Source: an uncultured Burkholderiales bacterium
GTDB lineage: Bacteria; Actinomycetota; Acidimicrobiia; IMCC26256; JAGPDB01
Assembly (NCBI GenBank): GCA_964516875.1
Contig: CAZFAO010000002.1
Span: forward strand, 57,681-121,680
DNA: 64,000 nucleotides
Direction: 5' to 3'
Shown here piece after piece: positions 1 through 64,000 of this stretch. The notes beneath the pieces were generated by a model. It worked only from the letters and a program-made list of their open reading frames with translations. It did no database searches and had not been told where the DNA came from. Both the position numbers and the translations under genes were made by a program. Numbering within the stretch: position 1 is the stretch's first letter; each line of letters begins with the position of its first letter.

Positions 1-1178
1 CTGTCATTGCGGATATTGAAACGCATGGTGTTGTTGTTGATAAAAAAACGCTCGCTGTTATTTCGAAAGATATTCACGCGCGTTGTCAGCGCTATGAAGA
101 AGAAATTCATTCGTATGCGGGCGAACCTATCAACGTTAACTCCACCAAACAGTTGCGCAAAGTCCTTTTCGATGATCTTGGTTTAACGCCGGTGCGAAAA
201 ACAAAAACTGGTCCGTCAACGGACGCGGCAACACTTGAAGCGTTGAAAGATGAGCATCCGATTGTCGACGCAATTTTGCGTTATCGCGAAGTAGAAAAAC
301 TTCGCAGTACATATATCGATGCGCTTGGCCCGTTGATTGGTTCCGATGGTCGCATCCACGCAACGTTCAATCAATCGGGGAGTGCAACGGGAAGAATTTC
401 TTCCGAAGCTCCAAACTTGCAAAACATTCCTATTCGAACTGAAGAAGGAAAAAAACTCCGTACAATGTTTGTAGCACCACAAGGTTCCGTGTTGTGTTCC
501 ATTGACTACAGCCAAATCGAACTTCGCATCTTGGCGCACTTGTCAAAAGAGAAAGCACTCGTCGATGCTTTTCGTCGTGGCGATGATGTTCATGCAACAA
601 CAGCCGCAGAAGTTTTTGAAGTTGATCTAAAAGACGTCACGCATGAACAACGCAGCTTTGCAAAAGTTGTGAACTTCGGAATTGCATACGGGATGGAAAG
701 TTATGGGCTCGCTACGCGCATGGGAATCGATCCGGGTCATGCAAAAGAAATTCTCGATTCGTACTGGTCAACATTTTCTTCCATGAAGACCTACCTCGAT
801 GATGTCGTCACGCAGGCCAAAAAAGTTGGCTATACAGAAACGCTGTTTGGTCGACGTCGTTATTTCCCTGAATTGTCATCTTCTATTGGTCGGGTCAAGA
901 TCGCGGGCGCGCGTGCAGCGACGAATGCTCCCGTGCAGGGCACTGCTGCTGATGTCTTCAAATTAGCAATGGTGCATGTGGGGAAAGTGATTGCTGTGCA
1001 GGACTTACCTGCCCACATGGTGTTGACGGTCCACGACGAATTGGTGTTTGAAATTACTGAGGATTCCGCAGACGAGGTGTCGGCCATTCTTGCAAAAACG
1101 ATGGAAAATGTTGTTGAACTCGATGTTCCTCTCGTGGCCGATGTGGGAATCGGACCCAACTGGGCAGAGGCGAAATAG
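1..1178 (+). CDS. polA: DNA polymerase I, C-terminal polymerase domain (5'-truncated by window edge; frame open from nt 3)
   Basis: Family A motifs TGRISSEAPNLQNIP, DYSQIELRILAH, AKVVNFGIAYG, VHDELVFE; frame is open upstream of the ORF-track start. Confidence 0.98.
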   Translation, partial: VIADIETHGVVVDKKTLAVISKDIHARCQRYEEEIHSYAGEPINVNSTKQLRKVLFDDLGLTPVRKTKTGPSTDAATLEALKDEHPIVDAILRYREVEKLRSTYIDALGPLIGSDGRIHATFNQSGSATGRISSEAPNLQNIPIRTEEGKKLRTMFVAPQGSVLCSIDYSQIELRILAHLSKEKALVDAFRRGDDVHATTAAEVFEVDLKDVTHEQRSFAKVVNFGIAYGMESYGLATRMGIDPGHAKEILDSYWSTFSSMKTYLDDVVTQAKKVGYTETLFGRRRYFPELSSSIGRVKIAGARAATNAPVQGTAADVFKLAMVHVGKVIAVQDLPAHMVLTVHDELVFEITEDSADEVSAILAKTMENVVELDVPLVADVGIGPNWAEAK

Positions 1179-1291
1179 ATCGCCAGTTCTCACTTTCGGC
1201 CAATAAGCGCTAGTATGTCCGATGCCTGTGGGAACTTCACAAGCCAGACTATTTTGTCTGCCAACGATAAATATTTTTAACAGGAGACCTC

Positions 1292-2629
1292 GTGTCTGAC
1301 AATCCATCAACAACAGTCTCGGACGAGCAGGAAACTGCATCCGAAGACGCAACTACATCCGCAGCAACTGAATCCGAAGTAGCGGGTGTTATTGAAGATG
1401 AATCTCCTATTGCGGTCAATGACCTCGGCATGAGTTTTGCCGACGCAATCAATTCGACCATCGTGGAATTCGATGATGGTGATCTCGTAAAAGGTACTGT
1501 CGTTAAGATCGACAAAGACGAAGTTCTCCTCGACATCGGTTTTAAATCTGAAGGTGTTATTCCGGCAAAAGAACTTTCTATACGCAACGACGTCGACCCC
1601 TTCAAAGAAGTTGAGCTCGGTCAAGAACTCGAAGTTCTCGTTTTAACAAAAGAAGATAAAGACGGACGTCTTATTCTTTCGAAGAAACGTGCACAGTATG
1701 AAAAGGCATGGGCCAACATCGAAGCAATTAAAAATGCTGATGGTGTTGTGAAGGGTATGGCTATTGAAGTCGTCAAGGGCGGTGTCATCGTTGACATTGG
1801 TCTTCGCGGATTCTTGCCAGCGTCGCTTGTTGATACACGTCGCGTGCGCGACCTCGCATCATTTGTCGGCAAAGAAGTTGAATGTAAAATCCTTGAACTC
1901 GATCGCAACCGCAATAACGTTGTGCTTTCTCGACGCGCATTCCTCGAAGAAAATCAAAAGGGTAACCGCGACAACTTCCTCGTCAACTTAAAAGTTGGCG
2001 AAATCAAAGAAGGTGTCATCAGCTCACTCGTTCCATTCGGTGCGTTCGTTGATCTCGGTGGAATGGACGGACTCGTTCACGTTTCTGAACTTTCCTGGAA
2101 GCATATTGATTCACCGGGACAAGTCGTAAAAGTTGGCGACGAAGTTAAGGTGAAGGTTCTCGAAGTTGATATGGACCGCGAACGAATTTCACTTTCTCTT
2201 AAAGCAACGGAACGTGATCCGTGGACAGAGTTTGCAGAAGGTCACCAAGTGGGTGAGCTTGTTTATGGTCGAGTTTCTAAAGTTGTTCCATTTGGTTCCT
2301 TCATTCAAATCGGTGAAGGCATCGAGGGCCTCGTGCACATTTCTGAAATGGCAGAACACCACGTTGATTCAGCAGAACAAGTTGTTCAACCAGGTGAAGA
2401 GCTGTGGGTAAAAATTATCGAAATCGATCTTGAGCGTCGACGCATTTCTCTCTCCATTAAGCAGGCTGCAGAAGGTGGCGTTGTTGCTGCCGAATATGCA
2501 GATGCATATGGTGAGCATGCTTATGATGCGGAAGGTAACTTGCTGGAAAGTGTTGCCGAAGCGCACGCTGAGGCTGCTGGAGAAACCGTCGAGCCAGTTG
2601 CAGATGAAGCTGAGAAATCCGAAGAGTAA
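1292..2629 (+). CDS. rpsA: 30S ribosomal protein S1
   Basis: Four S1 repeats (LLDIGFKSEGVIP, VDIGLRGFLPAS, FVDLGGMDGLVHVSE, EGIEGLVHISE); CAGGAG SD upstream of GTG; follows polA. Confidence 0.98.
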   Translation: MSDNPSTTVSDEQETASEDATTSAATESEVAGVIEDESPIAVNDLGMSFADAINSTIVEFDDGDLVKGTVVKIDKDEVLLDIGFKSEGVIPAKELSIRNDVDPFKEVELGQELEVLVLTKEDKDGRLILSKKRAQYEKAWANIEAIKNADGVVKGMAIEVVKGGVIVDIGLRGFLPASLVDTRRVRDLASFVGKEVECKILELDRNRNNVVLSRRAFLEENQKGNRDNFLVNLKVGEIKEGVISSLVPFGAFVDLGGMDGLVHVSELSWKHIDSPGQVVKVGDEVKVKVLEVDMDRERISLSLKATERDPWTEFAEGHQVGELVYGRVSKVVPFGSFIQIGEGIEGLVHISEMAEHHVDSAEQVVQPGEELWVKIIEIDLERRRISLSIKQAAEGGVVAAEYADAYGEHAYDAEGNLLESVAEAHAEAAGETVEPVADEAEKSEE

Positions 2630-2703
2630 CCGCTTTTCCCCCTTCTAGACTCCGAAATCCGGCCTTAAGACAGGGGAAACTGCATAAGCGCTATTTGTCG
2701 CGA

Positions 2704-2733
2704 TTGTCCTAAATCGTACATATGCGGTAGAAT
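2704..2733 (+). promoter_or_regulatory. Housekeeping-sigma promoter for a leaderless transcript of the sigma-like gene
   Basis: TTGTCC (2704-2709), 18-nt spacer, TAGAAT (2728-2733), ATG 6 nt downstream at 2740. Confidence 0.6.
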
Positions 2734-2739
2734 GTCCAC

Positions 2740-3765
2740 ATGGCTAAAACGTGGGCTTCGGTGAACTCACCAACATTCGACCGACTTGATCCTCACGCAC
2801 AAGCACGAGTGGAAGCAAACATTATGCGTCGTCGTGATCGACGAGATTCGGAGTTGGATTCCACGGTTAAATATCGTTCACGACTGCATCCTGATCTCGA
2901 TTTATTTACAGATGAAGAGTTGCGTCCTGAAGCTTTAGCAGGTGATAAAGATGCGTTAGAGGCACTCTTTGATCGGCACTCAGGCCTTATCGCTTATATT
3001 GCGCAAAGAATTTATCGAACATTAACTGCAGTGCAGAGAAAATCAATCGATCCCGACGATGTATATCAAGTCGTCGCTGAAAGAGCATTGAAGAGTATTG
3101 GAAATCGACCTAAAGCAGATTTTAAAGCGGTTGCGTTTGGATATGGATATCAAGCTGGACTGCATCACACCCGTAAAGAATCGGGTACTGTTCGAATTCC
3201 GCCGGAGATTGATGCAAGACTGAAGAAAATTCGTGCAATTAATAATGCAACGAAACACGAAATGTCCCTAGATGAAATCGCCAATCTGTTAAAAATCCCT
3301 GCGCGTACTAATGGAAATTTTGATCAAATAACAGCTGAAAATCTCGTTTGCGCGATGAGGCTTCAAGCAATGGGGTCGCTCAACACAGGATTTTCTTCAG
3401 GTGCCTATGATGTTTATGGAGCAGACTTCGGTTTTGACGAGGGATCCAACTTAACTTCGATGACGATGTCAGAAGACGAAAGTGTTGAAGAATTATTTGA
3501 TCGGGTCGAATCACGAGAACTCGTATGGGGAGTAATGCAACAGCTTGATGAGAAGTGGCGCGAGTTATTAATAGAACGTTTTGGGATGCGCGACAACAAG
3601 CCAAAAACGCTTGAAGAGGTGGGTGAAGGACTCGAACATCCAATATCAGGTGTGCGTGTGCGACAAATTATTTCAAAAGCATTAAGAGATTTTCGATACT
3701 CAGAAACGCCAGAAGCTAAATCGCTCAGATCAGCTCATTCGGATGCGCCAGAGTTCGGGCTTTAA
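2740..3765 (+). CDS. Divergent sigma-70 family protein
   Basis: Region 1.2/2.1-like GDKDALEALFDRHSGLIAYIA, ...QAGLHHTRKESGTVRIP aligns with [17 protein letters not shown], region 4 ERFGMRDNKPKTLEEVG...RVRQIISKALR. Confidence 0.8.
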   Translation: MAKTWASVNSPTFDRLDPHAQARVEANIMRRRDRRDSELDSTVKYRSRLHPDLDLFTDEELRPEALAGDKDALEALFDRHSGLIAYIAQRIYRTLTAVQRKSIDPDDVYQVVAERALKSIGNRPKADFKAVAFGYGYQAGLHHTRKESGTVRIPPEIDARLKKIRAINNATKHEMSLDEIANLLKIPARTNGNFDQITAENLVCAMRLQAMGSLNTGFSSGAYDVYGADFGFDEGSNLTSMTMSEDESVEELFDRVESRELVWGVMQQLDEKWRELLIERFGMRDNKPKTLEEVGEGLEHPISGVRVRQIISKALRDFRYSETPEAKSLRSAHSDAPEFGL

Positions 3766-4412
3766 CGGATCTCGATAATTCCTGTGCGCAATCCCATGAG
3801 AACTGCTTGTGTGCGGTCGCGTGCGTCGAGCTTGTCGTAAATCGAAGCTAAGTGATTCTTCACTGTTTTAACGGAGATGAATAAATCGCTTCCCACATCA
3901 TTGGTGCTTCGACCATCGGCAATGAGTTGCAAAATTTCTTTTTCACGCTTGGTAAGAATTCCAGTATCGGCATCGGCAACTTCGTTTGATTCGGGAGTGA
4001 TTGATGAACCTGTGTCGAGCATCTGCTTTGCAATAGACGGAGAGATGAGTTCCCCCTGCGAAACTTTTTTGACGACTTCGACAACTTCTGCCATTGGTGC
4101 ATCTTTTGTCATGAACGCTGTCGCGCCTGCATTGATTGCTTGATTGACAACAGTTGCTTCACCGTGCATGGTGAGCATCACAATGCGAGTGTCGGGTTTG
4201 TCGGCCTTCATGATTTTAAGTGCAGATAAACCATCCATCACAGGCATAGTGATATCGAGCATGACAATATCGGGGGAAAGTTCATTCACAAGACGAACGC
4301 CTTCTTCGCCATCTCCAGCTTCACCAACAACGTCATATCCATTATCGGTCAATGCACGCTTGACCGCTTGGCGGACGAGCTTGTGATCATCAACTAGAAC
4401 TACGGTGGTCAT
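3762..4412 (-). CDS. NarL/LuxR-family response regulator
   Basis: Receiver VVLVDDH...DIVMLDITMP; C-terminal LTKREKEILQLIADG...VKTVKNHLASIYDKL HTH. Confidence 0.96.
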   Translation of the reverse strand: MTTVVLVDDHKLVRQAVKRALTDNGYDVVGEAGDGEEGVRLVNELSPDIVMLDITMPVMDGLSALKIMKADKPDTRIVMLTMHGEATVVNQAINAGATAFMTKDAPMAEVVEVVKKVSQGELISPSIAKQMLDTGSSITPESNEVADADTGILTKREKEILQLIADGRSTNDVGSDLFISVKTVKNHLASIYDKLDARDRTQAVLMGLRTGIIEIR

Positions 4413-6067
4413 GAAGGTACCTCAACTTCTGCTTCGATGATTGTTCCCTTCCCGGGTTGGGAGGTGACGTTTAACTGGGCATGAATGGTATCGGCCCTTT
4501 CTCGCATCCCTATAAGGCCAAAACTCTCTTTCTTGGCCCCTGATTTAGCGAAACCCTTGCCGTCATCACGTATTGTCAGGTGAACTTTACCGCCATCAAC
4601 CAACCATGTGACCCATGCATGAGATGCTTCTGCGTGTTTGTACACATTATTCAGACCTTCTTGCATGATCCTCCACATTTCGCGTTCGATCTGAACAGGC
4701 AAAATTCGATCGTAAATATTGGTTTCAAATTGCACGTCGAGTCCTGTGCGATCTCCGAAACGGGGGAGATATTCTTGTGCGAGCGAGTGGAACGGGCGAT
4801 CGGTATCGACTGTCGCGCGAAGTTCATAGAGAGTTTCACGAAGTTCGCCGACAACTTCGCGAACAATGTCGCGCAGCTCGCCGAGCTCATTGATATCTTC
4901 GTGATCGGGAATGAGTCGTTCTAATTCAAATGCAACATAGGCAAGTGCTTGTGCCAGACGGTCGTGAAGATCTCGTGCAATGCGCGTGCGTTCTTCTTCA
5001 GCGCCCATGTTGCGTAGACGTTGGAACCACAACGCGTTATCAATAGCTAATGCAAGTGGCTCGGACAGTTCTTGAAGAAGTGCTGCGTCGCTTTCGGTGT
5101 AGGTGTGTTCATCGGAATGTTCGATAGCAACGATTCCAACAACGCTTCCGCGTGCACGAAGAGCAATGTACATTCCAGAATGCGCAGTAGGCGAACATCC
5201 CACGTATCCATCTTCAGGAAATGTATGCACAACTGTGTTTTGTGTTCCCAACGTTTGTGCCAGTGGTGCAGGAAGTTCATGGACGGAGAGAGGCGTATGC
5301 AATCGCAGACCTTCAGCAAGTTCGACACGCCAGGTATTGTGCGTTGAGTCGGCAACAACAATAGCCATATATTGCACGTCGTAGAGGTCGTGAAAACGGT
5401 TGCGCGTCGATGCAATAACTTCGCCCATGTCGAGCGATCCGGGCAACGATTGCGCAACGTCGTGGAGTGCGAGGAGGAGTGAATTTGCTCGACCCATACG
5501 CTTCATTTCATCGACGACGTGTTGACTGCGTGCTTCCGCTTCGCGTGCAAACACTCGCATGCCTGCTCCAACGACAGCACTAATGAGAAGTACAACAGCA
5601 TTTTGAACCATCGATTGCGTCGTTGTTTTCTCACCGCTGATCGCAAGATCAATTCCTGTAACAGAAGCGCTAATGATTGCTGCGGTGACAAGTGCTGTAA
5701 CGATCCCGCTGCTCAAACCTGTGACAACAAGAAGAGGAATTGCAACAAGAACGAAAGGACTAGACCATTGATTTGTTAACGCAACTGCACAGAGCAGCGA
5801 CACAACATCAAAAATAATGTTGAGATATCTCTCCCAAGGTTTCCCTCGCAATGGAATGGGGTAAAAAGTTCGAATCAGCGCATTGGCGAATAATATTGCA
5901 GCTGCTCCAAGGAGCGATGTGATGTCATTATTATGCGAATCGGAATAAGCCAAGCCGACTGATATGACAACAGTTACCCATCGCAAAATAATTATCATGA
6001 TCGCAATTCCGCGAGAAGATAACAGCGAATTAGAACGCGTCTCTGAGGCAGGCATAGGTGTGTCCAT
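4409..6067 (-). CDS. Membrane GAF-domain sensor histidine kinase (HisKA_3 type)
   Basis: Several N-terminal TM helices, GAF segment, H-box ERTRIARDLHD, ATPase IRDDGKGF...FGLIGMRERA; start moved to ATG 6067 to avoid overlap with coaE. Confidence 0.93.
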   Translation of the reverse strand: MDTPMPASETRSNSLLSSRGIAIMIIILRWVTVVISVGLAYSDSHNNDITSLLGAAAILFANALIRTFYPIPLRGKPWERYLNIIFDVVSLLCAVALTNQWSSPFVLVAIPLLVVTGLSSGIVTALVTAAIISASVTGIDLAISGEKTTTQSMVQNAVVLLISAVVGAGMRVFAREAEARSQHVVDEMKRMGRANSLLLALHDVAQSLPGSLDMGEVIASTRNRFHDLYDVQYMAIVVADSTHNTWRVELAEGLRLHTPLSVHELPAPLAQTLGTQNTVVHTFPEDGYVGCSPTAHSGMYIALRARGSVVGIVAIEHSDEHTYTESDAALLQELSEPLALAIDNALWFQRLRNMGAEEERTRIARDLHDRLAQALAYVAFELERLIPDHEDINELGELRDIVREVVGELRETLYELRATVDTDRPFHSLAQEYLPRFGDRTGLDVQFETNIYDRILPVQIEREMWRIMQEGLNNVYKHAEASHAWVTWLVDGGKVHLTIRDDGKGFAKSGAKKESFGLIGMRERADTIHAQLNVTSQPGKGTIIEAEVEVPS

Positions 6068-6130
6068 AGGTTGTTGATAGCATCGACTTAAAAATCCCAG
6101 TGGTAAAGGGCTAACGCGTAAACTTACAAC

Positions 6131-6727
6131 ATGCATAAAGTCGCAATTATTGGCCCTCTCGGCAGCGGAAAATCGGAGATAGTGCGTATTTGCTCAGAGA
6201 TGGACTTTCCCACAGTGTCCGCAGATCATGTGGCTCGGATGCTCCTTGAATTACCCGGAATCGCACACGATGATGTTGCTAGAGCATTCCCCGAAGTCGT
6301 CGATTCAGTTGGTCGTATTAACAAACATCAACTTGCCGAAGATGTTTTCCATAATCATGAACACCTTGAATTGTTGGAAAGCATCATTCATCCTCATGTA
6401 TGGCAAATTGTTGCGTCATTTTTTATGGAGTGTGAAAACAAGAACGAAGATATTTGTTTTGTCGAAGTTAGTGCGCCCGATAGTTCTATCAAAACTCGTT
6501 TTGATGAAATGTGGTGCGTAACAGCAGATATATCCGTTCGTCAGCAACGATGCATCGATCGTGGAATGACACAAGAAGATTTTGTGGCGCGCAACGAATT
6601 TCAATCCGAACATGTTGATTATGAAGACTTATCCAGTCGTACAATTATCAATGAGGGGTCAGTGGAAGAACTGACAGAGAAAATTCGCTCAATGTGTTCG
6701 GACCTAGCTGAAATACGAGGACAGTAG
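6131..6727 (+). CDS. coaE: Dephospho-CoA kinase
   Basis: [11 protein letters not shown]-loop, [15 protein letters not shown]; directly upstream of uvrB as in Actinobacteria. Confidence 0.93.
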
Positions 6728-8724
6728 TGTTTGAACTCAACAGTGAGTATGAACCCGCTGGCGATCAGCCCGCAGCAATAGAAGCGCTCGTTGATGGAAT
6801 CGAAAAAGGTCTCAGTTACCAAACACTTTTGGGTATTACTGGTTCTGGCAAATCGTTCACCATTGCGTCTGTGATTGCACAACTTGATCGGCCTGCGCTT
6901 GTGATGGCCCCGAACAAATCTCTTGCTGCACAACTCGCAAGCGAATTCCGTGGTTACTTTCCCAATAACCGTGTGGAATATTTCGTTTCTTATTACGACT
7001 ACTACCAACCCGAAGCGTATATGGCTCAAACAGATACGTTTATCGAAAAAGATTCGTCGATTAACGAAGAGCTCGACCGACTTCGTCACGCTGCAACATC
7101 GGCATTGATGACGCGTCGTGACACCATCATTGTTTCCAGTGTGTCAGCGATTTACGGTCTTGGTTCGCCCGAAATGTATAAGCGCAATATGTTATTTATT
7201 GATAAAGGCGAAGAGTTCGATCAGCGGTCGTTGCTCAATCGTCTTGTTGAACTTCAATACGATCGCAATGATATAGGTTTTCAGCGCAACAAGTTCCGTG
7301 TACGCGGAGATACGATCGATATTTTTCCAGCTTATGAAGAACGTGTCATCCGCGTTGAACTTTTTGGAGATGATATTGATCGGATTTCGCTGATTGATCC
7401 GCTGACCGGTGAAATGTTTCAAGAAGTAGATGCTGTAGCGATCTATCCAGCATCGCACTATGTTGTCGACCCAGGCATCATGGCAACATCGATTGCTGAG
7501 ATTGAAAACGATCTTGATGATCGGCTGGCTGAATTGAAAAGAGAAAATAAACTCGTCGAAGAACAACGCTTGCGGTCGCGAACGGAACATGATCTTGAAA
7601 TGATGAGAGAAATTGGCGTGTGTTCCGGTATCGAAAATTATTCGCGCTACCTCGATCGACGAAAACCTGGTCAGGCTCCCTATACATTGCTTGATTATTT
7701 TCCTGAAGACTTCGTTACAATCTTGGACGAAAGCCATGTGACCGTTCCGCAACTTCGCGGTCAACATGCCGGCGATTTGTCCCGCAAAAACAATCTTGTG
7801 GAATATGGATTCCGTTTGCCCAGCGCAAAAGATAACCGCCCTCTTCGTTTTGAGGAAGTCATGGAACGTCTTCCCCGAATTATTTTCATGTCTGCAACTC
7901 CCGGCCCGTATGAAAAAGAAGTCTCGCAACAAGTTGTTGAACAAATCATTCGTCCCACTGGTTTATTGGATCCAGAAATTGAGGTACGTCCAACGAAGGG
8001 CCAGATCGATGATCTCATCGATGAAATCCGCGACAGCGTTGATCGGGGAGAACGTGTGCTTGTCACGACGCTGACAAAGAAAATGGCGGAGGATCTCACG
8101 GACTACTTGCAAGATGCATCTATGAAAGTGCGTTATCTGCATTCTGATATTGACACAATTGAACGTATTGAAATATTGCGCGATCTCCGCATGGGTGAAT
8201 GTGATGTTGTTGTCGGTATTAACTTGCTGCGTGAAGGTCTTGACTTGCCCGAAGTAAGTCTCGTTGCGATTCTCGATGCCGATAAAGAAGGTTTTTTGCG
8301 ATCACAAACGTCGCTCATCCAAACGATTGGTCGTGCTGCTCGAAACGTTAATGGTCGCGTCATTATGTATGCCGACAAGATGACTGATTCCATGCGCTAT
8401 GCCATCTCCGAAACGAATCGCCGTCGCGCGCTACAACAAAAATACAACGAAGAAAATGGCATTAACCCCATGCCGATTGTCAAAGCCGTCGCAGATATTC
8501 TCGACATGTTGCGTGGGGGAGACTCGGAATCTTCCGTCGACGAGCGTATCGATGTTTCGTCTCTGGCAAGTATGGGAAGCGACGAAATTAAGCGTCTTAT
8601 TGTTACCCTGGAAGACGAGATGCACGAAGCCGCGAAAGAACTCAACTTTGAAGAAGCCGCTCGTTTGCGCGACGAAGTGTCCACAATCCGCAAAGAACTC
8701 AAAGACATGATTGGGCTCTCATAA
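6727..8724 (+). CDS. uvrB: Excinuclease ABC subunit B
   Basis: [49 protein letters not shown]-terminal UVR coil [10 protein letters not shown]. Confidence 0.99.
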
Positions 8725-8773
8725 ATTTTCTCACAGGGGGAACTTTTCTCCGATTAGTATCGTCTCACACGAT

Positions 8774-9211
8774 ATGAAAATATTTTCCACGCTTCCTCGC
8801 CCCGTTTTATATGCTGCCGGAATCGTTTTAGTTATCCTCATCGCATCAACGAGTTACCTTGTTGGATCTAATGCAATGAAAGATAAGGACAACAGCAATG
8901 CAGTCAAAGAATGTCCGTATACCCAGGACGACTTAGAACGATTGTACGAGAAAATTAAAGATCGAAAATCAGAATTATACATGGAGTCAAACGGGATTGA
9001 AGCGCCATCACTCATTGATGCGAAAGCTATTGCTGCACTCGAAGGTGAGTGTGTCGACGTTGGTCTTGAAAAGGCGTATCAGTTGGGAATAACAACTCTG
9101 CGCGATCACACCGATTGTTGGCCTAATTGTATGATCACTTTGGAATTTTTAGATACACGCATGAATTACGTGATTGAGGATCGACGATTAACCCAGGTGC
9201 ATAACGGATAA
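8774..9211 (+). CDS. Membrane-anchored hypothetical protein with C-terminal protease-inhibitor (I13/I78)-like motif
   Basis: N-terminal TM helix; C-terminus ITLEFLDTRMNYVIEDRRLTQVHNG resembles TMDY-x-x-x-RLN-V-x-ENG-x-V-x-x-G. Confidence 0.6.
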   Translation: MKIFSTLPRPVLYAAGIVLVILIASTSYLVGSNAMKDKDNSNAVKECPYTQDDLERLYEKIKDRKSELYMESNGIEAPSLIDAKAIAALEGECVDVGLEKAYQLGITTLRDHTDCWPNCMITLEFLDTRMNYVIEDRRLTQVHNG

Positions 9212-9236
9212 GGTGGCCACGTTCGATTCCCAAAAA

Positions 9237-9250
9237 AGAACGTACGTTCG
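9237..9250 (+). promoter_or_regulatory. LexA (SOS) box, Gram-positive type, upstream of uvrA
   Basis: AGAAC-GTAC-GTTCG matches GAAC-N4-GTTC; abuts a TAGGCT -10-like hexamer at 9253-9258. Confidence 0.75.
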
Positions 9251-9260
9251 TGTAGGCTAA

Positions 9261-12119
9261 ATGTCTATGGCTTCGAAGATCAGCGTCCGCGGCGCACGCG
9301 AACACAATCTCAAAAACGTCGATGTCGATCTTCCACGCGATTCGCTCGTTGTCTTAACGGGACTGTCGGGATCTGGAAAATCATCGTTAGCGTTTGACAC
9401 TATTTATGCTGAAGGTCAACGCCGTTATGTTGAATCGCTCTCGGCGTATGCGCGCCAGTTCCTCGGTCAAATGGAAAAGCCCGATGTCGACCTCATTGAA
9501 GGTTTATCTCCTGCAATTTCCATCGATCAAAAGTCCGCATCGCGAAACCCTCGCTCGACGGTGGGAACAATCACAGAAATTTATGATTACTTACGTTTGA
9601 TGTACGCACGCATTGGACATCCGCACTGTCCTACGTGTGGACGTTCCATTGCCCGTCAAACTCCACAGCAAATTGTCGATCGAATCATGAAAATGGAAGT
9701 GGGCACAAAGTTTCAAGTGTTAGCGCCTGTCGTTCGCGGTCGCAAAGGTCAGTATGACAGCTTGATAAAAGATCTGATTTCACAGGGTTATACGCGTGCG
9801 TATGTCGATGGAGAAATATTTGAGCTGAGTGAAATCGACCCGCTTGCTTTGGCGCGATATGAACAACACACGATCAAAGTGATTGTCGATCGTCTTGCGA
9901 TTAAACCATCGATTCAGCGACGATTAACTGATTCTTTAGAGACCGCGTTGACCCTTGCCGAGGGAATCGTTGAAATCGACATCGTCACGGGCGATATCGA
10001 AACCGTCGACCAGACTGATGATTCTTCTGTTCTGACGTTTTCGGAACACTTGGCGTGTAATCACTGTGGAACGAGTTTTGATGAATTGGCGCCTCGCAAC
10101 TTTTCGTTCAACTCTCCTTATGGTGCATGTCAAAACTGCGATGGTTTGGGAACTGCTTTTGAAGTTGATGTTGAACTTGTCGTTCCTGATCCTGATTTAT
10201 CGCTCGAAGAAGGCGCGATTTCCCCCTGGAGTGGTTTCAAAGGCGAGTACTTCAAAAAAGTTTTGCATTCTGTGTGTGAAATCTACGACATTGACATGGA
10301 TAAACCGTGGAAGAAGTTACCGAAGAAAGAACAGAACGTCATCATTGAAGGTACAGGCGATGAACAAATTGATGTGACGTTCAAAAATCGATACGGAAAG
10401 AAGCGTTCTTTTACTACCAAGTTTGAAGGTGTGTTGCCCTGGCTTCTTCGTCGATATGAAGAATCAGAATCGGAACGCGCACAACAAGTCATTGAAGGAT
10501 ACATGCGTGAAGTTCCGTGCACGGTGTGTAAGGGTGCTCGTCTCAATCCCGTTTCGCTGGGTGTAACGGTATGCGACAAATCAATTTTTGATGTGGGTGA
10601 ACTCTCGATTCATAAATGTAATGAATTCTTTCAGAACCTTGTGTTAAGTGAGCGCGAATCTTCTATCGCTCATGAGGTTGTTAAAGAAATCAGAGGGCGA
10701 CTCGCGTTTTTGAATGATGTTGGACTGCAGTATCTCTCCATTAACCGAACGTCGTCAACACTGTCGGGTGGTGAAGCACAACGAATCCGACTTGCATCAC
10801 AAATCGGGAGTGGTCTTGTTGGAGTTCTTTATGTATTAGACGAACCGTCCATTGGATTGCATCAGCGCGATAATGAACGTTTGTTGGGAACCATGACACG
10901 TCTCCGAGATTTAGGAAACACCGTCTTAGTAGTCGAACACGACGAAGAAACAATCATGGCTGCCGATTATGTCGTCGATGTTGGTCCGGGTGCAGGCGAG
11001 CACGGTGGTGAGATTATTCATGCCGGTTCCGTTGCTGCGTTACTGAAAAACAAGAAGTCGGTCACGGGTCAGTATCTCTCAGGAAAAAAGCAGGTTGTTG
11101 ATGAGGTTGTTCGTCGACCGTCAACGGGTGTCACCATCGACGTCAAGGGTGCACGCGAACATAACCTCAAAAATGTTGATGTGTCTATTCCGCTTTCCCA
11201 GTTTGTTGCCGTCAGTGGCGTGAGCGGGAGTGGAAAGTCTTCGCTCGTCAATGACATTGTGCTGAAAAGTCTGATGAAAAAGATTTACAAATCAAAAGAC
11301 GTGCCCGGTCGACATAGCAAAATTCTGGGTGCCCACAATATCGACAAAGTTATTTCCATCGATCAATCGCCCATTGGTCGCACGCCTCGATCTAACCCTG
11401 CAACATATACGGGAGTGTTCGACAAAATCCGTGCGCTCTTCGCACAAACACAAGAAGCAAAAGTTCGTGGATATTTAGTGGGACGCTTTTCGTTTAATGT
11501 CAAAGGCGGACGCTGCGAAGCCTGTTCGGGTGATGGAACAATCAAGATTGAAATGCATTTCTTGCCAGATGTGTATGTTCCTTGTGAAGTGTGTAAGGGA
11601 GACCGTTATAACCGCGACACTCTGGATATTACTTATAAAGGGAAAAACATCGCAGATGTTCTCAATATGTCGATCGAAGAAGCGCATGAGTTCTTTATTA
11701 AAATTCCTGTCATCGAACGTCACCTGAAAACGCTGGTTGATGTAGGGCTGGGTTATGTGCGACTCGGACAACAAGCGCCCACTTTGTCGGGTGGTGAAGC
11801 GCAGCGCGTGAAACTATCGAGCGAACTGGCAAAACGAAGTACGGGGCGCACTCTCTACCTTCTCGATGAACCGACTACGGGATTACATTTTGATGATGTA
11901 AAGAAATTACTGACGGTTCTTCACCGACTTGTCGACAGCGGCAACACGGTGCTTGTTATCGAGCACAACCTTGATGTCATTCGGAGCGCCGATTGGGTAA
12001 TTGATCTTGGCCCTGAAGGGGGAGATGGTGGAGGAGAAATCGTTGCCCAAGGAACCCCGGAAGATATCGCAAAAAATAAGGCCAGTCATACGGGTCGTTT
12101 TCTCAAACAACTAGTCTAA
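9261..12119 (+). CDS. uvrA: Excinuclease ABC subunit A
   Basis: Two ABC ATPase modules ([26 protein letters not shown] twice) and CxxC zinc fingers; start may be ATG 9267. Confidence 0.99.
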
Positions 12120-12123
12120 AGGT

Positions 12124-13041
12124 ATGACAAATACATCTTACCCAGCCGCTTGGCATCCAGATCCCGCACGCCGTCACGAATTCCGATACTGGGATGGCGA
12201 GCAGTGGACAGAAAATGTTTCCAATAAAGGCGAAGTTTCCATCGACGAAGAGGGCAAAATAATGGCCAACTCCGGCGAAACCGCAGGAACCGGCCTCATT
12301 GACGGTGGAGCATACGGATATACAACTCCGCAAGAAGTTCAAGCACAAGTCGCTCAAGCGCAAACACAAGACGGATCGATCGCATCAGCAATCCGTATGC
12401 CTGAAGTTCCGTCAGAAGTAGTTCCTCCGCCGTCGTACACACAAAATATATTCACGGAAAAAATTCTTGTGATTAATCAAGTTGCAAAATTTATTGAACT
12501 CACCGCAGAATATGGAATTTACGATCAGAACGGTATCCAAATCGGTGCAGTACGTGAAGTGGATCAAACGCAATCGAAAAAAATTGCTCGAGCATTGTTG
12601 CCGGGCGATTCCATGATGTCGCATACGCTTGAAATTACGGACATGAACAATAGCGTGCTGCTCGTGATTAAAAAATCTGCCGGATTACGCAAGACGCAAA
12701 TTGTTGTTGAACGCGGAGACGGGACACATGTTGGTTCACTTGCCTACAAGATCCAAGTGGGTAAAGCAGAAATAAAAATGATGTGTGGGGATGAACATGC
12801 CGGCACGATCCTTGCGGAAAACTATCGAGCATGGGACTTTTCAATACAGGATTCTGGAGAAACAGAAATTGCCACGATTACAAAAACGTGGGAAGGACTC
12901 ACTCAGGCAATCTTTTCCTCTGCGGATAATTATGTTGTCCAGCTCAAGCAAGAGATCGAAGAGCCACTGCTCTCGTTGGTGCTCGCAGCATCTTTGGGTG
13001 TGGATCTCATCCTCAAGCAAAACGATAAGTGGCTTTTGTGA
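12124..13041 (+). CDS. DUF2510 domain plus scramblase/LURP-one (Tubby-like) domain protein
   Basis: PAAWHPDP...RYWDGEQWTE (DUF2510); C-terminal ...IATITKTWEGLTQAIFSSADNYVV...LVLAASLGVDL. Confidence 0.85.
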   Translation: MTNTSYPAAWHPDPARRHEFRYWDGEQWTENVSNKGEVSIDEEGKIMANSGETAGTGLIDGGAYGYTTPQEVQAQVAQAQTQDGSIASAIRMPEVPSEVVPPPSYTQNIFTEKILVINQVAKFIELTAEYGIYDQNGIQIGAVREVDQTQSKKIARALLPGDSMMSHTLEITDMNNSVLLVIKKSAGLRKTQIVVERGDGTHVGSLAYKIQVGKAEIKMMCGDEHAGTILAENYRAWDFSIQDSGETEIATITKTWEGLTQAIFSSADNYVVQLKQEIEEPLLSLVLAASLGVDLILKQNDKWLL

Positions 13042-13043
13042 AT

Positions 13044-13165
13044 GCGGGTCCGACCAGAAAGTGGGTCCGACCTCGTGGAGGGAAACCTCGCAACAACATC
13101 CGTCAATCGTTTGCTAAAGATCCGTATCAGGAGGTCGGACCCACTTTCAGGTCGGACCCACTTTC
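13044..13165. repeat. Inverted-repeat element built from a 17-bp unit GAAAGTGGGTCCGACC(T/A)
   Basis: Left arm gcgggtccgaccagaaagtgggtccgacctc (13044-13074); right arm gaggtcggacccactttcaggtcggacccactttc (13131-13165); between convergent genes. Confidence 0.85.
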
Positions 13166-14291
13166 AAGTAGTCCCAGAACTCGTGATGTCCAGCATGCGC
13201 TGAAGGCTGATGCGTGACCAGTGGCGAGTGTTGTCATCTACTCGAATTTCATTCACAGGATTACCCTCCGCCAAATGTTCAATGCACCACGCAAGGTGTG
13301 GCAAATCAACACGAAACATCGTCGAGCACGGACAATAAAGTGGGTCTAAAGATAGAACGGTTTTATCTGGATTCTCTTTGGCGAGTCGCTGGACTAGATG
13401 AACTTCCGTTGCAACACCAATGATTGATCCTGCCGGAGCAGCAACGACGTAGTCAATAATCTTTTCTGTCGATCCCACGACATCGGCCAGTGCGACAACT
13501 TCATTTTTTGTTTCCGGGTGAACAACAACTATTCCCTCGGGATAGCGAGAACGGAAATCAGCAATGTGGTCGGGAGAAAATCTTTGGTGAACACTGCAGT
13601 GACCTTTCCACAACCAAAAAGTAGTGTTGGCAATAGTCTGCTTGTCGTGTCCAATGCTCATGCGAGGATCATAGAGATAACAATCCTTTTGTGTATATCC
13701 CATTTGATAAGCAGTGTTGCGCCCAAGGTGTTGATCGGGAATAAAGAGAATATGTTTTCCCTTCTTCAAACCCCACTCAATTATCTGGCGTGCATTCGAT
13801 GATGTGCACACAGCGCCACCGTGTTCACCCACGAATGCCTTAATCGCTGCCGAAGAATTCATATAGGTGATAGGAACAATGTCATTTTCATCGACGACGG
13901 ATGTAAACATGTCCCAGGCATCGAGGACTTGTCGTTCCGATGCCATGTCCGCCATAGAGCATCCAGCGTTGAGGTCGGGAAGATAGATGTGTTGTTCTTC
14001 CTCGGTGAGAACATCTGCACTCTCGGCCATGAAGTGTACGCCGCAAAAAATAATGTGTTCAGCATGTGCATTGTCCGCAGCGTATCGTGCCAGCTTGTAT
14101 GAGTCGCCGCGTTCGTCGGCAAATTCAATAACTTCGTCACGCTGATAATGGTGTCCAAGAATAATAAGTTTATTTCCCAACTTTTCGCGGGCAGCACGGA
14201 TTCTCTGGCGGAGCTCATCCTCTGACGCACGGCTATAGTGGTCGTCTAAGGGAATCTGTATTCGTACAGGTGTAGGAACAACTTTGGTCAC
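13164..14291 (-). CDS. nadA: Quinolinate synthase A
   Basis: ILGHHYQRDEV, FCGVHFMAESA, AGCSMADMA, KGHCSVHQRF, CPCSTM (Fe-S cysteines). Confidence 0.97.
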   Translation of the reverse strand: MTKVVPTPVRIQIPLDDHYSRASEDELRQRIRAAREKLGNKLIILGHHYQRDEVIEFADERGDSYKLARYAADNAHAEHIIFCGVHFMAESADVLTEEEQHIYLPDLNAGCSMADMASERQVLDAWDMFTSVVDENDIVPITYMNSSAAIKAFVGEHGGAVCTSSNARQIIEWGLKKGKHILFIPDQHLGRNTAYQMGYTQKDCYLYDPRMSIGHDKQTIANTTFWLWKGHCSVHQRFSPDHIADFRSRYPEGIVVVHPETKNEVVALADVVGSTEKIIDYVVAAPAGSIIGVATEVHLVQRLAKENPDKTVLSLDPLYCPCSTMFRVDLPHLAWCIEHLAEGNPVNEIRVDDNTRHWSRISLQRMLDITSSGTT

Positions 14292-14319
14292 ATATCTAGT
14301 GTAGGGAATTTATAGGTCA

Positions 14320-16173
14320 ATGCTCGCGCCCAAACCCACGGACATCCCAACTTCCCCTGGCTCCTATCAGTTCTATTCGGCTGATAACGAAATTCTTTAT
14401 GTGGGAAAAGCCAAGAATCTTCGGTCTCGGGTTGCGTCGTATTTTCAAAATGGTCCGAAACACAATATGCGGATCGATCAAATGCTCGAGATTGCAGATC
14501 GCGTTGAATGGATTGTTGTTTCCAATGAGACAGAGTCTCTCTTGCTGGAATATTCACTGATCCAACAACATAAGCCCCGATATAACGTCCGGCTCAAAGA
14601 TGATAAGTCCTATCCCTGGTTGGCAATCACCATGGGAGAGAAGTGGCCACGTGCGGGATTGCATCGAGGAAAACACAAACGTGGTGTGAAGTATTTTGGA
14701 CCATATACTTCTGCTTATACCATTCGTGAAACTCTTGATGTCTTGACGACGATCTTTCCGGTACGAACATGTTCGCCAGCAAAATATGCAGATTACAAAC
14801 GACGCGGTCGCGGATGTTTGTTGTATGACATTGGGAAGTGTTGTGCTCCCTGTATTGGTGCTGTCGAGAAAGAGCAATACGATGACTACGTTCACTCGCT
14901 GACTGCGTTCCTCGGTGGAGACAATCGAGATGCAGCTGCCCAAGTGCAGGCGCAGATGGAATTAGCATCACGCAATCAAGAGTTTGAAAAAGCGGCAATT
15001 CTTCGAGATCGACTTGAGCTGCTTCAACAGATTATTGAACGTCAAGAAATTTATGGCTCAGAACGCGAAAATTTTGACGTGCTGAGTTTTGTTTCCGACA
15101 ATATTGAAATCTGTGTAGAACTTTTTCGTGTGCGTCGCGGGCGACTTTTAGGCTCACGTCGTTTTATTTTGGAGCCACAAGAGATCTCTCCCGACGAAAC
15201 ACTGATTGATCAAGTGTTGATCCGTCTCTATGAGGGCCAACTGCCTGAGGTGATTCCATCGACGGTCTTTGTTTCTGAACTGCCGAGCGACCATCGGGCT
15301 TATGACAAGTTACTTTCTTCACAGCGCGGCGACAAGGTCACTCTCAAGGTTCCGCTGAAAGGATCAAAAAAGAAATTGCTTGACCTTGCTTCTGAAAATG
15401 CGCAAGATTCGCTTTCGCGACGAAAGAAAACTCGCATCAATGATATTGAACAGCGGACGAATGCGTTAGCTGATCTCGTGAAACAACTTGATCTCAAACG
15501 TGTGTCGTTGCGCATTGAATGTTTTGATATTTCGCACATCCAAGGAACAAATACTGTTGCTTCAATGGTTGTTCTTGACGATGGTCTCCCGAAAAAAAGT
15601 GACTATCGCCATTTTACAATTACCCATGGACAGGGCAATGATGATTTTCTTTCGATGGAAGAAGCCATCACCCGCCGTTTTACTGCTTTCCAGGGTCGGA
15701 CCCTGGAAAAGAATAAGCAGGATTCGTTTTCAGTGTTACCAGACCTCCTTCTTATCGATGGTGGCAAGGGGCAGCTGAGCGCTGTGATGCGGGCGTTAAC
15801 ATCTTTGGGGATGGAAGATAAGTTCGATGTCGCATCGTTAGCCAAGCGTGAAGAAGAAGTTTTCCGTCCGAACGAATCATTGCCACATGTTATTCCTGTC
15901 GGTTCACTTTCTCTGATGTTGCTTCAAGTGATCCGCGACGAAGCCCACCGGTTCGCAATTACTCACCACCGTAAAAAGAGAACTGCTGCAATGACGGCCA
16001 GTATTCTCGATGAAGTTGACGGTCTCGGTCCGAGTCGCAAGAAGAAATTGCTGCAGTCGTTTGGCTCAATTAAGCAGCTCAAAGAGCAGAGTCTCGAGAC
16101 ATTACAGAGTTTGACCTATCTTCCCGATAACGTTGCACGTAGTGTTTATTCCACCCTCCATCCAGAAAGTTAA
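14320..16173 (+). CDS. uvrC: Excinuclease ABC subunit C
   Basis: GIY-YIG YVGKAKNLRSRV, RIECFDISH, PDLLLIDGGKGQL, HhH GLGPSRKKKLL. Confidence 0.99.
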   Translation: MLAPKPTDIPTSPGSYQFYSADNEILYVGKAKNLRSRVASYFQNGPKHNMRIDQMLEIADRVEWIVVSNETESLLLEYSLIQQHKPRYNVRLKDDKSYPWLAITMGEKWPRAGLHRGKHKRGVKYFGPYTSAYTIRETLDVLTTIFPVRTCSPAKYADYKRRGRGCLLYDIGKCCAPCIGAVEKEQYDDYVHSLTAFLGGDNRDAAAQVQAQMELASRNQEFEKAAILRDRLELLQQIIERQEIYGSERENFDVLSFVSDNIEICVELFRVRRGRLLGSRRFILEPQEISPDETLIDQVLIRLYEGQLPEVIPSTVFVSELPSDHRAYDKLLSSQRGDKVTLKVPLKGSKKKLLDLASENAQDSLSRRKKTRINDIEQRTNALADLVKQLDLKRVSLRIECFDISHIQGTNTVASMVVLDDGLPKKSDYRHFTITHGQGNDDFLSMEEAITRRFTAFQGRTLEKNKQDSFSVLPDLLLIDGGKGQLSAVMRALTSLGMEDKFDVASLAKREEEVFRPNESLPHVIPVGSLSLMLLQVIRDEAHRFAITHHRKKRTAAMTASILDEVDGLGPSRKKKLLQSFGSIKQLKEQSLETLQSLTYLPDNVARSVYSTLHPES

Positions 16174-16176
16174 TCA

Positions 16177-17040
16177 ATGGCGCGCATAGTACTTCTCACC
16201 GGACTAGCTGGAGCAGGACGAACAACCGCTGCGGACATTCTCGAAGATATGGGGTATTACGTCATCGAGAATCTTCCAGCACCGATCATCGGCGATGTTG
16301 TGGAACAGATGCACAACCGCAACGATGATGATGGTCATTTAGCCATTGCTGTTGACTTGCGAGATCAATCGTCTATCGACAGCTTGTTGCAAGTGCGTCT
16401 CGACCTTCGCGAACGTGGCGATAGTGTCGACATTGTTTTTCTTGATGCCGATGACGACACAATTATTCGTCGTTTCGAACAAACGCGTCGACCTCATCCA
16501 TACATTTCTGCTGGTGTTCTGACAAAGGGTATTGAAATCGAACGAGAACTTCTCGGCGAAGTATTGGCTTATGCTGACATCCACATCGACACAACGATGA
16601 CTAATCCGACGCAGTTAGGGCAGCAGCTTGCGATGTTGTTTAGCGGAGAAGCGACAGGGACAACAGTTGTTGTTAATTCGTTTGGATTTAAGTACGGCTC
16701 ACCTCGCGATGCTGACTTTCTTTTTGATGTTCGTTTTCTCCCTAATCCTTTTTGGGAACCAGAACTGCGAGAACATTCTGGTTTAGAAAGAGTGATACGT
16801 GATTACGTCAGCACGTTCGACGGGTACGAGAAATATATAAGCTCTCTCACTGAGATCCTTGATATATCTATCAAGGAATTTACCAACTTAGGGAAAGGGT
16901 TTGTGACAATTGCCTTTGGGTGCACAGGTGGCGTGCATCGTAGCGTGACGGTTGTGCATGATGTTTCAACATGGTTACGCAATGCAGGATATAAAGTCAT
17001 TGTTGTTCACCGAGAACTCGATGGAGATGAGTTCGAATGA
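16177..17040 (+). CDS. rapZ: RNase adapter / P-loop nucleotide-binding protein RapZ (YvcJ)
   Basis: LTGLAGAGRT, SFGFKYGSP, FDVRFLPNP, GCTGGVHRSV. Confidence 0.96.
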   Translation: MARIVLLTGLAGAGRTTAADILEDMGYYVIENLPAPIIGDVVEQMHNRNDDDGHLAIAVDLRDQSSIDSLLQVRLDLRERGDSVDIVFLDADDDTIIRRFEQTRRPHPYISAGVLTKGIEIERELLGEVLAYADIHIDTTMTNPTQLGQQLAMLFSGEATGTTVVVNSFGFKYGSPRDADFLFDVRFLPNPFWEPELREHSGLERVIRDYVSTFDGYEKYISSLTEILDISIKEFTNLGKGFVTIAFGCTGGVHRSVTVVHDVSTWLRNAGYKVIVVHRELDGDEFE

Positions 17041-17915
17041 AAAAAATTGTTTCGTTGGGAGGTGGCCATGGTCTTTCCATGGTTTTGCGTTCGTTGCTTC
17101 CCTGCAACGTGGATCAAACAGCGATTGTGAGTGTGGCAGATGACGGGGGTTCGTCCGGGCGATTGCGTCACGATCTCGACATTGTTGCACCCGGCGATAT
17201 TCGATCATGCATCCTTGCTCTTTCACAAACCGATGAAGAAGACCTTGACGCCGCGATGACAAAAATTTTTGACTACCGATTTGATAAAGGTGAACTCGAC
17301 GGCCACTCGTTAGGCAATCTGATCCTTGTGGCACTCGCTCGCGAATTAGGTTCGTTTGAAGCAGCCGTTGCTGAAGCGAGTCGACTGTTGAATGTCCGTG
17401 GACGAGTTCTTCCCGCGACAGAATCGAGTGTTGTGTTGTGTGCTGAAACAAAAAGTGGGTTAGTGCGTGGACAAGTTCAAATTGAACAAACGAAAGATAT
17501 CGATCGAGTGTTTTTGGATCCCGATGACGCATTGCCTTTAGCGGGAGTCGTCGATGCAATTCTTGACGCTGACCATATTCTCTACGCACCAGGAAGTTTA
17601 TTCACATCAGTGATTCCCGTTTTTATTATCCCTGAGATTTCTCACGCACTGAAAATAACGAAGGCAGATGTCACCATGATTATGAACCTTGTTAATCGCG
17701 GTCCCGATACGGAATCGATGACAGGCGACGATCATCTCGCAAAAGTACTTGAACATAATGGTCGTGTCGATCGTGTCATTTGTGATACAGATTCACTGCG
17801 GGTAAAAAATCCACCCGACGGGGTCGAACTAGTTGAATCTATGCTGAGCGAAGAAACTGATACTCACGATCCATTATTACTGCGTCGACTTCTTGTCGAT
17901 ATCCTTAAGCTCTAA
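17037..17915 (+). CDS. yvcK: YvcK/CuvA uridine-diphosphate-N-acetylglucosamine-binding (gluconeogenesis factor) protein
   Basis: SLGGGHGL, VADDGGSSGRLR, PGDIR, GHSLGNL, PGSLFTSV. Confidence 0.95.
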   Translation: MKKIVSLGGGHGLSMVLRSLLPCNVDQTAIVSVADDGGSSGRLRHDLDIVAPGDIRSCILALSQTDEEDLDAAMTKIFDYRFDKGELDGHSLGNLILVALARELGSFEAAVAEASRLLNVRGRVLPATESSVVLCAETKSGLVRGQVQIEQTKDIDRVFLDPDDALPLAGVVDAILDADHILYAPGSLFTSVIPVFIIPEISHALKITKADVTMIMNLVNRGPDTESMTGDDHLAKVLEHNGRVDRVICDTDSLRVKNPPDGVELVESMLSEETDTHDPLLLRRLLVDILKL

Positions 17916-18001
17916 CAATATTCATAATTTTCTTGGCCGAGGCGTCTTTCCCGCTAGTATCGTGACGCAGTATTTTTTGAGCAACCGTGAAAGGTGATGA
18001 T

Positions 18002-19039
18002 ATGAGTCTTCGTGTAGGAATCAATGGATTTGGAAGAATCGGACGTAGTTTTACTCGAGCAATTTTGGCGAGAGGCTTGATGGATGACGTAACCCTTGCT
18101 GCGATTAATGATCCTTTTGGCGATTCGGAATCGATGGCATTTCTCTTAAAGCATGACAGCGTGGGGGGAACACTCGAGCACCGTATTGCTGCGACGAGTT
18201 CTGGTTTAGACATTGATGGTTTTTCTGTAACAAAGTTTGAAGAAAAAGATCCTGCCCAGATCGATTGGAAAGCAGCAGGCGTTGATATCGTCATTGAATC
18301 AACTGGTATTTTCACGGCGCGTGAAGCGGCCGCTGCACACCTCGTTGGTGGTGCAAAGAAAGTTATTATTTCTGCACCGAGTCCTGATGCGGATGCAACA
18401 ATCTGTATAGGTGTTAACGATGACGTTTATTCGCGCAAAGATCACCACGTAATCTCGAATGCGTCCTGTACAACAAACTGTTTGGCGCCCTTGGTAAAAG
18501 TTCTTGACGATAATCTCGGCATCCAACAAGGTTTTATGACTACAGCTCATGCCTACACGTCTGATCAGCAACTCCAGGACATGGCGGTAACAAGCCGAAA
18601 GGGCAAAGCTGATCTTCGTCGCATGCGAGCAGCTGCACTTTCTATTATTCCTTCGTCAACAGGGGCTGCAAAAGCTATTGGTGTGGTATTGCCTCAGCTC
18701 GACGGCAAACTCGATGGAATTGCGTTGCGTGTTCCAACACCCGTTGGTTCGATTACTGACTTAACCGTGCAAGTAGATAAAGCTGCATCCAAAGAAGAAG
18801 TCAATGCGCTCTTTGAAAAAGCATCGAATGATAAAAGTTTCCGAGGAGTCTTAGAGTACACAACGGAAGAACTTGTTTCCAGCGACATTGTAGGAAATCC
18901 TTCATCGTGCATTTACTCAAGTCCAGACACGATGGTTGCAGGTAATTCCATCAAGGTTCTTGGTTGGTATGACAATGAGTGGGGATATTCCAACCGTCTT
19001 GTTGACTTAGCAGTTTTCTTAGAAGAGAGCGGTTTGTAA
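18002..19039 (+). CDS. gap: Glyceraldehyde-3-phosphate dehydrogenase type I
   Basis: GINGFGRIGR, SNASCTTNCLAP, WYDNEWGYS; SD GAAAGG before ATG 18002. Confidence 0.99.
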   Translation: MSLRVGINGFGRIGRSFTRAILARGLMDDVTLAAINDPFGDSESMAFLLKHDSVGGTLEHRIAATSSGLDIDGFSVTKFEEKDPAQIDWKAAGVDIVIESTGIFTAREAAAAHLVGGAKKVIISAPSPDADATICIGVNDDVYSRKDHHVISNASCTTNCLAPLVKVLDDNLGIQQGFMTTAHAYTSDQQLQDMAVTSRKGKADLRRMRAAALSIIPSSTGAAKAIGVVLPQLDGKLDGIALRVPTPVGSITDLTVQVDKAASKEEVNALFEKASNDKSFRGVLEYTTEELVSSDIVGNPSSCIYSSPDTMVAGNSIKVLGWYDNEWGYSNRLVDLAVFLEESGL

Positions 19040-19043
19040 ATCA

Positions 19044-20225
19044 ATGACTGAAGGTCTTCCTCATCTTGTTGATGCAACGATAAATCCAGGCGATGTTGTT
19101 TTCGTTCGTATCGATTGCAATGTTCCTCTGACTGATGATGGCTTTATCGCTGATGCATTTCGTCTTGAAGCTGTAACGCCAACATTGCAGTACCTGAAAG
19201 AAAAAGGTGCGAAAATCATTATTGCTGGAGCGATTGGTCGACCCAAGGGTAAGCGTGACGAATCGCTGACGACAAAATGTATTGCACACTATTTTGAAGG
19301 ACGCGTTTTTGATAATTGCAATTACGTCGATGTCATGCACGGGCCAGTGGTCCAGGATGCTCTTGCTGGAAGTTTTCAAGGCGATGCAATTGTTTTAGAG
19401 AACTTACGGTTTTGGTCGGAAGAAGAATCCAATGATTCTGAATTCGCACGATTACTCGCAGCCGAAGCTGATGTGTATGTCAACGATGCTTTTGGGCAAA
19501 GTCACCGCAATCAAGCCTCGATTGTAGCCATTACGGAATTTCTTCCTTCGTACGCGGGGCTGTGCTTAGAAAAAGAAGTGTCAGCACTTGAAAGTGTATT
19601 GAAAAATGGTAAGGCGCCCGTGGTGGGCATAATTGGTGGTGCAAAAGTATCAGACAAGCTTGGAGTGATCGAAGCGCTGATGGATCGATGCGATTCGCTA
19701 TTGATTGGCGGAGCCATGGCCTACACATTTCTCAAGGGCCAAGGAAAAGCAATCGGTCAGTCGTTGTGCGAAGATAATTTTGTTTCTACAACAGCCGAAT
19801 GGATGAAGTCAGGGAAAATAATTCTTCCGACAGACTCGGTTGTTGCCGAAACAATGACCTCAACGGACACAAAGATTACTGGTGAGATTGCAGACGGGTT
19901 CGCAGGTTTCGATATCGGCCCAGAAACGATAAAAAGATTCTCAGACATTATTTCCCAAGCGCAAACAATCCTCTGGAATGGCCCTATGGGGGTCTTCGAA
20001 CAACCCCAATTCGCACAAGGAACGCAAAGTATCGGTCAGGCTGTTGCTGATTCGAATGGATTTAGTGTTGTGGGTGGAGGAGATTCCGTTGCTGCCATTC
20101 GCGCAATGAAACTAGAAGACAAAATTGATCACGTATCAACAGGTGGGGGAGCCACGCTCGAATATATCGAGACCGGTTCTCTCGTGGGTGTGGATGCACT
20201 AATGAACACACAAGTAAAAGGATAA
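19044..20225 (+). CDS. pgk: Phosphoglycerate kinase
   Basis: RIDCNVP, LENLRF, NDAFG, GGAKVSDK, WNGPMGVFE, HVSTGGGA. Confidence 0.98.
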   Translation: MTEGLPHLVDATINPGDVVFVRIDCNVPLTDDGFIADAFRLEAVTPTLQYLKEKGAKIIIAGAIGRPKGKRDESLTTKCIAHYFEGRVFDNCNYVDVMHGPVVQDALAGSFQGDAIVLENLRFWSEEESNDSEFARLLAAEADVYVNDAFGQSHRNQASIVAITEFLPSYAGLCLEKEVSALESVLKNGKAPVVGIIGGAKVSDKLGVIEALMDRCDSLLIGGAMAYTFLKGQGKAIGQSLCEDNFVSTTAEWMKSGKIILPTDSVVAETMTSTDTKITGEIADGFAGFDIGPETIKRFSDIISQAQTILWNGPMGVFEQPQFAQGTQSIGQAVADSNGFSVVGGGDSVAAIRAMKLEDKIDHVSTGGGATLEYIETGSLVGVDALMNTQVKG

Positions 20226-20227
20226 AG

Positions 20228-20995
20228 ATGAGAAAGCCAATTATTGTCGGTAACTGGAAAATGAATTTGACGCACCTTGAAGCAATCGCTTTAGTGCAAA
20301 AACTTTCTTACCGTTTAGACGATGCCATATTTGATGACTGCGAAGTTGTTGTTTGTCCTCCCTTTACTTCGTTGCGTTCTGTGCAGACAACAATTGATTC
20401 CGACAAAATGGAAATTGCTCTCGGTGCGCAAAATGTCAATGAGAATGAGAAGGGCGCCTATACCGGTGAAGTTTCAGCAGCGATGCTTTCCAAACTGACT
20501 GTTCGCTATGTTCTTGTTGGTCATTCAGAACGACGAACGCACTGCACAGAAACGAACGAACAAACAGCGGCGAAAGTCAAAATCGTCCGGAAATTCGAAA
20601 TGACACCCATCTTGTGCGTGGGTGAGACACGTGAAGAGCGCGACGCGGGTGAATCTCAAGCAATCGTCGAGGCACAAGTTCGTGAAGGTTTAGCGTCCAT
20701 TGCAAAAAGTGATGTAGAAAACTGCGTCATTGCGTACGAACCGGTCTGGGCAATTGGAGCCGGTGAGCCTGCAACAGTTGAGCAAGCAAATGACATGATC
20801 TTTCATATTCGAGGAATTCTCGATTCGATACACAAAGGTGCGAGCGAATCGACCCGAGTGATCTACGGCGCCAGTGTCGATCCTGGAAACGCCAAAACTT
20901 TCCTCTCTCAAGATGGAATCGATGGACTCCTCGTCGGCGGTGCGAGTCTGGAAGCAGACGGATTCTCGCGACTCGTTATCTCAGCAGTGAAGTAA
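20228..20995 (+). CDS. tpiA: Triosephosphate isomerase
   Basis: GNWKMN, GHSERR, AYEPVWAIG, DGLLVGGASL. Confidence 0.99.
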   Translation: MRKPIIVGNWKMNLTHLEAIALVQKLSYRLDDAIFDDCEVVVCPPFTSLRSVQTTIDSDKMEIALGAQNVNENEKGAYTGEVSAAMLSKLTVRYVLVGHSERRTHCTETNEQTAAKVKIVRKFEMTPILCVGETREERDAGESQAIVEAQVREGLASIAKSDVENCVIAYEPVWAIGAGEPATVEQANDMIFHIRGILDSIHKGASESTRVIYGASVDPGNAKTFLSQDGIDGLLVGGASLEADGFSRLVISAVK

Positions 20996-21011
20996 ACTCC
21001 TGTATAACCAT

Positions 21012-21134
21012 GTCATTCAGAGCGGATCCATCGCGTCATTCAGAGCGAAGCGAAGAATCTCTGCCGATACACTCTACGTACATTGAGATCCTTCGGCGTT
21101 GCCTCAGGATGACGGCCTTGTCCTCCAGGATGAC
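21012..21134. repeat. REP/MITE-like palindromic element (family A: GTCATYC...GAAGRATCTC / GAGATYCTTCG...GATGAC)
   Basis: gtcattcagagcgaagcgaagaatctc (21035-21061) and gagatccttcggcgttgcctcaggatgac (21085-21113), with extra outer arm copies at 21012 and 21121-21134. Confidence 0.85.
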
Positions 21135-21168
21135 CAGATTCCCACTCTGTTGCGGCTAAGATTTCCTC

Positions 21169-21405
21169 GTGTTTATTATCGCATTGATCGTGTTACAAGT
21201 TATTTCAGCAATATGTTTGCTCGTCTTTGTCCTTCTCCACGCTGGTCGCGGGGGTGGATTATCTGATTTGTTTGGTGGAGGATCCATGGGTGGATCGATG
21301 GCGGGTTCCACTGTTGTGGAGAAAAACCTTGACCGTTTGACCGTTGTAGCAGCCATTGTCTTTGTTTTTTGCTGCATTATCTTAGGGATTCACTTTTCCG
21401 GCTGA
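21169..21405 (+). CDS. secG: Preprotein translocase subunit SecG
   Basis: VLLHAGRGGGLSDLFGGG...STVVEKNLDRLT; follows tpiA. Confidence 0.96.
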   Translation: MFIIALIVLQVISAICLLVFVLLHAGRGGGLSDLFGGGSMGGSMAGSTVVEKNLDRLTVVAAIVFVFCCIILGIHFSG

Positions 21406-21486
21406 AATTTCAGTTAGAGTACAAACCACGCGTGACCGCTGGTTTTCTTCGGTTGCGCTTCCGACGATAAACAAGGGGGTCTTTTC

Positions 21487-23157
21487 GTGAAGTTTACGAA
21501 TAGAACACGTTTAGTTTCAATTGCTCTCATCCTTATTCTTGCTTTGGCCGCATCTGCCTGTTCGAGTAATGAAGAAGCATCTGGTGGTTCAGTAACAATT
21601 GGCGCAGAACAAGAACCAGATTGCTTGAACTTTATTGGTTCGTGCTCGGGTTCATCTTGGGGATTCTGGATGGTCGCGGTCAACACACTTCCTCGTGCGT
21701 ATTCAGCAGAGCGTGTGGGTGATGAAGACAAGTGGGAATACAAAGCAACAAGCTTGTTAGCTAAAGAAGCTGAACTCGAAACTGATCCTGTTCAAACGAT
21801 CAAGTACACCATCAGTGATGATGCTGTTTGGTCGGATGGCGAACCAATCGTTGGTCAAGACTTCGTGTTCACATGGGACCAAATTGCAAATGGATCTGAC
21901 GTATACGATTCGACTGGTTATGTTGACATCGATTCCGTCAAAGTCGATCCTGACAACGAAAAAGTTGTTACGGTCACAATGAAAAAGAATTATGCTGCAT
22001 GGAAATCATTTTTCGGCGGTAACTACGGTGTTCTCCCTGAGCACTTGCTGAAGGGAAAAGATCTCAACGACGCAATGGGTAGTGGGTATACCTTCTCGGG
22101 TGGACCGTTTAAGTTGACAGAAAATGGTTGGGAAAAAGGTAAATCAATAACTCTGATTCCTAACGATAAGTACTGGGGCGATAAGCCGAAACTGGATAAA
22201 GTCGTATTCCGTTTCCAAGCAGATACAACTGCTGAATTCACAGCATATAAAGCAGGCGAAGTTCTTGCGATCTATCCTCAACCTCAAATGGACGTGATTG
22301 ATGCACTGAACGGTGAATCGCTAGAAGGCGAACAGATTGTTAATGCTGTAACGGGAAACACGGAAGCGCTCTGGATAAACAATGACGCTGCGCCTTTTGA
22401 TGAAGAAGGTGTGCGTCAAGCACTGGGCTACACAATTGATCGAAATGAAGTTGTCAATTCATTGTTCGGCGAAATCGGAGTCAAGAAAGCTGTTAATAGC
22501 TTTGTGCCGCCGGTTGTCTCATCATATTCAGACCCTAAGGCGTTTGCGGATTACAAACCTAATTCAACAAAAGCGGATGCTCTCTTAACTGATGCAGGAT
22601 ATGCAAAGAGCTCTAACGGTAAATGGGCAAAGAACGGTAAGCTGCTTTCGTTTGAAATCCATACAACTGAAGGAAACGAACGACGTAAGTTGACATTGGA
22701 AAATATCCAAAAGCAACTCAACGATGAGGGCTGGACCGTGGATCTCAAGTTCGTCCCTGCCGGCGACTTGTTCGGAGACCTCGGCCCAACTGGTCAGTTC
22801 CAGGTTGCGTTGTATGCTCAAGTTCTCACAACGCTTGATCCATCGAACTGTAATCTCTTCTGTTCAGTCAATATACCAACAGATGAAAACGAAAACACAG
22901 GAAATAACTGGACGCATACAAACGTGAAGGGAGCAGATGAACTTCTCGGAAAAGTTGATTCTTCGTTGAGTGAATCTTCCCGAGCCAAAGCAAGCAAGGC
23001 CGCCGAAAAGCTTCTTGCAGGTGCTGCGACATCATTCCCTCTCGACCCACTTCCCAATATCTTCCTCTGGAGCGACAAGCTTTCAGGAGATATTGACGAG
23101 AACCCTATTCAAGGACCTTTCTGGACTTTGAATAAGTGGAGCTTGGATGAGGAATAA
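21487..23157 (+). CDS. oppA: Peptide/nickel ABC transporter substrate-binding lipoprotein (family 5)
   Basis: Lipobox LAASAC, WSDGEPIVGQDFVFTW, GPFKL, VRQALGYTIDR. Confidence 0.92.
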   Translation: MKFTNRTRLVSIALILILALAASACSSNEEASGGSVTIGAEQEPDCLNFIGSCSGSSWGFWMVAVNTLPRAYSAERVGDEDKWEYKATSLLAKEAELETDPVQTIKYTISDDAVWSDGEPIVGQDFVFTWDQIANGSDVYDSTGYVDIDSVKVDPDNEKVVTVTMKKNYAAWKSFFGGNYGVLPEHLLKGKDLNDAMGSGYTFSGGPFKLTENGWEKGKSITLIPNDKYWGDKPKLDKVVFRFQADTTAEFTAYKAGEVLAIYPQPQMDVIDALNGESLEGEQIVNAVTGNTEALWINNDAAPFDEEGVRQALGYTIDRNEVVNSLFGEIGVKKAVNSFVPPVVSSYSDPKAFADYKPNSTKADALLTDAGYAKSSNGKWAKNGKLLSFEIHTTEGNERRKLTLENIQKQLNDEGWTVDLKFVPAGDLFGDLGPTGQFQVALYAQVLTTLDPSNCNLFCSVNIPTDENENTGNNWTHTNVKGADELLGKVDSSLSESSRAKASKAAEKLLAGAATSFPLDPLPNIFLWSDKLSGDIDENPIQGPFWTLNKWSLDEE

Positions 23158-23172
23158 ATAGCAAATGATTGC

Positions 23173-23205
23173 AGTGGGGATCCTTATAGGGTCCCCACTT
23201 TTTTT
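23173..23205 (+). terminator. Rho-independent terminator/attenuator after the binding-protein gene
   Basis: AGTGGGGATCC-TTATA-GGGTCCCCACT hairpin followed by a T run. Confidence 0.85.
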
Positions 23206-23232
23206 ATGGATAAGTCCTAGTCTGATTGCACC

Positions 23233-24234
23233 ATGGGTGTTTTTCTTTACGTACTGAGACGCTTAGGTATAAGCATTTTGCTTTTAATACTGGCTTCATT
23301 TCTGGTTTATGCAGGGGTAAGAGCGACTGTTGATCCAACCGCTGGTTTTGCAAATGCAAAAGATAAGGAATTGCGCATTCGTGAACGTGAACGACTCGGG
23401 TTAGACCGACCACTCATTACTCAATATAAAGAATGGGCTACAGGCGTTATGAGCGGTGACCTGGGAAAGGGAGATCGCGATCAAGAGTTAGTATCAGCAA
23501 AACTTAAACGTGGATTTACGAACACGATCGATTTAATCGTGTGGGGTTCTCTCCTCGCTGGCTGTTTAGGAATATCGTTTGGCCTGATCGCTGCAATTAG
23601 GCGCAACAAGCCTGCCGATTACACGCTTTCAGCTTTTTCTTACTTCGGTATCGCAATACCGACATTTGCATTTGCATATGTTTTGTTGAATCTTTTTTCT
23701 CTATGGCTTCCACATTTTTTTGGACAAAAAACTCCATGGTTATCAACAATAGGAACAACCGATGGGAGCTTTGGTCAAAGCGCAACAGGCGGATGGTCAT
23801 GGTCAAGCATTGTCGACTATTTTCGACATATGGCGATGCCCGTCATGGTGTTGTCTATCCAACTGATTGCTAGTTGGAGTCGTTATCAACGTGCATCGAT
23901 GATTGAAGCATTGCAAAGTGATTACATTCGGACCGCACATGCAAAAGGAATGTCCAAGAGACGCGTGTACTTTCGACACGGCTTGCGCAATGCCGAGGTT
24001 CCGATGGTGACAGTGATCGCATTAGATATTGGGTTGCTCTTTTCTGGTCTCATTATCACCGAGTACGTTTTTTCTATTCCTGGAATGGGTTCTATATTTT
24101 TGAAAGCACTCGACAATGGTGATGCAACAACAATTGCGGGCTGGACCATTTTGACGGCATTCTTTGTTATCATTGCAAACTTCATTGCGGACCTTTTATT
24201 GCCCGTTATCGATCCAAGGATTAGAACACAATGA
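23233..24234 (+). CDS. oppB: Peptide ABC transporter permease
   Basis: LGLDRPLITQY, EALQSDYIRTAHAKG (EAA loop), ITEYVFSIPGMG. Confidence 0.95.
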   Translation: MGVFLYVLRRLGISILLLILASFLVYAGVRATVDPTAGFANAKDKELRIRERERLGLDRPLITQYKEWATGVMSGDLGKGDRDQELVSAKLKRGFTNTIDLIVWGSLLAGCLGISFGLIAAIRRNKPADYTLSAFSYFGIAIPTFAFAYVLLNLFSLWLPHFFGQKTPWLSTIGTTDGSFGQSATGGWSWSSIVDYFRHMAMPVMVLSIQLIASWSRYQRASMIEALQSDYIRTAHAKGMSKRRVYFRHGLRNAEVPMVTVIALDIGLLFSGLIITEYVFSIPGMGSIFLKALDNGDATTIAGWTILTAFFVIIANFIADLLLPVIDPRIRTQ

Positions 24235-25139
24235 GTGATGTAGATAACGTCGACCAATTGCGCGTGGGAATATCCAAAGGGGAAGTCATTGCTGCCCCCG
24301 TACGGCATCGAGCATTGAAAAGATTTTGTGCGAATAAAGCAGCACTGGTTTCGTTGATATTTATTGTTCTCTTCTTGATTGTTTGTTATTTCCCTCGCAT
24401 CATTACCGATTTTCCTCAAAACGATATTGTTACATCCCGCAAAAGGCTTCCACCGAGTACAACGCATTGGTTGGGAACTGATTTGCAAGGGAGAGACATG
24501 TTGACAGAGCTGTTATATGCAAGTCAGATTTCTTTGCGCATTGCGATTGCTGTTGGAATCGTATCCACTTTTATTGGTGCTGTTATAGGCGCTGCGGCTG
24601 GGTATTTCAGTAAGTTTTTTGATTCAATCCTCATGCGAGCAACGGATTTATTTTTAGTAGTACCACAAATCGTTATTCTTGCGATTGCGCTTAAAAAGTT
24701 TGGTGATAACTATATATCGATGGTGACGATCATTGCGCTTATCTCCTGGATGTACACCGCGCGTCTTGTGCGTTCGCAAGTGCTGTCGTTGAAATCGCGA
24801 GAATACATTGAAGCTGCACGATTGAGTGGTCGGGGGAGTCTCTATATTATTTTTCGGCATCTCATCCCGAATTCATGGAGTGTTATTGCCGTGAGTTCGG
24901 CCTTCACAATTGCGGGTGCAATCCTTCTGGAATCAACAGTGTCGTTCTTAGGATTCGGTGTACAGCCACCATTGACATCACTCGGAAATATTCTCTTCGC
25001 TCTCAAAGGACTCGCTGTTGGTCGGTATTGGTACCTGTTCTTTGCTCCAGCAACAGTTATCTTTCTTGTTGTGCTGTCATTTAACTTCATCAGTGATGGT
25101 TTGAGAGACGCTTTCGATCCCAGATCGGAGCAATCATGA
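24231..25139 (+). CDS. oppC: Peptide ABC transporter permease
   Basis: HWLGTDLQGRD, REYIEAARLSG, ESTVSFLGFG, DGLRDAFDP. Confidence 0.95.
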   Translation: MSDVDNVDQLRVGISKGEVIAAPVRHRALKRFCANKAALVSLIFIVLFLIVCYFPRIITDFPQNDIVTSRKRLPPSTTHWLGTDLQGRDMLTELLYASQISLRIAIAVGIVSTFIGAVIGAAAGYFSKFFDSILMRATDLFLVVPQIVILAIALKKFGDNYISMVTIIALISWMYTARLVRSQVLSLKSREYIEAARLSGRGSLYIIFRHLIPNSWSVIAVSSAFTIAGAILLESTVSFLGFGVQPPLTSLGNILFALKGLAVGRYWYLFFAPATVIFLVVLSFNFISDGLRDAFDPRSEQS

Positions 25140-26140
25140 GTGACGAACTAATTCTTGAAGTGCATAACCTCTCCGTTACATACGGAAAAAAAGATAATAA
25201 AACATATGCGGTTCAAGATGTATCGCTGTCGCTCGCCAAGGGTGAAACAATAGGAATTGTCGGCGAATCGGGATGCGGAAAAACAACTGTCGCTTTAGCA
25301 CTCATGGGATTGCTCGATGCGCGTACAACAGTCACGGGCACAATGACACTTTTAGGGAAAGAATATGATCTTTCGAAAATGTCGTATAAAGACTGGCGAG
25401 CAATCCGTGGCGACCACACCGCCATGGTATTTCAAGATTCACTGGCATCGTTGAATCCGCTCAAACGCATTGGTGAGCAAATTGCTGAGGCAATGTACGT
25501 CAAAGACAAATACGATAAGAAGCAGTCTCGTATTCGGGCTCTTGAACTTCTTGAAATGGTGGAAATCCCCGATCCGGCTCGGCGTGCGCGACAGTATCCC
25601 CATGAGTGCTCGGGTGGCATGCGTCAGCGGGCCATGATTGCCATGGCGCTGGCCAATAGTCCTGATCTATTGATTTGTGACGAACCAACAACGGCACTCG
25701 ACGTAACGGTGCAAGCTCAAATTTTAGAGATGATTAAACGGTTGCAACTCGAAATGGGAATGGCCGTCATCCTCGTCACGCACGACCTTGGTGTGGTGAG
25801 CGCAGTCACCGACAAAGTGAACGTGATGTATGCGAGCAAGATCGTCGAAATGGGAAATACTCTTGATCTGATGAATGCACCGTCTCATCCGTATGCAGAT
25901 GCTTTGCTTCTTGCTATGCCCGATATCACAGCAGAACGTGGGAATTTACATGCCATCCCTGGAGTGCCGCCGACGCTCAACAAACAATTTGAAGAATGTC
26001 CATACGGCCCACGCTGTTCTCGTCATGATGAAGCATGTGATATTGAAATGCCGCCGTTGGTTACTGTGCAATCACGTGATGGTATCCGTAAATGTGCATG
26101 TGTGCATCCACTCAGTGTCTTAGAAAAAGTGGGTGACTGA
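25136..26140 (+). CDS. oppD: Peptide ABC transporter ATP-binding protein
   Basis: GESGCGKT, YPHECSGGMRQR, DEPTTALD, C-terminal oligopeptide CPYGPRC. Confidence 0.96.
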   Translation: MSDELILEVHNLSVTYGKKDNKTYAVQDVSLSLAKGETIGIVGESGCGKTTVALALMGLLDARTTVTGTMTLLGKEYDLSKMSYKDWRAIRGDHTAMVFQDSLASLNPLKRIGEQIAEAMYVKDKYDKKQSRIRALELLEMVEIPDPARRARQYPHECSGGMRQRAMIAMALANSPDLLICDEPTTALDVTVQAQILEMIKRLQLEMGMAVILVTHDLGVVSAVTDKVNVMYASKIVEMGNTLDLMNAPSHPYADALLLAMPDITAERGNLHAIPGVPPTLNKQFEECPYGPRCSRHDEACDIEMPPLVTVQSRDGIRKCACVHPLSVLEKVGD

Positions 26141-27288
26141 TGGCACAAGTAACAATCGAGGGAGTTTCTCAGGATGCGACAGATACGCTTTTGCGCATCG
26201 ACGATCTCCATAAAACATTTACAACACGATCTCGCGGACGAAAAATTTCAACATTTGCCGTTCGAGGAGTAAGTCTGAGTATTCACCGTGGTGAATCGGT
26301 GGGAGTTGTGGGGGAGTCTGGTTGTGGAAAAACAACGCTTGCTCGGATGATAGCTGGCCTCGACACTGCTTCTCGCGGAATTATGAGCTTTGGTGGTAAG
26401 CCAATGAAATTCAATAAAGCTTTGCGTCAAAAAATATCGATGGTATTTCAAGATCCTTATGCAAGTTTGAACCCTCGGATGACAACAGCGTCATGTATTC
26501 GAGAACCAATGCATCTCCTCTCTGACGAACAACTGCACAAAAAAATTAAAGAACTCACGCGAGATAAGAAAGACAACGAATTCGAAGCGATACCACGCAC
26601 GCGACTGAAAAAGTTCTTATTACGGTTTGAATCACAGCGAAAAAAATCCGAACGTCGTTATGTTTCGGCCCTTATTGAACTAGTGCAACTTCGTCCCGAG
26701 TGGGCGCTTCGTTATCCGCATGAATTTTCCGGAGGTCAACGTCAGCGAATTGGTATTGCACGTTCACTTGCGACTTCGCCTGATCTACTCGTGTTGGATG
26801 AACCCGTCAGCGCACTTGATGTCAGCGTGCAAGCTGGAATTATTACATTGCTCCGTCGGCTCAAAGCGGAGAACGATCTTGCGATGTTATTTATCAGTCA
26901 TGACTTACGTATTGTTCGGCATCTCTGTGATCGTGTTGTCGTGATGTATCTAGGGCAGATCATGGAAGATGCGCCTAGCGACCTTCTGTTTTCTCATCCT
27001 CGCCATCCCTATACACGAGCATTGTTGGGTTCGATCCCGACCACGCCAGCACGGGGAGAACGCGAAGAAGGGGAGAAATCGGTCAATGCAGAAATTAGCA
27101 ATGATTCGCTTGAAAGTGAGATCCTTCCCATCACTGTTCTGCGCGGAGAACTGCCCAGTCCGACGAATCCTCCGCAGGGATGCCCATTTCGCACACGATG
27201 CGAACGAGCAACAGAGGCATGCACTGTTCAGCCCCCGTTGGCCACAATGACAGATGGCCGCCTGGTGGCTTGTCATTTCCCGTATTGA
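26140..27288 (+). CDS. oppF: Peptide ABC transporter ATP-binding protein
   Basis: GESGCGKT, YPHEFSGGQRQRIGIAR, DEPVSALD, GCPFRTRC...VACHF. Confidence 0.96.
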   Translation: MAQVTIEGVSQDATDTLLRIDDLHKTFTTRSRGRKISTFAVRGVSLSIHRGESVGVVGESGCGKTTLARMIAGLDTASRGIMSFGGKPMKFNKALRQKISMVFQDPYASLNPRMTTASCIREPMHLLSDEQLHKKIKELTRDKKDNEFEAIPRTRLKKFLLRFESQRKKSERRYVSALIELVQLRPEWALRYPHEFSGGQRQRIGIARSLATSPDLLVLDEPVSALDVSVQAGIITLLRRLKAENDLAMLFISHDLRIVRHLCDRVVVMYLGQIMEDAPSDLLFSHPRHPYTRALLGSIPTTPARGEREEGEKSVNAEISNDSLESEILPITVLRGELPSPTNPPQGCPFRTRCERATEACTVQPPLATMTDGRLVACHFPY

Positions 27289-27324
27289 CGCTTCACCTTA
27301 GGTATCAGACGACGATAAATACCT

Positions 27325-28863
27325 GTGATGCAATTACGGTCTACTCTCCGTGCCCACTGGGCTCTGGCTTTGTGTATTCTCGTCGCGTCCTTGCTCACTT
27401 TTTCAGGATGTTCTATCTTGCAGGCACAAGCAGAACATGAACGACCGAATAACCTCACAGTGTGGACATCGACAGATTTAACGCATGATCCATTAGGCAG
27501 TAAATCGACAGAACAGCATTTCATTACATCGTTGGAGAACCGCTCTCTTTTTGGTCTGACTAAAAAAGGTGAGATTCAAGAAGAGCTTGCACGCAAATAT
27601 GAAGTATCGGCAGACGGACTCACGATAACAGTGACATTAAATGATGAAACGTTCTCTGACGATTCTCCCATCACATCTCAAGACGTCAAGTCAACATACA
27701 CGCGTGTGATGCAATTGGGAGGTGATTTCGCGAAGCTCTTAGAAAATATCAAGGGCTCGGGCGAAGCTAAAAATGGATCTGATTTTTTTGGTATCGCCGT
27801 TCCTGATTCGAACAGCGTTATTTTTTCCCTCATTGCTCCGGACCCATTTTTTGCCTACCACCTTGCTCATCCCGCGACAGGCATTCTTCCCAGCTCGACA
27901 ATAGGTGCGGCTGGAGCATTTACATTCGGGGCGCACTCTGGTTTATATACAGCAGAATCAATTTCAAATATTATTGATTCCAGCACAATATTTACCCCAC
28001 GAGATGAAGAACTTCCTGTAATCACGATCGTTCGAAAATCAGAAGCAGATATCGCAAAATCGCCTTCAACGACGGATGCGGATATTATTCTCGCGGCTAC
28101 AACGGATTCCGACAGATTCGAACAAATATATATTCCGGAGTTGGCAATCGCCTCGTGGAATCTCTACGTAAAAGACGCGTCATCTCCTTTGGCTGATATT
28201 CGACTTCGTCAAGCAATATTGATTGCAATGGACAACAAAGAATCAATTGCTGCATATTCAATACGTGCTTCAACTCCAAAGAAATTTACAGGAGACACAT
28301 TTGATTCAGTAGCGTGTGCTGCTAGTTGTGAAACTGACAAGGAAGCAGCGAAGAAGCTTGTCGAACAGATTTATCCAACGGGGAATGCGCCAACGCTCAC
28401 GATTGATATTGAGGACAACGCAATCCAGCAAGATCTTGCAGCATCGGCAGCAAAAAAGCTCGAGGAAATCGGCATTCCAACTACCGTGAAATCGCATGAT
28501 GCCATGGAGCTATCCAACGTGATAGCTCGTGGGGAAGTACAGCTATTCCGTTTCGGATGGATATCAGAAGTTGCCGTGGGCGGGGATCCACTTGTGCGTA
28601 GCTTCAAAGCAGACTCAACGGAAAACGTTTCAGGAGTCACCGATGCGACACTCGAAACCGATATTGCTGCTTATCAAAGTGCAACGGGTTTTCAAGACAA
28701 GTTGAAAGATTCCCAAGCGATCCAAGAGCGTATAAAGGATCTCTGGTTAACTCGTCCTGTTGCACATTTCCATAAAATTGTTACTGTCGACAAGTCCATA
28801 GAAAATCTTACTTTTGACTACTACGGGCGAGCTTCCGTGGGCGATATTCGCATTTCCTCGTAG
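27325..28863 (+). CDS. Second, divergent family 5 ABC substrate-binding lipoprotein
   Basis: Lipobox TFSGC, ELARKYEVSADGLT...FSDDSPITSQDV, LRQAILIAMD. Confidence 0.8.
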   Translation: MMQLRSTLRAHWALALCILVASLLTFSGCSILQAQAEHERPNNLTVWTSTDLTHDPLGSKSTEQHFITSLENRSLFGLTKKGEIQEELARKYEVSADGLTITVTLNDETFSDDSPITSQDVKSTYTRVMQLGGDFAKLLENIKGSGEAKNGSDFFGIAVPDSNSVIFSLIAPDPFFAYHLAHPATGILPSSTIGAAGAFTFGAHSGLYTAESISNIIDSSTIFTPRDEELPVITIVRKSEADIAKSPSTTDADIILAATTDSDRFEQIYIPELAIASWNLYVKDASSPLADIRLRQAILIAMDNKESIAAYSIRASTPKKFTGDTFDSVACAASCETDKEAAKKLVEQIYPTGNAPTLTIDIEDNAIQQDLAASAAKKLEEIGIPTTVKSHDAMELSNVIARGEVQLFRFGWISEVAVGGDPLVRSFKADSTENVSGVTDATLETDIAAYQSATGFQDKLKDSQAIQERIKDLWLTRPVAHFHKIVTVDKSIENLTFDYYGRASVGDIRISS

Positions 28864-28935
28864 TTGAACTCGACGCACACAAGCTGCTCTGAGCTAGTAT
28901 TTCTCACCGGATTCATTCGTATGAATTACATCCCA

Positions 28936-29020
28936 GTCGAAGTGGCGGAATTGGCAGACGCGCTAGTTTAAGGGACTAGTGCCTTCGGGCGTGGGGGTTC
29001 AAGTCCCCCCTTCGACACCA
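28936..29020 (+). tRNA. tRNA-Leu, anticodon AAG (type II, encoded CCA)
   Basis: GTCGAAG/CTTCGAC acceptor stem, D-loop GGAATTGGCAGAC, anticodon stem CTAGT/ACTAG with loop TT-AAG-GG, variable arm GCC-TTCG-GGC, T-arm GGGGG-TTCAAGT-CCCCC, ACCA end. Confidence 0.93.
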
Positions 29021-29150
29021 TATTTATTCAAGGGCGTCCTTGAACCCCTGGGACTGAGTTCATTCTGGTCCCCCCTTCGACACCATATTTATTCAAGGGC
29101 GTCCTTGAACCCCTGGGACTGAGTTCATTCTGGTCCCCCCTTCGACACCA
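29003..29150 (+). repeat. Perfect 65-bp tandem repeat beginning with the last 18 nt of tRNA-Leu
   Basis: GTCCCCCCTTCGACACCA at 29003, 29068 and 29133; the two 47-bp intervening segments are identical; degenerate remnant gcgtccttgaac at ~29165-29176. Confidence 0.95.
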
Positions 29151-29349
29151 ACAATTTTCTCTACGCGTCCTTGAACTCTGCTGTCCTCGCAAAAAATTCT
29201 TGCCGTATTCGTGGCAGAAGATGAATATCCAGAGCGATTAACCGCGTATTGCGCATGTCGCGAAGTGGTTATAAATGAAGTCCGCTATCTTTTTCGATAG
29301 GTCTTTCGTACTATGAAATTCGAGTTCAATTTGCGAAACGGAGTTCACA

Positions 29350-31386
29350 ATGGTCCTACACAACAAAGCTAGCCAAATACGGAAATGGGTCGCTTTAACG
29401 GGAGCCGCCATATTAGTGGTGGCATTATTTTCTTCAGCGTATGCTGCTCCTGTCACAGCTAAGGATATCTTTGTGAACGTTGGTGGTCCTGGATTTAATA
29501 CAACACCAAAAATTTTGGCTTGTACATCAACATCAAATTGTTCTGGTTACCTAACAGGTTCAGTGACCGTAACAAATAAACCAACTCTGAAAATCGCAAA
29601 CTCGAGCATCTTCAACGTGATGTATCAAACTCAGATCCAAGGAGATATGCATTTCAGTATCCCTGTTACGGGTGGAAAGTACAGCGTCCATTTAGCTTTT
29701 GCTGAAACGGATGGATTGGCCGCAGGGAATCGAGTATTTAATGTCGGGATGGAAGGCAGTAATGTTCTGTCGAATTTCGATGTTGCAGCTGCAGCTGCAG
29801 GTCCTGCTCGTGCTGTCACTCGCGAACACACACTTTATATTTCTGATGGCAAACTCAATATCGACTTTCAAGGGACCAAAGGAAAAGCAATATTAAGTGC
29901 GATTCTCGTTCAACGCGTTGGAGATCTTCCTCCGGTAACAACAGCAACATCAACTTCTACCACGACTACAACAACGACGACAACAACGACAACGACAACA
30001 CCACCACCAACTTCGAGTTGTACAGGTGTTGCAGTAAATCCTGGAGATAATATTCAATCGAAAATTGATGCAAATCCAGTCAACACAACATTTTGTTTGG
30101 CTCCAGGAACATACCGTGGACAGAGTCTGTCTCCAAAAGCAGGGGATAAGTTCATTGGAAAAGGAACGTCAGCAAGTGCAGTAGTTCTCAACGGAGCAAA
30201 CCTCATCTCAAATCCTGTCGCATCAGGTGGTTTGTACTACGCAGCGAATCAAACACAAGAGGGACATCGCTCGGGTGAATGTGCTCCTGGATACCCAGTA
30301 TGTAACCGTCCAGAAGTTTTGTATTACGACTCACGACCACTTATTGGTGTCGATGCACTTTCGAAAGTTACAACAGGCAAGTTCTTCTTCGACTATGCCG
30401 CTGATCGTGTCTACTTTGCAGATAACCCAACAGGACACACTGTTGAAATCGGTGCAACATTGCGTGCCTTTAACCGAGGTGCAGCAAATGTCACAATCAA
30501 CAACTTGACTGTAGAAAAGTATGCAAATACTGGTCAACAAGGAACTATTGAAACCGATACCAATTGGGTTATCGATAATGTCACAATTCAGCTCAACGGT
30601 GGACAAGGAATCACGATGTTTGGTGCCGGTCCTACATTGAAAAATTCTCGTGTGCTTCGCAATGGACAAATTGGTGTCGGAGCAAACGGAAATGTTGATG
30701 GAAACAGTGACTATGGCCATGCTGTCAACGCTGTGTTTGTCGATCGAACCGAAATTGCTTACAACAACAGCAACAATTACGAAATGGGCTGGGAGGCAGG
30801 AGGCACCAAGTTCTGGAGCACAAAGAACAGTGTGCTTTCGAACAACTGGGTTCACCATAACAATGGGCCAGGGTTGTGGGCTGACGGCTTTAACGAAAAC
30901 ACAACATACTCTGGCAACTTGATAGAAGACAACGTTCAAAACGGAATCTTCCACGAAATTAGTGGTAGTGCAAAAATCCTTGACAATAAAATCTATCGAA
31001 ATGGATGGGTCAACGGAAAGCAACAAGATGGAAGCAACGCTATCCAAACATGTTGGACTGCTATCTGTATCTCGTCAGGTAAGAATGTTGAGATTGCACG
31101 CAATGATGTGAAAGATAACGGACGCGGCCTCGTCATCGTTGACGATCCACATTATCCAGATCCCACATACGGATTGAACGTGCACGACAACACATTCACA
31201 AACAATGGCGATCAAGCGGTTGCGATGTCGATTCCAGCGTATCAAGCTATCGGCGGAAAAGTGACCAACTTCACGTTTGATAAAAACCGCTATTCGACAG
31301 GATCATTGTTTGGATTTTTAGGTGCAGCACGGGACTGGTCAGAATGGCGCGGCTCCGGATTTGATCCGAACGGAACAATGGGCTGA
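29350..31386 (+). CDS. Secreted malectin-like domain + Thr-rich linker + right-handed parallel beta-helix protein
   Basis: Signal peptide ending AYA; YSVHLAFAE...RVFNV...FDV...KLNIDF (malectin); beta-helix repeats NVTIQLNGGQGI, NWVHHNNGPGLW, NLIEDNVQNGI. Confidence 0.85.
   Translation: MVLHNKASQIRKWVALTGAAILVVALFSSAYAAPVTAKDIFVNVGGPGFNTTPKILACTSTSNCSGYLTGSVTVTNKPTLKIANSSIFNVMYQTQIQGDMHFSIPVTGGKYSVHLAFAETDGLAAGNRVFNVGMEGSNVLSNFDVAAAAAGPARAVTREHTLYISDGKLNIDFQGTKGKAILSAILVQRVGDLPPVTTATSTSTTTTTTTTTTTTTTPPPTSSCTGVAVNPGDNIQSKIDANPVNTTFCLAPGTYRGQSLSPKAGDKFIGKGTSASAVVLNGANLISNPVASGGLYYAANQTQEGHRSGECAPGYPVCNRPEVLYYDSRPLIGVDALSKVTTGKFFFDYAADRVYFADNPTGHTVEIGATLRAFNRGAANVTINNLTVEKYANTGQQGTIETDTNWVIDNVTIQLNGGQGITMFGAGPTLKNSRVLRNGQIGVGANGNVDGNSDYGHAVNAVFVDRTEIAYNNSNNYEMGWEAGGTKFWSTKNSVLSNNWVHHNNGPGLWADGFNENTTYSGNLIEDNVQNGIFHEISGSAKILDNKIYRNGWVNGKQQDGSNAIQTCWTAICISSGKNVEIARNDVKDNGRGLVIVDDPHYPDPTYGLNVHDNTFTNNGDQAVAMSIPAYQAIGGKVTNFTFDKNRYSTGSLFGFLGAARDWSEWRGSGFDPNGTMG
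29938..30015 (+). repeat. ACN-rich low-complexity tract encoding a Thr/Pro linker
   Basis: TTATSTSTTTTTTTTTTTTTTPPPTS. Confidence 0.9.
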
Positions 31387-31597
31387 GAAACCTAAGTCTG
31401 CAGGGATGTGGATGTGTGCTCTGGGACTCCGCAGCTACATTCTTGCAAATTCTTTACGATTGATGAATCCTGTATCGTGCTGAGCTGAGCCTCGCATTCA
31501 TTCCTATATTTCCACTTTTCACAAGATTTGAACATTTCGCAGGTTCTGGGTAACCTCATGGGATAGCGCATAATAACGTCGATCTCAGGGGTGTGAT

Positions 31598-32398
31598 ATG
31601 GAAAATGCAAAAGTGGAATATGTGGCTTTGCAGAAGAAATTACAAGATCTTGATAAATCGATTGGAACGTTAAAAAAGGAACTCGATCAACAACACGCGG
31701 ATTTATCTAATCCGCTCGGCCATAAGCTATTGAGCAAAAACAACATTACGTTATATGAGTTGTATATAGAAACGCCTCATGGCAACAGCGATATCAGCGG
31801 TGTGACGGCATCTGTTGAAGATGCGACATCATCACAGTTAACAGAAGCACGAGTATTGGCAGCAGGAATATATGATCTGGCGGCAAAGAAGAATACTGGT
31901 GAGGTTTATCTCCTGATTGATTCCCCCGACTTTTCTTCCCTGACTGAATTTGGACCGAAAGATCGCAGTCAAGCAATGGACTTAGCGAATCAAATCAATA
32001 ATGCGGGGAAACAATCAGCGGCCATTCTTGCGCAACGCACATCTGAACTTGATGAAGTAAATGAAAAGTTGCAACAGTTTCAAAAAAACGAGCATCCTTT
32101 GCAAAAGGAGCGAATCGAACTTATTCCTCAGGTTGAGAAGGCAAAAATTGCGAATGATGAACAGATAGTAGAACAAGAAAAACAAAGACAAGCCGTTCTT
32201 GCGATTCGCGCGAAGGAAAAAGAAGACGCTCGGATAAACCGACAAAAGGATCTGGATGCACGAGTTTTGCGCGTCCTCGAACAAGCCTACAAAAAATCAT
32301 ACGACAAGCAAATGAAAAAGCAATCGAAAAAGCAAGTAGAGCAAGTAGAAACTACTGCTCCGTCTGAGGCTGAAGCTGAAGCCGAGAAAGTTCATTAG
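31598..32398 (+). CDS. Hypothetical coiled-coil protein with central PH-like domain
   Basis: SD AGGGG; N- and C-terminal heptad-rich helices around ITLYELYIETP...GEVYLLIDSPDF...AMDLANQINNA. Confidence 0.7.
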   Translation: MENAKVEYVALQKKLQDLDKSIGTLKKELDQQHADLSNPLGHKLLSKNNITLYELYIETPHGNSDISGVTASVEDATSSQLTEARVLAAGIYDLAAKKNTGEVYLLIDSPDFSSLTEFGPKDRSQAMDLANQINNAGKQSAAILAQRTSELDEVNEKLQQFQKNEHPLQKERIELIPQVEKAKIANDEQIVEQEKQRQAVLAIRAKEKEDARINRQKDLDARVLRVLEQAYKKSYDKQMKKQSKKQVEQVETTAPSEAEAEAEKVH

Positions 32399-32406
32399 GA
32401 GGAGCC

Positions 32407-33621
32407 ATGACTGAAGAGAACAATGAACCTCTTGTTCCAGAAGAAGTCCGAAACACTCTCGAGGCACAAGTGCAGTTAATGAGCACGAGAGAAAAATACT
32501 GGGTCCTGTATAAAAAAAATATTATGCGTGCTGTTGCTGCGGTCGTCGTGCTTCTTGTCGGAATGGGCGCTCTTGCTGCATTGTCAGCATATTCGGATAG
32601 CCAAGCACGGAAAGAAGCTGCGCGGAAAGAGGCTGCGCGACTTGCTCAAGATCGAGAAGAGCGACGAGTACAGAGAATCAAGGGCGATATTGAAGAGTAT
32701 GTAGAAGATACATGTTATGAACAATCAGGAATAGCGATACCTGTACCGACACAAAAAGAAATTCGAGCAAAAATTTCGCTTGAATCTGAATGGAAAAAAT
32801 TCACGTCTAAAGAAACTCTCTCAAAAGACCTTGTCACATGTATTCAAGAAGAAAATCGTAAGTTGGTAGAGGTTTATCCAGGAGAAATTGCAAATACTAT
32901 TCAGGAGTTCTGTGGCCTATATGGCGCGGCGGATGCTACTTTGACATCCCAGAATGTTCATATGAACTGGACAGTTCAATGGGAGAAGATCAAGCCAGAA
33001 GAAACTGCAATAGCAGAAGTTCTCGCTTGCGTGGTTCCTGTTCAGACAGACCGTTTCCAGAATGTATATTTACCAGAAGCTAACGCTGAGGTCGCGCGCG
33101 CGTGCGAAGAGAATGCAACAAGTGAATTAACCGCTGTTACTGCGGCGAGTGAAATCAGTTACTCTTCTAAATGGGATAAAGTCACAACAAAAGATCAGTT
33201 GGTGCAACAACTTGTTGATTGTGTAGCGGGGAAGAAGGCCGCTGCGCGTGCTGCGAGGCTCTCTTCATGTACGGAAAACTTTACTGTTGATCAAATTGTA
33301 AAAGACCCCGATGGAGTGACAGGACAGTGTTTTGTACTCCATGTCAATATCTCGCAGTTTGATTCGGCAACAGGAACCTGTGCTTTTCGAGGTGATTTCG
33401 ATAGAGTACCCCACACGTACAGCTATCAATATTCCGAAAACAGTATGTATGAAGCTGAAAATTCATATGATTGTCCGGAGCTCGCTGGGGTCGATAATGC
33501 TGATTTTGTAAAAATCTGGGCTGAATCGCTTGGCTCGTATTCCTATAGTACGACCATTGGTGGAACGGCCACTGTCCCGAAATTCGAAATACTTCAGATT
33601 GAGGTCGAGAGAAAAGGATGA
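32407..33621 (+). CDS. Membrane-anchored protein with three ~64-aa Cys/Trp repeats and a C-terminal OB-fold-like domain
   Basis: SD GGAGG; TM at aa ~41-61; C..W-x15-C repeats; C-terminus DQIVKDPD...VKIWAESLGSYSYSTTIGGTATVPKF. Confidence 0.75.
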   Translation: MTEENNEPLVPEEVRNTLEAQVQLMSTREKYWVLYKKNIMRAVAAVVVLLVGMGALAALSAYSDSQARKEAARKEAARLAQDREERRVQRIKGDIEEYVEDTCYEQSGIAIPVPTQKEIRAKISLESEWKKFTSKETLSKDLVTCIQEENRKLVEVYPGEIANTIQEFCGLYGAADATLTSQNVHMNWTVQWEKIKPEETAIAEVLACVVPVQTDRFQNVYLPEANAEVARACEENATSELTAVTAASEISYSSKWDKVTTKDQLVQQLVDCVAGKKAAARAARLSSCTENFTVDQIVKDPDGVTGQCFVLHVNISQFDSATGTCAFRGDFDRVPHTYSYQYSENSMYEAENSYDCPELAGVDNADFVKIWAESLGSYSYSTTIGGTATVPKFEILQIEVERKG

Positions 33622-33675
33622 TTGGGTTAGTGCAGGCTCTGCACTCGCACTACATGAGCGTTTAGTGCTGGTGAG

Positions 33676-34317
33676 TTAGCAACCGCTCGGAACGACGCCC
33701 GAGTTCACAGCAGCGGATGAAAACACAAAGCTGGCATGGGGAGACGAGGCATTTCCACCATTCCATGAGACTTCAAGTGCTATCCATCCCGTGAAATCTG
33801 GTGTCATATTCACTGTGAACGTATAGGGTGACACAACATCCGTTGTGGAACCATCACTGGCAAAAGTTGCAGTGCCACTCTGGTTGGTGGGAGTTCCGTC
33901 CCAGCGCACCCACGTCCATGTTGCTGTTCCAGACTTGTTTGCAGTGACTGCTCCTGAAAATGTATAGGTATCGCTCACGCATTGAACGATCTGTTCATTC
34001 GTTTTGCTTGCCGTTGCTGATGCGATAAATGCAACAGACGCAGTCGTTGAATCGCTTGTAGTTGCTTTCGGTGTTGTTTTTAATGTTGCAGGGATTGATG
34101 TCGTTGTTGATGACGATTCAGTTGAAGGAACCGCATCTGCTGCTGCAACTTTTCCGATTTCAGGTTTGGTTGTTGTGGGAGAAACGCTATGGGATTTTTT
34201 TGCTACGGGATCACTCGATGGCCACAACAATGCAACAAGCAAAAGGAGCGGCACAATAAGAATTACAGCAAGTATTGCAACAAGTGTTTTCGTGTCTTTT
34301 TTCACAGCGATAGCCAT
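33676..34317 (-). CDS. Membrane-anchored protein with Ser/Thr/Pro linker and beta-rich (Ig-like) C-terminal domain
   Basis: TM LVAILAVILIVPLLLLVALLW, S/T-rich stalk, YTFSGAVTANKSGTATWTWVR...GWIALEV. Confidence 0.7.
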   Translation of the reverse strand: MAIAVKKDTKTLVAILAVILIVPLLLLVALLWPSSDPVAKKSHSVSPTTTKPEIGKVAAADAVPSTESSSTTTSIPATLKTTPKATTSDSTTASVAFIASATASKTNEQIVQCVSDTYTFSGAVTANKSGTATWTWVRWDGTPTNQSGTATFASDGSTTDVVSPYTFTVNMTPDFTGWIALEVSWNGGNASSPHASFVFSSAAVNSGVVPSGC

Positions 34318-34474
34318 GACTGTATTTCGACCGTTCAGATCATCTCTTGAGGCCAAGTTGACCCCTTCAGAGTCGCAAATGTCCTGGATTTCATGCCTGC
34401 GAGCCCAGAAAGTAAGCAAACAGAACAATTCATCATTAACTAGTGTGTGGTGAGCAATTGTCTATGCTGTTGAG

Positions 34475-35167
34475 ATGACGCTCAAAAATAAACGCACAGC
34501 TCTTCGTGAAAAACTCTCCAGAATTTACCAGAAGCCTTATGTTTTCATTACGGCCAAAGTGGCTGGGATCCTCATTGCCGTTGTAGGAATTGTCATCTGC
34601 CTGGGGATGATTATTGGTACCTATGCACTTCATTCAACAACAAAAAAGCACACCAAAACAATCGAAACAACAATCTATAAATACCTCGACAAAGGTGATG
34701 ATGGTTTAGACACGATTCAAGAAAAAGTCGATAGCCTCACGCCCGCCACAGATATTGTGCAAGAAGTCTCTGATATTACGGGTGAAAATATCGATCGTTT
34801 GGAAACATTGAAGCTTTCACTTATTGCATTTAATTTTGGTAATAAATTCGATACACCAATTGAGCGAATAGAGGACACGATCGAGGCGCTCAAAAAATTT
34901 AAAGAATTGCCTGAATTAATTCTAGAGTCAAAAGAAAAAGTTCACGACAAGATTGAAGAGCTAAAAGACAAAATCGATGAGACTCGAACGCAAGTGAGCG
35001 ATGGTGGCAAGCAAGTTCGACGCATTACTTTTTACACCTTCCTCGTGTCTTTTCTTCTTGCGACAATTTTCTTTGTCGGCGAATACTCCCTTCTGACGCG
35101 TTGTATTCCTGCTCTTCGCAATTATCGTCGAAAACGTAAAGACAATTACCGATCGGTAAGTAAATAG
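34475..35167 (+). CDS. Two-TM protein with extracytoplasmic coiled coil
   Basis: TM near each terminus, heptad-rich middle; TATGCT hexamer 6 nt before the ATG. Confidence 0.7.
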   Translation: MTLKNKRTALREKLSRIYQKPYVFITAKVAGILIAVVGIVICLGMIIGTYALHSTTKKHTKTIETTIYKYLDKGDDGLDTIQEKVDSLTPATDIVQEVSDITGENIDRLETLKLSLIAFNFGNKFDTPIERIEDTIEALKKFKELPELILESKEKVHDKIEELKDKIDETRTQVSDGGKQVRRITFYTFLVSFLLATIFFVGEYSLLTRCIPALRNYRRKRKDNYRSVSK

Positions 35168-35262
35168 CGGCATTCGTGCTTACTTTTGTGTCTCTCACCT
35201 GGTGCGTAGCTGGGAGATTCGGTTGCTAACATGACGGATATATTAAATTAGAAGGGGTTGTC

Positions 35263-35925
35263 ATGTATGAAATAGTTGTCGCATTCTTTGCGATGTGTAT
35301 CGGGGCAGTTTTCTGCTTTTGGGGATTTAAAGCAATGCGCATTTTATTTCCATTGTGGGGTTTAATTGCAGGGTACTGGCTCGGTGCTGAGCTTATCCAC
35401 GCAATCACCGGCGATGGATTCTTTGGCACGACCCTCGCTGTTGTCGTTGGTATTTGTACTGCAATATTGGGTGCAATCCTTGCGTACTTCTATTACGCCG
35501 CATCAATTATCTTGTTTATGGGTATGGTCGGATACTGGCTCGGAGCAGGTTTTATTACCTTGTTCGGATTCCACGTTGGTGTCATCTCAACTTTGGTAGG
35601 GCTCGCAATTGGTGCGCTCTTCATCATTGTTGCATTTATTGGTAACGCACCGAAAGTATTTTTGCTCTTTATTACTGCATTCGGTGGAGCAGCACTTATG
35701 GTTGCTGGCGCCCTTGTCCTTATTAACCGTGCATCGTTGGAAGACCTCGAGCAAGGTTCATTCGCTGTTGCATTCGATCATGGATGGTTCTGGCAACTTG
35801 CTGTTCTTGGATTGGGTTTCATTGGATACGCTGCTCAACTTGCAGCATCACACGATGAAGAAGTGAAGTGGTCACAAGAGTGGGCCCAAATGACAGGTGC
35901 CAATGCACAGACGAAAGGCGCATAA
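35263..35925 (+). CDS. DUF4203/TMEM198-like multi-pass membrane protein
   Basis: IGAVFCFWGFKAMRILFPLWGLIAG; Gly-rich TM helices; TAFGGA. Confidence 0.8.
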   Translation: MYEIVVAFFAMCIGAVFCFWGFKAMRILFPLWGLIAGYWLGAELIHAITGDGFFGTTLAVVVGICTAILGAILAYFYYAASIILFMGMVGYWLGAGFITLFGFHVGVISTLVGLAIGALFIIVAFIGNAPKVFLLFITAFGGAALMVAGALVLINRASLEDLEQGSFAVAFDHGWFWQLAVLGLGFIGYAAQLAASHDEEVKWSQEWAQMTGANAQTKGA

Positions 35926-35927
35926 TC

Positions 35928-36518
35928 ATGAAACTGAACGATACAGTTAACCTCAAGTCTATCGATAGCCTTGAGCTCGATAAAGATTCACAACGTGACT
36001 ACTGGGTCCTTCTTCTCTTGAAGGGTATTTCCATGGTCGTCTTTGGTTTCCTTGCGGTCATTTGGCCAGGGGTGACCATTGTCACACTTGCATTTATGTT
36101 CGCGGTTTACCTGTTGGCAGTCGGCGCCGTCGACATCATTAACGGATTCCGTTCGGTCAGTTCAAAGAATCTCTGGTTCTTGAAGATTGTATTAGGAGTT
36201 GTTGAAGTTGGGCTTGGTCTTTGGTTGTTAAACGAAGGACTTGCCGTGACAACAATTGTGTTCTTGCAAGCCATTGGCCTGTTGCTGATCTTTCAATCAA
36301 TTATTGAAATTATTAGTGCTTTTAAAAGTGATACATCGGGTGGAATTAAAACACTGATGGTGATTTCAGGAATTCTTTGGTACATCATCGGAATTTGGCT
36401 CATTCGCTACCCAGTTCGTGGCGGACTTGGGTTCGTATGGTTACTTGGATTTTATGGAATCGTTGGAGGGGCAATTTTAATTGCAGGGTCCTTTAGCGTC
36501 CGTCCATCTAAAGCTTAA
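35928..36518 (+). CDS. HdeD/DUF308 family membrane protein
   Basis: LLLKGISMVVFGFLAVIWPG...FAVYLLAVG, twice-repeated TM pattern. Confidence 0.85.
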   Translation: MKLNDTVNLKSIDSLELDKDSQRDYWVLLLLKGISMVVFGFLAVIWPGVTIVTLAFMFAVYLLAVGAVDIINGFRSVSSKNLWFLKIVLGVVEVGLGLWLLNEGLAVTTIVFLQAIGLLLIFQSIIEIISAFKSDTSGGIKTLMVISGILWYIIGIWLIRYPVRGGLGFVWLLGFYGIVGGAILIAGSFSVRPSKA

Positions 36519-36520
36519 TT

Positions 36521-37129
36521 TTGGCCGATAGCTTGATTGGCAAAGTTAAGGAATTCATAATATTTGCACCGCGGGGGGCGCTGAGTCTTGTACGAGACAC
36601 AGCGCCCGCTGTGATTGCGCTCCTCGTGTCGCGTGGCAAACTCGACGAGGCTCAAAGTTCTCACCATGCACCCGGTAGCCCTGTAAATCCTGATGAGGAC
36701 AAGTCGCTTGTCAAAAAACGTATGGATGCGTATACGAGTGATATTCAAAAAAGCAAAAATATGTTATTTAATGCTTTGGGTTCTGTCCAAATAGTGAAAA
36801 ATAATCTTCCCATGGTTCAGTCTTTGACAAATGCAAAAGGCAAGCAAGTAGCGCAAGAAAATATTGCTACCGTTAAGAAAAATTTCTTCCAAAAAGTTGG
36901 AGACAAAATTAAAAATCCCGTTATTGAAGAACCACCACCACCCGTTGAGATCGTTCCTCCGGAAGACAATCTTGTGCGCAGTGTCGTGAAGACCGGTGTA
37001 CAAACAGCACAGACAGCAAGCAGTGTCACACTGGGCGTTGCACGTTCTGGCGTATCAGCACTGAAGAGCATTGTGAGTACTTCATCTGAAGCAAGTCCTT
37101 GTGGTGACGACGAAATATCTGGCGTCTAG
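36521..37129 (+). CDS. Hypothetical protein (start uncertain)
   Basis: 202-codon ORF filling the gap between two genes; TTG start without clear SD; no recognised motif. Confidence 0.45.
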   Translation: MADSLIGKVKEFIIFAPRGALSLVRDTAPAVIALLVSRGKLDEAQSSHHAPGSPVNPDEDKSLVKKRMDAYTSDIQKSKNMLFNALGSVQIVKNNLPMVQSLTNAKGKQVAQENIATVKKNFFQKVGDKIKNPVIEEPPPPVEIVPPEDNLVRSVVKTGVQTAQTASSVTLGVARSGVSALKSIVSTSSEASPCGDDEISGV

Positions 37130-37173
37130 ATCCATTCTTTCCGCAACCGCTTGTGGCACTGTAAGCTACATTC

Positions 37174-37530
37174 ATGCCACTGATTCGTATTGATTACAAT
37201 GACAACCTTTTTACCGAGAAGTCCTATGAAGACTTCACGAAATACCTCTTAGAAGAATCCATGCGGATCTTTAATACTGATGCCGATCATATTTCTGTAT
37301 TTTCAACACCTTATGGTCCGTATGATTTATCTACATCGATTGCCGAAATTGAGTATCGTGCGGGCAAGGGCGAATTCGAAGACGACAAATTATCGCCAGA
37401 AGAAAAACAAGCCGATTTTCTTGCACAATTAAGTGCTGCGGTGCGGGCGTATAAAAGTGAAAACGAAATCAACTATCCAATCATTCTTACGCTGACGATT
37501 GAAAACTGGAAATTTGATTGGATTGCGTAG
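37174..37530 (+). CDS. Tautomerase/MIF-fold-like small protein
   Basis: N-terminal Met-Pro (MPLIRIDY), 118 aa beta-alpha-beta pattern; TAAGCT hexamer 6 nt before the ATG. Confidence 0.55.
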   Translation: MPLIRIDYNDNLFTEKSYEDFTKYLLEESMRIFNTDADHISVFSTPYGPYDLSTSIAEIEYRAGKGEFEDDKLSPEEKQADFLAQLSAAVRAYKSENEINYPIILTLTIENWKFDWIA

Positions 37531-37548
37531 GCCTCATAGTCTTGTGAT

Positions 37549-38628
37549 GTGCTCGGCGAAACAAGAAATATAGATCTGAGCTGTTCACCTGCTTTTTCTG
37601 AAAAAATACGCGCGCATTCTTTGAATGCAGGCGCTGATCTGGTAAGCATCACAACAGCTGAGCCTTTTGCTGACATTGCACAAATCCTGCTTGAACGCAA
37701 AGCTCTAGGTTATGCCGGTTCAATGCAATTTACGTATCGCAATCCTGAGCGCTCGACGGATGTTTCGCAATCGCTCGAGGGTGCACAATCACTTGTTGTA
37801 TGTGCAGTGTCGTATGCTCATGAAAAAAGTGAAGTCCCTGATAATCCCTACGCCCGAGTTGCGAGTTATACAACATCGCAAGCACGAGATCGATTAGACA
37901 ATGCACTAAAAAGCATTTCGCTCTTTCTGCGTAATGCTGGTTGGAAAACAAAAATTTTGGTGGATGATAACGGTCTTGTCGATCGTGCAGCGGCTATGCG
38001 CGCCGGAATTGGATTCTACGGAAAAAATGCACTCATCATCACACAAGAATATGGCAGCACTGTTTTGCTGGGATCCGTTGCGACAACAGCGCCTCTTCAT
38101 TGTGATGCGCATCATCAATTAGAAGATTCAACCAGTGGATGCGGAACGTGCACTCAGTGCATACCTGCGTGTCCAACAGGGGCCATTGAGAGACCGGGAA
38201 TTATTAATGCGTCGAAATGTCTCAGTTGGATTGCACAATCACCCGATGACATTTCGCACGAACATCGCATTGCCATGGGAAACAGGATTTACGGATGTGA
38301 TGAGTGCCAAGATGCGTGTCCATATAATAAAATTCAGCAACGTCGTACATCAACAGATGCGCTGTTTCCACAAACACTCGATCTTGATTTTCTCTTGTCG
38401 TGCACCGACGCTGAGCTCTTGCAAACGGCTGGAGAGTGGTATGTCTATGACCGTGATCCTCGGTATCTCCGACGTAATGTGTTGATCATCGCGGGAAACA
38501 TACTTCCCGATGCAAGCCCTTCGTGGGAAGATGTTCGTGCGTTTTCTGTCAGCGACGATGAATTTATTGCGCAATATGCTCTGTGGGCGTTGGATCAACG
38601 TGCCACACGCAAACGCTCTGCGAATTAG
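37549..38628 (+). CDS. queG: Epoxyqueuosine reductase QueG
   Basis: RVASY, VDRAAAMRAGIGFYGKN, CGTCTQCIPACPTGA, CLSW, GCDECQDACP. Confidence 0.92.
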   Translation: MLGETRNIDLSCSPAFSEKIRAHSLNAGADLVSITTAEPFADIAQILLERKALGYAGSMQFTYRNPERSTDVSQSLEGAQSLVVCAVSYAHEKSEVPDNPYARVASYTTSQARDRLDNALKSISLFLRNAGWKTKILVDDNGLVDRAAAMRAGIGFYGKNALIITQEYGSTVLLGSVATTAPLHCDAHHQLEDSTSGCGTCTQCIPACPTGAIERPGIINASKCLSWIAQSPDDISHEHRIAMGNRIYGCDECQDACPYNKIQQRRTSTDALFPQTLDLDFLLSCTDAELLQTAGEWYVYDRDPRYLRRNVLIIAGNILPDASPSWEDVRAFSVSDDEFIAQYALWALDQRATRKRSAN

Positions 38629-38637
38629 AATCTTTGC

Positions 38638-39585
38638 GTGCCTGTTGTCATTTCGTCTCACCATGAATCTCTCTATGATCGTTTATTGTCGTCGGGTGCT
38701 CTTGTGCTGCGAGAAGCTGATGCACTGACACAAGACATTCGACCGGCGCGTATAGGTTTACTTAATCTCATGCCTGCACCGGCGATGGAATCAACAGAGA
38801 ACCAGTGGCTGCGCTATATCAGTAATACTGTTTTACAAGTAGAGCCTGTCCTTCTTAAGTTTGATGATGACCCTCGCGATTATGAAGGTTCAACGCGACG
38901 AGAAATACTCAAAAATTATTTGGCATTTTCCGAAGGGGCAAAGGATGGTCTTGATGCTTTGATTGTCACGGGAGACAATCTTGAGCTGCGAAAAGAGCAA
39001 ACAGACACACATGTTGGCTTACCCTTCGAAGAGATTCGTTATGGTGATGAATTAAAGAAAATCATCGATTGGGCGCGAACAAATGTGTTTTCAACTATTT
39101 ATTCGTGCCTCGCTGCCCATTTTGCGCTCAACCATCTCTACGGAATTGAACGTCACATTGCAGATCATAAAGTTTTTGGTATCTTTGAGCACGAAGTGAG
39201 CAAATATACACGTAGTCCTATTACTTTGGGAATGGATGACGTCCTCAGCGCACCACATTCTCGCTGGGGCTACATGAAGTCACGTGATTTAAAAGACGCC
39301 GGCGTTCAAGTTTTGGCTGAGCACGGTGAAAATGGTTGGCTGCTTGCGACAGATCACAATAACAATGGTGGACTCGATCTCTTTGTGCAAGGTCATCCTG
39401 AATACGATAAATACGATCTCCACAGTGAATTCAAACGCGACTGGGAAAGTGGTCAACGCATGCCCTTGGATTATTACGATTCGAATAATCCAGCTTCGCT
39501 TCCTCGTATGACATGGGCGAATGATGCACGTGCATTGCATGCGAACTGGATGTCGATGTTATATAAGCACTTTTCAGGCTTGTAA
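38638..39585 (+). CDS. metA: Homoserine O-acyltransferase, MetA (HTS) family, probably acetyltransferase
   Basis: IGLLNLMP, IVTGDNLE, catalytic SCLAA, PHSRW, GHPEYD. Confidence 0.88.
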   Translation: MPVVISSHHESLYDRLLSSGALVLREADALTQDIRPARIGLLNLMPAPAMESTENQWLRYISNTVLQVEPVLLKFDDDPRDYEGSTRREILKNYLAFSEGAKDGLDALIVTGDNLELRKEQTDTHVGLPFEEIRYGDELKKIIDWARTNVFSTIYSCLAAHFALNHLYGIERHIADHKVFGIFEHEVSKYTRSPITLGMDDVLSAPHSRWGYMKSRDLKDAGVQVLAEHGENGWLLATDHNNNGGLDLFVQGHPEYDKYDLHSEFKRDWESGQRMPLDYYDSNNPASLPRMTWANDARALHANWMSMLYKHFSGL

Positions 39586-40020
39586 AGAATCTTCTGCTTT
39601 TTTTTGGCTTCTTTTTTTACGCACTTCTCTCACTATTCCGTACGTGGCGACAGATGTTGTAAAAGTGAGAAGCGTTCCATAGATGATATATATTTTTGGC
39701 GTCAATGACTCTGTTGCAATGAGTACGTAGATGTCTGGCGCGAAAAAAAGAGCAAGTGTCAATGATCCAAAAATATAAAAACGAGACTTGTTGCGATCAA
39801 CGATTGCAAGGACAAGTTTCAGTGAACACAGGGCATAGGGGATAGAGAGCGATATCTCAAATAAGAAATACCAGACTCCATTCACGCCATATTTCGATAG
39901 AGTCTCTGAAATTATGAATGCACGTATTGCATCATAGATAATGACTCCCAATACCCAAAACTTTGTGAGCACCTTGCGACGCGCGGGTGTTAGGTGGTGC
40001 TGTAATCTCGTGCGTGTCAT
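39574..40020 (-). CDS. Hypothetical four-TM membrane protein
   Basis: Four hydrophobic segments and a basic C-terminal tail; start trimmed to ATG 40020. Confidence 0.65.
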   Translation of the reverse strand: MTRTRLQHHLTPARRKVLTKFWVLGVIIYDAIRAFIISETLSKYGVNGVWYFLFEISLSIPYALCSLKLVLAIVDRNKSRFYIFGSLTLALFFAPDIYVLIATESLTPKIYIIYGTLLTFTTSVATYGIVREVRKKRSQKKAEDSLQA

Positions 40021-40042
40021 CTCGCCCGCTAGCATAGAGGAG

Positions 40043-40795
40043 ATGAATAACGATTTAGAACCAGGCGTGGGCTGTTCCGAGGATATTCCTCTTTCGCGAC
40101 GTCTGTGGGCAGCATGGAGCATCCATTCATTTACTGCCTGTGGTGTCTTGTGTGCTCTCTTTGGAATCGTTGCAATTGCTAATGGTCACGCGGCGTCAGC
40201 GCTGTTGTGGTTGCTTGTTGCTCAGATTATTGATGGGGTGGATGGTCCCCTCGCGCGGGGTGCAGAAGTCAGTAAGTATTGTCCGAATATTGACGGTCAC
40301 TCCTTGGATCTCATTATCGACTATTTGACGTGCGTTGTTGTACCTGTCATTTTTATGTTGAAGTTTGACATGTTTCCCGCTCACATCGAACTCGCAATAG
40401 CGGGTTTGATACTTTTCACATCGGTTCTCTGGTTCGCGCGAAAAGACATTGAAACAAAAGATGATTGGTTCAGAGGATTTCCTACGGGGTGGAATCTGAT
40501 TGCAACGTCATTGTGGTTATTGGATTTTTCTCCAGCGATCAACGCAGTGGTTTCGTGTGTATTTATTGCGTTGACACTGTCAAACGTTAAGTTCTTCCAT
40601 ATCCTTCGTTCGCCGCAATATAAAACGTTGACGATAACTTTGACAACTTTCTATTTGCTTGTTATGACATTCATGATTTTTTCGGACGCTGACCACCATA
40701 ATGAATTTGGAAAAGTCGTGATCATCGCGTGGTTGATGTATTACCTCGGTATGGCTGTCTGGCGAACTCGTCAAGGCGACGAGCTCCCTTTATGA
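40043..40795 (+). CDS. pcs: CDP-alcohol phosphatidyltransferase, phosphatidylcholine synthase (Pcs)-like
   Basis: WSIHSFTACG, IIDGVDGPLAR...DGHSLDLIIDYLT, FRGFPTGWN; SD GAGGAG before ATG 40043. Confidence 0.78.
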   Translation: MNNDLEPGVGCSEDIPLSRRLWAAWSIHSFTACGVLCALFGIVAIANGHAASALLWLLVAQIIDGVDGPLARGAEVSKYCPNIDGHSLDLIIDYLTCVVVPVIFMLKFDMFPAHIELAIAGLILFTSVLWFARKDIETKDDWFRGFPTGWNLIATSLWLLDFSPAINAVVSCVFIALTLSNVKFFHILRSPQYKTLTITLTTFYLLVMTFMIFSDADHHNEFGKVVIIAWLMYYLGMAVWRTRQGDELPL

Positions 40796-40828
40796 AGGTC
40801 TGTCCTTCCTTTTAGGATAAAACGGACA

Positions 40829-42316
40829 TTAGGCTTCGGGGCGAAGAGTGGGGAAGAGAATCACGTCGCGGACGGTTTGAGTTTCTGCCAAAAGCATCAC
40901 GAGTCGATCGATTCCAATGCCGAGACCGCCCGTTGGGGGTAAGCCGTACTCGAGGGCTCGAATATATTCTTCGTCGATGGTTCCCGCTTCGTCATCGCCT
41001 GCATCGCGTGACGCTTGTTCGTGTTCAAAACGCTTGCGCTGTTCAATAGGATCGTTCAATTCAGAGAAAGCATTTCCGAGTTCTCGTCCTCCCACAACAA
41101 GTTCGAATCGCTCCACAAGAAATGGATCGTCTCGATGGGTTTTAGCTAACGGTGAAATCTCTTCGGGGTAATCAATCACAAAGGTGGGTTGGATGAGATC
41201 TTTTTCACAATGTTCGTCGTAGAGCTCACCGATGATTTTTCCGACACCCCAGTAGTCCTTCACGTCGAGGCCGTGTTTCTTAGCGATGAGAACAGCATCA
41301 GCTCGATCCATAGACGGATGCATCTCTTCGCCGATGCATTCCTTGATGAGATCGATCATGCTGACGCGGCGATATGGCGCTGCGAGTGAAATCTTGTTTT
41401 CACCAAATTCAATATCAGTGCGACCAATGGAAGCCATTGCGGCTTTGCTCACAATTTCTTCGGTGAGTTCCATCATTGTGTTGTAGTCAGCTAACGCTTC
41501 GTAACATTCCATCATTGTAAATTCTGGATTATGACGAGTTGAGATTCCCTCATTACGGAAAACACGACCAATTTCAAAAACGCGATCAATTCCACCAACA
41601 ATAAGACGCTTCAGGTGAAGTTCAAGCGCAATACGCATAAACAAATCCATATCGAGTGTGTTGTGATGCGTCAAAAATGGGCGAGCAGTTGCACCACCGG
41701 GTTGCGTATGCAGGACAGGGCCTTCGACCTCGACATATCCGCGATCAACGAGTGTTTTACGCACGCTGGCAATCGCGCTGTGGCGAATATCGAAACGTCG
41801 TCGAGATTCTTCGTTCATGACAAGATCGAGTTCTCGTTGACGGAAAATCTGATCGACGTCTGTCATCCCTTTGAACTTGTCGGGAAGGGGACGCAAGCAC
41901 TTAGAAAGTAAAGTCACTGAAGTTGTTTTAATGGAGAGCTCACCTTTTTTCGTAGTGAAAACTTCACCAGTGGCACTCACCCAATCACCAAGGTCGAGAT
42001 CGACGAATGCTGCAAAATCATCACCGAGATCAGCCTGTGAAACAAAAAGTTGAATCGATCCAGAGGAATCGCGAAGCGTCGCGAAGGACAATTTGCCCAT
42101 GTCGCGTTTAAGAACAATACGCCCAGCAACACTGTGAGTCACACCCGTGTGCTGCTCCGCTCCTAAATGTCCATACTCCGTCTGAAGATCGCCTGCGTAT
42201 GCGGTCCGTTCTCCCGTGACGGGGTAGGGATTGACCGACTTAGATTTAAGGTCATCGATTTTGTTGAGACGTAGTTGGCGTATATCAGAATCGGATGACG
42301 TCGCGGTTGGTTCCAT
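40829..42316 (-). CDS. lysS: Lysyl-tRNA synthetase class II
   Basis: [53 protein letters not shown]. Confidence 0.99.
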
Positions 42317-42382
42317 CTGAATATGTTAGTTCTTTCGTGTAGGCTTAATTCGTACTTTAGCGGGCCTGGGGAGGAAACCACA

Positions 42383-43870
42383 GTGGCATATTTGGACGAT
42401 TATCTGAAGCAATTTGTTTCGCAAGACGTTATTTCACAACTCAGTAAAGAAACAGTTTCTTTTGCGAGTGCGCTTGATGTTGTTGGTCAAACCTCTCCCG
42501 AAATTGCCGATGCAATTGCACAAGAACTTCGCGATCAACGTGCATCGCTCAAACTCATTGCATCTGAAAATTATGCTGATGTTGAAACGCTTCTTGCGAT
42601 GGGGAACTGGCTCACAGATAAGTACGCCGAAGGTTCGGTCGGCCACCGTTTTTATGCAGGATGTCAAAACGTTGACACAGTCGAGCGCATTGCATCTGAA
42701 AAAGCTTGCGAACTCTTCGGTGCTGAAAATGCTTACGTTCAACCTCACTCGGGAATCGATGCCAACTTAGTTGCATATTGGGCAATACTTGCCGCCAAAG
42801 TCGAAGCACCAGCAGTACAAGCAGCAAATGTTAAAAGCATCTACGAAATGCAAGAAGCAGATTGGGAAGCGCTGCGTCATGCGTTCGGCAACCAGCGAAT
42901 CCTCGGCCTTTCTCTCGATGCTGGCGGACACCTCACTCACGGTTTCCGTCCGAATATTTCTGGAAAAATGTTCGAGCACTTTTCCTATGGCGTTGATTCC
43001 GAAACTGGACTGATTGATTACGACGCGATGCGCAAGCAAGCTCACGAAGTGAAACCACTTATTTTGGTGGGTGGGTACAGTGCATATCCTCGCAAAGTTA
43101 ATTTCCGCATCATGCGAGAAATTGCTGATGAAGTCGGCGCGGTATTCATGGTTGACATGGCACACTTCGCGGGTCTTGTTGCAGGAAAAGTTTTCACAGG
43201 TGATTTCAATCCTGTGTTATTTGCCGATGTTGTGACAACAACAACACATAAAACTCTTCGCGGTCCTCGTGGCGGAATGGTGTTGTGTAAAGACTGGATG
43301 AACGAGTTCGTTCTTCGCGGATGTCCGCTTGTTCTTGGTGGTCCGCTCGGACACATGATGGCAGCCAAAGCAGTTGCGTTCGATAAAGCACTCGAACCTG
43401 TATTCCAAGAATATTCGCAACAGGTTGTCAAGAACGCTGCGGCTCTCGCAGATGAGCTCATGCGCTGCGGAGGAAAACTTACCAGCGACGGAACGGACAA
43501 TCACCTCATGGTTCTTGACTGTACAAGCTACGGCATTAATGGCCGTCAAGCTGACGCTGCACTATTGGAATCAGGCATTGTGACGAATCGCAATACTATT
43601 CCGAACGACCCTAACGGCGCTTGGTACACATCGGGTGTGCGCATTGGTACGCCAGCGCTCACGACGCGAGGGATGAAGGAAGACGACTTCCGCGAAGTGG
43701 CACGACTCATCGATGAGGTCTTGCGTGCGACGCAACCCGCGACGGGAGCTGACGGGAAAGCTTCGAAGGTCAAGTATGTTCTTGATTCTGATTTTGCGGA
43801 GAAAATCCGTACCCAGATTGGTGAATTGCTGAGCCGTTTCCCGCTTTATCCAGGAATAGAAATTCAGTAA
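42383..43870 (+). CDS. glyA: Serine hydroxymethyltransferase (long type)
   Basis: [15 protein letters not shown]-like [37 protein letters not shown]; GTG 42383 after GAGGAAA. Confidence 0.98.
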
Positions 43871-43917
43871 CACTGGTTGTCTTAATTGCCTCAACAGGCG
43901 AAGAGAGCGAGTCAAAG

Positions 43918-44337
43918 ATGGATGCAGGTAAGCACCCGCACGAGATGACCGACGCTGATTGGCGTGACAAGCTCGACGACAATCAGTATCGCGTCCTTCG
44001 AGAAGCCGCAACGGAAGCTCCCTTTTCTGGAATGTATTGGGATACAACAGATGCTGGTGTTTATCGATGCGCAGGCTGCGATGTTGAGCTGTTTTTGTCT
44101 GAGAATAAATTTGAATCAGGATGTGGGTGGCCCAGTTTTGATAAGCCTGTTTCACCAGATGCAATCGAAGAAATCAGTGATACAACACATGGGATGGTGC
44201 GCACAGAAACAGTGTGCGCGAATTGTGGTGGCCACTTGGGACATGTCTTTAACGATGGTCCACGCGAAACCACTGGGCTTCGCTACTGTATTAATAGCGC
44301 CTCGTTGGACTTTAACGAACGAGATCAGTCATTCTGA
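43918..44337 (+). CDS. msrB: Peptide-methionine (R)-S-oxide reductase MsrB
   Basis: [36 protein letters not shown]. Confidence 0.98.
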
Positions 44338-44398
44338 GCTTCATGCTGTCATCCAGAATTGCATCTGGTCATCCAGAGGACGAAGTCCGAAGGATCTC
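44328..44398. repeat. Family A palindromic element, left arm only, preceded by tandem GTCATYC starts
   Basis: gtcattctgagc (44328), gtcatccaga (44348), gtcatccagaggacgaagtccgaaggatctc (44368-44398), at 20-bp spacing. Confidence 0.75.
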
Positions 44399-44441
44399 TC
44401 TCTTCCTCTGTATGCCCTTTAGCTTCCAGCTCCTATCCTGA

Positions 44442-45332
44442 ATGTGCGAAACTGGTGCCGTGACTACATCTTTACGCAATAAGCACCTAACGCCAGAACA
44501 ATTTCGTACGCTGACATTTATAGCGTGTTTTTTTATTGGCGCGATTATTGTCACAGGCGCAAGTGTACGTGTCACAGGATCTGGTTTGGGATGTCCGAGT
44601 TGGCCGCAATGTAGCGGTAACGATCTTGTTCCTCGCGCAAGTGAGTCCGGTCATGCGTTTATCGAATTTGGAAATCGTGTTTTCACGGGATTGTTATCCA
44701 TCAGCGTCATCGTGGCGGTACTGGGAAGTTTCTTCCGCGAACCACGCTCGAAGCGATTGATCTGGCTGTCACTCGGACTAGTGCTTGGAGTCGTTGCACA
44801 AATCGTTCTCGGTGGAATAACCGTACTCGTGGGACTCAACCCACTATTCGTCGCTGCCCACATGCTCGTGTCGTGTGTCATTTTGAGCAACGCCATTATT
44901 TTGTGTGTGGTCAGTGCGCGCCGTGAGACGCCAGCCTTGCGGGGATTGTGGACTCGACATCGACAACTACTTATTGCTGCATTGACATTTATTGTTGTCA
45001 TCTTTGGGACATTCGTAACGGCAGCGGGCCCACATGCGGGGGATCAGGATGTGGAGAGATTAAATGTATCCGTACAAACTGTCGCTCGCGTCCATTCGTT
45101 GTCGGCATGGGTGCTTCTCCTCGTCGTTGCGTATTTCATCGTAATAAAAAAGGACCGAACGCTTTCGTTGCTTGTTTTGATGGGAACGATTGTTGTTCAG
45201 GGTGCTTGGGGTTATACACAATATGCTCTTGGTGTTCCATCGTGGATGGTAGTTGTTCACGTTTTGTTGGCCGCAATACTTTTCTCGGCATCCCAGGTGT
45301 ATTGGACGACATCGATTCAGAAGCGACATTAA
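44442..45332 (+). CDS. ctaA: Heme A synthase (Cox15/CtaA family)
   Basis: GASVRVTGSGLGCPSWPQC, IEFGNR, QIVLGGITV, HML, GPHAGD, QYALGVP...HV. Confidence 0.94.
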   Translation: MCETGAVTTSLRNKHLTPEQFRTLTFIACFFIGAIIVTGASVRVTGSGLGCPSWPQCSGNDLVPRASESGHAFIEFGNRVFTGLLSISVIVAVLGSFFREPRSKRLIWLSLGLVLGVVAQIVLGGITVLVGLNPLFVAAHMLVSCVILSNAIILCVVSARRETPALRGLWTRHRQLLIAALTFIVVIFGTFVTAAGPHAGDQDVERLNVSVQTVARVHSLSAWVLLLVVAYFIVIKKDRTLSLLVLMGTIVVQGAWGYTQYALGVPSWMVVVHVLLAAILFSASQVYWTTSIQKRH

Positions 45333-45335
45333 GCA

Positions 45336-45444
45336 GGTCCGACCTCCTGAACTCTTACCTCGTCATCCTGAACGAAGTGAAGGATCTCAAACGTACGCAG
45401 TGAATTCAATAGAGATTCTTCGTCGCTTCGCTCCTCTGAATGAC
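45336..45444. repeat. Composite repeat: family B motif plus a complete family A palindromic element
   Basis: ggtccgacctcctga (45336-45350) is the exact reverse complement of 13127-13141; gtcatcctgaacgaagtgaaggatctc (45362-45388) and gagattcttcgtcgcttcgctcctctgaatgac (45412-45444). Confidence 0.85.
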
Positions 45445-45453
45445 GATTATGAA

Positions 45454-46983
45454 TCAGTCGTTCACGAGTGCATCTTCTCCGAAGTGTTTTGTGATTCGAA
45501 TACGAACAGAACCGGGATGACGACCAAGCTTTTCGGTGAGTTCTGTAATGCTGATGTCAGAATCCTCGTTGTACAACTTCATGAGAAGTTCATCATCAGT
45601 TTTCGTCCACTTTTTATAAGCATTGGGATACGTTTCACGCATCTTTGCTAGCTTGGCAGCCCAGTCCGACGTATCTTTCTTAACTTCAGGTTTTTCGATC
45701 ACTCGCGTTTTTGCCTGTTCTGTCAAACTTTCAAAACGTTGTGCGTCTCGCGATGATTTTGCTTGCAACGCTTCGTCAATAGACAGTGCTTCTTCGCTGA
45801 CTTGCAAAGCTAAGCGATTCATACCCATCAAGCTGAGCGAATCAAGGTTTCGCACACGAGACAGGGCAACATAACCCATTCCCGGGACAAACGTCCGGCG
45901 TAAATCCATGCGTGCCGCATCGAGTGTCATGCCTTGGCTCTTATGAACCGTGACGGCCCACGCAAGGCGCAAAGGAATTTGTTCGATACTGGCGCGTTTT
46001 TTCTCGCCATCGCGCAACTCCCATGTTTCGGGCGCAATAGTGAGAATGCGTCCGCCGTTGAGCTTGACGATGGGGTAGTCGGTGCCGTCTTCAAAGTCGA
46101 TAACTGTTCCGAGAGATCCATTGACGTATCGTTTTTCAGGAGAGTTCTTGATACACATGACCAGTGCACCTTGTTTGAGAATGAGATCTTCAAGAGCTAA
46201 ACACGAACGTTTTAATGTCTCAACATAATTTTCTTTTCCTGTAAAACGTGCTTTGTAATAATGTTTTTCCCCATCGAGTGCATCGAGTTTCTTCGCATTC
46301 AAACCATCGACATCCACATTGGTGGTATGAAGTTCGGTGACTTCACCTTGTTCGGTAAGATCGGCATCTTGACGTGTCATCAAAGTGTCCGCATGACGGC
46401 GCCTCACATCACCTGCGCGAATAACGTTAAGTATTTCCAGATAACTGTCGTCGTCTTGACGATGTTGTTCAGAAAGGTAACAGACAACAGGATCGAGATC
46501 TTTGAAACTTGATGAACTCACAACAAAAGCACTGGGTGGTTCGCCACTGCGACTTACGGGAGGAAGCTGAAAAAAATCACCACATAAAATAACTTGAATG
46601 CCGCCGAAAGGTTCATCTTTGTTGCGAACTTTTCGTGTGACCTTATCGACCATGTCGAGTCGGTAATCATGCAACATCGAAACTTCGTCGATAATCAATA
46701 CGTCGGTATTTTCAATTGTGTCGTAGCGACCTTTGGGGAGTTGATCGAAAAAATTCTTTGGAAGTTCGTTGTGGATTCCAATGCCGGCCCACGAGTGAAT
46801 GGTGCTTCCGCCGAGGTGAGTAGCCGCAAGGCCAGTTGTGGCAGTGACAGCGACAGTTTTTCCTTGTTTCCGTGCCAAACGGATGTACTCATTGAGAATA
46901 AATGTTTTCCCAGATCCAGCAGGCCCCGTCAGCAATACGCTTTCGCCTGCCAACATAATTTCTAACGCTAACGCCTGATCCAT
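45454..46983 (-). CDS. Pif1-family (SF1B) DNA helicase with C-terminal HTH-like tail
   Basis: GPAGSGKT, IIDEVSM, GDFFQLPPV, LKQGALVMCIKN...VNGSLG, AVTVHKSQGMTL, YVALSR. Confidence 0.92.
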   Translation of the reverse strand: MDQALALEIMLAGESVLLTGPAGSGKTFILNEYIRLARKQGKTVAVTATTGLAATHLGGSTIHSWAGIGIHNELPKNFFDQLPKGRYDTIENTDVLIIDEVSMLHDYRLDMVDKVTRKVRNKDEPFGGIQVILCGDFFQLPPVSRSGEPPSAFVVSSSSFKDLDPVVCYLSEQHRQDDDSYLEILNVIRAGDVRRRHADTLMTRQDADLTEQGEVTELHTTNVDVDGLNAKKLDALDGEKHYYKARFTGKENYVETLKRSCLALEDLILKQGALVMCIKNSPEKRYVNGSLGTVIDFEDGTDYPIVKLNGGRILTIAPETWELRDGEKKRASIEQIPLRLAWAVTVHKSQGMTLDAARMDLRRTFVPGMGYVALSRVRNLDSLSLMGMNRLALQVSEEALSIDEALQAKSSRDAQRFESLTEQAKTRVIEKPEVKKDTSDWAAKLAKMRETYPNAYKKWTKTDDELLMKLYNEDSDISITELTEKLGRHPGSVRIRITKHFGEDALVND

Positions 46984-47064
46984 GGAACCCTTTGTGAAAT
47001 GAGTTCTATATTTTATCAGGTATCTCTCGATACGGAAACCAGTTGGTTTGGATATAAAAGTGAT

Positions 47065-47739
47065 TTATTGCTCAGTTTTGTTATCACTCACCGCTTTGAG
47101 CGCTTGTCGAATGGCAACCACTGCTCGATCAACTTCAAAGTCGCGAACTATCACCATGATTTCATTCATCGTCGTGATGACTTCAATAACGGAAATACCT
47201 TCCCACGCTAAAATACGAAGAGGGAATTGGAGTACACCGGTGGTTTCTATTTGTCCGTGAGTACGTTGTAGCGAAATACCTGTAAGTTCGGGTATAACGT
47301 GGACGATTGTTTCATCCTCCATCGCTCCATCGAGTTGGCCTTTGAGAGATGCACTCGTAATGATAGATGTTTCAACTGTTCCTTGAGTGAAAACAAACAG
47401 TGACGAAAAATGATCATCTCTTTTATTAGCGACCGCTGATAGCTTGTTGAGTAACTCGGGTGAGTTCTTCACAGTCATCTCAAATAAATCAGATCGTAAA
47501 GTAAGGTTTGCTAAGTAATCTGCTGGATTGACTTGGTAATACGGTTTGAGAGTTGCAGCATAACGCTGGAGGGCAACAAGAATCGATCCTTCGGTGACTT
47601 CTTTGTAGAGTTCTTTTTCGATTTGAGGTTTGAGTTTGCGAGCTAGGGACGACAAGTTGATGAGCTTATCGGTAATAGCTTCACGGAGATATGGTGATTG
47701 ATTGACGAGCTCTTCCACCCGTTGGGAGACAGTAATCAT
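47065..47739 (-). CDS. HTH-like plus ACT-like domain protein (no kinase domain)
   Basis: LINLSSLARKLKPQIEKEL...ILVALQRY N-terminus; C-terminal LAWEGISVIEVITTMNEIMVIV. Confidence 0.75.
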   Translation of the reverse strand: MITVSQRVEELVNQSPYLREAITDKLINLSSLARKLKPQIEKELYKEVTEGSILVALQRYAATLKPYYQVNPADYLANLTLRSDLFEMTVKNSPELLNKLSAVANKRDDHFSSLFVFTQGTVETSIITSASLKGQLDGAMEDETIVHVIPELTGISLQRTHGQIETTGVLQFPLRILAWEGISVIEVITTMNEIMVIVRDFEVDRAVVAIRQALKAVSDNKTEQ

Positions 47740-47856
47740 GTATATATTTATACACTGTTATTTAAATATGTACAATATATTTGGTAAATTGCCCGAATTG
47801 TGGCAATACGCTTTACTTATTGCTGCACATGAGAGTGATTTTGCAAGGAGGCGACA

Positions 47857-49176
47857 GTGCCAAGGAAGCCGATAGTGAATGGTCCTGGTCGGATAAGTAG
47901 TTCGCTAGATCATATTCGAGAGCTAGAGAATCGAATCCTGGAGACTATCAACGGTGTTGAATGTCCACCGGGTCTCGTGCGGGATCGAATAGATGCAGTG
48001 GATTCTCGCAAAGTCATAGATCGATTAGTCGATTTTCCTCATAAAATAACGATGGAATACATCGGACAACTGCAGGAAGCGTTAAGAACAGAATCAGTTC
48101 TCAGCGAAGAAGATGTGGCGAAGGCAATTGTCCATTCGGTCATGGCTCTCCATAATCAGCGAGGTACTTTCATCCCCGAAGTATTCGAGTATTGCTCAGC
48201 TAACACTGATGGTGAAGAAAAAAAGACTGTTCAATGGAATAGGTTTATTGCGAGCCAATTTCACGATTCTGTTAAGCATACCTTCGATGACTCACCTAGT
48301 GAAGTCACAGCTAGAGCAGCGTTTCTGCGTGAAATGCAATCAGTCTTCAACGGTGGAAACGAAGAATTGATTTATGATTTAGATTTCCGTATCCTGAGAA
48401 ATGCAACGGTTACTACTGCTCAAGAATGTGATGTAGTAACTCGATGGTTAGAAGAATCAGGTTTAAAAAACGCACGTCTACGAATGGCTTTCCGTTACGC
48501 CTCCTATGATCCAATCGTTACTTATCAGCACTACGTGGCAGCAGTATCGGAACTGACCTCTGATGAAATTGCAGAAGATATTAAAAATCACATCAGAGAA
48601 ACCGTAGTCGACGCTTCTAGTTGTAATTTTGTGGCGGAATTCCTAGCAATGTATCTTAAAGACAGAGCAATCTCATTGGATCGTCGCAAAGCAGTTGCGG
48701 TAATGTTTGCCGAAACATTTGCTCCTCTTCAGAAAATTACAAATGCGGAGCGATTCACCTTACGAGATGCACCGTATTCTTGTGCCGTCAAAATGGATCC
48801 TGAGATATTTTACGCGTTTTTTGTAGAACGATTCATTAGCTTGTATGGAGTTAACTCACAGGGAAGCGGCTCGCAAAAAATACCACTTGCGGAAGAAGAA
48901 ATTAACAGCGTTATTGTTCTTTCTTTGCGAGATCACTACCTTGCTGAAATGGTTGAAGGTTCTGTTATCACGGGTGCAGAGGCTCTTCATGTTGTATCAC
49001 TAAAAATGGAAGAAATAATGGCTCTCGAGGGCTCAGAAAGCACAGTTATATATTCGGCAAATATTACAGATGGTTTAAAAGCAATTGCGCGGGCTCTTGA
49101 TCCAGGACTCGATGCTGCACAACATCACAATCGAATACCTCTTGAATTGCATGGGTGGGTTACTTATCGGAGCTAG
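47857..49176 (+). CDS. Hypothetical mostly alpha-helical protein (ORFan-like)
   Basis: 439-codon ORF with strong SD AAGGAGG before GTG; no recognised motif. Confidence 0.7.
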   Translation: MPRKPIVNGPGRISSSLDHIRELENRILETINGVECPPGLVRDRIDAVDSRKVIDRLVDFPHKITMEYIGQLQEALRTESVLSEEDVAKAIVHSVMALHNQRGTFIPEVFEYCSANTDGEEKKTVQWNRFIASQFHDSVKHTFDDSPSEVTARAAFLREMQSVFNGGNEELIYDLDFRILRNATVTTAQECDVVTRWLEESGLKNARLRMAFRYASYDPIVTYQHYVAAVSELTSDEIAEDIKNHIRETVVDASSCNFVAEFLAMYLKDRAISLDRRKAVAVMFAETFAPLQKITNAERFTLRDAPYSCAVKMDPEIFYAFFVERFISLYGVNSQGSGSQKIPLAEEEINSVIVLSLRDHYLAEMVEGSVITGAEALHVVSLKMEEIMALEGSESTVIYSANITDGLKAIARALDPGLDAAQHHNRIPLELHGWVTYRS

Positions 49177-49189
49177 TGATGCGTTTGGA

Positions 49190-49251
49190 GAGATCCTTCG
49201 GTACACTCTGGATGACGGAGGGGCTTCGTGTACAGGGTCGGACCCTGTACA
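49190..49251. repeat. Composite repeat: family A right arm plus family B palindrome
   Basis: gagatccttcggtacactctggatgac (49190-49216); tgtacagggtc-g-gaccctgtaca (49229-49251). Confidence 0.8.
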
Positions 49252-49276
49252 TTGTGTGTGCAGATGGGGGATGAGT

Positions 49277-50353
49277 TTAGGGCGACTCGTTAGAAGGGGG
49301 GCGCAAAATGTCTCCGGGAGGATCCTGGAATTCTTCGTCGAGTTCGACAAGACCTTCACCAAGATGCGTAACTTCTTCTGGTTCTTTCGATGTTGTAATC
49401 AGCGAATAGGCAACCGACACTGTTAATGCAACAGTAATGACAGTCAAAGAAATCCAGACAGGCATGTGCCAATCCAAAAAGAACGTACCGATGAGCTTGA
49501 CACCAATGAATGCAAGAATGAACGAAAGTCCATATTTGAGTGCAGTAAATCGATCAAGTAGACCTGCCACTAAGAAATAAAGTGCGCGTAATCCAAGAAT
49601 CGCAAAAGCATTAGAAGCAAAAACGATGAACGGATCTTTTGTTATTCCGAAAACTGCTGGAATGGAATCCAGCGCGAAGACGATGTCTGTTGTTTCAACA
49701 ATGACAAGCACAGCGAAAAGGGGAGTTGCAAACCTCTTTGCATTGATGAGAGTGAAGAATTTCTGTCCGTGATATTCCCTCGTCATGGGAATGCGTTTGC
49801 GCATGAGTCTTAATATCGGATTCTTTTCGGGATCAACAGCCTCGTGAGAAGAAAACGCCATTTTGTATGCGCTCAAGAGAAGGATGGCACCAAAGATTGC
49901 GAGAACAAATTCAAAACGGGTGATGAGCGCGGCACCGGCGGCAATGAAAATACCGCGGAAGATGAGAGCGCCAACGACACCCCAGAAAAGAACGCGATGT
50001 TGATAAATCTTGGGAACAGCAAAATAGGAAAACAGAAGCGCAAAGACAAATAAATTGTCAACAGAAAGACTTTTTTCAAGGATATACGCCGTGAAATATT
50101 CTCCACCCGCCTTGGGCCCGATATCGATAATCACGAAAATACCAAAAGCGATACCCAATGCAATCCAGCCAATAGAGGCATACGCTGCTTCCTTCATGGA
50201 AATCTCGTGTGCGTCTTTGTTGAATACGAGTAAATCAAGCAGCAGTGCTCCGAGGATAACGACGAGGACCGTAACCCATACCCAAATGGCCACGTGGTAG
50301 GTCTCATTGCTGCTTGATTTCGATGCTGCCAGTGTGAGGAGATCTATGTGCAT
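49277..50353 (-). CDS. TerC/Alx family metal homeostasis membrane protein
   Basis: EKSLSVDNLFVF, YQHRVLFWGVVGALIFR, ETTDIVFALDSIPA, SNAFAILGLRALYF. Confidence 0.96.
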   Translation of the reverse strand: MHIDLLTLAASKSSSNETYHVAIWVWVTVLVVILGALLLDLLVFNKDAHEISMKEAAYASIGWIALGIAFGIFVIIDIGPKAGGEYFTAYILEKSLSVDNLFVFALLFSYFAVPKIYQHRVLFWGVVGALIFRGIFIAAGAALITRFEFVLAIFGAILLLSAYKMAFSSHEAVDPEKNPILRLMRKRIPMTREYHGQKFFTLINAKRFATPLFAVLVIVETTDIVFALDSIPAVFGITKDPFIVFASNAFAILGLRALYFLVAGLLDRFTALKYGLSFILAFIGVKLIGTFFLDWHMPVWISLTVITVALTVSVAYSLITTSKEPEEVTHLGEGLVELDEEFQDPPGDILRPPSNESP

Positions 50354-50504
50354 TTTGTCCACTCTAGTGTTTATCACCCCTCGTCGCGCCTTCAGTACAA
50401 AAGGGCACTTCAGCTAGCAGAAATCTCACGAACAGTGAGGGAGCGCTAAGCGTGACCAGGGATTTCGACGAGAGAGGCCTGCTTACACAATTAAAGGGAC
50501 ACAC

Positions 50505-51995
50505 ATGACCATGACGGATTTCGCATCAACCTATGACACATCTCTCACGTATGACGAGATGTTTGATGAGACTGGCCACGTGCGCAGTGCGTATAAATCT
50601 GTCCTCAATGTGTTTAACGACCTTGCTCTCAACGAATTCGATCAACGCGGCGAAATGCGCGACCAAGCATTCAGAGACCAGGGAATAACATTTTCATATT
50701 CTGGCGAAGAACGCCCTTGGCCGATGGATCTCATCCCTCGCATCATCACTGCATCGGAATGGTCACATATTGAGGCCGGAGCAATACAGCGTGTGACTGC
50801 TTTAGAAATGTTTCTCGAAGACATTTATAACCAGGGAAATATTTTGGATGATGGAGTCATTCCACGACGCGTCGTTCTCAGTTCACGACACTTTCACAGA
50901 AATGCGTACGGATTTTCTCCTAGCAACGGAGTTCGTGTCCACGTTGCCGGAATTGATCTTGTGCGTGACAAGAGTGGTGAGTTCGTTGTTCTCGAAGATA
51001 ACCTTCGCTGTCCATCAGGAATTTCTTATGTTCTCGAAAACCGACGTGCAACAAGTCACGTCTTTCCAGAGATCTTCGCAGAAAACCATATTCGATCCGT
51101 ACATGAATATCCTCAAAAATTATTAAGTGCATTAGAAGCAAGCGCTCCGCGTGGAATTGAAAATCCAACGATTGTTGTGATGACTCCCGGTGTTCATAAC
51201 TCTGCTTATTTCGAACATGCTTTCCTTGCGCGTCAGATGGGCGTGGAACTTGTCGAAGGACGAGATCTGCGTGTGCTTGACAATAAGGTTTATATGCGCA
51301 CCACGCAAGAAATGAAAAAAGTCGATGTTATTTATCGTCGTGTGGACGACGACTTCATGGATCCACTTCAGTTTCTTCCGTATTCAACGTTAGGTGTTGC
51401 AGGAATTGTGAACTCTGCACGATCGGGTCACGTCACGATTGCGAACGCTATCGGAAACGGCGTTGCCGATGACAAACTTGTCTATTCGTATATGCCGGCC
51501 ATCATTAAGTACTACCTCAACCAAGAACCGATCATAAAAAATGTTGACACGTATCGTTTAGATGATCAAGAGGCTCGTGAATATGCGCTGGCTCACCGTG
51601 AACAACTTGTCTTTAAACCTGTCGACGCAAGTGGAGGATATGGACTTGTCATTGGTCCACACGCAACAGAACAAGAATTAGATGAGATCGAAACAAACGT
51701 TACGGCTGATCCTCGAGGATACATTGCCCAGCCGGTGATTCAACTCTCTACTTCACCAACATATGACGGATCATCCATTTCACCACGACACGTTGATTTG
51801 CGTCCTTTCGTCGTCAACGATGGAACAAACAAATGGGCCGTGCCTGGAGGGTTAACACGAGTAGCACTTCCTAAGGGATCACTCGTTGTGAACTCGTCAC
51901 AAGGTGGGGGAAGTAAAGACACCTGGGTACTTCAGGACGAACCTCGATCAGAACAATCTCTTGCTGAACAACAGCAACAACAGCAACAACAATAG
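50505..51995 (+). CDS. Circularly permuted type 2 ATP-grasp protein
   Basis: YDEMF, DLIPRII, VLEDNLRCPSGISY, DVIYRRVDD, HVDLRPF, GGLTRVAL...VNSSQGGGSKDTWV; ends in 8 Gln. Confidence 0.96.
   Translation: MTMTDFASTYDTSLTYDEMFDETGHVRSAYKSVLNVFNDLALNEFDQRGEMRDQAFRDQGITFSYSGEERPWPMDLIPRIITASEWSHIEAGAIQRVTALEMFLEDIYNQGNILDDGVIPRRVVLSSRHFHRNAYGFSPSNGVRVHVAGIDLVRDKSGEFVVLEDNLRCPSGISYVLENRRATSHVFPEIFAENHIRSVHEYPQKLLSALEASAPRGIENPTIVVMTPGVHNSAYFEHAFLARQMGVELVEGRDLRVLDNKVYMRTTQEMKKVDVIYRRVDDDFMDPLQFLPYSTLGVAGIVNSARSGHVTIANAIGNGVADDKLVYSYMPAIIKYYLNQEPIIKNVDTYRLDDQEAREYALAHREQLVFKPVDASGGYGLVIGPHATEQELDEIETNVTADPRGYIAQPVIQLSTSPTYDGSSISPRHVDLRPFVVNDGTNKWAVPGGLTRVALPKGSLVVNSSQGGGSKDTWVLQDEPRSEQSLAEQQQQQQQQ
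51969..51992 (+). repeat. CAA/CAG tract encoding a C-terminal Q8 tail
   Basis: caa cag caa caa cag caa caa caa directly before TAG. Confidence 0.95.
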
Positions 51996-52008
51996 AAACG
52001 GAAATATT

Positions 52009-52935
52009 ATGTTATCTCGAATCGCGGAATCGTGTTACTGGATCGGACGCCTCGTTGAGCGCGCTGATTACACTGCACGTCTGCTCGACGTTCACTATCA
52101 CAACTTGTTGCAAAACCATCCTCGAGAATCTTCTCGTCTTGCTAATCACTTAGTTTCTGTCATGGGTTCGCCTGCACATGCAAGCGATATTGACATAGAA
52201 GATGCTGTAACGCACATTGGTTTTGATCCAAATTTTGCTGGATCAATTTCAGATACGATCTCTCAGCTTGCTGAAAATGCAAAAGGAGTTCGCGACACTA
52301 TTCCTGCAGAACTCTTTGAAGCAATATATGCAACATATGGAGATCTCACAGTGACGTTTGATCCAGGACAGATTCGTTCACGACATGAACTTTTCCAATG
52401 GGTGCGTAATCGATGCATGCTCATTCATGGAATTATTGATGAGGCAATGGCTCGTGATGATAGTTTTCATTTTCTCAATGTTGGTCGATGTGTAGAACGC
52501 ATTGATATGACGGCCCGCATGGTTGCTGTTCGATGTGCAATGAACGATGACACTCCTGGATGGATCACAATGCTCCGCAGCTGTGGCGCATTTGAAGCGT
52601 TCATGCGTGCGAAAGGCGATACGCGCGATACAGCTGCCATCATAGAATTTCTCCTTCGTGATTCACATTTTCCGCGAAGTATTCTCTCTAGCGCCAGCTC
52701 AGCTTTGGCATCTGCTCAAGCGCTCGTTCATACCGACGCACCTATTACGTCGGAGTCAGATCCTCGTTTTGCACTCGGTCGTATTTGCGCAGAGATTGAA
52801 TTCGCATCCATTGAATCAGTTCACGACAACCTTCTCAACGAAGTTGCTGAACTGCAAAAAGGCGTGCGCTCGATCGATAAGAGCATGGTTGCAACATATT
52901 TTCACCACAACATTGCAATTGAATGGAGGCAATAA
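52009..52935 (+). CDS. Alpha-E domain protein (DUF403)
   Basis: MLSRIAESCYWIGRLVERAD, GRCVERIDMTAR, FLLRDSHFPRSI. Confidence 0.95.
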   Translation: MLSRIAESCYWIGRLVERADYTARLLDVHYHNLLQNHPRESSRLANHLVSVMGSPAHASDIDIEDAVTHIGFDPNFAGSISDTISQLAENAKGVRDTIPAELFEAIYATYGDLTVTFDPGQIRSRHELFQWVRNRCMLIHGIIDEAMARDDSFHFLNVGRCVERIDMTARMVAVRCAMNDDTPGWITMLRSCGAFEAFMRAKGDTRDTAAIIEFLLRDSHFPRSILSSASSALASAQALVHTDAPITSESDPRFALGRICAEIEFASIESVHDNLLNEVAELQKGVRSIDKSMVATYFHHNIAIEWRQ

Positions 52936-53783
52936 TGTCTTGGAGAATTTCTATCGATCACATGACGAAATATACGTATAAAGAGCCGCTCCATTCGCAG
53001 CACAACGAACTTCGTATTACTCCACGTGATACGCCGCGTCAGTTCACGCTTGAACACAATCTTGTGATTCATCCCACCACAAATATTCATCGCTATAAGG
53101 ATTACTTCGGAACACGCGTTGCTTCCTTCGCTATTGAAGAGTCTCATCAGATGTTAGAAGTCAGTGGACATTCTTTGGTGGAAACTGCTTCTGGTGCGCC
53201 GCATCCATCGAAGGCTCCTCTTTCGTGGGAAACGCTCAATGATTCTTCAGTAAAAGATAAATATTGTGAATATTTGAGTGCGACAGAATTTACCGATCAT
53301 TCAGACGAATACCTTCCTATCGTTGAACAGATTAAAAACTGCGCTACACCAGGATTGGGTGTTGAGTTTTTAGGTCACTGGATTCGGGATTCGATTCTCT
53401 ATTCACCAGGATCAACTCACGTCCAAACAAAAGCCTCCGATGTCATCGCAACGAAAACAGGTGTGTGTCAAGACTTCGTTCACTTGGCTCTAGCAATTTT
53501 GCGAGAAGCGGGAATTCCGTGTCGATATGTTTCAGGATATCTCTATCCTATGGACCATGGAGATATCGGAGAATCTGTACAAGGTGAATCTCATGCGTGG
53601 TGCGAAGTGTGGTTAGGGGATTGGTATGGAATCGACCCTACGAACGATACCTCCGTTGCGGAACGCCACGTGCTTGTCGGATGGGGAAGAGATTATTCTG
53701 ATATTGCGCCCGTCAAAGGTGTTATTAATGGAAATCCATTTTCTTCGATGACTGTTGAAGTCACGCTGTGTCGCGTATCTTAA
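52935..53783 (+). CDS. Transglutaminase-like protein
   Basis: N-terminal HMTKYTY...ELRITP...DYFGT; catalytic triad GVCQDF / SHAW / DPTN; VGWGRDYSDIAP. Confidence 0.95.
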   Translation: MSWRISIDHMTKYTYKEPLHSQHNELRITPRDTPRQFTLEHNLVIHPTTNIHRYKDYFGTRVASFAIEESHQMLEVSGHSLVETASGAPHPSKAPLSWETLNDSSVKDKYCEYLSATEFTDHSDEYLPIVEQIKNCATPGLGVEFLGHWIRDSILYSPGSTHVQTKASDVIATKTGVCQDFVHLALAILREAGIPCRYVSGYLYPMDHGDIGESVQGESHAWCEVWLGDWYGIDPTNDTSVAERHVLVGWGRDYSDIAPVKGVINGNPFSSMTVEVTLCRVS

Positions 53784-54058
53784 GAATTCTCTGCGCGTAA
53801 TGCTTTTCCGATATGACGAAGCGCGTGGGTATCTCCTGAAATAACAATCGTGCCAGCTGTTACTTCATGCTCAAATGTTGATTCGCCATTGAGCAGCCTC
53901 GTGTACGTATCGAGCGAGACTGTGACTGTGCACGCAGGTGTTCCTTCGAAGGAAGTAGCCGTAGAGCCATCGTGCGTACGGTAGAAAAAGGAAAGATCAT
54001 TGTGGTCTAAAACGTCGATCTGAATCACCGTTGCATCTGATATTTGATCATTTTCCAT
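53780..54058 (-). CDS. SCP2 sterol-carrier-like small protein
   Basis: PACTVTVSLDTYTRLLNGE...AGTIVISGD; TAGCCT hexamer 6 nt before the ATG. Confidence 0.65.
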   Translation of the reverse strand: MENDQISDATVIQIDVLDHNDLSFFYRTHDGSTATSFEGTPACTVTVSLDTYTRLLNGESTFEHEVTAGTIVISGDTHALRHIGKALRAENS

Positions 54059-54080
54059 TATCTAAGGCTAACGTAGAGCG
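54059..54080. promoter_or_regulatory. Overlapping divergent -10 hexamers for two leaderless genes
   Basis: + strand TAACGT (54069-54074)-N6-ATG; - strand TAGCCT (54070-54065)-N6-ATG. Confidence 0.65.
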
Positions 54081-55145
54081 ATGGCAACAACAGATACCGG
54101 GAAAGAAGTGAAGCTTCTCGATGCCTATACCAATGCGGTAACGAAAAAAATCGACAGCTTTTTGAACAATGAAATCACTCTATGGAGCGACATTGATTCA
54201 TCGATCACTGCACCACTCGATGCGCTGGCAACATTTCTTCAGGGTGGCGGAAAGAGACTCCGTCCGGCATTTTGTTATCTAGGATTCCGCATCGCCGGCG
54301 GACAAGAAACAAACACGGAAATCATCGATGCGGGCTGTGCCTTAGAACTTTTACACACGTTTGCGCTTGTCCACGATGATTTTATGGATAGAGCCGATAC
54401 GCGTCGCGGTGCTCCCACCGTCCATCAATATTTAGAAGCTGTGTATTCACAAAGTGAGTACACAGGAGACATTGAGCATTTTGCGAACAGTGTTGCGATC
54501 CTTGCAGGCGATTTTGCTTTTACCTATGCCGACCGTTTTGCAAGAGGACTCCCGGATCGTTGTCTCGATGTGTACGATGCTCTCAAGGTTGAACTTTTTG
54601 CAGGACAACAAATGGATTTAGATGCGTCTTATCGAAAAGTGATTTCCGAAGAACTGATTTCCTTGATTGCGCAATATAAGTCTGGAAAATATACGATCGA
54701 GCGTCCGCTGCAGATGGGTGCTCTCCTTGCTGACGAGGAAGCTCCGCATCAATTATGGACGCATTTTGGTAAACCACTTGGCGAAGCGTTTCAACTACGC
54801 GACGACATCCTTGGAATTTTTGGTGACGAGTCCGTCACAGGCAAACCTGTGGGGGATGACATCCGTGAAGGAAAATATACGTTATTAATTTCTGAGGCAC
54901 TTCACCGAACAGATGGCACTGAAAAAGCTCTCATTAAACAACGGGGAAATTCTGAGCTGACGCAACAACAGATCACCGATATCGTTGCCGTCATTGAAAG
55001 CTGCGGCGCTCGCAAGGCTGTGGACGAACGCATTGAATCGTTATATGAAACATCGATGACTGCGTTGAAACAGCTCAAGATTCCTGATGATATTTTTGCG
55101 TTCGCGCAATATCTTGCACGTTATGCCTCGTGGCGCGAATCTTAA
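54081..55145 (+). CDS. Polyprenyl (geranylgeranyl) diphosphate synthase
   Basis: GGKRLRP, LVHDDFMDRADTRRG, AILAGD, YKSGKYT, AFQLRDDILG, DDIREGK. Confidence 0.95.
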   Translation: MATTDTGKEVKLLDAYTNAVTKKIDSFLNNEITLWSDIDSSITAPLDALATFLQGGGKRLRPAFCYLGFRIAGGQETNTEIIDAGCALELLHTFALVHDDFMDRADTRRGAPTVHQYLEAVYSQSEYTGDIEHFANSVAILAGDFAFTYADRFARGLPDRCLDVYDALKVELFAGQQMDLDASYRKVISEELISLIAQYKSGKYTIERPLQMGALLADEEAPHQLWTHFGKPLGEAFQLRDDILGIFGDESVTGKPVGDDIREGKYTLLISEALHRTDGTEKALIKQRGNSELTQQQITDIVAVIESCGARKAVDERIESLYETSMTALKQLKIPDDIFAFAQYLARYASWRES

Positions 55146-55193
55146 AGCTCCGCCTCGAAATTGCCCTAGTGCTACCTACTATCGTGGTTAAGC

Positions 55194-56099
55194 ATGTCCG
55201 CCGTCATTGAAGCCATCTCTCTGTCAAAATCCTATGGTTCCAAGCGTGCGCTGGATAATTTTTCGTTGACTGTTGAATCGGGAATGATCTTTGGGATGTT
55301 GGGTCCCAATGGCGCTGGAAAAACAACCGCAATCGAGATCATGCTTGGATTACGCAACTCCGACGAAGGTGTTGTGAGCGTGTTGGATGAAAATCCAGAG
55401 AAGCACTATCAGAAAATCGCTCCTCGTATTGGAGCAATGCTCCAGCAAGGCGGTATCAACCCCGGGCTTAAACCTCGTGAAGCTCTCAAACTGTATAGTT
55501 CTTTTTATCCCTCTTCTCTTGATGTGGATGAGCTTCTTGAACGTGTCGATCTATCGGGAGTAACAACTATTGTGCGAAGACTCTCAGGTGGGCAAGCACA
55601 GTCGCTGTCTTTGGCCCTTGCCATAATCGGTAAGCCGGAACTAGTTTTTCTCGATGAACCTACGGTGGGAATGGATCCGCGCGCACGTCGTCGCACGTTC
55701 GACATCATCAAAGAATTGAGAGACTCGGGTTCGACGGTTGTGCTGACAACGCACCTTATGGATGAAGCAGAAATGTTGTGTGATGAAATAGCTATTGTTT
55801 CGCAGGGTCGTGTCATTGCTCAAGGCGACACTGCCGCGCTTATTTCGACACATCAAGATGCAATCGATATCGAATTCGCTTCTGCAATTGATGCTCTCGA
55901 TGTGAGTAGCGCACTGAATGTTACCTGTATCCAGAAGGCCCCTAATATTGTGAGAATTGAAATGGAACCAACGTCTGAATTTTTGATTCGCATTGCTCAA
56001 TACGCGAGAGATCACGACATCATGGTCACAAAATATAGTTCGCAAGCAAAAAATCTTGAAGATGTTTTCATCGAATTGACAGAAGAAGAGAACGAATGA
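55194..56099 (+). CDS. ABC-2 type transporter ATP-binding protein
   Basis: GPNGAGKTT, LSGGQ, FLDEPTVGMD, LTTH. Confidence 0.95.
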   Translation: MSAVIEAISLSKSYGSKRALDNFSLTVESGMIFGMLGPNGAGKTTAIEIMLGLRNSDEGVVSVLDENPEKHYQKIAPRIGAMLQQGGINPGLKPREALKLYSSFYPSSLDVDELLERVDLSGVTTIVRRLSGGQAQSLSLALAIIGKPELVFLDEPTVGMDPRARRRTFDIIKELRDSGSTVVLTTHLMDEAEMLCDEIAIVSQGRVIAQGDTAALISTHQDAIDIEFASAIDALDVSSALNVTCIQKAPNIVRIEMEPTSEFLIRIAQYARDHDIMVTKYSSQAKNLEDVFIELTEEENE

Positions 56100-56800
56100 G
56101 AAAAGTAGTAGCTCTTGCCTATGCTGATGTAAAAATTACGTTACGTCGTAGCGAAGCACTCATTTTGAACCTGGTGATTCCTCTCGCTGTGCTTGTCGCG
56201 TTGGCAAAAACTTCTGCCGGCGTTGATAAAGCAATCCCTTTCACCTATGTTCAAGCGGTTCTCTCTGTGAGCATGGTGAGTCTGGGGATAACAACAGGCT
56301 TTGATCGACGTTTTCGAGTGCTTGTTCGTTTAGGAACAACACCTCTTGGTCGCAATGGTCTTGTCTTTTCAAAAATACTTTCGATGGTTGCCGTAGAAAC
56401 TTTCCAGCTTGTGATGTTGAGTATTGTCGGAATATTTCTCGGATGGAATCCGTCTCCGCAATGGCTCTTGGCATTTCCCGTGTGCTGGATTGGTTCGTGT
56501 GCCTTTGCGGGTATAGCGCTATTGATTGCAGGAAGTGTGAAAGCAGAAGCAAACTTGGGACTCCAAAACTTGGCCTATATCATCATGATTGGTTTTGCAG
56601 CGATTGGACTCGGCGATACGGACTCGTTGCCTCCAACAGTGCGTGACATTGTTCACATCATGCCCTCGGGAGCACTGCATTCGATCTTGCGGACCATTGC
56701 GGGAATAGAAGGCCTTTCGACGATTGCGTTGGTTTCGTTAGCTATTCAAGCGGTTGTTTTGCCCTTGCTAGCTGCTCGCAAGTTCTCCTTCGACGAGTGA
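56096..56800 (+). CDS. ABC-2 type transporter permease
   Basis: GITTGFDRRFRVLVRLGTTPL, six TM segments; overlaps ATPase stop (ATGA). Confidence 0.9.
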   Translation: MRKVVALAYADVKITLRRSEALILNLVIPLAVLVALAKTSAGVDKAIPFTYVQAVLSVSMVSLGITTGFDRRFRVLVRLGTTPLGRNGLVFSKILSMVAVETFQLVMLSIVGIFLGWNPSPQWLLAFPVCWIGSCAFAGIALLIAGSVKAEANLGLQNLAYIIMIGFAAIGLGDTDSLPPTVRDIVHIMPSGALHSILRTIAGIEGLSTIALVSLAIQAVVLPLLAARKFSFDE

Positions 56801-57298
56801 GAGAACATTTTCCAAATCGTCCGGAGATGCTGTACCGTAAATCCTGTAGTGAACAACACCGTCGACAACAAATAATGTTTGAGGAATACTTCGAAGGCCC
56901 AGGTTGTTTTCTATTTTTCCTGTTGTTTTGATTGTTGTCTCAAATTTTCCGTATTCTTTTTCAAACTTATTTATTTCAGGAATCACATCACGATAAGCAA
57001 TACCTACTAAATCAACATTTTTATGTTTGTCGGCAAACTCCTGTGAATCGGGAACACCTTCTCTGCAGGGCAAGCACCAAGAAGCGAACACTTCATAGAC
57101 AGTAATGTCACGATGTGTTGATGATGCGTATTCGTTTCCATCGATATCGGTTGCGCTAAACGCTGTTATCTTCGATGACGTTTTCACAATGCTGGCATCG
57201 GTGGATTTATTATTCAACACCGACGTATATCCCACAAAGAAAATGAGCAGCGCAAGACCGATGACGCCAGCGAGAACAAGGAGGTACTTCGTTTTCAT
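56768..57298 (-). CDS. TlpA/ResA-like membrane-anchored thioredoxin
   Basis: N-terminal TM; FASWCLPCRE; IPQT cis-Pro loop. Confidence 0.9.
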   Translation of the reverse strand: MKTKYLLVLAGVIGLALLIFFVGYTSVLNNKSTDASIVKTSSKITAFSATDIDGNEYASSTHRDITVYEVFASWCLPCREGVPDSQEFADKHKNVDLVGIAYRDVIPEINKFEKEYGKFETTIKTTGKIENNLGLRSIPQTLFVVDGVVHYRIYGTASPDDLENVLSLVEGELASS

Positions 57299-58218
57299 TT
57301 GACCACCGAGTCGACAGCAATGGATATGAAAAGCAGTGCAAGATAGCCGTTAGAAATATGAAAAAATCTCATGAATCGTCCACGGTGAAGTGATTCGTGT
57401 TTTTTCGCAAGGATCGCTGCTTCGTAGGAAAACCAGATGCCGAGTACAACTGCAGTGATGGAATAGATCAATCCAAGGTTTTTATCAAAAATAAGAACGA
57501 ATGAAGTAAGCGATGTAAGAAGCGTGTAGACAAGCATTGCGCGAGAAGTATATTTTTTGCCTCGGGTAATGGGCATCATGGGGAATCCACCCCGTCGATA
57601 ATCGTCTTCATGGAAAACAGCGAGAGCCCAAAAGTGTGCGGGTGTCCAGAAGAATACAACCATGAACATCGTTAGAGCCTGCCATGTCACAGTGGCCGTC
57701 ACGGCTGAGTATCCAATGATGACAGGCAAAGCACCCGCTGCACCGCCAATGACAATGTTTTGGTCTGTGCGTGGCTTGAGCCAAATCGTATAGATCACAA
57801 CGTAGACAAAAGAAGCTAAAAGCGTAAATGCTGCAGCAACGAGATTACATGTCAGTGCAACAATAGCGAGAGAAAGAATTTGCGACGTGATGGCAACGGT
57901 CCATGCAAAACGAGAAGATAAACGATTTTGCGCCATGGGCCGTCGACGCGTACGGTTCATATTTATGTCGGTATCTTTTTCAAGGATGGAATTGATTGCG
58001 TTCGATGAACCTGCTGCGAGTGTTCCTCCGATGAGAACTCCAAAAATTTGTACAGGATGGGGATATCCCTGCGACGCTAAAAACATTGCAGGCAGTGCTG
58101 TTGTAATGAGCAGCTCGATGACACGGGGTTTGCAGAGTGCAATGACTTCAGAAAGAAGAGAAGGGTGCTCTTGTGCGATTTCTGTCGTTTCGCTCATCGG
58201 TGATTGTGGTGCTGACAT
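57295..58218 (-). CDS. ctaB: Protoheme IX farnesyltransferase (heme O synthase)
   Basis: KPRVIELL, DINMNRTRRRP, YTIWLKPRTDQNIVIGG, WTPAHFWAL, DDYRRGGFPM. Confidence 0.97.
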   Translation of the reverse strand: MSAPQSPMSETTEIAQEHPSLLSEVIALCKPRVIELLITTALPAMFLASQGYPHPVQIFGVLIGGTLAAGSSNAINSILEKDTDINMNRTRRRPMAQNRLSSRFAWTVAITSQILSLAIVALTCNLVAAAFTLLASFVYVVIYTIWLKPRTDQNIVIGGAAGALPVIIGYSAVTATVTWQALTMFMVVFFWTPAHFWALAVFHEDDYRRGGFPMMPITRGKKYTSRAMLVYTLLTSLTSFVLIFDKNLGLIYSITAVVLGIWFSYEAAILAKKHESLHRGRFMRFFHISNGYLALLFISIAVDSVVK

Positions 58219-58277
58219 AGCGAATCTATCGTAGTTTGACTTAGAGCTAGGGTAAGAAAAGAAACTAGATTACACCT

Positions 58278-58619
58278 ATGACTCAACACCAAGGAGAAGG
58301 AACAAACGTCGACACTGCACTGCGTATGATGGGGGACAAGGTGCTAATCGTCCCCTCGGATGAAGACGGAGAACGCGCGACGCGTGGTGGGCTTGTCATT
58401 CCTGCAACCGCCAATAACGATCGTCGCTTACGGTGGGGTGAAGTCATCACCGTTGGACCCAATACTCGACACATAAGTCCTGGAGATCGCGTGCTCTATG
58501 CTCCGGAATCAGGTTATGAAGTCGAAATCCAGGGTGACCCGTACCTCATTTTGCGTGAACGCGATATCCACGCGTCTGCAATTTCTCATCACGATGCAGA
58601 ACCAGGTCTGTATCTCTAG
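58278..58619 (+). CDS. Co-chaperonin GroES-like protein (orphan paralogue)
   Basis: MGDKVLI, TRGGLVIP, GEVITVGP, GDRVLY, YLILRERDIHA; no groEL adjacent. Confidence 0.88.
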   Translation: MTQHQGEGTNVDTALRMMGDKVLIVPSDEDGERATRGGLVIPATANNDRRLRWGEVITVGPNTRHISPGDRVLYAPESGYEVEIQGDPYLILRERDIHASAISHHDAEPGLYL

Positions 58620-58643
58620 AGAATCATCGGGTAGTGTTTTGAG

Positions 58644-58835
58644 ATGGACGAAATAAATTCTTTACTCATTGATGTACGTGAACGAGTGCGAGATCATGCA
58701 CTGTCGCTGTTGAGTGATGCTGTGTATCGTGGTGATGAAAACGCAAAAGCGCTCGAGCGTCAATGTGCAAAAATATCACGCGCTCTCGATAAAGCAATTC
58801 ATGAGTGCGGTGTGCTCGACAAGATGACGACGTAA
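58644..58835 (+). CDS. Small helical hypothetical protein
   Basis: 63 aa; TAGTGT hexamer 6 nt before the ATG; fills gap downstream of groES-like gene. Confidence 0.65.
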   Translation: MDEINSLLIDVRERVRDHALSLLSDAVYRGDENAKALERQCAKISRALDKAIHECGVLDKMTT

Positions 58836-58850
58836 TGAAACCGTGAAGTG

Positions 58851-59888
58851 CTAATACTCGTTGAGTTTGTTGATGAGCAATCGGATGTCTGCCCAGTGAC
58901 GTTTATCAAAGTTCATGCGCAATCGCGCTAAGCCGAGATGATCGTTCTCTTCTTGCTCGTCATCGCTGGGTTCACATCGATCGATTTCACCTGAGGTAAT
59001 GATATGTGCAAAGTCTTTATTCAATGCAGTGAGTGCAGCATCGGGAATAGCGTTCTTCATTCGCAAAACTAAAATTCCTGAAACAAATCGTTGAGAGTGG
59101 TAATTGCTGTAAAAAGAAGTGAGCTCATCAGCTGCTTTTTCAACAGAATCTGTCACAAGAAAAAGGTTGAGATCTGTTTCGTTAATGTAATTATCAGCAA
59201 GGAGTTCAGCAACGATAAAGTTTTCCCATCGTTTCCAATAGTCTCCCCCCTGTTCATCAAGAAAAACAATCGGCGTAGGAACAGACTTACCTGTCTGCAC
59301 CAAGGTTAAAAGCTCAAAGCCTTCGTCCATGGTTCCAAATCCTCCCGGCATGAGAACAAAACCACTGGACTCTTTCATAAACATCAATTTACGTGTGAAA
59401 AAATATCGGAAGTTAATAAGTTTGGGGTCGCCCGTAATGAATTGAGATGTTGTGGATTCAAACGGTAATTTAATTCCGACGCCAAAAGCCATCGCCTGAC
59501 CAGCGCCTTCGATGCCCGCTGTCATAATTCCAGGCCCTGCACCGGTAATGACCATCCATTCGCGTTTAACAAGTTCGGCTGCCATGGAACGAGCTTGTTC
59601 ATAGAGCGGGTGATCGATGGCAGTACGTGCAGAACCAAAGATGGATGCTTTTCGTTGGTCTCGATAGGGTGCAAAAACGTCAAACGCATAGCGCATTTCT
59701 TTCAATGCTGCGCTTGCGATTTTTAAATCTCCACGGTCGGCAAATTCTCTACTCATACGAAGTGCGGACGTAATGATTTCTTGGACTAAGTCAGCGTTAT
59801 GCTCATCTCCACCAGCGGCGGTGACGATTTCAGAAATTTGCGCGTCAATTTCGGGATCGCCGATGCGATATCTCGGAATTCGCTTCAT
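58851..59888 (-). CDS. LOG family (TIGR00730-like) nucleotide phosphoribohydrolase, long form
   Basis: IFGSAR, VITGAGPGIM, FRYFFTRKLMF, MPGGFGTMDE; SD AAGGAG before ATG 59888. Confidence 0.92.
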   Translation of the reverse strand: MKRIPRYRIGDPEIDAQISEIVTAAGGDEHNADLVQEIITSALRMSREFADRGDLKIASAALKEMRYAFDVFAPYRDQRKASIFGSARTAIDHPLYEQARSMAAELVKREWMVITGAGPGIMTAGIEGAGQAMAFGVGIKLPFESTTSQFITGDPKLINFRYFFTRKLMFMKESSGFVLMPGGFGTMDEGFELLTLVQTGKSVPTPIVFLDEQGGDYWKRWENFIVAELLADNYINETDLNLFLVTDSVEKAADELTSFYSNYHSQRFVSGILVLRMKNAIPDAALTALNKDFAHIITSGEIDRCEPSDDEQEENDHLGLARLRMNFDKRHWADIRLLINKLNEY

Positions 59889-59969
59889 GTGGGCTCCTTT
59901 GCCCATTCGGGCGTGTGATCTCAGCAGTCACACTAGCGCAGGTCAGCAGATAAATCAGATAACAAAAAA

Positions 59970-60962
59970 CTACGAGTATTTTGAAGCAATTTGGGTAAGG
60001 TCGGAAATTACAATGCGGGATCCAACATGGGCAATGACGCGAGTGGCGAGCTCAACACCCCATTGAGCGCTCTCGCGCAGTGTGCGATGAGAAAGAATCC
60101 CCGATAAGAAACCGGCAGCAAATTGATCACCAGCACCAGTGAGGTCAACGAGTTTTTCTGGCGCCTGAGCAGGTACTGAAAAAATGGTTTCGCCATCTGT
60201 CACGGTACACCCACGCGATGATTGTGTGACAACAGTGATGTCGCTGCATAAATGTTTATTCGCTATGAGGATTTCGTTCGTTATCTCTTGTTCGGCAATG
60301 TCGAAGAGCCGACAAAATTCAGCTTCATTGCCAATTGCGATATCCGCATGTTTCGTCAGTTCAATAAAATCAGAATGGTGCCTATCAACACATGCTGCGT
60401 CACTCAGCGAGATTGCAACTTTATTTCCACACGAGTGAACAATTTCAACGGCTTTATTTGCAGCATTCTTTTGGTCGCGTGTGTCGTACGCATATCCTTC
60501 AATATATAAAAGTTTCGCATGGGAAAGTTCTTTGTCCCACGAATGTGGTGAAACGTGTGATGCAGCTCCGAGATGAGTATGCATTGTTCTTTCCGAATCA
60601 GGAGTAATCAAAATAACGCTGGTGCCTGTAATCCCTTCGACATCGCCGAGAAGGGGAGTAACTCCGAGCGTGACGAGATCATTGAAATAAAATTCGCCCC
60701 AGCTGTCATGGGCGACGCAACCGATGAATCCAGCATTTAAGTTCATTCCAGCAATTGATGCAATGGTGTTAGCTGCTGAACCGCCGGACATCTGAGTAAA
60801 ACTATCGAGTTCGCGCAGAATCTCCGTTTGGGATTCCTGTGAGGATAACTGCATTGAGGATTTTGTCAATTGATGTGATGCAAGAAAATATTCATCGACG
60901 AAGGACAAAATATCGACAATTGCATTACCCATTCCAATAATGTCAAAGTGAGAACTTGTCAT
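59970..60962 (-). CDS. PfkB-family kinase (adenosine/inosine kinase-like)
   Basis: GMGNAIVD, SGGSAANT, ERTMHTHLGA, DLTGAGDQFAAGF. Confidence 0.92.
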   Translation of the reverse strand: MTSSHFDIIGMGNAIVDILSFVDEYFLASHQLTKSSMQLSSQESQTEILRELDSFTQMSGGSAANTIASIAGMNLNAGFIGCVAHDSWGEFYFNDLVTLGVTPLLGDVEGITGTSVILITPDSERTMHTHLGAASHVSPHSWDKELSHAKLLYIEGYAYDTRDQKNAANKAVEIVHSCGNKVAISLSDAACVDRHHSDFIELTKHADIAIGNEAEFCRLFDIAEQEITNEILIANKHLCSDITVVTQSSRGCTVTDGETIFSVPAQAPEKLVDLTGAGDQFAAGFLSGILSHRTLRESAQWGVELATRVIAHVGSRIVISDLTQIASKYS

Positions 60963-60980
60963 AAAAAGCTAACTATTTCG

Positions 60981-62243
60981 TTACGCACCAGGACGTATGA
61001 CAGGTAAGTTAGAAGATCGTTCTGGGCGCACGTCTGATTTTTTCTCAGCTTTCTCTTCAAGGGTGAGATCAACGACCACAGGAACAGAAGCTGTTTTCGG
61101 TTCGTGAGAAAAGTTTCCCGCGCCAGAATCTAATGGGCTTGTATGTAAATACCCTGATGAATTCACGAGCTGAGCAACTTTACTGCGAAGGTGTTCGGCA
61201 ACGAATCCCGGTCTATTAATAAATTCAGGATAAATAGCTGCACGGGCACGAAGTTTCTTCCCGATATCAAGCAATTGACGTGAAAGCGTGTGGAGATGTG
61301 GCCATGGTTTTTCTGGGTTGACGTAATCAATGGTGACCGGCGAGATTCCACCAAGGTCATCAACACCTGCTCGAATTAAATCTGTCACCGACGAAGCAAG
61401 ATTCGGCGGAGCTTGAATATGCGTTGTGTTTTCAAAGATAAGACGAGCTGCAGCAACGCTCCACAAATGTTCTTCATCTTCGCATGCGGGTTCAGAAGCC
61501 ATTCCTGTCGCGGGTTTTGGAAGAAAATTTTGGATGATAATTTCTTGGATGTGACCATAGCGAGCGTTGAGGTCCCGGATGGCGAGCAAACCTTCAATCC
61601 GTTCGTGCCGAGTATCTCCAATGCCGACGAGCATTCCTGTCGTAAAAGGAACTTGCACACGTCCAGCTGCTTCCAGTGTTGCCAGTCGGCGTGCGGGTGT
61701 TTTATCAGGCGAACCAAAATGGGGACCTCCGGGTTCACAGAGACGACCAGCGATTGATTCGAGCATCATCCCTTGAGAGATGCTGACTTCTTTCAGTTTG
61801 CGAAGGTCGCGATCGGCGACGGCGCCGGGGTTCACGTGCGGCAATAAACCAAATTCATGGATCACCATACGCGAAGCGGCGACAAGATAATCAATGGTTG
61901 ATGCGTAACTATTATCTGTGAGCCATTGTGCTGCAATGTCGTAGCGTTTTTCGGGTGCTTCGCCCAAAGTGAAGAGTGCTTCGGCGCAAAAATGTTCGAC
62001 ACCCTGTTGGCACACATTTCGAATAGCAGCCATGGACATATAAGGTGTATCGAGCTGTGAAGGGCTTTGTGCGAACGTGCAATACGAGCACGTGTCTTGG
62101 CACAAATGAGTTAATGGGAGAAAAACTTTTGGAGAATAGGTGATGTAGTGACGAGAAAAATCATCACGAATCGCACTCGCAGAATCAGCGATATCAGCAA
62201 ACGTGAAACGTGATAATCGAAACGCTTCATCGGTGCTTAACAT
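60981..62243 (-). CDS. cofG: 7,8-didemethyl-8-hydroxy-5-deazariboflavin (FO) synthase subunit CofG
   Basis: ITYSPKVFLPLTHLCQDTCSYCTF radical SAM motif, LPHVNPG, PFTTGMLVGIG, QEIIIQNF, IQAPPNL, DYVNPEKPWP. Confidence 0.92.
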   Translation of the reverse strand: MLSTDEAFRLSRFTFADIADSASAIRDDFSRHYITYSPKVFLPLTHLCQDTCSYCTFAQSPSQLDTPYMSMAAIRNVCQQGVEHFCAEALFTLGEAPEKRYDIAAQWLTDNSYASTIDYLVAASRMVIHEFGLLPHVNPGAVADRDLRKLKEVSISQGMMLESIAGRLCEPGGPHFGSPDKTPARRLATLEAAGRVQVPFTTGMLVGIGDTRHERIEGLLAIRDLNARYGHIQEIIIQNFLPKPATGMASEPACEDEEHLWSVAAARLIFENTTHIQAPPNLASSVTDLIRAGVDDLGGISPVTIDYVNPEKPWPHLHTLSRQLLDIGKKLRARAAIYPEFINRPGFVAEHLRSKVAQLVNSSGYLHTSPLDSGAGNFSHEPKTASVPVVVDLTLEEKAEKKSDVRPERSSNLPVIRPGA

Positions 62244-62265
62244 ATGTCCAGTTTATAACGTATTG

Positions 62266-63324
62266 TTATAGCTCGGCCAGACGTGCAGAAATACTTGCCA
62301 AGCATGACTCGTAGGATTTCTCAAACGAAGCAACACCTTCATCTTCGAGTTCTTTCATGATGGTATCAATCGGTGCCAGGTCCTGGAGCGCGGTCCATAT
62401 TCGATTGTTTTCATCGAGGCGAGATTCGAGGGGTGAATCAGGAAAGGAACCATCTGAGTTTTCGATTGCATCGATTGTTGTATGAGGTAATGTGTTCACC
62501 GTATTTTTCGTGATGAGCTCATCCACATAAAGAGTGGGTGAGTAGGCGGGGTTTTTAGTGGACGTTGATGCCCACAATGGCCGTTGAGCACTCGCTTGTT
62601 CAGTTTCATTAAAAAGATCTTGGAAAATCCCATAGACGATACCGGCGTTTGCAATAGCGCCCTTGCCTGCGAATTCTGAATTGGCGTCAAGATGCGCATC
62701 AATTTTGGTGTCGAGGCGAGAAATGAAAAACGAAGCAACGCTTTCAGGCGGACGTACATTGCCGGTTGTTCGTGCTCGAGCGACTCCTGCCTTGTATGCA
62801 GTAACGACCTCATTATAGCGTGCTTGCGAAAAAATCAATGTGACGTTCACAGGAATTGAATTTCCTACAACAGCTTCGATTGCTTCAAGACCTTCTTGTG
62901 TTGCCGGAATCTTAATCATGACATTGTCGCGCGAAATTCGTGCGTACAATTCATTTGCCTGCGCAATTGTTTCTGCTGTTGAGCGCGCCAAGAGAGGTGA
63001 AACTTCAACGCTGACATAACCATCACGTCCCTGCGTCCGATCGTAGACGGGTTTGAGGATATCGGCAGCATCTGTGATGTCACGACAGACAAGTTCCCAA
63101 TATGATTCCTCAGCGCTCAGTCCGCGCTCTTTGCACGAACGTAATGCGTCGTCGTAATCGGCAGAAGCTGATATTGCTTGATCAAATATTGTCGGGTTGG
63201 ATGTCACTCCCACGATTCCACGCGAGACGAGATCGGCCAGTTCTCCGGATTCAATGAGGGATCTCGAAAGATTGTCATACCAAGGCGACTGACCTCGTTG
63301 GTTGAGTTCGTGAAGTGATCTCAT
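62266..63324 (-). CDS. tal: Transaldolase
   Basis: PWYDNLSR, GVTSNPTIF, VSVEVSP, NVMIKIPAT, NVTLIFS, SVASFFISR, RPLWAST. Confidence 0.97.
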   Translation of the reverse strand: MRSLHELNQRGQSPWYDNLSRSLIESGELADLVSRGIVGVTSNPTIFDQAISASADYDDALRSCKERGLSAEESYWELVCRDITDAADILKPVYDRTQGRDGYVSVEVSPLLARSTAETIAQANELYARISRDNVMIKIPATQEGLEAIEAVVGNSIPVNVTLIFSQARYNEVVTAYKAGVARARTTGNVRPPESVASFFISRLDTKIDAHLDANSEFAGKGAIANAGIVYGIFQDLFNETEQASAQRPLWASTSTKNPAYSPTLYVDELITKNTVNTLPHTTIDAIENSDGSFPDSPLESRLDENNRIWTALQDLAPIDTIMKELEDEGVASFEKSYESCLASISARLAEL

Positions 63325-63341
63325 AATGTTCCTTTTGTCTG

Positions 63342-64000
63342 TTAAGGAAGGACGGACCTTCGGGTGGCGGCATCGACGATGGCTTGTGTTGTGATACCGA
63401 GATGAGTGAAGACTTCCGATCCCGGTGCAGATGCTCCGAACCGATCGATGCCGATAGTTTCGTCAGCAATGCCAGACCATCCAAATGTTGAAGCCGCTTC
63501 GACGCTGATGACAGGAACACCAGAAGGGAAGAGTGCACTCTTTTCTTCTTCGCTGAGATTGTGAAAACGCTCTAAACATGGAAGAGAAATAACTCGCGCA
63601 TTTATTGATTGTTCGGCAAGCTGTGAGGCTGCTTCGACACACAAGTGAACTTCAGAACCTGTTGACGCAAGAACAACGTCGGGTGATGCAACATCGTTGA
63701 GCGCATATGCACCGTTCGCGACACCCTGTCGTGCGCGCATTCCCGTAGTGTCAAGCGTTGGGATATTTTGACGAGTAAGGATGAGTGCAGTGGGTCCTTG
63801 TGCATGCTGCAGATGGTATTCAATTGCTGCAGCAGTTTCGTATCCGTCGGCTGGTCGCACAACGTTGAGTCCCGGCATCGCGCGAAGCGAGGCAAGGTGT
63901 TCAATAGGTTGATGAGTGGGACCATCTTCTCCAACACCAATTGAATCGTGCGAAAACACAAACAAAACAGGTGCTTTCGAAATTGCAGCAATGCGAAGAG
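63342..64000 (-). CDS. tkt: Transketolase, C-terminal part (5'-truncated by window edge)
   Basis: SHDSIGVGEDGPTHQPIEHL, LILTRQ, STGSEV, IDRFGASAP. Confidence 0.97.
   Translation of the reverse strand, partial: LRIAAISKAPVLFVFSHDSIGVGEDGPTHQPIEHLASLRAMPGLNVVRPADGYETAAAIEYHLQHAQGPTALILTRQNIPTLDTTGMRARQGVANGAYALNDVASPDVVLASTGSEVHLCVEAASQLAEQSINARVISLPCLERFHNLSEEEKSALFPSGVPVISVEAASTFGWSGIADETIGIDRFGASAPGSEVFTHLGITTQAIVDAATRRSVLP

Follow-up and report, generated by a model that had tools for sequence, protein, structure and literature searches.

The question raised by this locus is how CUC and CUU codons are read where the tRNA-Leu gene at a leuU-type position encodes the anticodon AAG in place of GAG. 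Apart from tRNA-Arg(ACG), bacterial tRNAs with an A at position 34 are regarded as rare exceptions, and they have been reported in AT-rich Lactobacillales, Mollicutes, and Prochlorococcus. In GtRNAdb surveys Leu(AAG) is found almost entirely in Bacilli, plus Mollicutes and Prochlorococcus, and the genera in which ANN anticodons are fixed are 60–70% AT. A sequence-only reading of the 64-kb stretch of DNA studied here (the window, taken as a whole) had described bacterial A34 tRNAs in comparable terms, and its summary agrees with the published papers. The replacement of GAG by AAG, with a TadA of widened specificity editing the product to IAG, is established in Lactobacillales (PMC13249217, PMC11472039). 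For Acidimicrobiia, or any other actinobacterium, we found no published report of Leu(AAG) in a search of the literature other than Rafels-Ybern 2018 and 2019. The phenomenon itself is already known elsewhere; what appears to be new is the breadth of the swap, which includes GC-rich genomes, and the GAG-type anticodon loop retained by the clade to which the window belongs.

A class II tRNA-Leu gene with an encoded A34

ARAGORN identified a single tRNA in the 64-kb window, a tRNA-Leu with anticodon aag, and the Rfam tRNA family RF00005 matched positions 28936–29017 (50.8 bits, E = 5.8e-08; the gathering score is 29). The features of this region are:

28936..29020, + strand: tRNA-Leu(AAG) gene (ARAGORN, Rfam RF00005); class II, long variable arm, A73, encoded CCA
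28968..28974, + strand: anticodon loop U32 U33 A34 A35 G36 G37 G38 (sequence)
29003..29150, + strand: 65-bp tandem repeat, 2.3 copies, 100% identical (TRF, pattern search, repeat finder)

The anticodon arm reads GCG-CTAGT-TTAAGGG-ACTAG-TG, in which CTAGT and ACTAG form a stem of 5 bp and A34 is window nucleotide 28970. The anticodon AAG, A34 at this nucleotide, G37, and the 5-bp stem had all been assigned in the sequence-only reading, and the ARAGORN call and the sequence agree on them. The acceptor stem has 7 bp and the D stem 3 bp, the T stem pairs GGGGG with CCCCC, and the variable arm is paired. The 3′ end (...CTTCGAC-A-CCA) supplies an encoded CCA and the discriminator A73, an identity element for LeuRS. 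A plain MFE fold of the gene did not give a cloverleaf, which is common with single tRNAs. When 50 distinct family members were aligned, the 23 cloverleaf pairs were formed in 99.9% of 1150 cells, and nine of the 23 showed compensatory changes on both sides; none of 500 shuffles equaled the pairing or the covariation, and slid registers came nowhere near either. The tRNA-Leu(AAG) gene is a real class II tRNA gene, structurally constrained and conserved, and is no pseudogene. A promoter and terminator scan around it gave no signal exceeding the shuffled expectation.

Each 65-bp unit of the tandem repeat starts with the 18 nt that end the tRNA (GTCCCCCCTTCGACACCA, including the CCA), followed by a 7-bp hairpin, TTCAAGG-GCGT-CCTTGAA, and two additional partial tRNA 3′ ends lie at 29068–29085 and 29133–29150. 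An integrated element or att site was considered as the source of the repeat and is disfavored. Since a pattern search turned up the tRNA 3′ end nowhere else in the 64-kb window, the partial ends appear more likely to be a local tandem duplication than a mobile-element att site. The repeat is absent in three related loci (L001, L003, and L007). The gene directly 3′ of the tRNA (29350–31386) encodes a 678-aa secreted protein with a malectin domain, a Thr-run linker, and a right-handed beta-helix domain.

The gene lies at the secG-linked leuU locus

The gene order of the window is polA-rpsA-...-uvrB-uvrA-uvrC-rapZ-yvcK-gap-pgk-tpiA-secG, and the features that precede the tRNA are:

21169..21405, + strand: secG (NCBIfam TIGR00810, 66.6 bits); last gene of the gap-pgk-tpiA-secG cluster, 17987–21405
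21487..28863, + strand: Opp/Dpp-type peptide ABC transporter operon (Pfam, NCBIfam), between secG and the tRNA

The operon contains two SBP_bac_5 genes (21487–23157 and 27325–28863), two permeases, and two ATPases, and it ends 72 nt before the start of the tRNA. In Escherichia coli, leuU, the gene for tRNA-Leu2(GAG), is co-transcribed with secG. The sequence-only reading had placed secG 7.5 kb upstream of the tRNA, as the TIGR00810 match confirms, and had seen in this an echo of the secG-leuU linkage; the echo is real, and stronger than had been claimed. Among the collected loci, a SecG homolog lies upstream and on the same strand in 90 of the 110 that bear this tRNA body, and in 65 of those 90 no more than 207 nt separate secG from the tRNA.

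The acceptor GTCGRAG, together with the D arm and the T arm, is common to the window tRNA and the GAG tRNAs of Acidimicrobiia and Coriobacteriia. In loci of other Acidimicrobiia, gathered via TpiA with 10-kb flanks, the tRNA-Leu that follows secG has the same body with GAG in some cases and AAG in others, and no locus among those examined has both. Based on the shared acceptor and D arm, the upstream secG, and the occurrence of either AAG or GAG at one locus, the window gene is the ortholog of the secG-linked leuU tRNA-Leu(GAG), with G34 changed to A; whereas the leuU family has the anticodon GAG, the window has AAG. The earlier view that the body is of the Leu(GAG) type and that AAG may have replaced GAG is thereby supported. 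Like E. coli leuU, the window gene follows secG in the same orientation and is a CUY-reading class II tRNA with G37 and A73; it differs in having A34 rather than G34, and its clade has the 7.5-kb ABC operon after secG. Besides the window, the arrangement secG-ABC operon-tRNA was present only in L003, L007, L128, L136, and, in part, L001 among the loci compared, with a gap between secG and the tRNA of 7.3–7.7 kb in this clade (7.5 kb in the window). The operon is an insertion between secG and the tRNA, with secG the ancestral upstream neighbor.

An origin from tRNA-Leu(CAG) was also considered and rejected: the acceptor and T arms of the Saccharibacteria Leu(CAG) differ, and the synteny is that of the leuU(GAG) family. 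The tRNA-Leu(CAG) genes of four Saccharibacteria and other Patescibacteria loci (L002, L004, L005, and L006) have D and anticodon arms identical to those of the window tRNA except at nucleotide 34, which looks like conservation or coincidence and not common origin. Another feature of the gene order is that gap comes immediately after rapZ and yvcK (16177–19039), with no ORF there that fits whiA; in other Actinobacteria whiA lies between yvcK and gap.

A34 is shared by related genomes

Searched for as an exact pattern, the 85-nt tRNA recurred unchanged, A34 included, in two further species-level genomes (L001 and L003), where it sits behind the orthologous solute-binding-protein gene, although the flanks have diverged and the proteins are 58–69% identical. 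A variant in L007, L128, and L136 has the anticodon stem CAAGC/GCTTG, compared with CTAGT/ACTAG in the window, and the loop UUAAGGU. The stems of the window and L007 differ by two compensatory double changes, and the CAAGC/GCTTG type of A34 variant is found in five low-GC metagenome contigs as well. The comparison with related genomes that the sequence-only reading had proposed thus finds A34 again in L001, L003, and further members of the clade. The sole support for a sequencing or assembly error for G34 is the rarity of A34 in bacteria. Against it, independent assemblies agree on A34: at least five other genomes of the clade have it, as do the five metagenome contigs, and the genome stretches with A34 number at least 119 overall. 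Because the identical A34 tRNA occurs in L001 and L003 despite their diverged flanks, we consider an error to be excluded in practice.

The window falls in the class Acidimicrobiia (Actinomycetota) by its nearest TpiA relatives. The closest relative by TpiA is L007 (MAG STL-ACT1), at 78% identity, with all others at 58% or less among the loci compared. The window clade is an isolated, deep, low-GC clade within Acidimicrobiia, and the GC content of the window is 46%. Judged from these sequences, the G34-to-A34 substitution is fixed in the leuU ortholog of this clade.

Spread of the swap

To establish how widely A34 occurs, one genome per species was searched with the 5′ half of the tRNA with A34 as the pattern, position 38 being left free. 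This gave A34 matches in at least 119 stretches of species-representative genomes, mostly Acidimicrobiia, with GC contents of 37–71%. The Acidimicrobiia among the matches listed include Acidimicrobiaceae, Microthrixaceae, Ca. Microthrix, MedAcidi-G2B and G3, as well as complete chromosomes of Ca. Poriferisodalis and the complete genome of the cultured strain IMCC26256; the matches listed from outside the class are Bradymonadales, other Myxococcota, one Planctomycetota MAG, and Limosilactobacillus. G34 with the Acidimicrobiia-type acceptor was present in at least 120 stretches of species-representative genomes, and those listed come from other Acidimicrobiia (Ilumatobacteraceae, Iamia, and Ferrimicrobium), Coriobacteriia, and Rubrobacter. 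Given the occurrence of G34 in other Acidimicrobiia, Coriobacteriia, and Rubrobacter, this tRNA body originally had GAG, and AAG is derived. The A34 and G34 sets had no assembly prefix in common among the matches listed, which is weak evidence. In metagenomes, the acceptor GTCGAAG was found with GAG 65 times in contigs of at least 53% GC and with AAG five times in contigs of 35–45% GC.

The swap is common across the class Acidimicrobiia and not peculiar to one lineage. The A34 and G34 states are scattered on the TpiA trees, and Fitch parsimony on these single-gene NJ trees gives about 10 state changes, although the trees are weakly resolved and Coriobacteriia nest inside. As the TpiA trees are too weakly resolved for events to be counted, we state only that the swap occurred in more than one lineage, based on the loop types and on the cases in other phyla.

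Several of the loci deserve individual mention. Leu(AAG) genes with the loop CUAAGGA and other acceptors are present in 15 loci (L107, L108, L111, L116, L120, L127, L130, L146, L153, L154, L163, L164, L183, L195, and L199), which are labeled Bradymonadales, Persicimonas, Microvenator, other Myxococcota, Deltaproteobacteria, proteobacterium, and one Planctomycetota MAG. These are further lineages with the swap, and no clear secG was found upstream of these tRNAs in the loci checked. Six other loci (L001, L136, L152, L197, L093, and L118) are labeled Burkholderiales, Bordetella parapertussis, Bifidobacterium breve, and Dehalococcoidia, and their tRNA-Leu(AAG) is of the Acidimicrobiia type; in L093, L136, and L197, where the sequence is long enough, the tRNA is preceded by a secG homolog of the same orientation. 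These contigs are probably mis-binned or their records mislabeled. One Acidimicrobiia MAG has two slightly different Leu(AAG) genes 2.7 kb apart (L200:3091-3180 and L200:5774-5861), both with the loop CUAAGGA.

Position 38 covaries with position 34

We compared positions 32–38 of all Leu(GAG) and Leu(AAG) genes in the collected loci, a census in which three contigs are counted twice:

G34 loops, n = 133: UUGAGGG 83, UUGAGGU 50
A34 loops, n = 119: CUAAGGA 80, UUAAGGA 32, UUAAGGG 4, UUAAGGU 3

A38 is present in 112 of the 119 A34 tRNAs and in none of the 133 G34 tRNAs, and C32 often joins it (the 80 CUAAGGA loops). The seven A34 genes without A38 are those of the window clade and L114. Their loops, UUAAGGG and UUAAGGU, are the two GAG-type loops with position 34 alone changed, and the window clade is the only sizeable A34 group without A38. 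The association of A34 with A38 holds in Acidimicrobiia, Bradymonadales, Limosilactobacillus, and the Planctomycetota MAG, and the tRNAs from the other phyla have unrelated acceptors.

The TadA of Streptococcus pyogenes deaminates Leu(AAG) and that of E. coli does not, and the editing consensus is YUAMGRA (PMC11472039). In addition, the deaminase-bound loop keeps a C32-A38 pair, and A38 is contacted by a loop whose conservation extends from TadA to ADAT3 (PMC9643335). The loop YUAAGGA matches the S. pyogenes site consensus, and a C32/A38 loop restores the C32-A38 pair. All seven positions fit YUAMGRA in 112 of the 119 A34 tRNAs; in the window loop, UUAAGGG, positions 32–37 fit and G38 does not. 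Ribosomal tuning of anticodon-loop strength, as opposed to recognition by TadA, is another possible source of the covariation. For comparison of the loops, tRNA-Arg(ACG) was sought and was absent from all loci examined.

Codon usage

Of the 1883 Leu codons in 57 ORFs of the window, 26.2% are CTT and 25.8% CTC. In rpsA (1292–2629) there are 17 CTC and 12 CTT among 35 Leu codons, which bears out the earlier impression, gained by eye, that these two codons dominate in this gene. The ratio C/(C+T) for Leu CUY in the window,.495, is the highest of the eight four-codon boxes, with Arg CGY next at.461 and the other six at.36–.43. For Acidimicrobiia of 62–67.5% GC, CUC makes up 42.8% of Leu codons at A34 loci and 41.2% in G34 relatives, and no codon-usage shift between A34 and G34 Acidimicrobiia was detected at matched GC. 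At the other extreme, L007, which is among the lowest-GC members of the window clade, has CTT far above CTC (.239 and.045). CUA is not raised, and the same is true of Lactobacillales (PMC13249217).

Since the CUC share is undepressed in the window and in A34 Acidimicrobiia, the CUY decoder of the A34 lineages reads CUC well. Good reading of CUC would fit I34, or a hidden G34 tRNA, but is not what unmodified A34 alone should give, and codon usage does not separate I34 from G34. As for an edited tRNA-Leu of the Lactobacillales type, CUU and CUC are both well used and CUC is not avoided. CGT, CGC, and CGA together account for 84% of the Arg codons of the window; based on this heavy use, TadA is almost certainly retained for tRNA-Arg(ICG) in the window organism, which is free-living.

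Decoding by tRNA-Leu(AAG)

The most likely mechanism for the window clade, and one that we consider probable, is deamination of A34 to I34 by TadA. The housekeeping tRNA adenosine deaminase would convert A34 to give tRNA-Leu(IAG), which would read CUU and CUC about equally and CUA weakly. The swap would have arisen repeatedly across Acidimicrobiia and other phyla, and the loops of nearly all lineages would afterward have gained A38, and often C32, coming to resemble the loop of tRNA-Arg(ACG) that TadA recognizes. In the window clade this second step (A38/C32) would not have been taken. We rate deamination higher for the A38-type majority than for the window clade, whose loop is without A38. 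The reading of CUU and CUC after conversion of Leu(AAG) to IAG has been demonstrated in Oenococcus and Streptococcus; I34 has been demonstrated in Streptococcus, and AAG and GAG occur together in no family (PMC13249217). A regex search of six-frame ORFs for the deaminase motif [HC][AS]E...PC..C found no TadA in the window or in 203 loci. The sole match to the motif, in a Parcubacteria locus, was a dCMP-deaminase-like ORF and not TadA.

An alternative, which we regard as rather unlikely although it is the most serious competitor of deamination, is that A34 functions unmodified, reading CUU by Watson-Crick pairing, while CUC, and perhaps CUA and CUG, are read by superwobble or by other Leu isoacceptors. 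The tRNA would then resemble Mycoplasma tRNA-Thr(AGU), and the low-GC clade would represent an early stage of the swap that precedes adaptation to TadA. I34 expansion reportedly began with unmodified A34 tRNAs, a view ascribed to work by Rafels-Ybern from 2019. The GAG-type loop, with U32 and G38 or U38 kept against A38 in nearly all other A34 tRNAs, is in keeping with this view, as are the low GC of the metagenome contigs in which A34 accompanies the same acceptor, compared with the 65 higher-GC G34 members, and the great excess of CUU over CUC in the lowest-GC members of the clade, such as L007. In addition, ANN tRNAs for four-codon boxes that were engineered into E. coli were unmodified and tolerated (2026 preprint). 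These points have to be set against the codon usage of the window itself, in which CUC and CUU each account for 26% of the Leu codons, C/(C+T) for Leu is not depressed but exceeds that of every other four-codon box, and rpsA favors CTC. By the wobble rules, and by PMC11066159, an A:C wobble is expected to make a poor decoder. For the low-GC clade specifically, we hold it a doubtful possibility that the GAG-type loop leaves A34 undeaminated and that CUC, a quarter of the Leu codons, is read by unmodified A34 or by another isoacceptor.

A separate Leu(GAG) gene elsewhere in the genome might also decode CUY, the gene described here being a dispensable or decaying copy. The view of the genome through 64 kb alone leaves room for such a gene, yet we consider it improbable. 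The window gene occupies the ancestral leuU position, where the relatives have their only locally visible CUY tRNA, and A34 persists among species with only 48–78% protein identity, in tRNAs whose stem changes are compensatory and whose cloverleaf is intact. AAG and GAG were together in no locus examined and in no assembly among the matches listed, and the low-GC metagenome contigs with this tRNA body had AAG in five of five cases and GAG in none. The Lactobacillales, with no family that has both (PMC13249217), point in the same direction. Deamination by TadA is our preferred reading.

Comparison with known A34 tRNAs

In the Lactobacillales with Leu(AAG)/(IAG) (Oenococcus oeni, S. pyogenes, S. 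mutans, and Lactobacillaceae), as at the leuU locus here, the A34 gene stands in place of GAG and not beside it. The window tRNA is also like theirs in being a CUN-box class II tRNA with G37 in a setting where CUU and CUC are heavily used, and the loop YUAAGGA is common to most Acidimicrobiia A34 tRNAs and the Limosilactobacillus genes. However, the published cases are AT-rich, whereas the organisms described here are Actinomycetota (Acidimicrobiia) with genomes of up to about 70% GC; the window loop, UUAAGGG, has G38 where theirs has A38, and I34, demonstrated in Streptococcus, is for the window clade the product that we infer. With tRNA-Arg(ACG)/(ICG), the canonical TadA substrate, the window tRNA shares a gene-encoded A34. 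Most A34 tRNA-Leu genes appear to have converged on the tRNA-Arg(ACG) loop, C32 U33 A34 N35 G36 R37 A38, from which the window loop differs in having A35 rather than C35, G37 rather than A37, and G38. The unmodified A34 tRNAs found in Mollicutes, of which Mycoplasma tRNA-Thr(AGU) is one, resemble the window tRNA in having an ANN anticodon in a four-codon box and in belonging to a lineage under AT pressure. Mollicutes have reduced genomes, some of them without TadA (PMC3711424), unlike the free-living window organism with its heavy use of CGU, CGC, and CGA.

Implications

The presence of the swap in MedAcidi groups, Microthrix, the sponge-associated Poriferisodalis, and the cultured IMCC26256 indicates that it is common across one class of Actinomycetota. 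A34 occurs in genomes of up to about 70% GC, in which CUC is the most used Leu codon, and AT pressure alone is therefore undercut as the reason for its retention. The near-perfect covariation of positions 34 and 38 in at least four phyla offers a testable rule for bacterial TadA substrates. In addition, a single tRNA family includes GAG as well as AAG in two settings, a GAG-type loop and an Arg-like one, which makes it a natural comparison set.

If editing is confirmed, the broader specificity of TadA should extend to a wider range of mRNA editing in Actinobacteria that abound in marine, freshwater, soil, and wastewater habitats. If instead A34 is undeaminated in the low-GC clade, this clade would show, in a living organism, the first step that has been proposed for I34 expansion, and the A38/C32 loops elsewhere in the class would mark a later step, adaptation to TadA, at which several phyla arrived independently.

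Follow-up and report, generated by a model that had tools for sequence, protein, structure and literature searches.

Repeats that re-create the 3′ end of a tRNA gene have been known for a long time from the Escherichia coli tyrT locus, a parallel that had already been drawn in the first-pass annotation of the present DNA. We checked this precedent, and repeats with tRNA 3′ sequence are indeed present downstream of tyrT/tyrV, as an array of 3.1 copies directly behind the tRNA, with a period of 178 nt and 95% matches, in which each unit starts with the final 19 nt of tRNA-Tyr, CCA included. To our knowledge, the origin of the tyrT repeat has never been settled. Among mobile elements, tRNA remnants that serve as att sites have been described along with elements that carry three att repeats (PMC3218068), and remnants or tandem elements have been found at tRNA sites in Oenococcus (PMC8074189). 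An identity block that starts in the T-stem region represents the commonest attP class in Islander (PMC4383910).

The locus described here is found in the window, i.e. the whole stretch of 64,000 nt that was analysed, whose host is an uncultured Acidimicrobiia-like bacterium from a wastewater or sludge setting. ARAGORN detected a single tRNA gene in the window, which encodes a tRNA-Leu with anticodon AAG and includes the CCA end (28936–29020, + strand; Rfam RF00005, 50.8 bits). The final gene of an operon for an Opp/Dpp-type ABC transporter ends 73 nt before it, and the gene of a secreted malectin/beta-helix protein follows ~330 nt downstream. The best relatives of the binding protein encoded upstream of the tRNA, with 52–60% identity, come from metagenome-assembled genomes (MAGs) named Acidimicrobiia; a comparison of the same protein with genome contigs yielded no relative, and an exact look-up of its ORF, which has a GTG start, yielded nothing. 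The tRNA-Leu(AAG) gene is the intact target gene, i.e. the attB-bearing tDNA, and the array behind it can quite plausibly be read as stacked att cores at a tRNA-Leu integration hotspot.

The earlier claim that the last 18 nt of the tRNA, including CCA, recur at a 65-bp period was confirmed, with exact copies at 29003, 29068 and 29133. This core, GTCCCCCCTTCGACACCA, occurs exactly three times in the 64-kb window, always on the + strand, against an expectation of zero from 100 shuffles. Copy 1 (29003–29020) is part of the tRNA and spans from G59 of the T-loop, through the 3′ strands of the T-stem and the acceptor and the discriminator base, to CCA, with the final two T-loop bases included. Copies 2 (29068–29085) and 3 (29133–29150) are exact 18-mers on the + strand without a tRNA body. 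TRF assigned to 29003–29150 a period of 65 nt, 2.3 copies, 100% matches and no indels, and the whole array, of 148 nt, has a length of 2.28 periods, so that its ancestor already had the form core–47 nt–core. The identity of the intervening 47-nt segments, U1 (29021–29067, +) and U2 (29086–29132, +), likewise stood, with 100% matches and 0 indels by TRF. The left neighbour of copy 2 is TTCTG and its counterpart in the tRNA is TTCAA, and the repeated block grows to 23 nt if two mismatches are allowed (TTCAAGTCC... versus TTCTGGTCC...). Copy 3 adjoins the flank that leads towards the next gene (29151–29260, +), in which the 12-mer GCGTCCTTGAAC at 29165–29176 is the sole overlap with the spacer. 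The degenerate spacer fragment reported near this position is therefore real: the 12-mer recurs shifted by one base with respect to the spacer register, the 5′ arm of the palindrome described below is absent, and 0 of 5000 shuffles gave an equally good match. The cores are identical at 18 of 18 positions but the 26 nt following core 3 share only the 12-mer with the spacer, and thus the repeats have sharp edges, as site-specific joints do.

Within the spacer, the palindrome TTCAAGG-GCGT-CCTTGAA (29027–29044 in U1) overlaps an inverted T-arm-like copy at 29030–29048, in which AAGGGCGTCCTTGAACCCC matches the T-arm region, given as its reverse complement AAGGGGGGACTTGAACCCC, at 16 of 19 positions, a similarity equalled by 0 of 5000 shuffles. 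The T-arm of the tRNA and its acceptor junction (28994–29012) are 84% complementary to spacer positions 29030–29048, and also to 29095–29113, and the resulting imperfect 19-bp hairpin could compete with the T-arm in precursor RNA or single-stranded DNA. Both the palindrome and the GGGAC...GTCCC stem are present in the predicted fold. The latter had been described as a loose mimic of a T-arm; the stem itself holds, but its direct likeness to the tRNA or its T-arm was not significant (397 of 5000 shuffles), and neither was the similarity between the spacer and the tRNA body.

Tandem repeat counts can be wrong in short-read MAG assemblies, and the array might represent a single unit that was collapsed or expanded by the assembler. 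Logan contigs with 0 mismatches were used to check the junctions across metagenome runs. The unit–core–unit junction was crossed by pieces from three further runs of sludge or wastewater, X1 (29056–29097), X5 (29003–29097) and X18 (29056–29150), which belong to two studies. The X1 piece has 42 nt and a depth of 6, close to that of its flanks (6.1–8.5). The X5 and X18 pieces, from a study separate from that of X1 and dated 2025, have 95 nt each, which equals 65 + 30 and would be the length that a 65-nt cycle yields in a k = 31 graph. Such a junction requires at least two units, so that the array is not an assembly artefact, and an array of 148 nt fits inside one read. The k-mer depth of the shared part in X1, at 9.4, is less than twice the flank depth and would suit a single unit, and we nonetheless consider an assembler error extremely improbable. 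At depths of 3–9×, ratios are too noisy for finer unit counts; X2 and X4 contained the flanks at 2–4× depth and were uninformative on the array, and the window organism was absent from runs X21, X25, X26 and X27.

The nearest relative found (GCA_964391505.1, contig CAYMMG010000001.1, loci L120 and L054) has in common with the window the gene order cofD–gap–pgk–tpi–secG–SBP–oppBCDF–SBP–tRNA-Leu(AAG), and its tRNA-Leu (L120 11601–11685) is 100% identical to that of the window. An element follows directly behind this tRNA (L120 11686–21533 plus L054 1–4665), and the comparison with this relative covers the upstream side and the element. The insert, of 12.0 kb, is bounded by the tRNA end and by a tRNA-less AATA/GTTCAAGTCCCCCCTTCGACACCA, with the distal joint, ...CTTGTAATA/GTTCAAGTCCCCCCTTCGACACCA, located ~12.0 kb from the tRNA end. 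It encodes an integrase of 386 aa (Phage_integrase, 1.8e-21; Arm-DNA-bind_4; SAM_3), an excisionase-type HTH_17 protein and a REP_ORF2-G2P replication protein. Also encoded are an MmeI/Type ISP-like restriction-modification enzyme of 1049 aa and an ApeA_NTD1 protein; the cargo is thus made up of defence genes. The flank past the attR of this insert contains single arm-type-like sites (TCTACCATT at +46 and TCAACCA at +85) and in this respect resembles a leftover arm of some earlier element.

A second relative, represented by Logan contigs L128–L131, has the downstream side in common with the window. In L128, queG, two hypothetical genes, an aminoacyl-tRNA synthetase gene and the SHMT gene match window positions 37594–43626, the tRNA has the same 3′ core as the window tRNA, and the order is tRNA–element–attR–CorA–queG. 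The element, of 5.4 kb, is situated between the tRNA and AATA/GTTCAAGTCCCCCCTTCGACAC in L128, L129 and L130, the joint of L128 reading ...CGTAATA/GTTCAAGTCCCCCCTTCGACAC. It has the same layout as the 12.0-kb element, and its integrase is 63% identical to that of the nearest relative, both integrases being Pfam-confirmed. The repeat that flanks the elements in the relatives is a 24-nt block made up of GTTCAA and the core. In one arm of the elements of the nearest relative, L128 and L041, the last being a locus that covers one element arm, paired 11-nt repeats, such as TGTCTACCATT twice or TTTCAACCATT with CTTCAACCATT, precede the core by ~140 nt. The former two also have paired repeats in the other arm, 49 nt after ...TTCGACAC. 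Paired repeats in both arms are the arrangement expected of heterobivalent integrases with arm-binding domains. To judge from these junctions, the last 18–24 nt of the tRNA would be the crossover and identity block for tyrosine-integrase elements in close relatives.

Further observations concern the surroundings of this core. In L128 (reverse complement, 5443–5520), a degenerate core, GTCCCTTCTTCGACAC, is found 44 nt past the attR core, and short-spaced second cores at the locus are seen in different species, with unrelated spacers. Five related Logan runs (L123–L127) contain an element with an integrase 62% identical to that of the nearest relative, together with genes for a ResIII helicase and an N6_N4 methyltransferase, which are restriction-modification-like. 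This element adjoins a different tRNA, with the same T-arm and another acceptor end (GTCCCCCCTCGGGCAC).

Comparison of the queG side of L128 with the upstream side of the nearest relative identifies the interval between tRNA-Leu and queG as a variable slot. Its contents are 8 kb of surface and membrane genes in the window, the 5.4-kb element plus CorA in L128, and the 12-kb element in the nearest relative. In the window, this interval (29350–37530, +) contains secreted and membrane protein genes without an integrase, and it is given here as context only. The block has no counterpart in L128, where only CorA is present. It was considered as a bounded island and rejected, given that the window contains no distal att copy or integrase. 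Specifically, a decayed distal core was sought in the window at a tolerance of up to 6 mismatches over 24 nt and not found, and tblastn with the integrase of the nearest relative detected no integrase in the 64 kb (best E = 0.03).

Runs X3 and X23 contain the window organism at ~2.5–3.4× depth, with 0-mismatch pieces at 27682–27854, 29598–29932, 30192–30371 and 30900–31000, and both bear directly on this site. An X3 contig of 258 nt comprises 65 nt of other sequence, ending in ...TCCATTGATATTGAACTGGCAATAGTTCAA, followed by core, U and core. Its joint reads ...TCCATTGATATTGAACTGGCAATA + GTTCAA + core + U + core + flank to 29260, and the contig matches window positions 29068–29260 with 0 mismatches, preceded by an element-type arm. 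In an X23 contig of 249 nt, 160 nt of other sequence, ending in ...GCGGGATCCATTGATATTGAACTGGCAATA, precede window positions 28997–29085, again with 0 mismatches. The joint of both contigs, ...AATA/GTTCAAG, is the one found at the right ends of the elements in the nearest relative, L128 and L054, so that some strains carry that element family at the site. Taken at the level of these joints, the same tRNA block appears to be used in the window species too, and the right end of the strain-borne element abuts core–U–core. The arm seen in X3 and X23 was found neither in the window nor in loci L120–L132. One unit follows the element in X3 and at least two are present in element-free strains; at this low coverage, the difference may reflect a variable unit number or, alternatively, insertion of the element into an internal core. 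The X23 contig was also considered as proof that the spacer is borne by the element, which was rejected because X23 contains the window chromosome at ~3× depth.

The core was then surveyed in other genomes. An 18-mer scan with one genome per species gave at least 119 loci with 123 core copies. Among the matches listed, 97 of the 123 copies are inside tRNA-Leu genes (80 with anticodon GAG, 16 with AAG and one with CAG), about 20 are tRNA-less copies in other Actinomycetota genomes, and the 24-nt block of GTTCAA plus core, starting at G53/T54, is present in seven tRNA-less copies. Integrase genes adjoin the core in L066, L032 and L071. In L020, tRNA-Leu(GAG) and a displaced copy of the 24-nt core enclose a 6.3-kb island (829–7203) that encodes a TIR-domain protein and an AAA_30 protein; a domain search of its ORFs found no integrase, and it is likely a defence island. 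Its element-side flank is homologous to the native terminator hairpin but has diverged from it, the changes being compensatory, and the native hairpin itself is located past the displaced copy. The sharp-edged identity pattern of the window is also seen on this island of 6.3 kb.

Short arrays were likewise found at this tRNA end in other genomes. L065 has three cores (476–633) and L047 two (4884–4971), both with a period of 70 nt and both behind tRNA-Leu(GAG), in contigs labelled 'uncultured Bifidobacterium sp.', and a further short array, in L050, has 179 nt. The displaced copy of L050 has a single-base difference to the tRNA resident there and therefore derives from a foreign att site. The arrays of L065, L047, L050 and L128 resemble that of the window in having an identical or nearly identical tRNA-Leu 3′ end, repeated directly at short spacing without the tRNA body, whereas the spacer sequences are unrelated. 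Spacers in the four independent arrays of L047, L065, L128 and the window have 40, 40, 44 and 47 nt, respectively. Unlike in the window, the unit of L047 and L065 consists of the entire T-arm, the acceptor end and CCA (30–32 nt) followed by 16–29 nt of native flank.

The survey also provided a side view of the decoding of leucine codons and of the labelling of these genomes. The A34 anticodon AAG was found in 16 of the 97 tRNA-Leu genes with the same 3′ end in other genomes, among the matches listed (L008, L013, L044, L062, L073, L080, L081, L084, L091, L094, L098, L105, L107, L108, L111 and L116), and also in L120. All 16 AAG genomes have a GC content of 40–54% and the high-GC relatives compared carry GAG, again among the matches listed, a distribution that suggests that low-GC Acidimicrobiia-like bacteria have switched, as a lineage, to decoding with A34 (presumably inosine). 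L054, L120 and many of the L0xx loci include several contigs that look like Acidimicrobiia or Actinomycetota by gene content and tRNA, and such contigs titled 'uncultured Burkholderiales bacterium' or 'uncultured Bifidobacterium sp.' are probably mislabelled MAGs.

With moderate confidence, we favour the reading that the array is what remains of a site-specific recombination event, its one unit having later been amplified to two. Three exact 18-mers of the tRNA 3′ end are present in the same orientation (+), the identity block starts at a canonical sublocation, G59 of the T-loop, and the core bounds integrase elements elsewhere, namely the 12-kb and 5.4-kb elements of the relatives and the arm junctions of X3 and X23. 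Between tRNA and fragment, however, only 47 nt are found in place of an integrase and element DNA, a length that falls far short of any element. The first-pass annotation had proposed att-site copies arising from integrase activity, and this part gains support from tyrosine-integrase elements flanked by the same core in both relatives, from the about 20 tRNA-less copies elsewhere (among the matches listed), and from the arm–core–unit–core joints of X3 and X23. Its wording, 'scars of repeated integration/excision', needs correcting since an integrase that excises precisely leaves a single core behind, without a scar; in addition, two identical units fit one recent unequal exchange better than two separate integrations. 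For the same reason, the 47-nt spacer needs an extra, unobserved event. An earlier recombination would have put a second core, without a tRNA body, at a distance of 47 nt behind the tRNA (core–U–core). In this event, an element may have integrated and then lost almost its entire interior, or the recombination may have involved a second core-like site. Subsequently, a single unequal exchange between cores, by replication slippage or by integrase-mediated exchange between sister chromosomes, would have converted one unit into two identical ones, and such a recent single event would explain the 100% identity. The tRNA would have stayed intact throughout, the spacer hairpin would now occupy the position of a tRNA-proximal trailer or terminator hairpin, and the extra cores would be potential secondary integration sites.

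This relic reading has to be weighed against a plain local tandem duplication that spanned the tRNA 3′ end by replication slippage, template switching or end-joining with filler, unrelated to mobile elements and with the cores as passengers. The units follow each other head to tail with 100% identity, an inverted T-arm-like copy is found beside the direct copies, as could arise if the template were switched at a palindrome, and the window has no integrase. Moreover, the 70-nt arrays of L047 and L065 repeat native flank together with the core, and the 18-mer scan has an ascertainment bias, as it detects only duplications that contain the tRNA end. Against a recombination relic, besides the lack of an integrase and of a distal core in the window, spacings of 40–47 nt in four arrays are not predicted by random interior deletion, and a plain local duplication accounts at least equally well for the repeated flank of 16–29 nt in L047 and L065. 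Nor did the spacer show significant similarity to the element arms or post-attR flanks of the nearest relative and L128; scans of viral contigs gave 0 matches to the 18-mer, to the spacer and to the element arm seen in X3 and X23, as did scans of JGI metagenomes for the spacer and the tRNA anticodon arm. Nevertheless, a single duplication of native sequence would put the same flank past every core, and the flank of core 3 shares the 12-mer only. Duplication must also start from an ancestor that was already core–47 nt–core (2.28 units), the left identity edge falls in the T-loop, as in real att sites, and integration at this locus has been shown to be active in the species and its relatives. 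On balance, we regard a duplication unrelated to mobile elements as possible but rather unlikely. We assign a lower probability still, and deem it decidedly unlikely, that the array is a functional multi-site landing pad, possibly a by-product specific to an integrase family. Elements would then use the tRNA-less cores to enter and leave without touching the tRNA, and integrase exchange would alter the unit number. Hints in this direction are the one unit after the element arm in X3 versus at least two in element-free strains, the second core located 49 nt after ...TTCGACAC, which equals the offset of the paired arm sites in the P′ arms of the nearest relative and L128, and the similar spacings of 40–47 nt in independent lineages.

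An RNA function, in which the read-through trailer of tRNA-Leu would be processed into ~65-nt CCA-ended RNAs similar to rtT, as the first-pass annotation had proposed for its second alternative, or in which the hairpin would be a selected terminator or processing signal, appears very unlikely. In its favour, the tyrT/tyrV operon of E. coli is built in the same way, and a stable RNA, RttR, is produced from the repeat there; like rtT, the window has a tandem repeat behind a tRNA with units that start with the tRNA 3′ end including CCA. Each unit contains a perfect 7-bp palindrome 6 nt past CCA, and the array is stable across samples from 2019–2025. However, one unit folds no better than shuffles (z = −1.1), and the z-score of two units is higher only through self-pairing of the repeat. 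Scans detected no U-tract terminator within the array and no + strand promoter; the hairpin is present but is followed by CCCC, and an intrinsic terminator was not found in the array. The spacer is not conserved in the nearest relative, which has an identical tRNA, or in L128, which has the same 3′ core. RNase P and RNase Z substrates need the 5′ acceptor strand, which the cores lack, and this argues against RNA processing. Homology to rtT was found neither by sequence nor with Rfam, as the E-value scan of 28000–30000 matched the tRNA alone. The search of RNA runs returned only matches with a share of 0.06, corresponding to conserved tRNA parts of other organisms, and none of these runs contained the window organism. 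The small ORFs over the array (47 aa on the + strand and 54 aa on the − strand) are chance-sized and unsupported.

Under the favoured reading as an amplified recombination relic, the array itself is probably neutral, with a small chance that it is a usable multi-core landing pad. Its position marks tRNA-Leu(AAG)–queG as an active integration hotspot in low-GC uncultured Acidimicrobiia from activated sludge. A 24-nt att core and arm-type repeats are now available for a family of small int–xis–rep elements with restriction-modification cargo, and these may be used for delimiting islands in MAGs and for choosing integrase/att pairs as genetic tools in a group without any.

Known systems that come close include displaced tDNA fragments, i.e. 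the attL/attR direct repeats left by tyrosine-integrase islands, prophages and actinomycete integrative elements, which share with the window the sequence, the orientation and the edge in the T-loop or T-stem (Islander, PMC4383910; PMC9897764; AICEs, PMC3218068), as well as integrase elements at the orthologous site in relatives and a site that is polymorphic between strains. They differ in that each island has one fragment, whereas the window has three cores with a strict period and identical 47-nt spacers, and in that an element with an integrase is placed between the copies, both of which the window lacks. Multi-att arrays such as Frankia Fean6303, tandem AICEs, or a prophage with a remnant (PMC3218068, PMC8074189) have several cores at one tRNA, tRNA remnants usable as att sites and an unstable copy number, but kilobases separate their cores, compared with 47 nt in the window. 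The tyrT/tyrV repeats of E. coli, which are the closest formal analogue but belong to a host of a different phylum, have their identity edge in the T-loop at position 58, and those of the window at 59. Their unit has 178 nt with 95% identity, versus 65 nt and 100% here, and they are transcribed into RttR and hold the annotated tpr ORF, versus only chance-sized ORFs in the window. The common T-loop edge suggests, by analogy, that the E. coli repeats may also be att-derived. Displaced tRNA 3′ fragments, tandem islands and remnants at tRNA sites are thus well documented, and the window array represents a compact case in a new lineage, whose periodic form provides a second, independent instance of the old tyrT repeat puzzle.
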